Origin: Azolla caroliniana
Lineage: Eukaryota; Plantae; Polypodiophyta
Reading direction: 5' to 3'
Assembly: GCA_043228905.1 (NCBI GenBank)
Contig: JBHGNT010000016.1
Coordinates: 11,160,001-11,224,000 of the forward strand
DNA: 64,000 nt
Shown here piece after piece: positions 1 to 64,000 of the stretch; positions within the stretch are counted from its first letter, which is position 1; each line of letters begins with the position of its first letter. The notes below the pieces were generated by a model, which worked only from the letters and a program-made list of their open reading frames with translations, did not search any database and was not told the DNA's origin. The position numbers were made by a program, and so were the translations under genes.

Positions 1-1526
1 TTTCTTTAGTAGTCCATATAACGGTTCGGCGACATGAGCGTAGTGAGGAATCCATATATATGATAAAACGGGCACGCTCCAAGGAACCTTCAAACCTCCG
101 TTTGGTTTTCGCATTCTTCTTTCATGTCTTGGATTGCGTTCACTTTGGATGGCGAGGGATTCCGGCCGTATGCTCCACACAAGTGACCTACCACCAAGAT
201 CTCCGGTTGCCTGAATGCGGATTTTTCCCTCGAAAATGTCAAATTCGCATCTTCGGGCCTTTGAAGCACCTTCTCGCAATCTTTCATATGATCCGCAATG
301 AACTTTCTACAACCCTCCTTATCTTTCAATTCATCTTTCTCCTCATCCAAACATCCTTTTATCGGAATATCATCCAAGAATGGCATTGTGATGTCCGGGA
401 TGCAATCCTTCAAGACTTTATTCATGGCATTCACCATATGAGCCACCGAGTTCGTTGCGCCTTGGAGTAAGGTACACATCCGCACAAGCCCGATCGGATT
501 CTTCATGGTTGTAATGTCCCGAATGTCGATCGCCAACTGGAATTGGTCATATCCGGAGTAGAGATTGCCAATGGAGTAGATGGACCGGCCCGCAAACGCT
601 TCGGCAAATTCGTCCACGCTCGGACCGATTCCAGCATTTCGAATTGTCACCTTGTTGACGGGTTGAAGATCTTGGATGAATCGCAATGATCCATTCTTCT
701 TCGGCACCGTGAACCACCTATTGGAATAAGGAGCATTCGACGGTTCTAGAATTCCCATACTCACATTCTCCTTTAAGAGCTCGATCAGGTTTGGAAGGTG
801 TGCTCTCGGAACCGGTATCGGTTTCAAATTCCAAGGCACATGAGGCATCGTGAAGATCACCATCGGCTCTATAACCTTTGGGTCGGTACATCCGATTTCT
901 TGTGGGAAGAATGCGAAAGCCTTCCCATGTCTCTCAAGCATATCGCGAAACATTCGCTCCTCTTCAGGGAGAAGGAAATCCTCCTTTCCAACTCGTAGCT
1001 TCCCCTTCGTCTCTTTGGTGAAGACATGACCTATCTTCTTCGGATCTCTTAAGCTTGGATCGTTAGCGACTTCCTTCATCTTTTGCCAGCTATCTTCCGG
1101 TTGCGGAACCGCAACTGGCTTGATCTTCTTATCCACCGTTTCCTTCATTGAGATGCCACGACGGTATTCATCGATGATAGCGTACATGTTGATGTCAGCT
1201 TCCTTCACTGAGATGTCAGCTTCCTTCATTGAGATGCCACGACGGTATTCATCGATGATAGCGTACATGTTGACCGAGTTAACCGAAATCACGCGTTGGT
1301 TGTGAAGATAGCTCAAGTCCACAACGTCCTCGATTTCGCCAATGGTGTCGTTAAATGAGGCTTCTTCCATAATATGAGTCACGAACTCTCCTTCTTCTAT
1401 TATGTTCTCTTCTTTCAGCATCTTTTCGAATTCTTGTATCCGGCGCTTGTGCTTCTTGTCGGGTAGTACTAGTTTACATGTGCCACTAGGTGTGACACAT
1501 GTTGCTTCTCCTTGCAATCCACGCAC
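1..1526 (-). pseudogene. Gypsy-1 reverse transcriptase region (disrupted)
   Basis: ORF 90..1526 has YSNRWFTVPKKNGSLRFIQDLQPVN, YSGYDQFQL, QGATNS and FLDDIPIKG, and ends at a premature stop/frameshift. Confidence 0.9.
1140..1273. repeat. 53-bp direct repeat at 81-bp offset with templated filler (in-frame insertion)
   Basis: 1140-1192 equals 1221-1273; the protein shows NMYAIIDEYRRGISMKE twice. Confidence 0.9.
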
Positions 1527-1693
1527 TCTTCTTTCTTGTGGGGTCTTGTGATTGCTCGGACTATTTGTGCCCCATGCTTCAATAGTCCGCTCTAAAAATC
1601 CGAGGATTCACCTTTGAGACTATCTCGATTCCTTTCATGATTGGCTCACACCGTTAGGAATTGGACCGATCTTTGTTTGTCAAGACTCTTTAT

Positions 1694-2374
1694 TCATGCG
1701 AAGGCTGCTCCATTATCGAACACTCTGGTCTCCATCCGAGATGATGTGATATAAGGTTGCCCTGGGATGACAGGATGCGATGCCGATTCTTGTACGAAGA
1801 AGTGTTGATCCATCTCCACATCCCCGATCGTGACTTTGACATTGGGACAAGCTCCGTACAAATCCTCCGTAGACTTTGTTGCCGCGCGAATCTTCCATTC
1901 GTGGTTTGTATTGATTGGCCATCTTCCTTTTTTGTAGAAGTCAGTTGACATGAGGTTGATCTCCGAGCTGTGGTCGATCAAGGCTACCACGGTCTCTTTC
2001 TTCTCCCCGATCTTCACCGGCGTCTCCGTTGTCGCTCGTGCCCAATGAGGTCGAGTGTAGTGGCTGTCCACCATATCTTCATCGATTTCGTCTCTTGCCA
2101 TCGTTATGGCATTCGTTTTTGCTTTTTGCGGCTTCTCTTCTTCCTCGTCCGATTGTTGTCTCTTTCTCTTTACAAGGTCCACGATCATGTCATGGAACTC
2201 CTTCGTAATGCCAAGCAATTCCCTCAAGGACAAAGTTACGTGGCTATCAAGAACTCGTTCTTCGAGAATCTTCTTTAGGTCCGTTGTCTGCTCTATGTCC
2301 GACCTTAGCTTATAGGTAGGTATAGTCCTAGTCCTCCGAGCGGGGTCTTCGACACCAACCTTCACGGGCCGCAC
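1694..2374 (-). pseudogene. Gypsy-1 aspartic protease region
   Basis: ALIDHSSEINLMS (degenerate D-x-G-S active site) and downstream HPVIPGQPY. Confidence 0.8.
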
Positions 2375-2399
2375 CGTTTCTTCAACTCGTATGCTCGGC

Positions 2400-4114
2400 T
2401 CCCCTTTTCGGCTTGATTCTCATTCCTCCGATTGTAAAGGTCAACTCGTCTCCGCATCGTCCTTCTTTTTCGTGTTCCTTGTTTCATGTCTCTTAGATGG
2501 GCCTTGCTCTTATATTCTCTTTCTCTTTTCTTCGACGAACACCTTGTGGTTGTCGCACATCACCTCTGCGAGTATGGTGTTGTCGTCCACCAGATCCGAC
2601 CACCTGGTTATGCTTTGCACGCTTTGGTCCGCAAGCTCTACCTCGTTCGATGTGACTTTTCCCTTCTTCTCATATTCGAGAACGGAAGTCCAAAACTTTG
2701 CTCCCGCTCTAGCAGCTTCAGTCTTGTCTTTCCCGACTCTTATTCCGGCCGACACAGCATAGTGCATCGCATCCACATGAGTCGCATCGGCATCCTCCAT
2801 AGATTTCTTCATTCCTCCTATTCCGAAATTCACCCGTAGGGGTCTTCTAGTCTCGCTTGAGTAGATCATGTTGTCCTCTATGTATACGATATTTTGTCGA
2901 ATCGCCTCTCGAAGGCTCGCACAATCCCTTCTCATGTGGTCCATGCTATCGCACCACACGCATCTAAAGGGTTCTTTTCCTTTAGGCCCCCGACGATTCA
3001 TGTTGGTTAGCGTGACCTTCTCGAACTTCTTCGCTAGCTCTTCAATGATGTCGTCATCAATCTTCTTTTCTTCCACGTTACTTTGTCTTGGCGGCTCAGC
3101 TACTTTCGGCGGTCTTGCTTTCTCCGTGGCAGTCGATCCCATCAAGTCGGTGTCATCAACCCATCACCCGTAGGGGTCTTCTAGTCTCGCTTGAGTAGAT
3201 CATGTTGTCCTCTATGTATACGATATTTTGTCGAATCGCCTCTCGAAGGCTCGCACAATCCCTTCTCATGTGGTCCATGCTATCGCACCACACGCATCTA
3301 AAGGGTTCTTTTCCTTTAGGCCCCCGACGATTCATGTTGGTTAGCGTGACCTTCTCGAACTTCTTCGCTAGCTCTTCAATGATGTCGTCATCAATCTTCT
3401 TTTCTTCCACGTTACTTTGTCTTGGCGGCTCAGCTACTTTCGGCGGTCTTGCTTTCTCCGTGGCAGTCGATCCCGTCAAGTCAGTGTCATCAACCCATTG
3501 GCGACGCTTGTCGAGCCTATTGCATGCCCGCTTCACCACGATCCAGTCCGCTACGAGCCCATTTGCTTGGGTATCATATTCGAGAAGAGTCCCCAACTCC
3601 CGTCTATCCTTTATGTCCACGGCCTTCAAGAAGTCTTGTCCTCTTCAAGCAACACTTGGTTCGTATTGGGGAGACGACTAAACATCTGGTTGAATTCGTC
3701 GTACACCCTCGAGACGCTCATCTTCTTATTCTTCTTCTCTATCCACTTCATCAGGGCATGTCGAGTCATCCTCGTTGAGTCTTCAGTCACGAACTCCGCT
3801 AGTATCGTTTTCTCGAACTCGGACCATGTTGTCTTACCTTCCTGAAGCTCGATGACGTGTCTTTGGATGTTGTTGGCGACAACTCTCTTGAAGCTTACGA
3901 TTTGACGTGTCTCGGACACGTCCCTCTAATTCATCTCCCTTCTATATGCATCAAGGAACTTCGTAACATTCCTTCCATCGAATTGGCCCTCGAGCTCTAC
4001 GACACGATCAACAGCCTTCTCCACGCTCGCGTCGTTGTCCCGAGATCTCATCATTTGCTCAACAATTAGCATCATCCTTTCGAGCTCTCCCGCTTGGTTG
4101 CTTGAGGATGTCAT
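2400..4114 (-). pseudogene. Gypsy-1 gag (broken by stops, frameshifts and a duplication)
   Basis: Fragments FDGRNVTKFLDAY and TTWSEFEKTIL, plus zinc knuckle CVWCDSMDHMRRDC. Confidence 0.85.
2831..3498. repeat. 334-bp tandem duplication in gag
   Basis: 2831-3164 vs 3165-3498 show two visible SNPs; the length shifts the frame. Confidence 0.95.
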
Positions 4115-4155
4115 CTCCAAGTATTAATCTTGACTTGATCCTTCCTACCGCCTCT

Positions 4156-4173
4156 TTCACGTCGGGTTCACCA
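4156..4173 (-). promoter_or_regulatory. Primer binding site, tRNA-Trp
   Basis: The + strand TTCACGTCGGGTTCACCA matches the 3' 18 nt of plant cytosolic tRNA-Trp as recalled; it lies 8 nt from the LTR. Confidence 0.85.
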
Positions 4174-4640
4174 CTTAATTATGTCGTGAAGATCCGTCAC
4201 TACGCGCGGATCGTGAGGCGGAACCGCCGGGGTTCTGGACCGGAAGGATTCAAAGTCGGTACAAGCTTTGGCGCAAGCTTTAGCGAGAAAGTACTTAAGA
4301 TAGATTGGGAAAGAGAGAAGTTGAGATTACACGATTGAGAGAGATTGATTGAACTTTTAACTTTAGATTTAAGAAACAAGTTACACGATCAATTTGATAA
4401 CGAATTTCTTCCTCTTAATTTTCATAAAAAAAACATGTTTTTTCTCCTCCCCCTTCCTTCTTTTATAGATGCTCTCATGCATATGATGCATGTGAGGGTA
4501 CAAGACATGCATAAATTGCATGTTTGCCATTTGGCGCTTATGTATAACATGTGGTGCATGATAACCATGTCACTCATTTTAGCTCTCATGTATGAGAATT
4601 TACATGTAAAAGTACAATGATAGAAATATAATTTCAACTA

Positions 4641-4708
4641 AATAGCATGGCTTAATGGTAAGCCAATTGACTCCTAACTTGGAGGTGCAAGGGTCGAATC
4701 CTTATTTT
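4641..4708 (+). other. tRNA-derived (A box/B box) cassette inside the LTR
   Basis: A box TGGCTTAATGG, D stem GGCTT/AAGCC, loop CTCCTAA, B box-like GGGTCGAATCC, T stem AAGG/CCTT, then TTTT. Acceptor and anticodon stems are degenerate. Confidence 0.65.
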
Positions 4709-4752
4709 CCTTCCTTGTATATGTATATATATTTATATATTTATTTATCTAG

Positions 4753-4940
4753 TCGCCGGACGCCGGTTCGTCGGATGCCGTCGATTACCGGTGCCGTCGC
4801 CGGATGCCGTCGTCTTACCGGCGCCGGATACCGGTGCCGCCGCTGAATGCCGTCGGTTACCGGTGCCTCGCCGGATGCTGTCATCTCACCGACGTCGGAT
4901 GTCGGATTGTCGTCGAATGCCGGCTCCATCACCGGTCCGG
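4753..4940. repeat. GC-rich imperfect repeat (GCCGGATGCCGTCG / TTACCGGTGCC) in the LTR
   Basis: Repeated motifs are directly visible. Confidence 0.75.
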
Positions 4941-5323
4941 TTTTGGTTGGCCAAAACCCTTTACGAGTAGCTAGCCCACCTCCACTCTTAGTTCAAGTTA
5001 CCTTGAACTCTCTATGCTCCACACATAGACACAAAGATAATATCTTTTGCTCTACCTTATATATGATGAGAGCCGTATTTGTCGTGCCTATGTGGGATAT
5101 CTCACAATTTTCTCTTTTCCTTTCACAAACTTTATACCCTCATATCTTGACTTTAGTTGTCTGTTTCTCGTGTAATAAAGTGCATTCGAAACCTCCATCA
5201 TTTTGTACTTAGATATTAAATTTATTTAAAATGTTATCTTCACAATTATTGTATTATGTGATTCATACTTGATTTCGTACGTTTTATGGGATTTTCACAC
5301 TATTGCCGAAAATCTTCACGACA

Positions 5324-8174
5324 CCGTGAAGGAATGCCTTCTTCACGTCCAGCTGCTCTACCTCAAGGTCCATGCTTGCCGCTATACTCAGCACCGTCCG
5401 GATGGAGGTCATCTTTACTACCGGGGCAAATATCTCGTCGATGTCCACGCCCTTCTTCTGCTGGAACCCCTTCACCACGATCCTGGCTTTGTATCTCGGC
5501 GGGTTGCCGGCATCTCCCAGTTTCAACTTGTACACCCACTTGTTTCGGAGTGCCTACTTTCCTTTATGCAACTCCACCAATTCGTACGTATGGTTCTCAT
5601 GCAGGGAATCCATCTCGTCCTGCATGGCACTTAACCATTTTCGGTTGTGGTTGTCATCCTTCGCTTCTTCGAAGCTTTCCGGCTCTCCCTCATCGGTCAG
5701 CAGCACATACTCTACATCCGGAAATCTCCGGGGGGGCCTTCTCTCTCTGAGAGGATATCTCCGTCTTTGGGCTTCGGTAGCCGGCTCCTCCATTTGCTCT
5801 TCATCCGAATCCGATTCGGGCTCTTGGCCGGTTCCGGTTTTGGCTTCCTCTACTTCTTCTTCTGCCGGTTCGGTATCCTCACTGTATCCGGCTGGTTCTT
5901 CGAGTGCTAACTGGCCTCTCGTCGGTTGGGTCTGCTCATCGTAGAGTCGATCCTTACCGGTCGACTCGGAGTTCATTATCTTCTTCTCCGACTCCCAGTC
6001 GACGAGTGTCTTGTCCTCCATGAAGATAATATCTCGACTCCGGAACACCTTCTTGTCGACCGGGTCCCACACTCGGTAGCCGAACTCATCGTCACCGTAA
6101 CCGAGGAATATGCATGACCGAGTCTTTGGATCTAGCTTTCCTCTCTGGTCCTTTGCTACATGCATGTATGCGAGACACCCGAACACCTTCAGATGCCGGT
6201 AGGACACTTCCTTACCGGTCCATACTCTCTGTGGCGTGTCTCCGTCCAAGGGTACTAAGAGTGATCTGTTTATCACGTATGTCGCCGTCGACAATGCCTC
6301 AGCCCAAAACTTCTTGGGTAGTTTTGCATGCGCTAGCATACTCCGGACCCTCTCCATTATGGTCCGGTTCATCCTCTCGGCCAGTCCTTTTAGTTCCGGC
6401 GTCTTCGGCACGGTAAATTCGAGCCGGATTCCCTTCGAGTGGTAGTACTCCTCGAATTGCCCCCGGTATTCTCCTCCGTTGTCTGCTCGTACCGCCTTCA
6501 GCTTCCGGCCGGTTTCTCTTTCCACTCTCGCGTGGAGCTCTTTGAAGACGGATAGCACCCGATCCTTCGCTTTCAACGGTATGGCCCACAACTTCCGGCT
6601 GTAGTCATCTATAAACGTCACAAAGTACTGCGCTCCGGCATGTGACTTCGTGTCTACTTGACGCACATCCGTATGCACCAACTCTAGTGGTGCATTACGT
6701 CTCATCGGTGGCCTTGGTCGGAAGGAGGTCCGGTTTTGTTTATCGGCCAGACAATCAGTGGACTTCTCCAAGTGCACGTTCTTCACTGGAATGAGGTTGT
6801 CGTCTGCAAGCCTCTTCATCCCCTTCTCGCTCATATGACACAGTCTCTTGTGCCACAGCTCACCGGCAGTGTCGAATGCCACGTTCACTTCTTCCGGACA
6901 TAATCGGGCATTCATCAGGTACAATGTGTTGACCTTCCGGGCCCAAGCCACAATCAGGCTCCCTTTGCTGAACTTCATGACACTATTCCGGATGCTACCC
7001 GTGTAGCCTTCATCATCTAGCCGACCGGCTGATATCAGGTTTAGACGAACCTCCGGAACGTGTCGGACATCCTTCAGCAGTAACTTGCATCTGGTTGGTG
7101 TTGATAGCCACACGTCTCCTATGCCGACAATTCGGCATGTACCTTCATTCCCCATCCGGACACAGCCGTGGTCACCGGCTGAGTAGGATGAGAAGCATTT
7201 CCGGTCCGGGGTAAGGTGAAACGATGCTCCGGAATCTACCACCCAGGTCATCTTGTCGCCGGCAAGATTTATCTCACTCTCCTCAATGATGAGCATCAAC
7301 TCTTCTTCACTTGTCGCGATTGCCGTCGTTCCCTTCCGGTTCGTCCCCTTCCGGTCCATCCCTTTCCGGTCTTTACCGTTCCGGTCCGGGGTCCGCTTCG
7401 AATCGGTACCGTCGGTTTCCTTGTCTTTACAGAAATGCCGACAGTTCTTTTGGAAGTGACTCGACTTGCCGCAATAGAAGCAAGTGGGCCTCCCCCTTGA
7501 CTTTGACCGTGTCCCCGACTTCTCCTGGTTCTGGGGACTACGGTTTCTATGTCTTCTGCATTCCGATTCGGTAATGAGCGCTTTGGAGTCGGAGCTCGTA
7601 TCTTTATCTTTCCGACAGCCTCCTCATCTAGCAAGCTCGACTTTACTCTTGCTAGGGATAACCGTTTTCCTTCCGTCCCGGCGTTGCCCAAAGTGACAAC
7701 CAACGTCTCCCAGCTATCCGGGAGGGAACCGAGCAAGACTAGCGCTAGTACCTCATCGGCGAGAGGTACTTCCAATGAAGTTGCCTGGTGGATTAGCCCC
7801 TGGAAGGCATTCATGTGCTCCACCATGCTGGAGCCATCTTGGTATCAGAGTCTTACTAGCTTCCGGAATACCGAAACCTGATTAACAACATTTTTGTTTT
7901 GGAACATTATGGCGATCTTCTCCCAGAGCTCATGAGCCTTGCTCTCTTCATTGAAGTTGTTGTATAGGCTCATGTCGATGAAGCACCGTATGTACACCGT
8001 TGTCTTCATGTGCATCACCTCCCATATTGTGGCGTCAATCTTGTCCGGTCTCTTGTCCCCGAACTGAACCGGTAGCCAAAGATCTTTAACCACGAGCATG
8101 TCCCTCATCTTCGACTTCCACACTGAATAGTTGGAGCCGGTGAGCTTGAACATGCCGCCAAACGATTCGTCCAT
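5324..8174 (-). pseudogene. Copia-A gag-pol (stops/frameshifts)
   Basis: MDESFGGMFK start, WVVDSGASFH, LWHKRLCHMS, ADNGGEY, AERMNRT, DVKKAFLHG. Confidence 0.92.
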
Positions 8175-8190
8175 TTTCTGTGTCGATTTC

Positions 8191-8202
8191 GCTCTGATAC
8201 CA
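8191..8202 (-). promoter_or_regulatory. PBS, tRNA-iMet
   Basis: TGGTATCAGAGC on the minus strand, 2 nt from the LTR. Confidence 0.95.
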
Positions 8203-8204
8203 CT

Positions 8205-8672
8205 TGACGGGAACTACAACACTCCTTATGCGCAACGCTCGGCCACAACCGAGGTTTGAATGATACACAGAAAACGGGAGATAAAACACGACAAGAAGAA
8301 GAGGAAGATACACAGGAGGTTTACGTGGAAAACTCCAAACTAGGGGAAAAACCACGGCAACCCACAGGCTGCAAACTGTCACTATGTAAGAATGTACAAT
8401 AGTGAGTTCACTGAGGCAACGACCTCGTGCTCACAGATCTTCGCTACAGGCGGCGGTTACAACAGAGGCAACAACCTCTTTCTCTCTCTCTCTCTCTCTG
8501 TACACAGTTCCGCGCTCTCTCTATATTCTTGCACCAACAAGAATGACAACCACAACTAAAAGTTTGCCCTAAGTCATATTTATACTAATATGACTTTTCA
8601 GCTATTTACAAATATAGCCTCGATGAGCACTGTTCTTCTCCCTTCCCATCCGGAGGGACCTGTCTCCCAACA
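8205..8672 (-). repeat. Copia-A 5' LTR, U3 repeat array missing
   Basis: Termini match the Copia-I LTR (TGTTGGGAGACAGG...CCCGTCA); 468 bp versus about 750 bp. Confidence 0.9.
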
Positions 8673-8782
8673 GATTGAGTCGTTACAGGGCAAGCGTAAT
8701 CACCGCGAGTCTCGCGGCTTACGATCATCCCACGGGACATGAAACGACCGTTCGTGCCAAAAAGTTTGAATTTCCCACGCGA

Positions 8783-9380
8783 AGTTCGTCGAAGATTCAT
8801 CCTTTGATGAAGATTCATCCTCCGGCGAACATTCAACCTTCTACGAACATTCATCCTTCGACGAAGATTCAACCTTCTACGAAGATTCAACCTCCGACGC
8901 ACATTCGTCCTCCAACGAACATTCATCATTCGGCGAACATTCATCCTTCTACGAACATTCATCCTTTGACGAAGATTCAACCTTCTACGAACATTCAACC
9001 TCCGACGCACATTCGTCCTCTGACGAACATTCATCATTCGGCGAAGGTTCATTCATCATTCGACGAAGGTTCATTCATCATTCGACGAAGGCTCATTCAT
9101 CATTCGACGAAGGCTCGTTCATCATTCGACGAAGGCTCGTTCATCATTCGACGAAGGCTCATCATTCGACGAAGGTTCATCATTCGTCGAAGTTTCATCA
9201 TTCGGCGAAGGTTCATCATTCGACGAAGGCTCATTCATCATTCGACGAAAGCTCATTCATCATTCGGCGAAGGTTCATCATTCGACGAAAGAGCAAAGTT
9301 TGACGAACCCACATCCTTCGGCGAAAGATCAAAGTTCTACGAACCCACGTCTCCCGACGAAGATCAAGGTTCGACGAACC
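8783..9380. repeat. Minisatellite of 18-22-bp units (TTCGACGAAGGTTCATCA-like)
   Basis: About 30 imperfect units, upstream of the Gypsy-2 gag. Confidence 0.9.
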
Positions 9381-9416
9381 TGCAAAAGCTTGACAAGAAA
9401 ACATGGCTGGATCCTC

Positions 9417-11740
9417 ATGGAGGAGTCTACCCAAACCAACCAAACACACGATGTTGACCCACCTAACCCGACTCAGTACCACAAAGGGTGGCTAACTCCG
9501 GGGAGGCTACCAAATATGAACCTCCCATCGAGCCTAGGAACTAAAGCACCTCTCACCACGCCCCCCCTACAAGAGAGCCCAATGGCAGACCCACTTAGCG
9601 TAGAGCGACACATACGAGATGCCGCATAGGAGTTACGGGTGATAGAACAGGAAATCAATATATGGGTGGTACAACTCGCGAAAGGAGGACAACCGGAAAG
9701 CATCACCCGGGATATCGAAGCTGCTTTGGCAAAAAGGAAAGACAAATTCGCACGAGTGCAACAGAAACTTCACCTCCTAGAAGCATCGTCGCATATGCAC
9801 CGTCGAGGCCGTGAGTGCAGCCCCGCGCCGCATTCAAGCACAACGGGCAACAATCCAAACAAAGCCCACACGCAACAACACCCAACACCACCACGTATGG
9901 ACACGACCCCTATACCCGACCAAATTGCCTCGCCATCCCCAAACATCGAACTCGCACTAGCGTTACAATCCATCCAAACCCTTGTGGCATTGATGGAAAA
10001 AGAGCGAGCACCTACGGATCATTCAAGAAACCCTACCAACGACAGCGGGAAGAGTGCTTCCATTTCTAAACTAGTACCCCATTTTCTCAGTTTCGGTGAC
10101 GCCTATGATCACGTCGAGAGGTTCAAACAGATATGTCGCGCTCATGAACCCCTCATAGAGACCACCAAAGTAGCCGCATTTGGGCTTACACTTGATGACC
10201 AAGCCGGAATTTGGTTTCGAACCTTGAATGAAGACATCGTTGCGGACTTCAGGTAAGTCATCGAAGATTTCTTGATGAACTTCACTCGTCGAGGGAATAA
10301 ATGGAACCCATTCGACCAACTTTTCGCCCTCAAGCAAGAAGCGAACGAGACGGTCAGGGACTACATACACCGCACAAAAAGTCTGCACCATCGTTGTAGC
10401 CTGAGCGACAAGATGTCAGATGACAAATTGATGAGCCGCTTCATCAATGGGTTGTTCGATCCGACGCTCCAAAACTTCCTGATTGCCAGGATGTGTCGAT
10501 CATTCGCTAAAGCTTGCACAGTAGTGATGACCTTCGAGGATTCAATGAGTGGGTTACGAATACCCACTCAAGCGCCTACGAACAACTGTGAGAAGTCCTC
10601 AGACCCCACTCTACCCATGCCACTGAGACCACCCCGTATAGAAAGACCCCAAGCATACGCCCAAAGAGAAAATGTAAGGTGTAGAGTATGCCATGGCCAT
10701 CACACGGGGCATGAGTGCCCCCTCCTCCACCAACGACAACCGCAATACTGTAAGTGGTGCAAAGCTTTCGTGATGCATTCTCAAGAGAACTGCTGGCAAG
10801 CCCCAAATGGAAGGTATAGCCAAACACCAATGGTAGAGCACCCATGCTCACCTCCATTGTTTAGCCGCCCACAACTACCAGCAATACTTCCCCAACAACC
10901 CCCACTACCGCGTATCGGCACTTGCCTCGCCGAACTAGAATATACCACCGATAACCAAACTCGGGTTGGGGGGGGCACCCCCGAATATGAAACATACCGG
11001 GGGTATGGTGTTGAAGAAGAGGTGCTTTCCCACTTTGTCGACATCGAAGGCAACCAAATACCAGTCTACATCTTGTGAGGAGAACAATAGGGGCCGTTGA
11101 CGGGATATCACAACAATAGTGGTCTAAGGAGGCCAGAATTGAAATGTTTCAATTGCCAAGGCCCACACATGGTTAGCGAGTGCCCAACCAAACATGAATA
11201 CTACAACCCGATGGCACAACGACCACGACACCCCTCACTCGAAACAACCCCACAACCACCGGTGCAAAGTCTCACTCAACAGTCACAGGACATTATTGGG
11301 TGGTTCCAAATAGAAGCATCATGCCCATGGTGTGGTAAAGATCACTTAGTACCCAATTGCCCAGAAAAAAAGAAAAGGATTGGCGCAAACCTATTATCTA
11401 TCGTACCATCAACGGTTGGCGCCAACGTCATCACACGAGCTCAAAGAATAGCTCATAACTTAAAGTGTCACGACCAAGGCCTCCCCACGACTACGCGTAA
11501 GAGACGAAAATAATAAAAAAATGCATCCACGCAGGCCTCAAAGCAAGAACAAGAACCAGAGGGAGACGTAGAAACAATACCCGTCAACCCTAACCAAGAG
11601 CTACCAGCACACCTAGCAACATACCCAAACCCAGTAGCTGAAAAACAAAAGGTCGAAGAGTACATCAAACTCATTTGAGACGAGCAGTGTGAAAGATCAC
11701 TTAGTCTTCCGAGCCTAAACTTCGACCAACTCGAAGAATG
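9417..11740 (+). pseudogene. Gypsy-2 gag relic (retrotransposon gag domain plus four CCHC knuckles)
   Basis: ORFs starting 9300, 9639, 10272 and 11097 share one frame and are separated by stops. Motifs: HVERFKQIC..FGLTLDDQAGIWF, LKQEANETVRDY, RFINGL, NVITRAQ. End approximate. Confidence 0.8.
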
Positions 11741-12801
11741 GGTAAATCCTCCACCCCAACACACAGGTTCTTTAATCACCCCTCGATCTCTTGTCCTATG
11801 TTTTTGCAATGTTGCAAATGCCAACATTAATTGTTCTACATGTGATGTGAACTCATCATATTGTTGTTTTTGCATAGTCACCTTTTGGAGATCCTCAAGT
11901 ATTCGTTGATTCTCCAGTTCAAGTACCACAAGTTGGTTTTAAGGCTCTCCAATTAAGAGACAACAGACATAAAATCATGTTGGTTAATAGCACCCATAGC
12001 TATACAAGGCATAGGAAATGGCTAGGGAAAGAGGTCATTCGATTCGAACTGTCAGGAAGAGCGAGAGAGTGATGATGAAAGGGAATAGACTCTAAATAGC
12101 AGTGGATGGAGCACATGAGAGTGTGTGTTAATGGAGTCATTCCCCCGGAGAAGTGTCTTCGACACTATCATTCATGGTGAGACCCATCAATTTCCTTCGA
12201 AGCTCTTCCGAAAGCACTACTCCCGGACCGATCGTTTTGTCCAATGTTAGCATCGACAAGTTGTTGGTGACGGTTGTATAAAAAACTTCCCAACTCGTCG
12301 AGTGGCTCGAGAGAAGTGCAAATGCCTTGATTTCATATTCGAAATTTAGGCCTTACAAGGAGAGTTTAGTCAACACCCGACTGAGGGTGTTGATATGAGA
12401 GGTTGTCGGCTTGGTTTCCCTCATCTTCATGTTAAACGATTACCGAATCAAGATTATTTTTTACGAGCTCAACTTCTTGTACACGGATTGTAACTTCTCC
12501 CACAGGGCGAATGTTGTCTTCTTTTTAGCCATGCTGAAGTAGACATTTTTGGCCACGTTGTTGCGAAAATACGACGAGGATACGTGAACCTGAGGTAGGA
12601 CCCTGGGGCCTCCGACCGGAAGATATCAAATTCGCATGATTATATTAAACAATTAATACAAAATGAGAAAGATTCACAAATTTCATTAATAAAGGGAAAG
12701 AAAGATTACAATCAATCTCAAGATTGAGATTACAAAAAGTTTAGTTAATTTAGATTCCTAGAGTAATAGATAAGAGGAAATTAAGATATGAATTCTATAG
12801 A

Positions 12802-13110
12802 AAATTAGGGTTTTTGGCTTTGATAAGAGATTATGGTTTTATGAGTTGAATAGCTTCCGTATGGAAATTTAGGGTTATGAGTAAGATATGGCTTCCGTAA
12901 GGAAATTAGGGTTTACTTGAGAGATATGGCTTCCGTAAGGAAAATAAAGGTTTATGAGTGATATGGCTTCCGTAAGGAAAATTATGGTTTATGAGTTGAA
13001 TAGCTTCCGTATGGAAAATTTAGGGTTATGAGTAAGTTAGGCTTCCGTAAGAAAATTTAGGGTTTATGGCTTCCGTAAGGAAATTTAGGGTTTTTGAGTG
13101 TTATGGCTTC
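12802..13110. repeat. About 37-bp tandem repeat containing TTAGGGTTT (telo-box) and GGCTTCCGTAAGGAAA
   Basis: About 8 imperfect units are visible. Confidence 0.85.
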
Positions 13111-13447
13111 GATAAGATAAGGAGGGAGCTAAGAAGGAAAAGAAAATAATGGAGAGAGAATGTAAAAAAAAGATGGAATGTTATATGGAGTTCCCAGTTG
13201 ATCATATGCATGTCTACTTTTTGTTGCATGGCCTCTACTTTTAGTTGCTTAGCTTTTTCTTTTAGTTGCATCTATTTTTAGTTGCATGGCCTTTTCTTTT
13301 AGTTGCATGCGACCGTCCACATGACCTTTACTTTAGTTTTCTTCACTTCACTTTAAGTAGCCACATGATCCTATCATCTATTCGTCTCAATCGTCGCCAG
13401 TTGTCGGATCCGCCCGGTTTCCGACACCATCCAATTGCCGATTTTGT

Positions 13448-13722
13448 CGGTTCCGATCTGCTTACCGGCCGGTTCCGGATTGCTTACCGACTAGTTCCGG
13501 TTTGCTTACCGGCCAGTTCCCGTTTGCTTTTCGGCCGGTTCCCAGTTTTGCTTACCGGTCGATTCCCGGTTTTGCGTACCAGCTCGGTTTCCGGTTTTGC
13601 GTACCAGCTCGGTTTCCGGTTTTGCTTACCGGCCCAGTTTTTGGTTTTGCTTACTTACCGGCCGGTTCCCGGTTTTGCTTACCGGCGGGTTCCGATTTTG
13701 CTTACCGACCGATTTCCAGTTT
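13448..13722. repeat. About 21-bp tandem repeat (GCTTACCGGCCGGTTCCGGTTTT-like)
   Basis: About 12 imperfect units are visible. Confidence 0.85.
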
Positions 13723-14589
13723 TTGGGAACTTGGCCACCATCATCCATCAAGACAAAGTGGCCAAAGTGCTCCTAGCACAAATGAAAAGGAGGGTCTCAA
13801 GGTGCTTATATAGCCAGGGCCTTAAGTTTCCTATCTATGTGGGAAAAATAATAGTTCTATTTTCCCTATCTTGTCAAACATCCATCTTCCTATAACATGC
13901 CATTAAGTTAATATAAAGTACTTATTTTATTATTTATTTATTTACATAGTGTGAGAAGATTCACATGACAACGTGCATTTAGATGGTCTACCTTGCTATT
14001 TCGTCTAGTGATCGACATTCATCTATTGTCATTGATGCTAGTTTGTTGTTGTGCCAAATCGCCTCTATTTGGCGTATGATGATCAACATCTCCTGCATCA
14101 TGTCCTGCATCATGTCCTTCCAAAGGGAAAATTTTCTTTTGTCGAACTTTCTTATTTCACAGCCTATGTTGGATGTTGAAGCCATAGCTCTTTTTCGAGG
14201 TATTGATTTTGGCCTAATCCTTTCCTTCAAATTTCTTCTTCTACTTGTGTTGATGATGCTTGGTTCCAAGATTTCTCTAATACCATTTGATGGCAACTGT
14301 ATGGTGCCTTGGTCAATTAGTGTGGAATATGTATAAGGATATTGTTAGTAAGAGCAAGAAAGCATGAATTAAGTAATGAATTATGGTGTACTAGTCAATC
14401 AACAAGCAAGATACACAAAGAGATATAGTAGACAGTTACTCAATGGACAAAGAGAGGAAAAGACAGTAACATTCAAATCCCACCAAACGTGATTACAAGA
14501 CTTAGTTCCCTCTTATTTATACTTAGGGTAACTAAGCCCTAACTCCAAGTGGACTGTTCACACTAGAGACTAATGGGTGGAGTAGGGCT

Positions 14590-15555
14590 TTTAGTCCAAT
14601 ATGGTGTGTTGTGGTAACCTACTTACCATATTGGCAATGTTTGCAGAACTGATGGTCCAAGAAAGAGAGTTTGGGAATATATCCAGCTTTGGATAACTAC
14701 GTGATGTAGGATTTGCTCAAATGGCCAAATCTTTTGTGCCATAAAGATGACACTCGGATATCCACCAGGAATAAGTCGCCCTCTTTGAGTGTGACATACA
14801 ATGGGTACAATGAGTGTACTTTCGGGCCACAAGCAAGTAGGAGGTTCCCTATGTGGAGTGTCCACCCTCCCAAGAGAAGCCTGCATGAATACCTGCAACG
14901 TCAAGTTGTCCCACTAAAATCATCAGTTGTGCAAGCTCTAGAATGTATCATACATTGTGAAGAACTAAGGTTAAACCACTTGGAAGGTTGAGTTCTACCA
15001 TGACAATGCCAATAACCACACAGTGCTGAGAGTTTCCAACACGAACCGAGTTGAAGTTGCGAGTCGTATATTGTCGAAATTGTGACCGATGTGGAGTCAC
15101 GTGGTAAAAGGCACCCAAGTCAAGAAGCCATCTCGTAGCTTCTTCGGTCATGGGCAAAACTTCTAACTTGGTCATGTTCTCCACTATGAGGATGTTTGAA
15201 TCCTTCGAAGTGACTTCGACCATGGAGTTTGCAAAATTTATGACCGTGGAAGTTGTGTCATAGAAGTTCACTTCTTCAATACCGTGCATGTTTCCTCAAA
15301 TTTTTGAGCCTTTTTCTTTTTCACCTTAACGGCACAACATTTGGCTTTGATATGTCCGGATTTCTTGCAATAGCTACACATCCATGTATCACTGGACTCA
15401 CTATGGTTCCTCATATTATTCATCACTTGTGAGGAACTTCTTTCGCGATTGTTTGTTTGATCACATGTATGCTATTCTGCTGAGTATTGCACGAATGTCT
15501 TCCGCCAAGCGTCTTCAGACTAGATAGAGCTCATAACCTCAAAGTACTTTACGAT
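14590..15555 (-). pseudogene. Copia-B relic (gag C-terminus, protease, pre-integrase), related to Copia-H
   Basis: WLLDLGAFYHVTPHRSQF..VRVGNSQHC closely parallels Copia-H. Confidence 0.8.
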
Positions 15556-16038
15556 TGTTGGTAGAAAAGGTCGACTCCTTCCGTTTTGTATCCTAAGTGT
15601 GAACACGTCCTCAAGTTAGGGCTTGATTATATATGTAAGCCCAAATGTAATAGTGTAGAGAGAGAGTTACAGAAGAGAAATACAATCTTCCATAAGAGCT
15701 TCAACAGTTCATCTTGTTTCTTACTTTCCTTCATATAGTGCACATTCTACTTCTGTGTCTTGTACTTATTTTTTGCTTGACACTACCTTGTAGGTCCTCA
15801 CATATTCTTCCGCATATCATCTTCAACATTTGGTATCAGAGCGACCTCGATGTCTAGTGGCAACGAACAGCAGAAAGCAGAAAAAGAAGTAAGAATTGGG
15901 TGAAAGAAAAGACCAAGCCAGCAAAACCTCACTTTTAGAAGATGGCTTCAACATCCGGCACAAACATGGAAACCTGGAAGTTTGACAAAAAGAACTTTGC
16001 CCTATGGAAGGAGATGATGCAGGATTTATTGATCATCT

Positions 16039-16794
16039 TGTTGGGATATCGGTCCCTCCGGATGGGATGTCCGGAGATGAATGACGGCAAGCCCGGTTGC
16101 GATTACGGAACCGGATGATGAAGAGTACCCGGCATGAAGCCGGATGAAGAGTACCCGGTTGCGATTACGGAACCGGATGATGAAGAGTACCCGGCATGAA
16201 GCCGGATGAAGAGTACCCGGATACGGATCCGGATGATGAAGAGTACCCGGCATGAAGCCGGATGGAGAGTACCCGGATACGGATCCGGATGATGAAGACC
16301 CCGGCTACGGAGCCGGATGATGAATGTACCCGGAAAGAGATCCGGATGCGGGGACATATTTATAAATATGTTTGCCAAGAGCCCTTGAGGCTATATGTGT
16401 AAATAGTCCGAAAGTCATATGTGTATAAATATGACTTAGGGCAAACAGTTTTATGTTGTTGCTCATTTTCTGTTTTCCACGAAGAGGGAGCGAAGTGAGA
16501 GCAGCCGAGAGAGAGTGTGAGAGACGAAGAGGTCGTTGCCTCAGTGTATTACCGCCGCCTGTGGCGAAGACAGTGAGCTTAAGGTTGTTGCCTTGAAGCT
16601 TCACCATTGTACATCTCTGTTCATAGTGATAGTTGGAGTTTGAGGACTCCCGTGGTTTTTCCCATTTAGGGTTTTCCACGTTAATCCCTGTGTATCGAGT
16701 CTTTCTCTGTATTTCCTATTTTCTGCTGTATTGATCCGCGATTAATCGGTTGTGGCCGAGTGGTGAAGGCGAATCGGAGCATCGATTCCTTACA
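16039..16794 (+). repeat. Copia-N 5' LTR
   Basis: TG..CA ends, U3 tandem array, TATAAATA at about 16424. Confidence 0.97.
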
Positions 16795-16796
16795 AG

Positions 16797-16808
16797 TGGT
16801 ATCAGAGC
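16797..16808 (+). promoter_or_regulatory. PBS, tRNA-iMet
   Basis: TGGTATCAGAGC. Confidence 0.95.
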
Positions 16809-16823
16809 ACGGTTACACAGAAA

Positions 16824-19800
16824 ATGGAAGGCGGCGGTAGTGGGCCTCCGGGCATGATGGTGTTGAACTCACTGAACTACGCCGACTGGAAGATCAAGAT
16901 GGAGGATCTTCTGATTGTTCGGGACCTGTACGAACCGATTGACAGGTCGGAAATACCGAAGGGGGTACTTGAGACGGAATGGAGGCTTCTGAACCGGAAA
17001 GCCGTAGCGACGATCCGGCAATATGTCGATGTAAGCGTCCTACAACATGTGGCGAACGACACCAACGCATACGAGATGTGGAAGAAGCTGTCAGGCCTCT
17101 ACGAGAGGAAGAATGCGTTGAACCGGACCTCCCTGATGAGGAAGATAGTGAACCTCAAGTACCGGGACGGCGAGAGTATGGTGGAACACGTAAGCACGTT
17201 CATGGGATTCGTGAACCAGCTTGCGGCGATCAAGTTCCCGTTGGAGGATGCAATGCAAGCCATCATCTTGATGTGTACATTGCCGGAAAGCTGGGAGAAC
17301 TTGGTGGTGACTCTCAGCACCTCCTGCACCGAAGATAACTTGTCTCTACAAACGGTAAAGACAAGTATTCTAAATGAAGAAGCGCGTCGGAGAGATAAGG
17401 AACCGGCCTCCGACTCAAAGGCGCTGCTTACCGAATCGGAACGGGGAAGACAATGGAACCGGAGTCCGCAAAGACGGGAGAAGTCGGGGACCCGGTCGCA
17501 GTCAAGAGGAAGACCCACATGCTTCCACTGTGGGAAGCCGGGGCACTTCCGGAAGAATTGTCGGCATTACCGAAAAGACAACGGAGCCGACGACACCGAT
17601 TCGAAGAAGTCACCGGAGCGAAACGGTGCATACCGGGGAGCCACGGACCGGAGAGGTTCGGATCGGCGAGGGCAGGACCGGAAAGGAACGACGGCACTCG
17701 CGGCAAGTGAAGAGGAGATCATGCTCATTACCGAAGAGAGGGAGCTGAACCTTGCCGGAGAAGAGATGACCTGGGTGGTCGATTCCGGAGCGTCGTTCCA
17801 CCTGACCCCGGAGAAGAAATACTTTTCATCCTACACAGCCGGTGAGCATGGCTGTGTCCGGATGGGAAATGAAGGTACGTGCCGGATTGCCGGCATAGGA
17901 GACGTGTGGCTGATGACATCAACCGGATGCAAAATGCTGCTGAAGGATGTCCGACACGTTCCGGAGGTTCGATTGAACCTGATTTCGGCCGGGAGGCTAG
18001 ATGATGAAGGCTACACGGGTAGCATCCGGAACGGCGTAATGAAGTTCAGCAAAGGCAGCCTGATAGTGGCTCGGGCCCGGAAAGTCAACACGTTGTACCT
18101 GATGAATGCCCGGTTATGTCCGGAAGAGTTGAACGTGGCAGCCGACACTGCCGGTGAGCTGTGGCACAAGAGACTGTGCCACATGAGTGAGAAGGGGATG
18201 AAGAGGCTTGCAGAAGACAACCTTATCCCAGTGAAGCATGTGCATCTGGAGAAGTGCACCGATTGTCTGGCCGGTAAGCAAAACCGGACCTCCTTCCACT
18301 CAAGGCCACCGACGAGACGTAGCGCACCATTGGAGTTGGTGCACACGGATGTGTGTCAGGTAGAAACGAAGTCACATGGCGGAGCCCAGTACTTCGTGAC
18401 TTTCATTGATGATCACAGCAGGAAGCTGTGGACGGCGCCGTTGAAGACAAAGGACCAAGTGTTGGGCGTCTTCAAAGAACTCCACGCGAGAGTGGAAAGG
18501 GAATCCGGCAAGAAGCTGAAAGCGATACGAGCGGATAACGGAGGGGAATACCGGGGGCAGTTCCAGGAGTACTGTCGCTCGAAGGGAATCCGACTCGAGT
18601 TTACTGTGCCGAAGACGCCGGAACTGAACGGGCTGGCCGAGAGGATGAACCGGACCATAATGGAGAGGGTCCGGAGTATGCTGGCGCATGCGAAACTACC
18701 CAAGGGGTTTTGGGCTGAGGCAATGTCGACGGCGACATATGTGATAAACCGATCACCCTTAGTACCTTTGGACGGAGACACGCCGCAGAAAGCGTGGACC
18801 GGTAAGGAAGTGTCCTACCGGCATCTGAAGGTGTTCGGGTGTCTCGCATATGTGCATGTGGCAAAGGACCGGAGAGGAAAGCTAGATCCAAAGACCCGGC
18901 CATGCATATTCCTCGGTTACGGCGACGACGAGTTCGGCTACCGAGTATGGGACCCGGTCGACAAGAAGATATTCAGGAGTCGAGATATCATCTTCATGGA
19001 GGACAAGACGCTCGCCGACTGGGAGTCGGAGAAGAAGATGAAGAGCTCCAAGTCGACCGGTGAGGATAAACTCTACGAGGAGCAGTCCCGACCGGCAAGG
19101 GACCGGTTAACACTCGAAGACCCGGCCGAAGACGGTGAAGAAACAGAACCGGCCGAAGAAGATGAAAATGATACCGGAACCGGTCCCGATCCCGAAATGG
19201 ATTCGGATGAAGAAGAATCGGAAGAACCGGTTACCGAAGCTCCGGAACGGAGATACCCTCTAAGAGAGAGAAGGGCCCCCCGGAGATTTCCGGAACCAGA
19301 GCACGTGCTGCTAACCGACGAGGGGGAGCCGGAGAGCTTTGAAGAAGCGAAGCATGACACCCATAGCCGCAGGTGGTTAAGTGCCATGCAGGAGGAGATG
19401 GATTCCCTGCATGAGAACCACACATATGAACTTGTGGAGTTGCCGAAAGGAAAGCGGGCACTTCGAAACAAGTGGGTGTTCAAGCTGAAACCGGGAGATG
19501 CCGGAAACCCCCCGAGATACAAAGCCAGGATCGTGGTGAAGGGGTTTCAGCAGAAGAAGGGCGTCGACTTCGACGAGATATTTGCCCCGGTAGTGAAGAT
19601 GACCTCCATCCGGACGGTGCTGAGCATAGCGGCAAGCATGGACCTCGAGGTAGAACAGATGGACGTGAAGACGGCATTCCTTCACGGTGACCTCGAAGAA
19701 GAGATATACATGCAGCAACCGGAAGGATTCGAGAAGAAAGGGAAGGAGCACCTGGTATGCCGGTTGAAGAAGAGCCTCTACGGTCTGAAGCAGGCTCCCC

Positions 19801-20897
19801 GGCAGTGGTACCGAAAGTTTGACTCCTTCATGACCAATGAAGGGTACCACAAAACGCAGTCCGACCACTGCGTGTTTGTGAAGAAGTTCGACGGAGGAGA
19901 CTCTCTTATACTCCTCCTATACGTGGACGACATGTTGATCGTCGGACGGGACCAGGTCAAGATACGGATGCTGAAGAAGGCTCTACATCGAACCTTCTCA
20001 ATGAAGGACCTGGGTCCGGCGAGGCAAATACTAGGGATGCACGTCATCCGGGACCGGAAGAAGAAGCAGTTGTGGCTGTCACAGGAGAAGTACGTGACAA
20101 AGGTGCTTCACCGGTTCAACATGTCGGAAGCAAGACCGGTCGGAACGACCCTCCCGGCAAACTGCAAGCTGTCCAGCAAGCAAAGTCCCAAGACAAAGGC
20201 TGAAAAGGAGGATATGATGAAAATGCCGTATGCCTCAGCCGTCGGGAGCTTGATGTACGCCATGGTGTGTACGAGACCGGACATAGGATATGCAGTCGGA
20301 GTGGTGAGCCGGTACATGAGCAATCCCGGCAAAGAGCATTGGAACGCGGTCAAGTGGATACTCCGATACCTGAAGGGCACGGCGAACGTGTGCCTCCGAT
20401 TCGGCTCCGGTAAGCCCGAACTCGACGGCTTCACCGATTCGGATATGTCGGCTGATGCAGATACCAGCCGGTCCACATCAGGGTATGTGATGACGTATGC
20501 AGGGGGAGCCGTTTCGTGGCAGTCAAGGCTGCAGAAGACGGTTGCGTTGTCAACCACGGAGGCGGAGTACATGGCGGCTGTTGAAGCCGGCAAGGAAATA
20601 ATATGGATGAAGGACTTCATTAGAGAGCTCGGTATCCGGCAGGAGGAGTACCGACTCTACTGCGACAGTCAGAGTGCCATCCACCTTGCGAAGAACGCGG
20701 CCTACCATTCCCGGACGAAACACATCCAGCGTAGATACCACTGGATCCGGGAAAGGATAGAAGATAAGGAGTTCGTGCTGACGAAGATCCACACGGACGA
20801 GAACGGGTCAGATATGCTGACCAAAGTACTCACACCCGACAAGCTGGAAGCATGCCGGAGGAGGATCGGATTGGAGAGACATCCCATGCCGAAGTGA
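16824..20897 (+). CDS. Gag-Pol polyprotein, 1357 aa (Gag, zinc knuckle, PR, INT, RT, RNase H)
   Basis: CFHCGKPGHFRKNC, VVDSGASFH, HHCC plus DDE integrase, DVKTAFLHG, SLYGLKQAPRQW, YVDDML, TDSD, STTEAEY. Confidence 0.98.
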   Translation: MEGGGSGPPGMMVLNSLNYADWKIKMEDLLIVRDLYEPIDRSEIPKGVLETEWRLLNRKAVATIRQYVDVSVLQHVANDTNAYEMWKKLSGLYERKNALNRTSLMRKIVNLKYRDGESMVEHVSTFMGFVNQLAAIKFPLEDAMQAIILMCTLPESWENLVVTLSTSCTEDNLSLQTVKTSILNEEARRRDKEPASDSKALLTESERGRQWNRSPQRREKSGTRSQSRGRPTCFHCGKPGHFRKNCRHYRKDNGADDTDSKKSPERNGAYRGATDRRGSDRRGQDRKGTTALAASEEEIMLITEERELNLAGEEMTWVVDSGASFHLTPEKKYFSSYTAGEHGCVRMGNEGTCRIAGIGDVWLMTSTGCKMLLKDVRHVPEVRLNLISAGRLDDEGYTGSIRNGVMKFSKGSLIVARARKVNTLYLMNARLCPEELNVAADTAGELWHKRLCHMSEKGMKRLAEDNLIPVKHVHLEKCTDCLAGKQNRTSFHSRPPTRRSAPLELVHTDVCQVETKSHGGAQYFVTFIDDHSRKLWTAPLKTKDQVLGVFKELHARVERESGKKLKAIRADNGGEYRGQFQEYCRSKGIRLEFTVPKTPELNGLAERMNRTIMERVRSMLAHAKLPKGFWAEAMSTATYVINRSPLVPLDGDTPQKAWTGKEVSYRHLKVFGCLAYVHVAKDRRGKLDPKTRPCIFLGYGDDEFGYRVWDPVDKKIFRSRDIIFMEDKTLADWESEKKMKSSKSTGEDKLYEEQSRPARDRLTLEDPAEDGEETEPAEEDENDTGTGPDPEMDSDEEESEEPVTEAPERRYPLRERRAPRRFPEPEHVLLTDEGEPESFEEAKHDTHSRRWLSAMQEEMDSLHENHTYELVELPKGKRALRNKWVFKLKPGDAGNPPRYKARIVVKGFQQKKGVDFDEIFAPVVKMTSIRTVLSIAASMDLEVEQMDVKTAFLHGDLEEEIYMQQPEGFEKKGKEHLVCRLKKSLYGLKQAPRQWYRKFDSFMTNEGYHKTQSDHCVFVKKFDGGDSLILLLYVDDMLIVGRDQVKIRMLKKALHRTFSMKDLGPARQILGMHVIRDRKKKQLWLSQEKYVTKVLHRFNMSEARPVGTTLPANCKLSSKQSPKTKAEKEDMMKMPYASAVGSLMYAMVCTRPDIGYAVGVVSRYMSNPGKEHWNAVKWILRYLKGTANVCLRFGSGKPELDGFTDSDMSADADTSRSTSGYVMTYAGGAVSWQSRLQKTVALSTTEAEYMAAVEAGKEIIWMKDFIRELGIRQEEYRLYCDSQSAIHLAKNAAYHSRTKHIQRRYHWIRERIEDKEFVLTKIHTDENGSDMLTKVLTPDKLEACRRRIGLERHPMPK

Positions 20898-20905
20898 AGG
20901 GGGAG
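20896..20905 (+). promoter_or_regulatory. Polypurine tract
   Basis: GAAGGGGGAG, 2 nt before the 3' LTR. Confidence 0.93.
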
Positions 20906-20907
20906 TT

Positions 20908-21663
20908 TGTTGGGATATCGGTCCCTCCGGATGGGATGTCCGGAGATGAATGACGGCAAGCCCGGTTGCGATTACGGAACCGGATGATGAAGAGTACCCG
21001 GCATGAAGCCGGATGAAGAGTACCCGGTTGCGATTACGGAACCGGATGATGAAGAGTACCCGGCATGAAGCCGGATGAAGAGTACCCGGATACGGATCCG
21101 GATGATGAAGAGTACCCGGCATGAAGCCGGATGGAGAGTACCCGGATACGGATCCGGATGATGAAGACCCCGGCTACGGAGCCGGATGATGAATGTACCC
21201 GGAAAGAGATCCGGATGCGGGGACATATTTATAAATATGTTTGCCAAGAGCCCTTGAGGCTATATGTGTAAATAGTCCGAAAGTCATATGTGTATAAATA
21301 TGACTTAGGGCAAACAGTTTTATGTTGTTGCTCATTTTCTGTTTTCCACGAAGAGGGAGCGAAGTGAGAGCAGCTGAGAGAGAGTGTGAGAGACGAAGAG
21401 GTCGTTGCCTCAGTGTATTACCGCCGCCTGTGGCGAAGACAGTGAGCTTAAGGTTGTTGCCTTGAAGCTTCACCATTGTACATCTCTGTTCATAGTGATA
21501 GTTGGAGTTTGAGGACTCCCGTGGTTTTTCCCATTTAGGGTTTTCCACGTTAATCCCTGTGTATCGAGTCTTTCTCTGTATTTCCTATTTTCTGCTGTAT
21601 TGATCCGCGATTAATCGGTTGTGGCCGAGTGGTGAAGGCGAATCGGAGCATCGATTCCTTACA
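20908..21663 (+). repeat. Copia-N 3' LTR
   Basis: One visible difference from the 5' LTR (16506 C / 21375 T). Confidence 0.97.
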
Positions 21664-24211
21664 CATCTGACGTCAAATCGAGTTGATACGACACAACAAC
21701 AAGATGGCCTCTATGACAACAAATAAATGGCACTCCCTGGATGAGATAGCCATGTCGACCATTCGAATGCATCTGGCGAAAAACATCTATTTTAGCATGG
21801 CAAAGGAGACAACTTCAAGCCGTTTATGAGAAGAAGTCCTCCTCATCGAAGCTCATATTGATCCAACAATCGTTCCATATGAAGATGAGAGAGACAAATC
21901 CAGCGACCTCCCACATCAACACCTTCAGTCGGGTGTTGTCTGAGCTCTCCTCCCAAGGGATTAACTTCGAAGAAGAAGTTAAAGACTTTGCCCTTCTTTC
22001 GAGCTTGCCGGCGAGTTGGGAGGTATTCTACACATCATTCGTCAACAACTATCCAAATTTGAGTCTAGATGAAACGATTGGACAAGTCTTCACTAAGGAT
22101 ATTTGGCAAAAATTGATGGGTCTCACTATCGACAATTCAGTAGAAGCCCATCACTCAACTGAGTTAGCCGAGAGAGTCGGTCGAAGTTGAGGAATGTTCT
22201 ACACTATCATCCTACACTGACTCCGGCATGTTCCTGAGCTTAAGAGTCCAGTCTCCATCGGCATGCTCGCCGAAGCCGGGTACCGAACGACTCTCAATGA
22301 GTCTTCATGGATGATCAGCCAAGAAAACATGAAAATCGGGTGCAGATGCAAGTACAATAACCTATATCCACTAATGGCAATCAATCCAAAGGGCACATTG
22401 AACATAGCCAAATCATCATATTCGAACCTATGGCATGACCGACAGAGCTATATGTCACAAGACACTTAGATCCGACAATGGAGGTGAATACACCTCCTGA
22501 GTCTTCAAATAGTACCTGTCTGAAAACGGAATCTAACATCAAAGAACTATTCCATACACTCCCATGCAGAATGGCATGGTAGAATGCATGAACTGGACAG
22601 TCCAAGAGAGACTAATGGCAATGCTCCAACATTCCTGACTCAAGCTGGAATTTTGGGCCGAGGCACTGCACATAGTTGTCTATTTGATAAATCTATCACT
22701 GTTGAGAGCAGTGTTTCTCGAAGTGCAATAGGCACTTTGGACTGGCAAACCACTGACCTACGATAGGCTCCGTACATTCGGATGCGAAGCCTACGCATTC
22801 ATCCCCACGGACGTGTGAGGAATAATGCGGAATACTGCTCGGCCACAACCGAGTCTTGAATCACTTCGATAAGAGTGCAACACAGGAATGGGAATAGATG
22901 TACACACAAAAAGAGTACACAGGATGTTTACGTGGAAAACCCTAAATGGGAAAAACCCCGGGAGCCCACAGACTCCGAACTATCACTATGAAGAGAAGGG
23001 ATACAAATAGAGACTCATAGGCAACGACCTGGAGCTTGGTTTCATCACTAGGCGGCGGTTACAACAGAGTATCGCTCTATATCTCTCTCCCTCTCTCCCT
23101 CTGTCGCTCTCTCTATGCTACAATTACAACAACAATAACGACACATATAAAGTGATTTCCCTAAGTCATATTTATACTTATCTGAACTTAGGGCTATTTA
23201 CAAATATAGCCTCAATGAGCTTACTTAGAAACATATTTACAGTATGTCTTCTACATCCGGTTCTCACTGGGTCTTCTACATTTGGTTCTCATTGGGTCTT
23301 CTATGTCCGGTTCTCAAGATCCCATCCGGAGGGGCCGAAATCTGAACAATCTCCCCCTTCACTCCAGCATGGGATGTTTTGTCAGCCCAATCCGTGTCCG
23401 GCATCCGTCCAGCTTGTCGGGTGTCAGCACTTTGATCAGCATGTCCGACGCGTTCTCCTCCGTGTGGATTTTTTTCAACACAAACTCTTGATCTTCTACT
23501 CTTTCTCGGATCTAGTGGTACCTCTGTTGGATATGTTTCGTCCGGGAATGGTAGGTCGTGTTCTTTGCAAGGTGGATGGCACTCTGACTGTCGCAAAAGA
23601 GCCGGTATTCCTCCTGTCGGATCCCTAGCTCACCGATGAAGTCCTTCATCCAGATTATTTCCTTGCCGGCTTCCACACCTACCATGTACTCCGCTTCCAT
23701 GGTTGACAACGCAATTGTCTTCTGTAGTCTTGATTGCCACGAGACAGCTCCCCCTGCATAAGTCATGACATATCCGGATGTCGACCTGCTGGTATCCGCA
23801 TCAGGCGACATATCTGAATCCGTTCTGCCTGGCCGGACTAGCCTCAACACAGGTGTCTATCCGACACTTCTCCAAAGGGGTGGTAAGGATTGGATGCTAG
23901 GTTACACGCGTAAGATGATTACAATTAAGCACAGACGGTAAAACAATACAGAGATACAGATAAACACGCAATAATTCTATTTGTATTACTTCCGTCAAGA
24001 CCTTTACAAATCATCGGATCCTTTTATAGGCATCCGGCAAGGTTACAATCGGTGCGCTTAGGCAACCGGCATCCGAATCGGTCCGGATCCGGATCGGAAC
24101 AACTGTACCGGATCCGTCCCTCCGAATAATAATTATACTATTATTTACTTCCTATTATCTAGTCCGACTCCGCCTTCCCACTTGTCCTTGCTCTTCTGAC
24201 CGGTCAACACA

Positions 24212-24227
24212 TGGCACGCCCGTGGGA
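24212..24227 (+). promoter_or_regulatory. Inverted PBS-like site (tRNA-Arg UCU) at the PPT position of Gypsy-E
   Basis: TGGCACGCCC-GTGGGA versus the recalled complement of plant tRNA-Arg(UCU), TGGCACGCCCGGTGGGA; 2 nt from the LTR. Confidence 0.7.
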
Positions 24228-24259
24228 AAGTGCGTTGCACTTTGAATCCACTCCCGGCC

Positions 24260-25990
24260 TCATTCTTCCTCCAAAATATCGAGCACACTCTGCTCGATGG
24301 GGTCAAGTGGTGCTTCTTCCTCCAATTCCTGTTCCTTGCCTGCCTGGTCTCCGACCTCCGGTTGAGTTGGCTGTTCCGTAAAAATTTGCTGCTTCGGCTC
24401 TGCTTGATTCTGTGGTGCCGGTGCTTCCTCACCGTTCCGTCTGGGTTCTTCCTGTTCTCCCTCCGTTCCAGGCTCTGTTCTGTTACCAGTGTCGCTTTCT
24501 CCGGTCTCGACTGGTCGGCTCGGTGCGCCTTCTTCCTCTGCTCTGGTGTCTTTCGGTCTCAGCTCTTCTTCTTCTCCGGCATCAGTCTGCTCCTGCTCTT
24601 CTTGATTTCCTTCGAACGGAAGTTCTTCTTCGGGTATTCCTTGTCAGGGTTGTTCGGTGGCGGTTGGTTCAACTTCAGCCGGTCGCTCTCCCTCACTTAT
24701 AGTGATTGGCATCGTTCTTCCCTTGGCTTCCTGTCGTAACCGGTCCTGCTCGTATTTCTCCAACTCCAATTGAGTTGCGAGCTGCCCGTCATCCAACCTC
24801 TCTACCAACCCTCGGATTTCTTTGAGATGTTCTTCCGCTAAAGCGTAGAAATCCTCCGACAATTCTTCCCGAATGGCGACGATACTTTCTTCATCCATCT
24901 TGTAGAACTTGTCACCGGTCTTCCTCCGATTCTCGGCATCAGCTCGGAGTGTCTGCAGCTCGGCTGCCTGTTGTGACCACTCCTTCCATAGCTTTTCCGT
25001 ACTTTTGTTGATGCTTGCCTGAGCTCGGGTACTCCAACCTAACATGATGAGCTTGATCCGGTCAACCCCCGCCTTAGCATGCACATAAGCTTCTTGCTTT
25101 TCCTTCCTTGCCCGTTTTATAATGTCGGCCATTATCTGAGCCTGGGCCTTGTAATCTGCTTTCTGCTTTTCATAGGTACTTTGTAGTTTGTTGATCGTGA
25201 AGGTCGATCTTTCCTTTTCTTCATTCCTGATCTTGGTCAGATCCAGCTTTTCCCGCCTTAGCGCCTCTAATTCCTTCCTTCTCTCCGTCGCTTGGGTTAT
25301 TTCCGCCGACAATGCTTCCTTTTTGGCACTGACCTCCTCTATTGTCTTAGCCAGGTCTAATCGGGTTTCTTTGAGCTGTTCTTTCAGCTTCTCTATTTGC
25401 CGGTTGTAGTGTTCTGCCCATTTCTTGTTGTCCGACTCGGCCTGCTTGTGATCTCGGTAGAGACGGTCGAAGTCCTCCGTCTTTTACTTCAGGCGTCGGT
25501 TTGCCTGAGCTCTTAACCGGTCATCCCGGTCCTTCTGTTGTCGGAGTTCTTCCTGCAGTCGTTCTATCTCCTGCTCAGCATGTCGACGCAGTCGGTCCTT
25601 CTCCTTTTGCAGCTTCTCTTTTTCTTCTTGCAGTCGGTCATTAGTGGCTCGGCCTTTCCGGAGGCCTTCTTCCATTTTCCGTCTGTCGTCCTCCACCGCT
25701 TTCTGCTGCTCCCTTTCTTTTTCCCTTAATGCCTCCTGAGCTTTTAACTCCTCTCGTAAGGTTTCTATTATTTTTTCGGTCTCAGGGCCGGTTTGCAAGG
25801 CTACCGGTTCCGGTTCTGGTTGCTTCCTTGTTGTCCCGACCGGCTCGGTGACAACTTGTGCTTGTTGAATTCCTTCCCTTGCCTGCAACAGCTCCCCTTG
25901 GAATTCCTTGATCTGTGTTCGGAGCGCGACCAACTCCCGATAACTGCTCCGAAAGCCATCTCAGCCATTCTGGCTTTGTGCTTCCTGTGT
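24260..25990 (-). pseudogene. Gypsy-E extra ORF: long coiled coil plus acidic tail, function unknown
   Basis: ORFs 25484..25933 and 24644..25312 share a frame and are E/K/R/Q-rich; an E-rich tail follows a frameshift. Confidence 0.7.
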
Positions 25991-28281
25991 CGAACAGCAT
26001 GTTTGTCGGCTGATGACATTTACCCCGGAGCCTCCGTCAATAATCGTTCCAGCAATTTCCTTTCCTTTCACGATTGCCGTGATCGCCGGGCTACTTGTAT
26101 CGACCACCGCTAGTCCTTCCTCCGGGTTGGAGAAGAATGCCGGTGCTGGCGTCGGCTTCGGTTTGCTCACGGATGCCTGTAAGTCTGCCGTAAATCGTGG
26201 CACCAACTGTAGTAGCCGTGCTAACGGCAGCATAATTTGCCAGTCCTGTAGCGCTTGCCACGTCGGGTTTTCTCCTGGCTGTATGATTTCTTCGTCTTTT
26301 GGCATATTTTGGTCTCTTACTTCTGCCGCATTCTGTTCATTGGCCTCCTTGATCCATTGCGCCGCTTGTTTTCTGATTGCCTCCTGGGCTTCCCACTCGG
26401 CGGTCTTTCCCTTTGACCGGGTTGTGACCTGCTGTACTTCTGTTATTTCGGCTATAACCATGTTGACTGCCGGCTACTTGTCATTGGTTTTGCTTGGGCA
26501 TTGGTTACTATAATGGCCTTCCTTACGGCAATAATAACAGTACACCTTGTGACTGTTGCTCGTTTCTCCTTTGTCCCCGGTTTGAAGGGTGGGTATGCTT
26601 CGGCGGTCGTCTTCGGTTTTTCGGTTATCCGGTACCGATACCGGGTTGTCATTCCTTGCTGCCTCCCGACGTTCCTCTCTTCGGAAAAATCCACACTTCT
26701 AATTCCGTCGGAAATTTCGGTTCCCTTGTCACCTCTCTTCTCTGCGTCGTTCGTATTCCGGGGATTCATCTCGGTCGTACCGGTCCCAGGGGTAGCTATC
26801 TCTGCATTTCTCCTCTCGGTCATAGTTATCGCGTCTTCTATCAACGTATCTGTTACCGCGTTCGCGTTGGTAGCGGTCGTCTCTCCGGAATCGATCCTCA
26901 TCCGGGTTCTGATTGCGCGGTTCTATGTGTCGAACCGGTGCTGCCTGCCGATTTAACAGGTTATATTCGCATCGGTCCGTTGTATGGGCTCGAGAGTTGC
27001 AGATCATACATTGTGTCCGCAGGGTGCAGTCTACTGTTGAGTGGCCCGAATTTAGGCATGTTGTGCTTTGTAAGGCCTGTCGGAACCTCAGGTCTTCCTC
27101 CTTCGGGAGTGCCCGGTGTAACATCCCCATCGACAAGAAGGAGCTAGTCTTGTCCATTTCTAAGACCCGATCAATAACTTGGTCCATTGTGCTGGTGTGG
27201 AAATCAAGGACTCCGCACATTGTTCGAAGTGGCTCTTTCAGCGCGGCCAAAAAGACTGCTTTGGCTTCGTCTTCGGGTGGTGCTCTCGTCAGTTGGCTGT
27301 GCAGGGTTTGAAACCGAATGATGAATTGTGGCACAATCTCGTTCTCTTCCTGCCGGGTGGTGTAGAACTGCCCGACCAATTCCCTTTGCTCAACTTGTCT
27401 GTGAAAAAGCCTGAGGAATTTGGCCTTCAAGGCATCGAATGTGGCAAAGCTGCCCGGTAAGTGCTTTGCGTGCCATCGGGCCGCCGGTCCTTCTAAGATC
27501 ATGCCGAATTCGGCGACTTTGGATCGTTCGGCTTCGGGCTCCGTCAGTCTTTGGGAGACATGGTTGGCTTCCCATGTTTGGAGTAATGCGTACACGTGTG
27601 CCTCCGCGTCGGGCTCATCCCGGTACTTTAGGTATGGGTACGGCATCGTGTCGTCCAACTGACTCTCCTGCTTTCTCCGCTCTCTGTCCGTTGTTGGCGT
27701 CGGTGTGAGAACCTTTGGTTCCTCCGCGGTTGGTGCCGGTATCCGCTCCTTCAGTTCCTCCGCGGGTGTTGCCGGTGTCCGGTCCTTTGGTTCCTCCGCG
27801 GGTGTTGTCGGTATCCGCTCCTTCGGTTCCTTCGCGGGTGTAGTCGGTATCCCGTCAGCCTCCCTCGGCGATTGCCGGTCACCGAACTCCAAGGTTATTT
27901 CTTCCTCTGGCTCCGGTGTTACTGAGTCTTCTGACCCCTCTTCCCCCGGGTCGTTTGGTGTGTCGTGGCTGCTTTTATACCGGGACGCAACGCTTCCGTC
28001 GCTTTCCGACTCCGCCTCAAGTGTTGCGAATGCTTCCGAGTCCCCATCGCCCCCTGTAGTATCGTTTCCGCCTCTTGCAGGCTTGTTATGCTACTGCCTT
28101 CGTCGGGGACTTGCAGAACCCGGAACTGCAGTGCTTCTTCTGCGACTCTCCGAAGAGTTCTGGAGAATGACCGATCTCGCCGGATCTCATCGACGGCTTG
28201 CTGCAGGGCTTCCCGTCGTTGCTCTTATTTGGTGTATCGTCTCCCTCGTTCGGTGATGTGGTCGTCGTTTGGTCTAGACAT
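25991..28281 (-). pseudogene. Gypsy-E gag and truncated protease
   Basis: LEGPAARWH, FDALKAKFL, RQEENEIVPQFIIRF, CMICNSRAHTTDRC, QVTTRSK, IIDGGSGVNVIS. Confidence 0.85.
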
Positions 28282-28315
28282 CCATCCCCCGGTTGTCCTC
28301 TGCACTTTGCAGGAA

Positions 28316-28327
28316 TCGTGGTCACCA
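28316..28327 (-). promoter_or_regulatory. Gypsy-E PBS (probably tRNA-Arg UCG)
   Basis: TGGTGACCACGA, 6 nt after the 5' LTR and upstream of gag. The tRNA identity is from memory and tentative. Confidence 0.65.
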
Positions 28328-28470
28328 AAATAGTGTTGTCTGCCTGGCCGGACTAGCCTCAACACAGGTGTCTATCCGACACTTCTCCAAAGGGGTGGTA
28401 AGGATTGGATCCTAGGTTACACGCGTAAGATGATTACAATTAAGCACAGACGGTAAAACAATACAGAGAT

Positions 28471-31400
28471 TGTTGAGAATCAACGCTCCGATTCACCTTC
28501 ACCTCTCGGCCACAACCGAGGAAACACACGAATCGTTGTTGCAGAAAATAGGAAATACAGAGAAAGACACGATAACACAGGGATTGACGTGGAAAACCCT
28601 ATACGGGAAAAACCACGGGAGTGCAAGACTCCAAACCAAAACTATGCACAGAGAAATATACAATGGCGAGCTACAAGGTGACGACCCTGAGCTCGCCATC
28701 CTCGCCATAGGCGGCGGTATTACACAGAGGCGTCGACCTCTTCCTCTCTCACGCTCTGTCTCTCTCACGGCTGCTCTCTCTTCACTCCTCTTGAGTGGAA
28801 AAACAGAAAAATAAGTAGCAACACATAAAACTGTTTGCCCTAAGTCATATTTATACACATATGACTTTCGGGCTATTTACAAATATAGCCTCAAGGGCCC
28901 TTGGCAAACATATTCACAAATATGTCCCCACATCCGGATCTCTCTCCGGGTACATTCATCATCCGGCTCCGTAGCCGGGGTCTTCATCATCCGGCTCCGT
29001 AGCCGGGTCTTCATCATCCGGCTCCGTAGCCGGGTCTTCATCATCCGGCTCCGTAGCCGGGTACTCTTCATCATCCGGCTACGTAGCCGGGTACTCTTCA
29101 TCCGGCTTCATGCCGGGTACTCTTCATCCTCCGGTTCCGTAACCGCAACCGGGCTTACCGTCATTCATCTCCGGACATCCCATCCGGAGGGACCGAAAAT
29201 CCCAACAAACTCCCCCTTCACTTCGGCATGGGATGTCTCTCCAATCCGATCCTCTTCCGGCATGCTTCCAGCTTGTCGGGTACCTTGGTCAGCATATCCG
29301 ACCCGTTCTCGTCCGTGTGGATCTTCGTCAGCACGAACTCCTTGTCTTCTATCCTTTCCCGGATCCAGTGGTATCTACGCTGGATGTGCTTCGTCCGGGA
29401 GTAATAGGCCGCGTTCTTCGCAAGGTGGATGGCACTCTGACTGTCGCAGTAGAGTCGGTACTCCTCCTGCCGGATACCGAGCTCTCTAATGAAGTCCTTC
29501 ATCCATATTATTTCCTTGCCGGCTTCAACAGCCGCCATGTACTCCGCCTCCGTGGTTGACAACGCAACCGTCTTCTGCAGCCTCGACTGCCACGAAACAG
29601 CTCCCCCTGCATACGTCATCACATACCCTGATGTGGACCGGCTGGTATCAGCATCAGCCGACATATCCGAATCGGTAAAGCCGTCAAGTTCGGGCTTACT
29701 GGAGCCGAATCGGAGGCACACGTTTGCCGTGCCCTTCAGGTATCGGAGTATCCACTTGGCCGCGTTCCAGTGCTCTTTGCCGGGGTTGCTCATGTACCGG
29801 CTCACCACTCCGACAGCATATCCTATGTCCGGTCTTGTACACACCATTGCGTACATCAAGCTTCCGACGGCAGAGGCATATGGTACTTTCATCATGTCCT
29901 CCTTCTCAGCCTTTGTCTTGGGGCTTTGCTTGCTGGACAACTTGCAGTTTGCCGGGAGGGTTGACCCGACCGGTCTTGCTTCCGACATGTTGAACCGGTG
30001 AAGCACCTTTGTCACGTACTTCTCCTGTGACAGCCACAACTGCTTCTTCTTCCGGTCCCGGATGATGTGCATCCCTAGTATTTGCCTCGCCGGACCCAGG
30101 TCTTTCATTGAGAAGGTTCGGTGAAGGGCCTTCTTCAGCATCCGTATCTTGACCTGGTCCCGTCCGACGATCAACATGTCGTCCACGTACAGGAGGAGTA
30201 TTAGAAAGTCTCCTCCTTCGAACTTCTTCACAAACACGCAGTGATCGGACTGCGTTTTGTGGTACCCTTCGTCTGTCATGAAGGAGTCGAACTTCTGGTA
30301 CCATTGCCGGGGAGCCTGCTTCAGACCGTAAAGGCTCTTCTTCAACCGGCATACGAGGTGCTCCTTCCCTTTCTTCTCGAATCCTTCCGGTTGCTGCATG
30401 TAGATCTCTTCTTCGAGGTCACCGTGAAGGAATGCCGTCTTCACGTCCATCTGTTCTACCTCGAGGTCCATGCTTGCCGCTATGCTCAGCACCGTCCGGA
30501 TGGAGGTCATCTTCACTACCGGGGCAAATATCTCGTCGAAGTCGACGCCCTTCTTCTGCTGAAACCCCTTCACCACGATCCTGGCTTTGTATCTCGGGAG
30601 GTTTTCGGCATCTCCCGGTTTCAGCTTGAACACCCACTTGTTACGGAGTGCCCGTTTTCCTTTCGGCAACTCCACAAGTTCATATGTGTGGTTCTCATGC
30701 AGGGAATCCATCTCCTCCTGCATGGCACTTAACCACCTGCGGCTATGGGTGTCATGCTTCGCTTCTTCAAAGATCTCCGGCTCCCCCTCGTCGGTTAGCA
30801 GCACGTGCTCTGGTTCCGGAAATCTCCGGGGGGCCCTTCTCTCTCTTAGAGGATATCTCCGTTCCGGAGCTTCGGTAACCGGTTCTTCCGATTCTTCTTC
30901 ATCCGAATCCATTTCGGGATCGGGGCCGGTTCCGGTATCATTTTCATCTTCTTCGGCCGGTTCTGTTTCTTCACCGTCTTCGGCCGGATCTTCGAGTGTT
31001 AACCGGTCCCTTGCCGGTCGGGACTGCTCCTCGTAGAGTTTATCCTCTCCGGTAGACTTGGAGCTCTTCATCTTCTTCTCCGACTCCCAGTCGGCGAGTG
31101 TCTTGTTCTCCATGAAGATGATGTCGCGACTCCGGAATATCTTCTTGTCGACCGGGTCCCATACTCGGTAGCCAAACTCGTCGTCGCCGTAACCGAGGAA
31201 TATGCATGGCCGGGTCTTTGGATCTAGCTTTCCTCTCCGGTCCTTTGCCACATGCACATATGTGAGACACCCGAATACCTTCAGGTGCCGGTAGGACACT
31301 TCCTTACCGGTCCACACTCTCTGTGGCGTGTCTCCATCCAGGGATACTGAGGGTGATCTATTTATCACATATGTCGCCGTCGACATTGCCTCAGCCCAAA

Positions 31401-33995
31401 ATCCCTTGGGTAATTTCGCATGTGCCAGCATACTCCGGACCCTCTCCATTATGGTCCGGTTCATCCTCTCGGCCAGCCCGTTCAGTTCCGGCATCTTCGG
31501 CACAGTAAACTCGAGCCGGATTCCCTTCGAGCGACAGTACTCCGCGAACTGCCCCCGGTATTCCCCTCCGTTATCCGCTCGTATCGCTTTCAGCTTCTTG
31601 CCGGATTCTCTTTCCACTCTCGCGTGGAGTTCTTTGAAGACGGACAATACTTGGTCCTTTGTCTTCAATGGTGCCGTCCACAGCTTCCGGCTATGGTCAT
31701 CTATGAATGTTACGAAGTACTGGGCTCCGCCATGTGACTTCGTTTCTACCTGGCACACATCAGTGTGTACCAACTCCAATGGTACACTACGTCTCATCGG
31801 TGGTCTTGAGCGGAAGGAGGTCCGGTTTTGCTTACCGGCCAGACAGTCGGTACACTTCCCCAGGTGTACGTGCTTTACCGGTATCAGGTTGTCTTCAGCA
31901 AGCCTCTTCATCCCCTTCTCGCTCATGTGGCACAGTCTCTTGTGCCACAGCTCACCGTCAGTGTCAGCTGCCACGTTCAGCTCCTCCGGACATAGCCGGG
32001 AATTCATCAGGTATAGTGTGTTGACCTTCCGGGCCCGAGCCACTATCAGGCTCCCTTTGCTGAACTTCATGACACCGTTCCGGATGCTACCCGTGTAGCC
32101 TTCATCGTCTAGCCTCCTGGCCGAAACCAGGTTCAATCGAACCTCCGGAACGTGTCGCACATCCTTCAGCAGCATCTTGCATCCGGTTGATGTCATCAGC
32201 CACACGTCTCCTATGCCGGCAATCCGGCATGTACCTTCATTTCCCATCCGGACACAGCCGTGCTCACCGGCTGTGTAGGATGAGAAGTATTTCTTCTCCG
32301 GGGTCAGGTGGAACGATGCTCCGGAATCGACCACCCAGGTCATCTCTTCACCGGCAAGGTTCAGCTCCCTCTCTTCGGTAATGAGCATTATCTCTTCTTC
32401 ACTTGCCGCGAGTGCCGTCGTTCCTTTCCGGTCTTGCCCTCGCCGATCCGGACCTCTCCGGTCCGTGGCTCCCCGGTATGCACCGTTTCGCTCCGGTGAC
32501 TTCTTCGAATCGGTGTCGTCGGCTCCGTTGTCTTTTCGGTAATGCCGACAATTCTTCCGGAAGTGCCCCGGCTTCCCACAGTGGAAGCATGTGGGCTTTC
32601 CTCTTGACTACGACCGGGTCCCCGACTTCTCCCGTCTCTGCGGACTCCGGTTCCGTTGTCTTCCCCGTTCCGATTCGGTAAGCAGCGCCTTCGAGTCGGA
32701 GGCCGGTTCTTTATCTCTCCGACGCGCTTCTTCGTTCAAAATACTTGTCTTTACCGTTTGTAGAGACAAGTTATCTTCGGTGCAGGAGGTGCTGAGAGTC
32801 ACCACCAAGTTCTCCCAGCTTTCCGGCAATGTACACATCAGAATGATGGCTTGCATTGCATCCTCCAACGGGAACTTGATCGCCGCAAGCTGGTTCACAA
32901 ATCCCATGAACGTGCTTACGTGTTCCACCATACTCTTGCCGTCGCGGTACTTGAGGTTCACTATCTTCCTCATCAGGGAGGTCCGGTTCAACGCATTCTT
33001 CCTCTCGTAGAGACCCGACAGCTTCCGCCACATCTCGTATGCGTTGGTGTCGTTCGCCACATGTTGTAGAACGCTCACGTCGACGTATTGCCGAATGGTT
33101 GCAACGGCTTTCCAGTTCAGAAGCCTCCATTCCGACTCAAGTACCCCCTTCGGTATTTCCTACCTGTCAATCGGTTCGTACAGGTCCCGAACAATCAGAA
33201 GATCCTCCATCTTGATCTTCCAGTCGGCGTAATTCTGCGCATTCAGCACCATCATCCCCGGCTGCCCGCTGCCACCGGCTTCCATTTTCTGCAGCAACTC
33301 GCTCTGATACCACTTTGTTGAGAATCAACGCTCCGATTCACCTTCACCTCTCGGCCACAACCGAGGAAACACACGAATCGTTGTTGCAGAAAATAGGAAA
33401 TACAGAGAAAGACACGATAACACAGGGATTGACGTGGAAAACCCTATACGGGAAAAACCACGGGAGTGCAAGACTCCAAACCAAAACTATGCACAGAGAA
33501 ATATACAATGGCGAGCTACAAGGCGACGACCCTGAGCTCGCTATCCTCGCCACAGGCGGCGGTATTACACAGAGGCGTCGACCTCTTCCTCTCTCACGCT
33601 CTGTCTCTCTCACGGCTGCTCTCTCTTCACTCCTCTTGAGTGGAAAAACAGAAAAATAAGTAGCAACACATAAAACTGTTTGCCCTAAGTCATATTTATA
33701 CACATATGGCTTTCGGGCTATTTACAAATATAGCCTCAAGGGCCCTTGGCAAACGTATTCACAAATATGTCCCCACATCCGGATCTCTCTTCGGGTACAT
33801 TCATCATCCGGCTCCGTAGCCGGGGTCTTCATCATCCGGCTCCGTAGCCGGGTCTTCATCATCCGGCTCCGTAGCCGGGTACTCTTCATCCGGCTTCATG
33901 CCGGGTACTCTTCATCCTCCGGTTCCGTAACCGCAACCGGGCTTGCCGTCATTCATCTCCGGACATCCCATCCGGAGGGACCGAAAATCCCAACA
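28471..33995 (-). mobile_element. Copia-F: full-length copia inserted in the Gypsy-E 5' LTR
   Basis: TSD GAGAT (28466-70 / 33996-34000), LTRs 28471-29207 and 33316-33995, PBS 33301-33312, PPT 29210-29219. Confidence 0.97.
29218..33285 (-). pseudogene. Copia-F gag-pol (two stops in gag; pol open for 1056 aa)
   Basis: Near-identical to the Copia-N protein; TAG at about 33160 and at 32608; 6-bp deletion near the C-terminus. Confidence 0.95.
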
Positions 33996-34752
33996 GAGAT
34001 ACAGATAAACACGCAATAATTCTATTTGTATTACTTCCGTCAAGACCTTTACAAATCATCGGATCCTTTTATAGGCATCCGGCAAGGTTACAATCGGTGC
34101 GCTTAGGCAACCGGCATCCGAATCGGTCTGGATCCGGATCGGTACAACTGTACCGGATCCGTCCCTCCGAATAATAATTATACTATTATTTACTTCCTAT
34201 TATCCGATCCGACTCCGCCTTCCCACTTGTCCTTGCTCTTCTGACCGGTCAACATCAAATTGGGGATTACCGGAGCTGAATTGGAGGCACATGCTCGAGG
34301 TGCCTTTCAAATACCAGAGTATCCACTTGACCGGGTTCCATTGCTCTCTTCCGGGATTGCTCATGAACCGGCTCACCACTCTGACTACATATCCGATATC
34401 CGATCGGGTACGTACCATCGCGTACATCAAGCTCCCGACGGCAGAGGCATATGGTATCTTCATCATATCTGCCTTCTCTGCCTTTTTCCTTGGGCTCTGC
34501 TTTCCGGATAGCTTGCAGTTTGCCGGAAGTGTCGATCCGACTGGTTTTGCATCCGACATGTTGAACCGCTGAAGCACCTTCGTCACGTACTTTTCTTGTG
34601 ATAGCCACAATAGCTTCTTCGACCGGTCCTAGATGATGTGCATCCCCAATATCTATCTTGTCGAACCCAAGTCTTTCATTGAGAAGGTCCAGTTCAGGGC
34701 CTTCTTCAGCATCCGTATTTTGACTTGGTCTCATCCGATGATCAGCATATCA

Positions 34753-35443
34753 TGTTGAAAAATCGACGCTCCGATTTTCCTTCGCCACTCGGCCACAACC
34801 GAGGAATCGCGAATCAATGCAGCAGAAAATAGGAAACACAGAGAAAGACACGATAACACAGGGATTAACGTGGAAAACCCTATACGGGAAAAACCACGGG
34901 AGTCCTCAAACTCCAACTATCACTATGAACAGAGATGTACAATGGTGAAGCCTCAAGGCAACAACCTTGAGCTCACTGTCTTCGCCACAGGCGGCGGTAA
35001 TACACAGAGGCAACGACCTCTTCGTCTCTCTCTCTCTCTCTCTCTCTCTCGGCTGCTCTCTTCACTCTCTCTAAGTGGAAAAACAGAAAATTGAGTAGCA
35101 ACTAAAACTGTTTGCCCTAAGTCATATTTATACACATATGACTTTCGGGCTATTTACAAATATAGCCTCAAGGGCCCTTGGCAAACATATTCACAAATAT
35201 GTCCCCGCATCCGGATCTCTCTCCGGGTACATTCGTCATCCAACTCCGTAGCCGGGGTCTCCATCATCCGGCTCCGTAGCCGGGGTCTTTATCATCCGGA
35301 TCCGTATCCGGGTACTTCATTATCCGGATCCGTATCCGGGTACTCTTCATCCGGCTTTATACCGGGTATTCTTCATCATCCGGTTCCGGGCTTGCCGTCA
35401 TTCATCTCCGGACATCCCATCCGGAGGGACCGAAATCCCAACA
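34753..35443 (-). mobile_element. Solo LTR G (Copia-N/F family)
   Basis: TSD TATCA (34748-52 / 35444-48); it interrupts the YVDDML motif of Copia-D. Confidence 0.95.
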
Positions 35444-37638
35444 TATCATCCACATATAGGATGAGTATCAGGAAGTCTCCTCCGTCAAATTTCTTCACAA
35501 ACACGTAGTGATCGGCTTGTGTCTTGTGGTACCCTTGGTCAGTCATGAAGGAGTCAAACTTCCGGTACCATTGCCGGGGGGCTTGCTTTAGTTCGTATAG
35601 GCTCTTCTTTAGCCGGCACACCAGGTGCTCCTTCCCTTTCCTCTCAAATCCTTCCAGTTGATGCATGTAGATCTCTTCTTCCAGGTCGCCATGTAGGAAT
35701 GTCGTCTTGACGTCCAGTTGCTCTACCTCGAGGTCCATGCTTGCCGCTATGCCCAATACTGTCTGGATGGATGTCATCTCTACTACCGGGGCAAAGATCT
35801 CGTCGAAATCCACTGCTTTCTTCTGCTGGAAGCCCTTCACCACGATTCGGGCCTTATACCTTGGTGGATTCCCGGCGTCTCCCGGTTTCAGCTTGTACAC
35901 CCACTTGTTCCGGAGTGACCTCTTTTCTTTCGGCAACTCCACCAATTCATATGTGTGGTTCTCATGCAGGGAATCCATCTCCTCATGCATGGCACTCAAT
36001 CACTTGCAGTTGTGGGTGTCTTTCTTTGCTTCTTCGATGCTTTCCGGCTCCCCCTCATCGGTTAGCAACACATGCTCTGCATCCGGAAATCTCCAGGGGG
36101 TTCTTCTCTCTCGGAGAGGATATCTCCATTCTTGGCTTCTGACTACCGGTTCCTTCGTTTGTTCCTCATCCTAGAACAATTCGGGGTCTTGTCCGGTTCC
36201 GGTGTCTTCTTCTTCTTCTTGTTCGGTTGGTTCGGTTTCCTGTCCGTATCCGGTCGGTTCGTCAACTGTCATCCGGTTACCGGCAAACGTCCGGTTTTCA
36301 ACCAAGTATATCCTTGTGTCCTCAAGCCGGTTTTCATTGGATGATCCGGAGTTGGTCATCTTCTTCTCTGACTCCCACAATGGTCTTGTCTTCCATGAAG
36401 ACTATGTCCCGACTTCGGAACACCTTCTTGTCAACCAGATCCCACACCCTCTAACCGAACTCATCATCACCATATCCAAGGAATATGCATGGCTTGCATT
36501 TCGGATCCAGATTTGCTCTCTTGTCCTTCGCCATATGCACGTATGCGAGACACCCAAACACCTTCAGATGCCGGTAAGACTCATCTTTACCGGTCCATAC
36601 TTTCTGAGGTGAGTCTCCTCCCAAGGGTGTCGAATACAAATGTATAACGGACGTATTCACACTATCCTCTTAGAGAGCCCAAGTTCGGTCTATTTCTGTA
36701 AATAACATAAAGGGCAGTTGCCCTAAGTGAGTCACTATATAAAGTGACTTTGTAACATTTTGTAAAGGTTGGTTGTTCATGGTTGTAACTATTGCCCTTT
36801 TATGAATATAGATATATTCTTTGTGCCTCTCTCTCTCTCTCTCTCTGTGCGTATATTGTTCTTGTTTTTCTCATACGCAGGTATTTCTTCCTCACAGATT
36901 CATACTGTGTGACCTCTTTCGCACTGACGGCCTTGTTCATCCCCAACATTTGGTATCAGAGCTTGGATGTCCTTCATCCCACTGTCGGCCGCCATTCGAA
37001 TCTTTGGATCACAACATTCTGTTTTTTTGTTTTGTATTTGAAGAAACAGAGAAGAGAGAAAAAAAAAAAACGAGGCTTGCATCTCATCGCGTTAGATCAT
37101 CTTCGCTTGGAGTAAGCCAACCGGCTGTACTCTGTTCCTCGTGATCGTAACCGCTCGAGGTGAAATCCCCTTGTGCAACATTGACACGATCGTGCTCCAC
37201 TCGGTTAAACGGCATCCGAACAGGTCACTGAACGCTGCTCGCCGCCCGTTGTAACCACTCGGTGCAGATCGGTCTCAAGACAACAACCCCAATTCGTGCT
37301 TCATCTAGCTGATCGACATTCGGGAGGATCAATTGGATCCGTCTCTCTCGTCGCTGCAGTCACCCGAAGCAGAATCGGTCTAGATAATCAGTATTTGGCA
37401 TATATATTCGGAAGCGAACCGGGCTCACTCCGACTCGGTAACATTCGGGAAGACCAGTCGGTTCTGTCCCTCGAGTTACCGGAGTCAATTCGAGCAAGTT
37501 CAACAATACACATATCCGAAACCGAACCGACTCGGGCTCAAATCCGACTAGAACGATATCGGGTGAGCCGACCGGCTACACTCCAACAAGGTTCGTAGTC
37601 AACTCTGAACCGAGCTTCGTCAACCGAAACCGAATCTG

Positions 37639-40600
37639 ATGGCATCAACATCCGGCTCATCGGAAATGAGTCTAAGGAGGTTCGACGGTTCAAACTTCAA
37701 TTTTTGGAAGGAGCAAATGCAGGACTATCTTATAGTCAAGGGTCAGATCGATCCGATTGAGAATGAAACTGCTCCAGAAATATACAAGGCAAATGAGTGG
37801 CAGAAGCTGGACAGAATCGTCCGCGCCACGATTCGGATGCACCTGTCGGAGTCAGTGTACTTCACAGTGCAATCGTGCACGATAGCCTTCGAACTTTGGA
37901 AGAAGCTGTCGGAAACCTACGAAAAGAAGGTCGCCTCAACGAAGATGTATTTGATCCGACGCCTCTACAACCTGTGGATGAAAGACTCTGATTCGATTCA
38001 GGCACACCTTAACGAGTACGAAAGTTTGAGCTCCCAAATCTCATCACAGGGGATGACAATCGAGGATGAACTCAGAGTAATGATACTCATGAGCAGTCTC
38101 CCCTCCTCTTGGGAAACCTTCGTTACAACTATGTGCAACGCTTCTACTACTGCCATCAAGTACTCCGAAGTCACAAGTGCAATCCTGACTGAAGCAACTC
38201 GGAGAAAGTCTTTCACCAAAGACTCGGCAGAAGAAGCCTCTGTAGTACAAGGTTCGACCGATCGATCAAACAACCGGGGAAGAAGTTCTTCCCAACCGCC
38301 AACAAATCAGCGAAGCTGCAGCAAGTCCCGGGAAACCCGAATCTGCAACTACTGCAAGAAACCGGGACACATCAAGGCCGACTGTCGGGTACTCAAGTCA
38401 AAGACAGTCAAAGCTCAGAGAGCTGATCAGAGGAGTAACCGACATGAGGAAGTCAACTACGTCGGCTCTTCAGCCGAGATACTGACGACCGACCCGAACA
38501 TATTGTCCATAGAGAATCCAGTCGAATCAGAAGTTTTGCTTACGACTGAGGAATCGAGCACATGGCTTCTGGACTCGGGCGTGATGTATCACGTGACACC
38601 TCACCGATCACAGTTTCGGCAATATTCGGACCGGCACTCCGACTCAGTTCGAGTCGGAAATTCGCAGCACTGTGTTATCATCAGAATCGGCACCGCAGAG
38701 CTCGACCTTTCGGGTGGCTCTACACTCGTACTACACAACGTCCGACACGTTCCTGAGCTCTCACGACCCTTGATCTCAGTCGTACAACTTGATGAAGCTG
38801 GCATCCGTGCTGGTTTCTCATCAGGAGGGTGGACACTCCATAGAGGGAACCTCCTGCTTGCTGGGAGGACCGAAGGTACACTCATTGTACCCTTTGTATG
38901 TCACACTCAGAGAGGGTGATTTATTTCTGGTAGATATCCCAATGTCATCCTTATGGCATGGACGACTTGGACACCTCAGCAAGACCGGCATCACGCACCT
39001 ATCCTGAGCCGGATACATCCCGAAACTCTCCTTCTCGGACCATCAGTTTTGCGAGCATTGCCAGTATGGCAAACAGGTAGCCGCATCACACCCGGCATCA
39101 GCACCAAGAGAGTCGAGCCCGCTCGATTTGGTCCACTCGGTGGTGCCTCGTACTTCGTCAGTTTCATTGACGACTCGACTCGGAAGGTGTGGGCTTACCC
39201 CATCAGAACCAAAGATCGGGTGTTCTCAATCTTCTCAGATTGGCTCGCAATGGTCGAAAACCAGACCGGTCGGAAACTGAAGTGTCTCCGAACCGACAAT
39301 GGAGGTGAGTTCAAATCTGATGAATTCGTCAAATTTTGGCGAGAACGCGGCATTAGACGTGAATATACGGCACCATATAGTCCAGAGCAAAACGGAATCG
39401 CAGAACGCATGAATCGAACGATTCAAGAACGCGTTGTATCCATGCTCCACACTCCGGACTGTCAGATGGCTTCTAGGCAGAGGCTCTACTCACGGCAGTA
39501 CACATAATCAATATGTCGCCAAGTAGACGTCTAGGACTTAAGATACCTCAGAAAATATGGACCGACAGAAAGCCGAATTATGATAAGCTGAGGATTTTCG
39601 GTTGCGAGGCATACGCCCTCATACCGAAAGACGACCGCCGAAAGCTCAAACCGAGATCAAGGAAATGCGTTTTCCTTGGGTACGAACCCGACGGCGAGAT
39701 CGGATATCGACTTTGGGACCCCGAGCATAGGCAAATCGTCCGAAGTTCGGACGTCGTGTTCAACGAGTCGACTATGCACAAAACAGCCGAAACGCCTATT
39801 GAAGTCCGAAGGGTAATATTTTCCGAAGTGCCAACCCTTCATGACGGCCCAGCACACAACACGAGACCGGTTTCACGAGTAACCGACTTCTCTCGCACTG
39901 AATCCACAGATTCGGCACAGCCGAATGGCTCAGCTTCCGACCGTCCGACATTGACACCCAGTGCGACCAGTCCAGTCATACCTCGAAGATCTGAGAGACT
40001 GTCGCAACCTCCGGAGAGGTACTCTCCCGAAATTTTCTTCACCGATGCTGGCGAACCGACGTCCTACGAAGAAGCATCGGCAGTTGCCGATTCAGCCACC
40101 TGGCATTTGGCAATGGAGTCGGAAATGCACTCCATCCGCGCCAACAAGACTTGGGATCTGGTCGACTTACCGAAGGATCAACGTGCTCTTCCTTGCAAGT
40201 GGGTCTATAGACTAAAGGAGACGTCCGACTCAACCACCCCAAAGTACAAGGCCAAATTAGTTGCGAAGGGATTTCGACAGGAATATGGCGTCGACTTCGA
40301 CAAAATCTTTTCACCAGTGGTGAAAATGACAACCTTTCGTTTCATGCTCGGTGTTGTGGCCGCCGACAATTTGGAGCTGATTCAGCTAGATGTGAAAACG
40401 ACATTCCTCCACGGTGATCTAAAGGAGGAAATCTACATGGAGCAGCCGAAAGGCTTTGTGGCCACCAGTGAGGAACATCTAGTCTGCCGACTCAGGAAGA
40501 GTCTTTACGGCCTGAAACAGGCACCCCGGCAGTGGTACAAGAAGTTCGACGATTTCATCCAGTCGGTCGGCTTCTCCAAGAGCGATGAGGACCACTGCCT

Positions 40601-41629
40601 CTCTACCAAAACAACTCAAGACGGTTCTCCCGTCTTCCTCATCAGCTACGTGGAGAACATGCTACTCTCCGGTCGGCATACCGGAGAGCTCACCGAACTC
40701 GTTCTGAAACTGCGATTGAAGTTTGCCATGAAGGACCTCAGTCCGGCAAGACACATACTCGGAATGAAGATTAGTCGGAATCGCGCCAAAAGACAGCTTT
40801 TTCTCTCTCAAACCGACTACATCGGACGTGTCTTGGAACGCTTCAACATGCAATCCGCCAAGTCTGCTTCAACCCCGCTCCCCATTCATCTTCGGCTTTC
40901 TCGGCGAGACTGCCCGACATCTGGTCCGGAGGGGAAAGATATGAAGTGAGTATCGTATGCACCGGCAATAGGCTCTCTGATGTACGCGATGGTCGCAACA
41001 CGGCCTGATATTTCTCACGCCGTAGGAGTCATCAGCAGATTTATGCACAATCCCAACCGATCGCACTGGAACGTAGTCAAGTATGTGTTCAGATATTTAG
41101 CTGGCACAAAAGACCACGACATCCTTTTCGGTCCGAACTCAATTTCAGGCGTAGTCGGTTACACCGACTCGGACTTCGCCGATTGTGTGGATAGTCGCAA
41201 GTCAACAACTGGATATTGCTTAAATTCGGCAATGAAGCAATCTCGCGGAAGTCGAAACTTCAGGAGTGCACAGCCACCTCAACGACCGAAGCAGAATATG
41301 TAGCTGCCTCCGAAGCAGCGAAAGAAGCTTTATGGCTCGGTCGGCTGGCGCACACGTTTCGGCAAGTCGACTCCGACTCAGCCCCAGTTGTCTACAGCGA
41401 CAGTCAAAGTGTTGTTGCTTTGTCGAAAAATCCGGTTCATCACAACGCCTCCAAGAATATTGAAGTTCGATATCACTTTGTTCGGGACTGCGTCATTTCT
41501 AGGAAAATCGGTCTAGAGAAGATATCCACAACTGATAATGTCGCAGATGGAATGACCAAGAGTCTTTTGGCAGACCGGTTCCGGTCTCTTCGGCAACAGA
41601 TGGGCGTAAGAACATATCGGTCCGGTTGA
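37639..41629 (+). pseudogene. Copia-H gag-pol (frameshifts, stops)
   Basis: CNYCKKPGHIKADC, WLLDSG, RTDNGGEF, SLYGLKQAPRQW, YVENML (mutated YVDD), TTEAEY. Confidence 0.93.
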
Positions 41630-42541
41630 AGCCGGACACAGTGCAAAACGGTTTCGGACAACAGACATCGGTTCACTGACAATCGGCTTCAGCCTTTCCG
41701 ACCCGGCCAGTTCGGTCTTCTGTCTACGGATCATGCCGATTCGAACAAAACCGACCCGTCCGAGCTATTGGGAGACAGGTCCCTCCGGATGGGAAGGGAG
41801 AAGAACAGAGCCGGATGGTGCAGACCTGGTACAGAACCGGATGAGGAGTACCCGGCTACGGAGAGCCGGATGGCGCAGGCCCGGTATGAACCGGATGAGG
41901 AGTACTCGGCTATGGAGAGCCGGATGGTGCAAGCCCGGTATGAACCGGATGAGGAGTACCCGGCTACGGAGAGCCGGATGATACAGACCCGGTGAAGACC
42001 GGATGAGGAATACCCGGCTACGGAGAGCCGGATGGTACAGACCCGGTGAGAACCGGAGGAACAGACATATTCGTAAATATGTTTCTGAGAGCCCATCGAG
42101 GCTACATTTGTAAATAGCCGAAAAGTCATATTAGTATAAATATGACTTAGGGCAAACTTTTAGAAGTTAGTGTTGTCATTTTCTTGTTGGTGCAAGAATA
42201 GAGAGAGCATGTAACTGTACAGAGAGAGAGAGAGAGAGAGGTTGTTGCCTCTGTTGTAACCGCCGCCTGTGGCGAAGATCCGTGAGCACAAGGTCGGTGC
42301 CTCAGTGAACTCACTGTTGTACATACTTACATAGTGACAGTTTGCAGCCTGTGGGCTGCCGTGGTTTTTTCCCCTAGTTTGGGGTTTTCCACGTAAACAT
42401 CCTGTGTACCATTTCTCTTCTTTGTGTCGCGTTTTATTTCTCGTTTTCTGTGTATGAAAAGAATCTCGGTTGTGGCCGAGCGTTGGACATAAGGAGCCTT
42501 GAGTTCCCGTCAAGTGGTATCAGAGCGAATCGACACAAAAA

Positions 42542-44564
42542 ATGGACGAATCGTTTCGCGGCATGTTCAAGCTCACCGGCTCCAACTATTCAGTGTGGAA
42601 GTCGAAGATGAGGGACATGCTCGTGGTTAAAGACCTCTGGCTGCCAATTCAGTTCGGGGACAAGAGACCGGACAAAATCGACGTTGCGATATGGGAGGTG
42701 ATGCACATGAAGACAACGGCGTACATACGGTGCTTCATCGACATGAGCCTATACAACAACTTCAATGAAGAGAGCAAGGCTCATGAGCTCTGGGAGAAGA
42801 TCGGCATAATGTTCCAGAACAAAAATGTTGTTAATCAGGTGTCGGTATTCCGGAAGCTAGTAAGACTCCGGTACCAAGATGGCTCCAACATGGCGGAGTA
42901 CATGAATGCCTTCCAGGGGCTGATACACCAGGCAACGTCATTGGAAGTACCTCTTGCCGATGAGGTACTAGCGCTACTCCTGCTCGGTTCCCTCCCAGAT
43001 AGCTGGGAGACGTTGGTTGTCACTTTGGGCAACGCCGGGCCGGAAGGAAAACGGTTATCCCTAGCAAGAGTAAAGTCTAGCTTGCTAGATGAGGAGGCGC
43101 GTCGGAAGGATAAAGATACGAGCTCCGACTCCAAAGTGCTCCTTACCGAATCGGAATGCAAAAGACATAGAAACAGTAGTCCCCAGAACCGGGAGAAGTC
43201 TGGGACACGGTCAAAGTCAAGGGGGAGGCCCACTTGCTTCTATTGCGGCAAGCCGGGTCACTTCCAAAAGAACTGTCGGCTTTTCCGTAAAGACAAGGAA
43301 ACCAACGGTACCGATTCGAAGCAAATCCCGGACCGGAACGGTAAAGACTGGAGGGGGCCGGACCGGAAGGGAACGACGGCAATCGCGGCAAGTGAAGAGG
43401 AGTTGATGCTCATCACCGAGGAGAGTGAGATAAACCTTGCCGGCGACGAGATGACCTGGGTGGTAGACTCCGGAATGTCATTTCACCTTACCCCCCCGGA
43501 CCGGAAATGCTTCTCATCCTACTCAGCTGGTGACCACGGTTGTGTCCGGATGGGGAATGAAGGTACATGCCGAATTGTCGGCATAGGAGACGTGTGGCTG
43601 TCAACACCAACCGGATGCAAGTTGTTGCTAAAGGATGTCCGACACGTTCCGGAAGTTCGTCTGAACCTGATATCAGCCGGTCGGCTAGATGATGAAGGCT
43701 ACACGGGTAGCATCCGAAATGGTGTCATGAAGTTCAGCAAAGGGAGCCTGATTGTGGCTCGGGCCCGGAAGGTAAACACGTTGTACCTGATGAATGCCTG
43801 GTTATGTCCGGAAGAAGTGAACGTGGCATCCGACACTGCCGGTGAGCTGTGGCACAAGAGACTGTGTCATATGAGCGAGAAGGGGATGAAGAGGCTTGCA
43901 GACGACAACCTCATTCCAGTGAAGAACGTGCACTTGGAGAAGTGCACTGATTGTCTGGCCGGTAAGCAGAACCGGACCTCTTTCCGACCAAGGCCACCGA
44001 TGAGACGTAATGCACCACTAGAGTTGGTGCATACGGATGTGTGTCAAGGAGACACGAAGTCACACGCCGGAGTGCAGTACTTCGTGACGTTCATAGATGA
44101 CCACAGCCGGAAGCTGTGGGCCACACCGTTGAAGACGAAGGATCAGGTGTTATCCGTCTTCAAAGAGCTCCACGCGAGAGTGGAAAGAGAAATCGGCTGG
44201 AAGCTGAAGGCGGTTCGAGCAGATAACGGAGGAGAGTACCAGGGGCAGTTCGAGGAGTACTGCCGCTCGAAGGGAATCCGGCTCGAATTTACCGTGCCGA
44301 AGACGCCGGAACTAAACGGACTGGCCGAGAGGATGAACCGGACCATAATGGAGAGGGTCCGGAGTATGCTAGCACATGCAAAACTACCCAAGAAGTTTTG
44401 GGCTGAGGCATTGTTGACGGCGACATACGTGATAAACAGATCACCCTCAGTACCCTTGGACGGAGACACGCCATAGAGAGTATGGATCGGTAAGGAAGTG
44501 TCCTACCGGCATCTAAAGGTGTTCGGGTGTCTCGCGTACCTGCATGTAGCAAAGGACCGGAGAG
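42542..44564 (+). pseudogene. Copia-I gag-PR-INT
   Basis: 644-aa ORF, then a stop; interrupted by Copia-J. Confidence 0.93.
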
Positions 44565-44971
44565 TGTTGGGATTTTCGGTCCCTCCGGATGGGATGTCCG
44601 GAGATGAATGACGGCAAGCCCGGTTGCGGTTACGGAACCGGAGGATGAAGAGTACCCGGCATGAAGCCGGATGAAGAGTACCCGGCTACGGAGCCGGATG
44701 ATGAAGAGTACCCGGCTACGGAGCTGGATGATGAAGACCCGGCTACGGAGCCGGATGATGAAGACCCCGGCTACGGAGCCGGATGATGAATGTACCCGGA
44801 GAGAGATCCGGATGTGGGGACATATTTGTGAATATGTTTGCCAAGGGCCCTTGAGGCTATATTTGTAAATAGCCCGAAAGTCATATGTGTATAAATATGA
44901 CTTAGGGCAAACAGTTTTATGTGTTGTTGCTTATTTTTCTGTTTTCCACTTAGAGAGAGTGAAGAGAGCAG

Positions 44972-45026
<55 letters not shown>

Positions 45027-45320
45027 GAGGAGGTCGTTGCCTCTGTGTATTACCGCCGCCTGTGGCGAAGACAGTGAGCTCAAGGTTGTTGCCTTGAAGC
45101 TTCACCATTGTACATCTCTGTTCATAGTGATAGTTGGAGTTTGAGGACTCCCGTGGTTTTTCCCATTTAGGGTTTTCCACGTAAAATATCCTGTGTACTC
45201 TTCTCTCTATTGTCTTCGTGTACTTTGTATTTCCTATTTTCTGTGAGTTGATCCTATTCCTCGGTTGTGGCCGAGCACCGTGTGTAACAAAGTGGTATCA
45301 GAGCGACGGCAGTGCAGAAA

Positions 45321-48300
45321 ATAGAAGGCGGCAGCAGCGGGCAGCCGGGAATGATGGTGCTGAATGCGCAGAATTACGCCAACTGGAAGATCAAGATGGA
45401 GGATCTTCTGATTGTTCGGGACCTGTACGAACCGATTGACAGGTCGGAAATACCGAAGGGGGTACTTGAGACGGAATGGAGGCTTCTGAACCGGAAAGCC
45501 GTTGCAACCATTCGGCAATACGTCGACGTGAGCGTTCTACAACATGTGGCGAACGACACCAACGCATACGAGATGTGGCGGAAGCTGTCGGGTCTCTACG
45601 AGAGGAAGAATGCGTTGAACCGGACCTCCCTGATGAGGAAGATAGTGAACCTCAAGTACCGCGACGGCGAGAGTATGGTGGAACACGTAAGCACGTTCAT
45701 GGGATTTGTGAACCAGCTTGCGGCGATCAAGTTCCCGTTGGAGGATGCAATGCAAGCCATCATTCTGATGTGTACACTGCCGGAAAGCTGGGAGAACTTG
45801 GTGGTGACTCTCAGCACCTCCTGCACCGAAGATAACTTGTCTCTACAAACGGTAAAGACAAGTATTTTGAACGAAGAAGCGCGTCGGAGAGATAAAGAAC
45901 CGGCCTCCGACTCGAAGGCGCTACTTACCGAATCGGAACGGGGAAGACAATGGAACCGGAGTCCGCAAAGACGGGAGAAGTCGGGGACCCGGTCGCAGTC
46001 AAGAGGAAGACCCACATGCTTCCACTGTGGGAAGCCGGGGCACTTCCGGAAGAATTGTCGGCATTACCGAAAGGACAACGGAGCCGACGACACCGATTCG
46101 AAGAAGTCACCGGAGAGAAACGGTGCATACCGGGGAGCCACGGACCGGAGAGGTCCGGATCGGCGAGGGCAGGAACGGAAAGGAACGACGGCACTCGCGG
46201 CAAGTGAAGAAGAGATAATGCTCATTACCGAAGAGAGGGAGCTGAACCTTGCCGGTGAAGAGATGACCTGGGTGGTCGATTCCGGAGCATCGTTCCACCT
46301 GACCCCGGAGAAGAAATACTTCTCATCCTACACAGCCGGTGAGCACAGCTGTGTCCGGATGGGAAATGAAGGTACATGCCGGATTGCCGGCATAGGAGAC
46401 GTGTGGCTGATGACATCAACCGGATGCAAGATGCTGCTGAAGGATGTGCGACACGTTCCGGAGGGCCGATTGAACCTGATCTCGGCCGGGAGGCTAGACG
46501 ATGAAGGCTACACGGGTAGCATCCTGAACGGTGTCATGAAGTTCAGCAAAGGGAGCCTGATAGTGGCTCGGGCCCGGAAGGTCAACACACTGTACCTGAT
46601 GAATTCCCGGCTATGTCCGGAGGAGCTGAACGTGGCATCTGACACTGACGGTGAGCTGTGGCACAAGAGACTGTGCCACATGAGCGACAAGGGGATGAAG
46701 AGGCTTGCTGAAGACAACCTGATACCTATAAAGCACGTACACCTGGGGAAGTGTACCGACTGTCTGGTCGGTAAGCAAAACCGGACCTCCTTCCGCTCAA
46801 GACCACCGATGAGACGTAGTGTACCATTGGAGTTGGTACACACTGATGTGTGCCAGGTAGAAACGAAGTCACATGGCGGAGCCCAGTACTTCGTAACATT
46901 CATAGATGACCATAGCCGGAAGCTGTGGACGGCACCGTTGAAGACAAAGGACCAAGTATTGTCCGTCTTCAAAGAACTCCACGCGAGAGTGGAAAGAGAA
47001 TCCGGCAAGAAGCTGAAAGCGATACGAGCGGATAACGGAGGGGAATACCGGGGGCAGTTCGTGGAGTACTGTCGCTCGAAGGGAATCCGGCTCGAGTTTA
47101 CTGTGCCGAAGACGCCGGAACTGAACGGGCTGGCCGAGAGGATGAACCGGACCATAATGGAGAGGGTCCGGAGTATGCTGGCACATGCGAAATTACCCAA
47201 GGGATTTTGGGCTGAGGCAATGTCGACGGCGACATATGTGATAAATAGATCACCCTCAGTATCCCTGGATGGAGACACGCCACAGAGAGTGTGGACCGGT
47301 AAGGAAGTGTCCTACCGGCACCTGAAGGTATTCGGGTGTCTCACATATGTGCATGTGGCAAAGGACCGGAGAAGAAAGCTAGATCCAAAGACCCGGCCAT
47401 GCATATTCCTCGGTTACGGCGACGACGAGTTTGGCTACCGAGTATGGGACCCGGTCGACAAGAAGATATTCCGGAGTCGCGACATCATCTTCATGGAGAA
47501 CAAGACACTCGCCGACTGGGAGTCGGAGAAGAAGATGAAGAGCTCCAAGTCTACCGGAGAGGATAAACTCTACGAGGAGCAGTCCCGACCGGCAAGGGAC
47601 CGGTTAACACTCGAAGATCCGGCCGAAGACGGTGAAGAAACAGAACCGGCCGAAGAAGATGAAAATGATACCGGAACCGGCCCCGATCCCGAAATGGATT
47701 CGGATGAAGAAGAATCGGAAGAACCGATTACCGAAGCTCCGGAACGGAGATATCCTCTAAGAGAGAGAAGGGCCCCCCGGAGATTTCCGGAACCAGAGCA
47801 CGTGCTGCTAACCGACGAGGGGGAGCCGGAGAGCTTTGAAGAAGCGAAGCATGACACCCATAGCCGCAGGTGGTTAAGTGCCATGCAGGAGGAGATGGAT
47901 TCCCTGCATGAGAACCACACATATGAACTTGTGGAGTTGCCGAAAGGAAAACGGGCACTCCGTAACAAGTGGGTGTTCAAGCTGAAACCGGGAGATGCCG
48001 AAAACCCCCCGAGATACAAAGCCAGGATCGTGGTGAAGGGGTTTCAGCAGAAGAAGGGCGTCGACTTCGACGAGATATTTGCCCCGGTAGTGAAGATGAC
48101 CTCCATCCGGACGGTGCTGAGCATAGCGGCAAGCATGGACCTCGAGGTAGAACAGATGGACGTGAAGACGGCATTCCTTCACGGTGACCTCGAAGAAGAG
48201 ATCTACATGCAGCAACCGGAAGGATTCGAGAAGAAAGGGAAGGAGCACCTCGTATGCCGGTTGAAGAAGAGCCTTTACGGTCTGAAGCAGGCTCCCCGGC

Positions 48301-49394
48301 AATGGTACCGGAAGTTCGACTCCTTCATGACAGACGAAGGGTACCACAAAACGCAGTCCGATCACTGCGTGTTTGTGAAGAAGTTCGAAGGAGGAGACTT
48401 TCTAATACTCCTCCTGTACGTGGACGACATGTTGATCGTCGGACGGGACCAGGTCAAGATACGGATGCTGAAGAAGGCCCTTCACCGAACCTTCTCAATG
48501 AAAGACCTGGGTCCGGCGAGGCAAATACTAGGGATGCACATCATCCGGGACCGGAAGAAGAAGCAGTTGTGGCTGTCACAGGAGAAGTACGTGACAAAGG
48601 TGCTTCACCGGTTCAACATGTCGGAAGCAAGACCGGTCGGGTCAACCCTCCCAGCAAACTGCAAGTTGTCCAGCAAGCAAAGCCCCAAGACAAAGGCTGA
48701 GAAGGAGGACATCATGAAAGTACCATATGCCTCTGCCGTCGGAAGCTTGATGTACGCAATGGTGTGTACAAGACCGGACATAGGATATGCAGTCGGAGTG
48801 GTGAGCCGGTACATGAGCAACCCCGGCAAAGAGCACTGGAACGCGGCCAAGTGGATACTCTGATACCTGAAGGGCACGGCAAACGTGTGCCTCCGATTCG
48901 GCTCCGGTAAGCCCGAACTCGACGGCTTTACCGATTCGGATATGTCGGTTGATGCTGATACCAGCCGGTCCACATCAGGGTATGTGATGACGTATGCAGG
49001 GGGAGCTGTTTCGTGGCAGTCGAGGCTGCAGAAGACGGTTGCGTTGTCAACCACGGAGGCGGAGTACATGGCGGCTGTTGAAGCCGGCAAGGAAATAATA
49101 TGGATGAAGGACTTCATTAGAGAGCTCGGTATCCGGCAGGAGGAGTACCGACTCTACTGCGACAGTCAGAGTGCCATCCACCTTGTGAAGAACGCGGCCT
49201 ATCACTCCCGGACGAAGCACATCCAGCGTAGATACCACTGGATCCGGGAAAGGATAGAAGACAAGGAGTTCGTGCTGACGAAGATCCACACGGACGAGAA
49301 CGGGTCGGATATGCTGACCAAGGTACTTACACCCGACAAGCTGGAAGCATGCCGGAAGAGGATCGGATTGGAGAGACATCCCATGCCGAAGTGA
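45321..49394 (+). pseudogene. Copia-J gag-pol (ATG>ATA at 45321, TGA at 48861)
   Basis: ORFs 45312..48863 and 48885..49394 share a frame. Confidence 0.95.
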
Positions 49395-50114
49395 AGGGGG
49401 AGTTTGTTGGGATTTTCGGTCCCTCCGGATGGGATGTCCGGAGATGAATGACGGCAAGCCCGGTTGCGGTTACGGAACCGGAGGATGAAGAGTACCCGGC
49501 ATGAAGCCGGATGAAGAGTACCCGGCTACGGAGCCGGATGATGAAGAGTACCCGGCTACGGAGCCGGATGATGAAGACCCGGCTACGGAGCCGGATGATG
49601 AAGACCCCGGCTACGGAGCCGGATGATGAATGTACCCGGAGAGAGATCCGGATGTGGGGACATATTTGTGAATATGTTTGCCAAGGGCCCTTGAGGCTAT
49701 ATTTGTAAATAGCCCGAAAGTCATATGTGTATAAATATGACTTAGGGCAAACAGTTTTATGTGTTGCTACTTATTTTTCTGTTTTTCCACTCAAGAGGAG
49801 TGAAGAGAGAGCAGCCGTGAGAGAGACAGAGCGTGAGAGAGGAAGAGGTCGACGCCTCTTTGTAATACCGCCGCCTATGGCGAGGATGGCGAGCTCAGGG
49901 TCGTCGCCTTGTAGCTCGCCATTGTATATTTCTCTGTGCATAGTTTTGGTTTGGAGTCTTGCACTCCCGTGGTTTTTCCCGTATAGGGTTTTCCACGTCA
50001 ATCCCTGTGTTATCGTGTCTTTCTCTGTATTTCCTATTTTCTGCAACAACGATTCGTGTGTTTCCTCGGTTGTGGCCGAGAGGTGAAGGTGAATCGGAGC
50101 GTTGATTCTCAACA

Positions 50115-53036
50115 ATCTCTGTATTGTTTTACCGTCTGTGCTTAATTGTAATCATCTTACGCGTGTAACCTAGGATCCAATCCTTACCACCCCTTTGGAG
50201 AAGTGTCGGATAGACACCTGTGTTGAGGCTAGTCCGGCCAGGCAGACAACACTATTTTGGTGACCACGATTCCTGCAAAGTGCAGAGGACAACCGGGGGA
50301 TGGATGTCTAGACCAAACGACGACCACATCACCGAACGAGGGAGACGATACACCGAATGAGAGCAACGACGGGAAGCCCTGCAGCAAGCCGTCGACGAGA
50401 TCCGGCGAGATCGGTCATTCTCCAGAACTCTTCGGAGAGTCGCAGAAGAAGCACTGCAGTTCCGGGTTCTGCAAGTCCCCGACGAAGGCAGTAGCATAAC
50501 AAGCCTGCCAGAGGCGGAAACGATACTACAGGGGGCGATGGGGACTCGGAAGCATTCGCAACACTTGAGGCGGAGTCGGAAAGCGACGGAAGCGTTGCGT
50601 CCCGGTATAAAAGCAGCCACGACACACCAAACGACCCGGGGGAAGAGGGGTCAGAAGACTCAGTAACACCGGAGCCAGAGGAAGAAATAACCTTGGAGTT
50701 CGGTGACCGGCAATCGCCGAGGGAGGCTGACGGGATACTGACTACACCCGCGAAGGAACCGAAGGAGCGGATACCGACAACACCCGCGGAGGAACCAAAG
50801 GACCGGACACCGGCAACACCCGCGGAGGAACTGAAGGAGCGGATACCGGCACCAACCGCGGAGGAACCAAAGGTTCTCACACCGACGCCAACAACGGACA
50901 GAGAGCGGAGAAAGCAGGAGAGTCAGTTGGACGACACGATGCCGTACCCATACCTAAAGTACCGGGATGAGCCCGACGCGGAGGCACACGTGTACGCATT
51001 ACTCCAAACATGGGAAGCCAACCATGTCTCCCAAAGACTGACGGAGCCCGAAGCCGAACGATCCAAAGTCGCCGAATTCGGCATGATCTTAGAAGGACCG
51101 GCGGCCCGATGGCACGCAAAGCACTTACCGGGCAGCTTTGCCACATTCGATGCCTTGAAGGCCAAATTCCTCAGGCTTTTTCACAGACAAGTTGAGCAAA
51201 GGGAATTGGTCGGGCAGTTCTACACCACCCGGCAGGAAGAGAACGAGATTGTGCCACAATTCATCATTCGGTTTCAAACCCTGCACAGCCAACTGACGAG
51301 AGCACCACCCGAAGACGAAGCCAAAGCAGTCTTTTTGGCCGCGCTGAAAGAGCCACTTCGAACAATGTGCGGAGTCCTTGATTTCCACACCAGCACAATG
51401 GACCAAGTTATTGATCGGGTCTTAGAAATGGACAAGACTAGCTCCTTCTTGTCGATGGGGATGTTACACCGGGCACTCCCGAAGGAGGAAGACCTGAGGT
51501 TCCGACAGGCCTTACAAAGCACAACATGCCTAAATTCGGGCCACTCAACAGTAGACTGCACCCTGCGGACACAATGTATGATCTGCAACTCTCGAGCCCA
51601 TACAACGGACCGATGCGAATATAACCTGTTAAATCGGCAGGCAGCACCGGTTCGACACATAGAACCGCGCAATCAGAACCCGGATGAGGATCGATTCCGG
51701 AGAGACGACCGCTACCAACGCGAACGCGGTAACAGATACGTTGATAGAAGACGCGATAACTATGACCGAGAGGAGAAATGCAGAGATAGCTACCCCTGGG
51801 ACCGGTACGACCGAGATGAATCCCCGGAATACGAACGACGCAGAGAAGAGAGGTGACAAGGGAACCGAAATTTCCGACGGAATTAGAAGTGTGGATTTTT
51901 CCGAAGAGAGGAACGTCGGGAGGCAGCAAGGAATGACAACCCGGTATCGGTACCGGATAACCGAAAAACCGAAGACGACCGCCGAAGCATACCCACCCTT
52001 CAAACCGGGGACAAAGGAGAAACGAGCAACAGTCACAAGGTGTACTGTTATTATTGCCGTAAGGAAGGCCATTATAGTAACCAATGCCCAAGCAAAACCA
52101 ATGACAAGTAGCCGGCAGTCAACATGGTTATAGCCGAAATAACAGAAGTACAGCAGGTCACAACCCGGTCAAAGGGAAAGACCGCCGAGTGGGAAGCCCA
52201 GGAGGCAATCAGAAAACAAGCGGCGCAATGGATCAAGGAGGCCAATGAACAGAATGCGGCAGAAGTAAGAGACCAAAATATGCCAAAAGACGAAGAAATC
52301 ATACAGCCAGGAGAAAACCCGACGTGGCAAGCGCTACAGGACTGGCAAATTATGCTGCCGTTAGCACGGCTACTACAGTTGGTGCCACGATTTACGGCAG
52401 ACTTACAGGCATCCGTGAGCAAACCGAAGCCGACGCCAGCACCGGCATTCTTCTCCAACCCGGAGGAAGGACTAGCGGTGGTCGATACAAGTAGCCCGGC
52501 GATCACGGCAATCGTGAAAGGAAAGGAAATTGCTGGAACGATTATTGACGGAGGCTCCGGGGTAAATGTCATCAGCCGACAAACATGCTCTTCGACACAG
52601 GAAGCACAAAGCCAGAATGGCTGAGATGGCTTTCGGAGCAGTTATCGGGAGTTGGTCGCGCTCCGAACACAGATCAAGGAATTCCAAGGGGAGCTGTTGC
52701 AGGCAAGGGAAGGAATTCAACAAGCACAAGTTGTCACCGAGCCGGTCGGGACAACAAGGAAGCAACCAGAACCGGAACCGGTAGCCTTGCAAACCGGCCC
52801 TGAGACCGAAAAAATAATAGAAACCTTACGAGAGGAGTTAAAAGCTCAGGAGGCATTAAGGGAAAAAGAAAGGGAGCAGCAGAAAGCGGTGGAGGACGAC
52901 AGACGGAAAATGGAAGAAGGCCTCCGGAAAGGCCGAGCCACTAATGACCGACTGCAAGAAGAAAAAGAGAAGCTGCAAAAGGAGAAGGACCGACTGCGTC
53001 GACATGCCGAGCAGGAGATAGAACGACTGCAGGAAG
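50115..53036 (+). other. Captured inverted copy of 25549-28470 (Gypsy-E part-LTR, PBS, gag, PR, coiled coil)
   Basis: Mirror coordinates sum to 78585 and the ORFs are near-identical. The segment begins with ATCTC, the Copia-F TSD. Confidence 0.97.
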
Positions 53037-53425
53037 CTGTTTCGTGGCAGTCGAGGCTGCAGAAGACGGTTGCGTTGTCAACCACGGAGGCGGAGTACAT
53101 GGCGGCTGTTGAAGCCGGCAAGGAAATAATATGGATGAAGGACTTCATTAGAGAGCTCGGTATCCGGCAGGAGGAGTACCGACTCTACTGCGACAGTCAG
53201 AGTGCCATCCACCTTGCGAAGAACGCGGCCTATCACTCCCGGACGAAGCACATCCAGCGTAGATACCACTGGATCCGGGAAAGGATAGAAGACAAGGAGT
53301 TCGTGCTGACGAAGATCCACACGGACGAGAACGGGTCGGATATGCTGACCAAGGTACTTACACCCGACAAGCTGGAAGCATGCCGGAAGAGGATCGGATT
53401 GGAGAGACATCCCATGCCGAAGTGA
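52652..53425 (+). CDS. Chimeric ORF: gypsy coiled coil fused in frame to copia RNase H C-terminus (non-ATG start; expression unknown)
   Basis: ..EQEIERLQE|AVSWQSRLQKTVALSTTEAEY.. Confidence 0.45.
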   Translation: MVALRTQIKEFQGELLQAREGIQQAQVVTEPVGTTRKQPEPEPVALQTGPETEKIIETLREELKAQEALREKEREQQKAVEDDRRKMEEGLRKGRATNDRLQEEKEKLQKEKDRLRRHAEQEIERLQEAVSWQSRLQKTVALSTTEAEYMAAVEAGKEIIWMKDFIRELGIRQEEYRLYCDSQSAIHLAKNAAYHSRTKHIQRRYHWIRERIEDKEFVLTKIHTDENGSDMLTKVLTPDKLEACRKRIGLERHPMPK

Positions 53426-53842
53426 AGGGGGAGTTTGTTGGGATTTTCGGTCCCTCCGGATGGGATGTCCGGAGATGAATGACGGCAAGCCCGGTTGCGG
53501 TTACGGAACCGGAGGATGAAGAGTACCCGGCATGAAGCCGGATGAAGAGTACCCGGCTACGGAGCCGGATGATGAAGAGTACCCGGCTACGGAGCCGGAT
53601 GATGAAGACCCGGCTACGGAGCCGGATGATGAAGACCCCGGCTACGGAGCCGGATGATGAATGTACCCGGAGAGAGATCCGGATGTGGGGACATATTTGT
53701 GAATATGTTTGCCAAGGGCCCTTGAGGCTATATTTGTAAATAGCCCGAAAGTCATATGTGTATAAATATGACTTAGGGCAAATAGTTTTATGTGTTGTTG
53801 CTTATTTTTCTGTTTTCCACTTAGAGAGAGTGAAGAGAGCAG

Positions 53843-53887
<45 letters not shown>

Positions 53888-54155
53888 GAGGAGGTCGTTG
53901 CCTCTGTGTATTACCGCCGCCTGTGGCGAAGACAGTGAGCTCAAGGTTGTTGCCTTGAAGCTTCACCATTGTACATCTCTGTTCATAGTGATAGTTGGAG
54001 TTTGAGGACTCCCGTGGTTTTTCCCATTTAGGGTTTTCCACGTAAAATATCCTGTGTACTCTTCTCTCTATTGTCTTCGTGTACTTTGTATTTCCTATTT
54101 TCTGTGAGTTGATCCTATTCCTCGGTTGTGGCCGAGCACCGTGTGTAACAGAGAG

Positions 54156-56182
54156 GAAAGTTAGATCCAAAGACCCGGCCATGCATATTCCTCGGGTACG
54201 GTGACGATGAGTTCGGCTACCGAGTGTGGGACCCGGTCGACAAGAAGGTATTCCGGAGTTGAGATATTATCTTCATGGAGGACAAGACGCTTGCCGACTG
54301 GGAGTCGGAGAAGAAGATAATGAACTCTGAGTCGACCGGTAAGGATAGACTCTACGATGAGCAGACCCAACCGGCAAGAGACCGGTTAGCACTCGAGGAA
54401 CCAGCCGGTTACGGTGAGGATACCGAACCGGCAGAAGAAGAAGTAGAGGAAGTTGAGACTGGAACCGGCCAAGACCCCGAATCGGATTCGGATGAAGAGC
54501 AAACGGAGGAGCCGGTTACCGAAGCCCGAAGACGTAGATATCCTCTCAGAGAGAGAAGAGCCCCCCGGAGATTTCCGGATGCAGAGCATGTGCTGCTGAC
54601 CGATGAGGGAGAGCCGGAAAGCTTCGAAGAAGCGAAGGAGGACACCCACAGCTGAAAATGGTTAAGTGCCATGCAGGATGAGATGGATTCCCTGCATGAG
54701 AACCATACGTACGAATTGGTTGAGTTGCCGAAAGGAAAGCGGGCACTCCGAAATAAGTGGGTGTACAAGTTGAAACCGGGAGATGCCGGCAACCCCCCGA
54801 GATACAAAGCCAGGATCATGGTGAAGGGGTTCTAGCAGAAGAAGGGCGTGGACTTCGATGAGATATTTGCCCCGGTAGTAAAGATGACCTCCATCCGGAC
54901 GGGGCTGAGTATAGCGGCAAGCATGGACCTCGAGGAAGAGCAGTTGGACGTGAAGACGACATTCCTTCATGGCGACCTCGAAGAGGAGCTCTACATGCAG
55001 CAACCGGAAGGATTCGTGGAGAAAGGGAAGGAGCACCTGGTATGCCGGCTAAAGAAGAGCCTGTACGGACTGAAGCAGGCTCCTCGGCAATGGTATCGGA
55101 AGTTCGACTCCTTCATGACCAATCAAGGGTACCACAAGACGCAGGCCGATCAGTGCGTGTTTGTGAAGAAGTTCGAAGGAGGGGACTTCCTGATACTCCT
55201 CCTATACGTGGATGACATGTTGATTGTCGGACAAGACCAAGTAAAAATACGGATGCTGAAGAAGGCTCTCAACCAGACCTTCTCAATGAAAGACTTGGGT
55301 CTGGCAAGACAGATGTTGGGGATGCACATCATTCGGGACCGGTCAAAGAAGCAATTATGCCTGTCACAGGAGAAGTACGTGACAAAGGTGCTTCACTAGT
55401 TCAACATGTCAGAGGCGAAACCGGTCGGATCGACTCTTCCGGCAAACTGCAGGCTATCCGGTAAGCAAAGCCCTAAGACGAAAGCAGAGAAAGCGGATAT
55501 GATGAAGATTCCATATGCCTCTGCCGTCGGGAGCTTGATGTATGCAATGGTTTGTACCCGACCGGACATAGGATACGCAGTCGGAGTGGTGAGCCGGTTT
55601 ATGAGCAATCCCGGTAAGGAGCACTGGAACGCGGTCAAATGGATACTCCGGTATTTGAAGGGCACTTCAAATATGTGTCTCCGATTCGGCTCCGGAAAAC
55701 CTGAACTGGACAGATACACCGATTCGGACATGTCGGCTGATGTGGATACCAGCCGGTCTACATCCGGGTATGTAATGACATATGCAGGGGGAGCTGTTTC
55801 GTGGCAGTCGAGGCTGCAGAAGACGGTTGCATTGTCAACCACAGAGGCGGAGTACATGGAGGCTGTGGAAGCCAACAAGGAAATATTATGGATGAAGGAC
55901 TTCATCGGAGAGCTCGGTATCTGGCAAGAGGAATACCGACTCTATTGCGACAGTCAAAGTGCCATCCACCTTACGAAGAATGCGGCCTACCATTCCCGGA
56001 CGAAGCATATCCAGCGGAGGTATCACTGGATCCGGGAAAGAGTAGATGACCAGGACTTCGCACTGACGAAGATCCACACAACCGAGAACGGGTCAGATAT
56101 GCTGACCAAAGTGCTGACACCCGACAAGCTGGACGCATGCCGGAAGAGGATCGGACTGGTAAGACACCCCATGCCGGAGTGA
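54156..56182 (+). pseudogene. Copia-I INT C-terminus, RT and RNase H (several stops)
   Basis: Resumes RGKLDPKTRPC after the TSD; YVDDML. Confidence 0.93.
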
Positions 56183-59100
56183 AGGGGGAGTTTGTTGGGA
56201 GTGAAGGTCCCTCCGGATGGGAAGGGAGAAGAACAGAGCCGGATGGTGCAGACCCGGTACAGAACCGAATGAGGAGTACCCGGCTACGGAGAGCCGGATG
56301 GTGCAGGCCCGGTATGAACCGGATGAGGAGTACTCGGCTACGGAGAGCCGGATGGTGCAGGCCCTGTATGAACCGGATGAGGAGTACCCGGCTACGGAGA
56401 GCCGGATGATACAGACCCGGTGAAGACCGGATGAGGAATACCCGGCTACGGAGAGCCGGATGGTACAGACCCGGTGAGAACTGGAGGAAGAGACATATTC
56501 GTAAATATGTTTCTGAGAGCCCATCGAGGCTACATTTGTAAATAGCCGAAAAGTCATATTAGTATAAATATGACTTAGGGCAAACTTTTAGAAGTTAGTG
56601 TTGTCATTTTCTTGTTGGTGCAAGAATAGAGAGAGCACGTAACTGTACAGAGAGAGAGAGAGAGAGAGGTTGTTGCGAGAGAGAAAGAGGTCGTTGCCTC
56701 TGTTGTAACTGCCGCCTGTGGCGAAGATCCGTGAGCACGAGGTCGGTGCCTCAGTGAACTCATTGTTGTACATACTTACATAGTGACAGTTTGCAGCCTG
56801 TGGACTGCCGTGGTTTTTTCCCCTAGTTTGGGGTTTTCCACGTAAACATCCTGTGTACCATTTCTCTTCTTTGTGTCGCGTTTTATTTCTCGTTTTCTGT
56901 GTATGAAAAGAATCTCGGTTGTGGCCGAGCGTTGGACATAAGGAGCCTTGAATTCCCGTCACGAGAACCTATGCCTATACCTGTATTTTTTAGATAACCC
57001 ATGTATACGCCCATTACGGGGGAGTGTCGAATACAAATGTATAATGGACGTATTCACACTATCCTCTTAGAGAGCCCAAGTTCGGGCTATTTCTGTAAAT
57101 AACATAAAGGGCAGTTGCCCTAAGTGAGATACTATATAAAGTGACTTTGTAACCTTTTGTAAAGGTTGGTTGTTCATGGTTGTAATTGTTGCCCTTTTAT
57201 GAATATAGATATATTCTTTGTGCCTCTCTCTCTCTCTGTGTGTGCGTATATTGTTCTTGTTTTTCTCATACGCAGGTATTTCTTCCTCACAGATTCATAC
57301 TGTGTGACCTCTTCTGCACTGACGGCCTTGTTCATCCCCAAAAAAGGGTACTGAGGGTGGTATGTTTATCACATAGGTCGTCGTTGCCAGCGCCTCAGCC
57401 CAAAACGTCTTGGGTAACTTGGCATGTGCGATCATGCTCCGGACTCTCTCCATTATGGTCCGGTTCATCCTCTCGGCCAGCCCATTTAGTTCTAGTGTCT
57501 TCGGTACGGTGAATTCAAGCCGGATTCCCTTCGACCGGTAGTACTCCTCAAACTGCCTCCGGTATTCTCCTCCGTTATCTACTCGAACCGCCTTCAGCCT
57601 CCAACCGGTTTCTCTCTCCACTCTCGCGTGGAGCTCCTTGAAGATTGATAGCACCTGATCCTTTGTCTTCAATGATGAGACCCACAACTTACAGTTGTGG
57701 TCATCTATGAACGTCACGAAGTACTGTGATTCGGCATGTGACTTCGTGTCAACTTGACACACCGGTATATACCAGCTCCAGTGGTGCATTCCGTCTCATC
57801 GGTGGCCTTGACCGGAAGGAGGTTCGGTTTTGTTGGCCAGCCAAGCCATCAGTGCACTTCTCAAGTTGCACGTCATTCACCGGAATGAAGTTGTCTCTGG
57901 CAAGCCTCTTCATCCCCTTCTCACTCATGTGACACAGTCTTTTGTGCCACAGCTCATTGGCAGCGTTGGAAGAAACGTTCACTTCTTCGTCCTGGCATAA
58001 CCGGGCATTCATCAGGTACAATGTGTTGACTTTCCGGGCCCGAGCCACTATTAGGTGCCCCTTGCTAAACTTCATCACTCCATTCCGAATGCTACCCATG
58101 TAGCCTTCATCATCTAGCCGATCGGCTGATAGTAGGTTCAGTCAAACCTCCGGAACGTGTCGGACATCCTTCAGCAGCAACTTGCATCCGGTTGGTGTCG
58201 TCAACCACACATCTCCTATGCCGACAATTCGGCATGTACCTTCATTCCCCATCTGGACACAGCCCTGCTCACTAGTTGTGTAGGATGAGAAGTATTTCTG
58301 GTCCGGGGTAAGGTGTAACGACACTCCGGAATCGACAACCCACGTTGTCTCGTTGCCGACAAGGTTCAACTCACACTCCTCGTTGATGAGCATTAGTTCC
58401 TCTTCACTTTCCGCGATCGCCGTCATTCCCTTCCGGTTCGGGCCTCGCCGATCCGAACCGTTTCCGTTCGGTGACTTCTTCGAATCAGTACTATCGGTTC
58501 CCTTGTCTTTCCGGAAATGCCAACAGTTCTTCCGGAAGTGCCCCGGCTTGCCGCAATAGAAGCAAGTGGGCCTCCCCCTTGACTTTGACCGTGTCCCCGA
58601 CTTTTCCCGATTCTAGGGACTCCGATTCCTTTGTCTTCCGCGTTCTGATTCGGTAAGGAGGGCTTTGGTGTCGAAGATCACCTCCTTGTCTTTTCGACGC
58701 AGCTCCTCATTTAGCAAGCTCAACATGACTCTTGCTAGGGATAGTTGTTTTCCTACCGGCCTGGCGTTGCCCAACGTGACAACTAACGTCTCCTAGCTAT
58801 CTGGGAGGGAACCGAGCAAGAGCAATACGAGTACCTCATTGGTGAGAGGTAGTTCCAACGAGGTTGCTTGATGTATTAACCCCTGGAAGGCATTCATGTG
58901 CTCCGCCATACTAGAGTTGTCTTGGTACCGGAGCCTCACTAGCTTCCGGAATACCGAAACCCGATTAACAACATTATTGTTCTGGAACATGATGCCGATC
59001 TTCTCCCAAAGTTCATGAGCCTTGCTCTCTTCATTGAAGTTGTTGTACAGGCTCATGTTGATGAAGCATTGGATGTATGTCGTCATCTTCATGTGCATCA

Positions 59101-60906
59101 CCTCCCACACTGTGGCGTCGATCTTGTCTAGTCTCTTGTCCCCGAACTAGACTGGCAACCAAAGTTCTTTGACCATGAGCATGTCCCTCATCTTCGACTT
59201 CCACACTGAGTAGTTGGAGCCGGTGAGCTTGAACATGCCACTAAACGATTCTTCCATTTCCTGTGTTGTTCACTTTGATACCAGTTTGTGAGGAATAGCG
59301 CGGAATACTGCTCGGCCACAACCAAGTCTTGAATCACTTTGATAAGAGTGCAACACGGGAATGGGAATAGACATACACACAAAAAGAGTACATAGGATGT
59401 TCATGTGGAAAACCCTAAATGGGAAAAACCACGGGAGCCCACAAACTCCGAACTATCACTATGAAGAGAAGGGGTACAAACAGAGACTCGTAGGCAATGA
59501 CCTCGAGCTCGGTTTCTTCGCCAAGCGGCGGTTACAACAGAGTATCGCTCTGTATCACTCTCCCTCTGTCGCTCTCTCTATGCTACAGTTACAACAACAA
59601 TAACAACACATATAAAGTGATTGCCCTAAGTAATATTTATACTTATATGAACTTAGGGCTATTTACAAATATAGCCTCAATGGGCTTACTCAAAAACATA
59701 TTTACATATATGTCTTCTACATTCGGTTCTCATCGGGTCTTCTACATCCGGTTCTCACCGGGTCTTCTACATCCGGTTCTCACCGGGTCTTCTATGTCCG
59801 GTTCTCAAGATCCCATCTAGAGTGACCGAAATCCCAACAGGACAAAAGGACCAAACGGTCACCCCATGCACTTAAGTGTATATTTCTCCGCTACGGCACA
59901 GACGGGGACTTCAGTTATCGCATATGGGATCCAAAGAACCGGAAATTGATCTGGAGCAGCGACGTGGTCTTCAATGAAGACTCAATACTCTCCAACCTGA
60001 CCCTGCCTAAGAAAATCTACAAAAAGGTCTGATTTGACCTTGATAGATTAATCATAGAAGGGCCGACTGACCGGGACAAATAAAAAATTCAACATCTTGT
60101 CGAATTTGACCAAGCCTACAACCCCCTTGTCGAATCCAAATCAACAAATGGTCCAACAGTCAACTTCAATTCGACCAAAAGATTAACAAGAGCCAAATAA
60201 GCAAAGATAGCCGAAAGGACAGAAGAGCAAAAATTGGAAAGAGCCGATAAATCCAAAGGCTGAGCCAAATTGGTCAGAGCATCAATCCCTCTGTCAATCA
60301 ATCCCGCAAAAGGGGGGGTGACTCGACATCGCCAAAATTTTATTGCAGGGGCGAGCCATCCCTAAGGACTCCTAAAGAAGATTCAATTAATGCCAATTGG
60401 ACACCTGAACCAATCAAATAATCTGAACCAACAAAAATGGCACCTAGGAGATTCACACGAGTCTGAAGGCCGACAAAGTTCTATCATTGGGCCTCGACTA
60501 CGTCAACTACACGGATGCAGGCGAACCAAGCTCCTACAAGGAAGCTACAACCGCACTAGATGCTGACACATGGCGACAAGACATGCAATCCGAGATGGAC
60601 TAGATTAAAGAGAATAACACATGGGAGCTAGTCATGTTACTAGTTGGAAGGAAGTCGTTGCCCTACAAATGGGTCTTGAGATACAAATATGTTTCTGATT
60701 CGAAGAAACCCAATATAAAGCTAGGCTCGTCGCCAAAGGTTCAAATAGCAACATGGGGATGAGTATGATGAGATCTTCTCGCCATTAGTCAAAATGTCCA
60801 CTCTTCGGCTCCTTTTGGGGTATGGTGACGGAAGACCTAGAGCTTGAACAACTTGACGTCAAGACAGCCTTTCTGCATGGAGATCTCAAAGAATACATTT
60901 ATATGT

Positions 60907-63900
60907 TGTGAAGAATCAAGAGATGGATTATGTGCAACGGAATAGATATGAACTGTGTGTGTGTATGAGAGAGCGAGTGAGTGAGTGAGAGATACACGGA
61001 GTAAAACACAGAGAATACGCAAGGTAAAGTATATTAGCAAAGGAGAAAGACTCAACACTTTACAAGGTGGGAGGAGGGTGCTTTATATAGTCACCCTCTC
61101 TCTTCATTAACTACAAGACTCATGGAGCATGGGGAATGTGAAAGCTCATAAGTTATGTGTCATAAAATATGATTCTATGACTCATACTAAATGCTAGAAT
61201 ACAAAGTGGTCACATAATGGTGACTCTTGACCGTTGGAGTGTCTATTCACTCTCAAGGTGAGTTCACACACTAGACCAAGTTGAGCTTGATTCTCAACAT
61301 GTCCCCTCAAGCTCAAGTCAGGTTGGTTTCAGACGATATTTGAAATCCTCTTCGACTCGCGTTCCAGAGTCCGCGTCGACTCGCTTTATGCGGAGTTGTG
61401 GAATCCGTGCTCTAGCTTGCGTTGTGCGTAATTGTGAAGTCTATGCTTCGGCTTGCATCTTTCTTCACGGCTTTGTTGCGTGGTTGCGGAATCCACACGT
61501 TATTGCGTAGTGCACGGTTGCAGAATCTACGCATTATTGCACAGTGTCTTCAGTACTCCCCCTCAAGCTTGGCAAGTCATGGATCGTCAACCCGAGATCG
61601 GTCATGAATTGCCATAGCTTGTCGGCTCCTAAGGCTTTAGTGAAGATGTCGGTCGTTTGAAGATTGGTGCTAATGTGTTGTAGGTCAACATCGCTAGCTA
61701 GAACGCGCTATTGGATGAAGTGATAGTACACTTCGATGTGCTTTGTCCACGTGTGGAACATCGGGTTCCGAGCCAGATAGATATTGCTCATGTTGTCGCA
61801 GTAAAGGGAAGTCGGATCCTTGATGGGTACGCCCAGATCCTTGAGTATCCTTTTGAGCCATACGGCTTCACATGCGGCCACTGCCGCGCCCCTGTATTCT
61901 GCCTCTATGCTCGAAAGAGCGACGGTTGGTTGCTTCTTGCTGCTCCAGGATATTGCTCCGTTGTCGAGGGAGAACAAATCCGGAGGTTGATCTTCTATCA
62001 GCTTTGTAGCCGGCCCAATCGGCGTCTGTGTACCCCTCGAGTCGTATTGGCATCGCGGTCTTGTAGAGGATGCCACAATCCATTGTGCCGCTCACGTATC
62101 GTAGAACTCACTTAGCGCAATCCAAGTGAGTATCACACGGTGTTTGCATGAATTGGCTAAGGAGACCGACCAGATAACTGAGATCGGATCGAATGATCGT
62201 GAGGTAGATGAGACTCCCGATGAGTTGCCGATACTGAGTCGGCTCACATGCTTTGGTGCCGGAGTTCGCATCGAGTTTGAGATAACGATCGAGCGGGGTT
62301 GCCACGGATTTGCACTCATCCATCCTGAACTTGTATAATAAGTTGAGGATGTAGTGCCGTTGAGAGATCATGATTCTGGCAGGAGTCCGAATGACCTCGA
62401 TATCGACACCTTCATGTCTGTCATCTCTAACTTGTCGGAAAGGAGGGATTTGACCTTATTGATTTCGACGAGATGCTCACCTCCAATGACTAGGTCATCC
62501 ACATATAAGATGATGACGATCGGACTTGTGGAATCTCTTTATATGTAGAGGGAGTTGTCCGATTTTGACATACGAAAGCCGATTTGATGAAAATATTGCG
62601 TTATCTTTGAATGCCAAGCACGCGGTGCTTGCTTGAGGCCGTAGAGTGGCTTCTTGAGTTGGCATACAGCTTTTGGATGGGTGCTCAAGTTGAAGTCGGG
62701 TGGTTGTATCATGTACACCTCCTCTTCTAATTCGCCTTGTAGAAAGGCGTTCTTGACGTCCATTTGATGGAGGTGCAACCCTTTCGCCGCAGCAAGCGTA
62801 ATTACGGTCCGTACCGTCGTCATCTTTGCCACCGGGGCAAAGGTCTCCTCGTAGTCAACTTCGTGCGTTTGGGCGTAGCCTTTTGCTACGAGTCGCGCTT
62901 TATAGCGGTTGACGGAACCGTCGGCGTTATACTTCACTTTGTAAATCCATCTGCATCTTATCGCCTTTTTGTGTGGTGAGGTGGGAACGAGATCCCACGT
63001 CTCGTTCTTGCTTAGTGCCTGCATCTCCTCGTTCATGGCTTCGATCCATCACGGATCCTTGGTTGCTTTGGAGAATGTTTCCGGCTCGTGTATTGTCGCC
63101 ACCTTCATCATAAAGGCATAGTGATATGCCATGTAGTCGTTGTAGCCGAATCGGCTGACCGGATTCTTTTCACGGGTGGATGAGGGCTTTCTTAGCTCCG
63201 ATTGGTACATCGAAGCCGCCGAACTCATTGTCGAGTGAGTGAGTCAACTCATTGTCATCGAAGCGATCATCTTCGCCTTGCCTTTGTCCATCTTCGGGCT
63301 AGGCCGTGATGTGCTTTGATCGCTCAAAGGCTCTTGTGGTCCGCTCAGTCGGGTCGTGATCGGACTTTCTTCGGGCATGCGCGTAAGGCGATCTTCATCC
63401 TCTATCTCTTGTTCGGCGGATTCCGGGTCGAGCAGAGTCGGAGTCGAAGTTGTCTCTAGTGCGTACCAAGATGCAAACTCGTCAAAAACGACGTCTCGAC
63501 TTACTTGAGATTTTCGAGTTGAGGGGTTGTAGCACTTGTACCCCTTTTGGTCCAGTGAGTATCCTACGAGGATACATTTCTCTAACTTCGGGTCAAGCTT
63601 TTGACGCTTCTCGTCGGGGGTGTGCATGTACGCTATCGCGCCGAATATCCGGGTGTACGATAAGTCCGGCTTCTTTCCGAAGTGTTTTTCGTGCAGAGTG
63701 ACCTCATGCACGCCGGATGTTGTGCACTGGTTCATTAGGTAGACGACCGTATTTGTAGCTTCGGCCCAATATGACTTGGGCATATGCTTCTTGTTCATCA
63801 TGGCCCGTGCTACTTCAAGAATGTGCCGATTTTTGCGCTCGACTACTCCGTTTTGTTGTGGAGTGTGTCGGCAAGTGAATTCTCGCCGAATTCCTTCCTT

Positions 63901-64000
63901 TCAGAGATACGCCATGAAATCATATGAGAAGTACTCCTTGCCGCCATCCGATCGAAGACATCGTACATGTCAGCCCGTGGCTTTCTCAACTTCATTCTTG
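60907..64000 (-). mobile_element. Copia-K (Ale/Ivana-like RT): 3' LTR 60907-61299 and degenerate INT-RT-RH, inserted into the Copia-C RT
   Basis: TGTGAAGAATCAAG...CTTGATTCTCAACA TIR, PPT at about 61302-61312, YKARLVAKGYAQ, DVKNAFLQG, SWSSKKQPTVALSS. Confidence 0.9.

What the first reader, a model, noticed from the sequence alone, without database searches (positions are those of the whole stretch)
44565..54150. Three-LTR copia that captured 2.9 kb of a neighbour's 3' flank, with the donor in the same window
Seen: one TSD (GAGAG) brackets LTR - gag-pol - PPT - LTR - 2922 bp of Gypsy-E - RNase H tail - PPT - LTR. The middle LTR has the Copia-F R/U5 and is followed by the F TSD. It also shares a variant with the F 3' LTR (28708/49877) that the other copies I compared lack. 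The outer LTRs and leader are of another type. The return junction at 53035-36 joins TGCAGGAAG to TGCAGGGGGAG by imperfect microhomology. Established: retroviruses capture genes by read-through, co-packaging and template switching. Inference: the same happened here with re-insertion only about 11 kb from F. Alternatively, J was repaired by one-sided SDSA using nearby F, which would explain the proximity. Either way a copia now carries gypsy PBS-gag-PR cargo.
Basis: partly seen in the sequence, partly recalled or inferred. Interest (0 to 1): 0.85.

Follow-up and report, generated by a model that had tools for sequence, protein, structure and literature searches.

The report
Copia copied its inverted neighbour's flank
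A plant jumping gene holds a 3.3-kb inverted copy of a neighbouring element's end and flank between two copies of its own tail; it is likely a one-off DNA-repair accident on the chromosome rather than cargo picked up while jumping, so three end-repeats under one insertion scar would not by themselves prove an RNA origin.

Summary
The structure is real: one TSD (GAGAG) brackets LTR - gag-pol - LTR - 2922 bp of gypsy E - RNase H tail - LTR, and the middle LTR ends in neighbour F's R/U5 and F's TSD. New here: F-type sequence starts only between 49550 and 49766. The tail and U3 before it share 0 of 5 F-derived changes and match J's second tail, so J's own tail is duplicated, not replaced. Best reading (0.55): a two-switch repair on the chromosome, leaving by homology between the inverted U3s and returning by 2-bp microhomology, as at human inverted-repeat rearrangements. 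Main rival (0.25): reverse transcription over two parent RNAs plus a transcript from F's 3' LTR, reinserted 10.6 kb from F. J's pol has a stop; the cargo is a deleted, broken gypsy piece. The junction was not bridged in listed contigs of 4 other samples, which seem to lack this haplotype. No genome or long reads were available. The scan's notes hold no look-alike. Known kinds of event, an unusual combination; modest interest.

The parts
44560..44564 (+). Left TSD GAGAG (J inserted in the pol of an older copia, H)
44565..45289 (+). LTR1 of J: U3 0.9% from F's, R/U5 22.8% from F's; 2 substitutions in 715 sites and one (GA)n length change against LTR3
45293..45304 (+). PBS TGGTATCAGAGC (initiator tRNA-Met type: label recalled)
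   Evidence: sequence
45288..49394 (+). Copia gag-pol (gag, zinc knuckle, Pol beta-barrel, integrase, SH3, RT), broken by a TGA at 48861-48863; 2.5% from F up to 46799, 0.68% from F after it
49006..49549 (+). First copy of J's RNase H tail, PPT (49393-49402) and start of U3; J-type, shares none of F's 5 derived changes
49405..50114 (+). Middle, chimeric LTR: J-type U3, F 3'-LTR-type R/U5
49550..49766 (+). Junction 1: window of the switch from J to F, inside a 310-bp run identical between J and F; holds a TATA-like box at 49730
50115..53036 (+). Cargo: F's TSD ATCTC, end of E's 5' LTR (to 50251), PBS-like TGGTGACC (50258-50265), broken gag (PF03732 in 50495-51856), protease-like motif (52547-52561), coiled-coil-like frame
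53035..53036 (+). Junction 2: return from E (25549) to J (49004-49005) at the shared bases AG; joins E's frame in phase to the RNase H end
53037..53435 (+). Second copy of J's RNase H tail and PPT (53424-53433)
53436..54150 (+). LTR3 of J
54151..54155 (+). Right TSD GAGAG
28471..33995 (-). Donor copia F, inverted relative to J, TSD ATCTC, LTRs 1.03% apart; 3' LTR 28471-29207
25549..28470 (-). Donor stretch of gypsy E (whole E 23824-34254, F inserted in its 5' LTR in the same orientation)
41766..56961 (+). Host copia H (LTRs 2.7% apart), itself inside element M (LTRs 36627-36946 and 57024-57341), inside the old copia 22814-59839 that also holds E and F

Best explanation
J is a copia element whose 3' end holds an inverted copy of neighbour F's R/U5 and 2922 bp of F's flank between two copies of J's own RNase H tail and U3, and this was likely made after insertion by a DNA repair event with two template switches. 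Inferred steps: J inserted as an ordinary two-LTR element; a broken or stalled strand in the U3 of its 3' LTR invaded the identical U3 of the inverted F 3' LTR 20.7 kb away; synthesis ran through F's R/U5, F's TSD and into E; the strand then returned to J (sister chromatid or the same molecule) at a 2-bp microhomology 0.55-0.76 kb upstream of where it left, recopied the tail and U3, and so regained homology to the other end. Shown: the structure, the local donor, the J-type duplicated tail, one junction in identical sequence and one at microhomology. The product is predicted to be unable to move on its own.
For: (1) Tail1+U3 differ from tail2+U3 at 2 of 761 sites, and share 0 of 5 F-derived changes (3 substitutions, a 6-bp deletion, a 27-bp repeat gain), while R/U5 shares 2 of 3. 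(2) The block copied from F and E differs from its donor at 9 of 3270 sites, J's pol+tail+U3 from F at 19 of 2961 (one-sided p 0.024): J's body is not a copy of F. (3) Junction anatomy matches human inverted-repeat rearrangements: junction 1 inside an identical stretch giving a chimeric repeat, junction 2 with 1-9 bp microhomology in 14 of 24 samples (PMC11293582, passages). (4) The donor is local; repair-mediated captures found inside human TEs had the donor within 5 kb in 824 of 1136 cases, and 20 were chimeras of two donors (PMC2671141, passages). (5) In 15 of 15 Drosophila LTR-mediated retrocopies the cargo replaced part of the element (PMC5131818, passages); here nothing is lost and the tail is gained twice. 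(6) Over 144 combinations of measured and assumed inputs the DNA-level routes together had median probability 0.88, quartiles 0.36-0.99, above 0.5 in 69% (most inputs are my assumptions).
Against: All three clocks agree (LTR1/LTR3 0.28%, tail1/tail2 0.26%, cargo+R/U5 0.28%), as reverse transcription predicts; likelihood ratio only 1.7 because counts are small. The switch window includes the likely U3/R border, where an RNA made from F's 3' LTR would begin; a DNA switch lands in this window with chance about 217/761. The window is a pile-up of this family (48% similar to copy D; J and F sit inside the same old copia), so local reinsertion is less unlikely than for a random site; with strong targeting assumed (1 in 100) the median P(DNA) falls to 0.17. 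Size and distance exceed the human repair-mediated set (max 619 bp, mostly under 5 kb). The direct 2/3 against 0/5 test alone gives p 0.11. No mutation shared by the two tail copies against LTR1 was found, which would have proved a post-insertion date (little power).
Confidence: 0.55

Rival explanations
1. Capture during reverse transcription with three templates. Minus-strand synthesis copies the tail of one J-parent RNA, jumps at the microhomology to a passenger RNA that starts in F's 3' LTR and reads into E, runs off its 5' end at R, transfers to a second J-parent RNA and finishes; integrase then inserts the 9.6-kb cDNA 10.6 kb from F. A two-round version gives the same product.
For: One TSD and near-identical outer LTRs, the criteria of Sabot and Schulman (PMC1950507, whole text). 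Equal clocks. F-type sequence can start at the likely R start; F and E have the same orientation, so F's 3' LTR could drive E. J's own U3/R mosaic suggests the family recombines during reverse transcription. Unreviewed notes report other aberrant RT products in this genome (not tested).
Against: Needs a third RNA or a second round, because the first parent tail is consumed once copied (established retroviral logic, recalled). Reinsertion beside the donor is not expected of an element that replicates away from the chromosome. Published captures replace internal sequence.
Confidence: 0.25
2. One-sided SDSA from a break at 49005: the left end copies F's tail, 3' LTR and flank and is end-joined to the right end. 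F's five changes either all arose later or were erased by gene conversion from tail2 to tail1.
For: Explains proximity with a single invasion and needs no sister template; microhomology at the return.
Against: P(no F-derived change shared) is 0.004-0.05 given the two clocks, assuming all five arose after F inserted; if any was in F from the start the model fails without conversion. Conversion would have to cover 49203-49549.
Confidence: 0.12
3. Assembly or phasing error. The same two junctions also fit an arrangement in which everything between the two E copies is inverted; then no three-LTR element lies under one TSD. A pure mis-join is also possible.
For: No reads of this haplotype were available. 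Human cases show several conformers with identical junctions.
Against: The duplicated blocks differ from their sources (7 of 2922; 2 of 761), unlike an assembler copy; all TSDs pair up in place. The inverted conformer would itself be a DNA-level product.
Confidence: 0.05

Closest known systems
Template-switch complex LTR insertions (Sabot and Schulman 2007, PMC1950507, whole text read; rice survey bioRxiv 10.1101/452573, part 1 of 2 read: 45 of 63 three-LTR complexes have TSDs)
   Same: Three LTRs, one 5-bp TSD, outer LTRs most alike, chimeric middle LTR.
   Different: There two complete internal domains of one family share an LTR; here the second 'domain' is a neighbour's gypsy flank plus a 0.4-kb duplicate of the element's own tail, and the donor is in the same nest.
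Inverted-repeat two-switch rearrangements, DUP-TRP/INV-DUP (PMC11293582, passages read)
   Same: First switch by homology between inverted repeats giving a chimeric repeat; second junction with short microhomology; inverted copy between direct duplicates.
   Different: Human, kb-to-Mb low-copy repeats, with a triplicated segment; here two LTRs, a 3.3-kb inverted duplicate and a 0.55-0.76-kb direct duplicate, no triplication.
[quoted passage not shown] 2009, PMC2671141, passages read)
   Same: Insertion inside a transposable element, templated from nearby DNA, microhomology at the join, two-donor cases exist.
   Different: Those are under 620 bp with donors mostly within 5 kb; this is 3.3 kb, 21-27 kb away, and enters by long homology.
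LTR-mediated retroposition and 3' transduction (Tan et al. 2016, PMC5131818, passages read; Rider-SUN known here only through the review PMC13317346, passages read)
   Same: Foreign sequence between element-derived parts with microsimilarity at the join; Rider carried flanking DNA by read-through.
   Different: Cargo replaces internal sequence there and some products moved again; here the tail is duplicated, the donor is adjacent and no second copy was found.
Recombined CR elements in maize centromere 10 (PMC4806543, passages read)
   Same: Nested same-family cluster with microhomology-mediated duplications and chimeric elements ascribed to break repair.
   Different: Their chimeras have mismatched TSDs; a centromeric position is not shown for this window.

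Membership tests
Ty1/copia LTR retrotransposon | gag, integrase before RT, TG...CA LTRs, PBS, PPT, 5-bp TSD | tested here: met
Tork lineage (Tnt1-like) | Placement with Tnt-1/Tto1/Batata in an RT/INT tree | tested here: inconclusive
   Named hits of copy D include Tnt1-94-related proteins at 57-61% identity; Tnt-1 is Tork in PMC6317226 (passages); no tree built
Template-switch complex insertion (Sabot and Schulman) | Three LTRs under one TSD with the outer pair most alike | tested here: met
   2 of 715 between outer LTRs
Template-switch complex insertion (Sabot and Schulman) | Two complete internal domains | tested here: not met
   Second segment is gypsy flank plus 399 bp of tail
Template-switch complex insertion (Sabot and Schulman) | Formed before integration | not testable with these tools
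   Needs other alleles of this locus; none held
LTR-mediated retroposition / transduction | Microsimilarity at the fusion point | tested here: met
LTR-mediated retroposition / transduction | Cargo replaces part of the internal region | tested here: not met
   Tail and U3 are duplicated, nothing is lost
LTR-mediated retroposition / transduction | Further copies at other insertion sites | tested here: inconclusive
   1 copy in the window; none bridged among 32 listed of 2024 laid pieces in 4 other samples; genome not held
LTR-mediated retroposition / transduction | Donor RNA (F read-through or F 3'-LTR transcript) exists | not testable with these tools
   No RNA holder listed
Inverted-repeat two-switch rearrangement (DUP-TRP/INV-DUP type) | Junction 1 inside an identical stretch of an inverted repeat pair, giving a chimeric repeat | tested here: met
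   310-bp identical run from 49550
Inverted-repeat two-switch rearrangement (DUP-TRP/INV-DUP type) | Junction 2 with 1-9 bp microhomology | tested here: met
   AG at 53035-36
Inverted-repeat two-switch rearrangement (DUP-TRP/INV-DUP type) | A triplicated segment between duplications | tested here: not met
   Pattern is duplicate - single - duplicate with one inverted copy
Repair-mediated duplication (Pace et al.) | Acceptor inside a TE, donor on the same chromosome | tested here: met
Repair-mediated duplication (Pace et al.) | Donor within 5 kb, length under about 620 bp | tested here: not met
   20.7-27.5 kb and 3.3 kb

The most novel reading that the evidence does not exclude
The element was built in a particle holding three RNAs, one of them a gypsy transcript driven by a copia 3' LTR, and its cDNA came back to within 11 kb of the donor. 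That would mean this family homes to its own nest, and that the stretch from the middle LTR to LTR3 (gypsy PBS, copia PPT) is the seed of a copia-gypsy hybrid non-autonomous element.
Probability: 0.15. Interest if true: 0.65.

Novelty: new variant of a known kind. Interest (0 to 1): 0.32.

Why it matters
Three LTRs under one TSD with matching outer LTRs is the published test for an origin in reverse transcription. If the best reading holds, such a structure can also be made on the chromosome, with two neighbouring LTRs acting like the inverted repeats behind human complex rearrangements, so counts of 'template-switch complexes' and of retrotransposon captures would include repair products. Because donor and product are both at hand and differ by few bases, the locus lets the two routes be told apart by simple allele typing. 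As a single, broken, apparently non-spreading element it has little biological weight of its own.

Tried and rejected
Genome-wide search for further junction copies: no genome held. Sequencing runs: 24 listed, best share of words 0.55, no RNA holder listed. Contigs of X1, X4, X5, X9 laid on 49850-53480: in X1, 20 of the 40 listed sites show only the non-window letter (57 further sites not shown), so these samples seem to lack the window's E copy. On 52990-53085 in X1, X4, X5, X6 both parent continuations appear in 4 of 4 runs, and none of the 32 listed pieces of 2024 laid bridges the junction; contigs show presence only, so this is no proof of absence, and summed depth was not used as copy number. 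JGI metagenome scans for the junction and for the LTR start: 0 and 0 loci. Moss Bryco centromere idea: dropped, since named best hits are Tnt1-like and Bryco uses a half-tRNA primer while J's PBS looks like the full-length type (recalled); a centromeric position is untested. Recombination between two adjacent insertions (Devos type): rejected, it would leave mismatched TSDs. Error-prone synthesis as cause of 4 of 7 cargo differences within 155 bp (p 0.017): only 2 of 7 could be polarised (50509 in the copy, 53008 in E), left open. In-frame fusion at junction 2: a one-in-three chance and downstream of stops, given no weight. Earlier notes by place, sequence and words: no look-alike. The primary Rider-SUN papers were not held. 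Literature searches for a chromosome-made three-LTR element with a local inverted donor listed none that I read as describing one; most listed papers were seen only as listings, and subscription papers and supplements were not seen.
Full report
Setting. The window is plant retrotransposon DNA; earlier unreviewed notes call the genome probably a fern (not tested). 48% of the window resembles copia copy D. An old copia on the minus strand (22814-59839) holds gypsy E with copia F in its 5' LTR, a solo LTR with TSD TATCA (34754-35443), and element M, which holds copia H, which holds J. J and F are thus inverted members of one family inside one nest, 10.6 kb apart. Named relatives of D's pol include Tnt1-like proteins at 57-61% identity.

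J runs 44565-54150 between two GAGAG; removing it restores H's pol without gain or loss as judged against J's own homologous stretch. The three LTRs are 44565-45289, 49405-50114 and 53436-54150. After the middle LTR come F's TSD and 2922 bp of E with 7 differences, then 399 bp of RNase H tail and PPT. E's 3' LTR shows the empty site with one ATCTC, so the LTR-ATCTC-E join is specific to the F insertion; it occurs twice in the window, the other three junctions once. Two derived bases tie the middle R/U5 to F's 3' LTR rather than its 5' LTR.

What was copied from where. J's body is not a copy of F: 2.5% apart in leader and gag, 0.68% in pol, with derived changes on both sides (8 in F, 6 in J, 1 unclear in pol), against 0.28% for the R/U5 plus cargo (p 0.024). 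In the tail and U3, F has three substitutions, a 6-bp deletion and a 27-bp repeat gain; neither J tail has any of them, and the two J tails differ at 2 of 761 sites. F-type sequence begins between 49550 and 49766. So the insertion is F's R/U5 plus E (about 3.3 kb), flanked by a direct duplication of 0.55-0.76 kb of J. F's LTRs are 1.03% apart, about four times the capture's age, so most of F's private changes should predate the capture; the chance that none of 3-5 is shared, had the tail been copied from F, is 0.004-0.05. The count-only Fisher test is weaker (p 0.11).

Mechanism. Two routes give this product. On the chromosome: a strand leaving J's 3' U3 invades the identical U3 of inverted F, copies outward into E, and returns to J upstream at AG; an upstream return recreates homology to the waiting end, which would explain why the tail is duplicated. 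This is the junction pattern reported for human inverted-repeat rearrangements (PMC11293582, passages), and local donors are the rule for repair captures inside TEs (PMC2671141, passages). In a particle: reverse transcriptase would need two parent RNAs and a passenger from F's 3' LTR. This fits the equal clocks (0.28, 0.26, 0.28%; likelihood ratio 1.7) and a switch near the TATA-like box at 49730, but needs reinsertion beside the donor, and published captures replace rather than duplicate element sequence (PMC5131818, passages). A rough odds table gave DNA-level routes a median 0.88 (quartiles 0.36-0.99) over 144 input sets; the result hinges on how strongly the family targets this nest (medians 0.995, 0.67 and 0.17 for assumed local-reinsertion chances of 1e-5, 1e-3 and 1e-2). 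I put the two-switch repair at 0.55, RT capture at 0.25, simple SDSA with or without conversion at 0.12, an assembly or phasing error at 0.05.

Function. J's pol is cut by a TGA at 48861-48863. The cargo's gag is broken (a 453-aa frame with PF03732, then stops; a 10-bp gap against family contigs at 50530), and family contigs leave the window's sequence at 52588 and 52652, consistent with a deletion in E that removed most of pol. To move the cargo, a transcript would have to read through the middle LTR and borrow enzymes in trans. No second copy was seen: none among the scan's notes, none among 32 listed of 2024 laid contig pieces from four other samples, which, however, appear not to carry this E copy at all. 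These blanks are not evidence of absence.

Comparison. Three-LTR elements under one TSD are known and not rare (PMC1950507, whole text; bioRxiv 10.1101/452573, part 1 of 2), as are transduction by Rider (review PMC13317346, passages) and repair-made chimeras in nested clusters (PMC4806543, passages). J fails a defining feature of each named class (see membership tests) but works like the inverted-repeat two-switch class. My searches did not show a plant three-LTR element traced to a local inverted donor; subscription papers and supplements were not seen. Passages of two centromere preprints were read for context only, and PMC6317226 passages for lineage names.

Verdict. Real, well resolved and unusual in combination, but built from known processes, single as far as seen, and broken. 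New variant of a known kind; interest 0.32.

Noticed in passing
window 22814-59839: Five-layer nest: an old copia (LTRs about 90% alike, TSD GGACG/GGACA) split at one pol position by element M (320-bp LTRs, TSD AAGGG), which holds H, which holds J; the same old copia also holds E with F and a solo LTR. Repeated same-family insertions over a wide age range (LTR divergence 0.13% for D outside the nest, 0.28-10% inside).
   Followed up: partly
window 24210-24230 (minus strand): Gypsy E has no purine tract before its 3' LTR; the stretch ends ...GGGCGTGCCA-TG, like a tRNA 3' end, as in the PPT-less gypsy lineage of earlier notes on this genome.
   Followed up: no
window 23824 and 34254: E has no TSD: its 3' LTR lacks the terminal CAACA seen in its 5' LTR and a few bases of the host copia are missing, suggesting a small later deletion.
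   Followed up: partly
window 44565-45289 against 33316-33995, 16039-16794, 34754-35443: The family's LTRs are mosaics: J and F share U3 (0.9%) but differ by 22.8% in R/U5, with the border just after the TATA-like box; J's R/U5 is closest to the solo LTR (10.6%).
   Followed up: partly
window 29036-29062 and about 33850-33880: F's two LTRs differ in the number of 27-30-bp U3 repeat units (one more in the 3' LTR, one fewer in the 5' LTR than J).
   Followed up: partly
window 50355-50509: 4 of the 7 differences between cargo and E fall within 155 bp (p 0.017); none in 50740-52589.
   Followed up: partly
window 2830-3498 and 1140-1273: A tandem 335-bp duplication (99.4%) and a 53-bp exact repeat in the gypsy element at the window's left end.
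   Followed up: no
window 5313-8673: Copia B, close to H (92%), is cut off in RT at 5313; its 5' LTR was not matched by a second LTR in the window.
   Followed up: no
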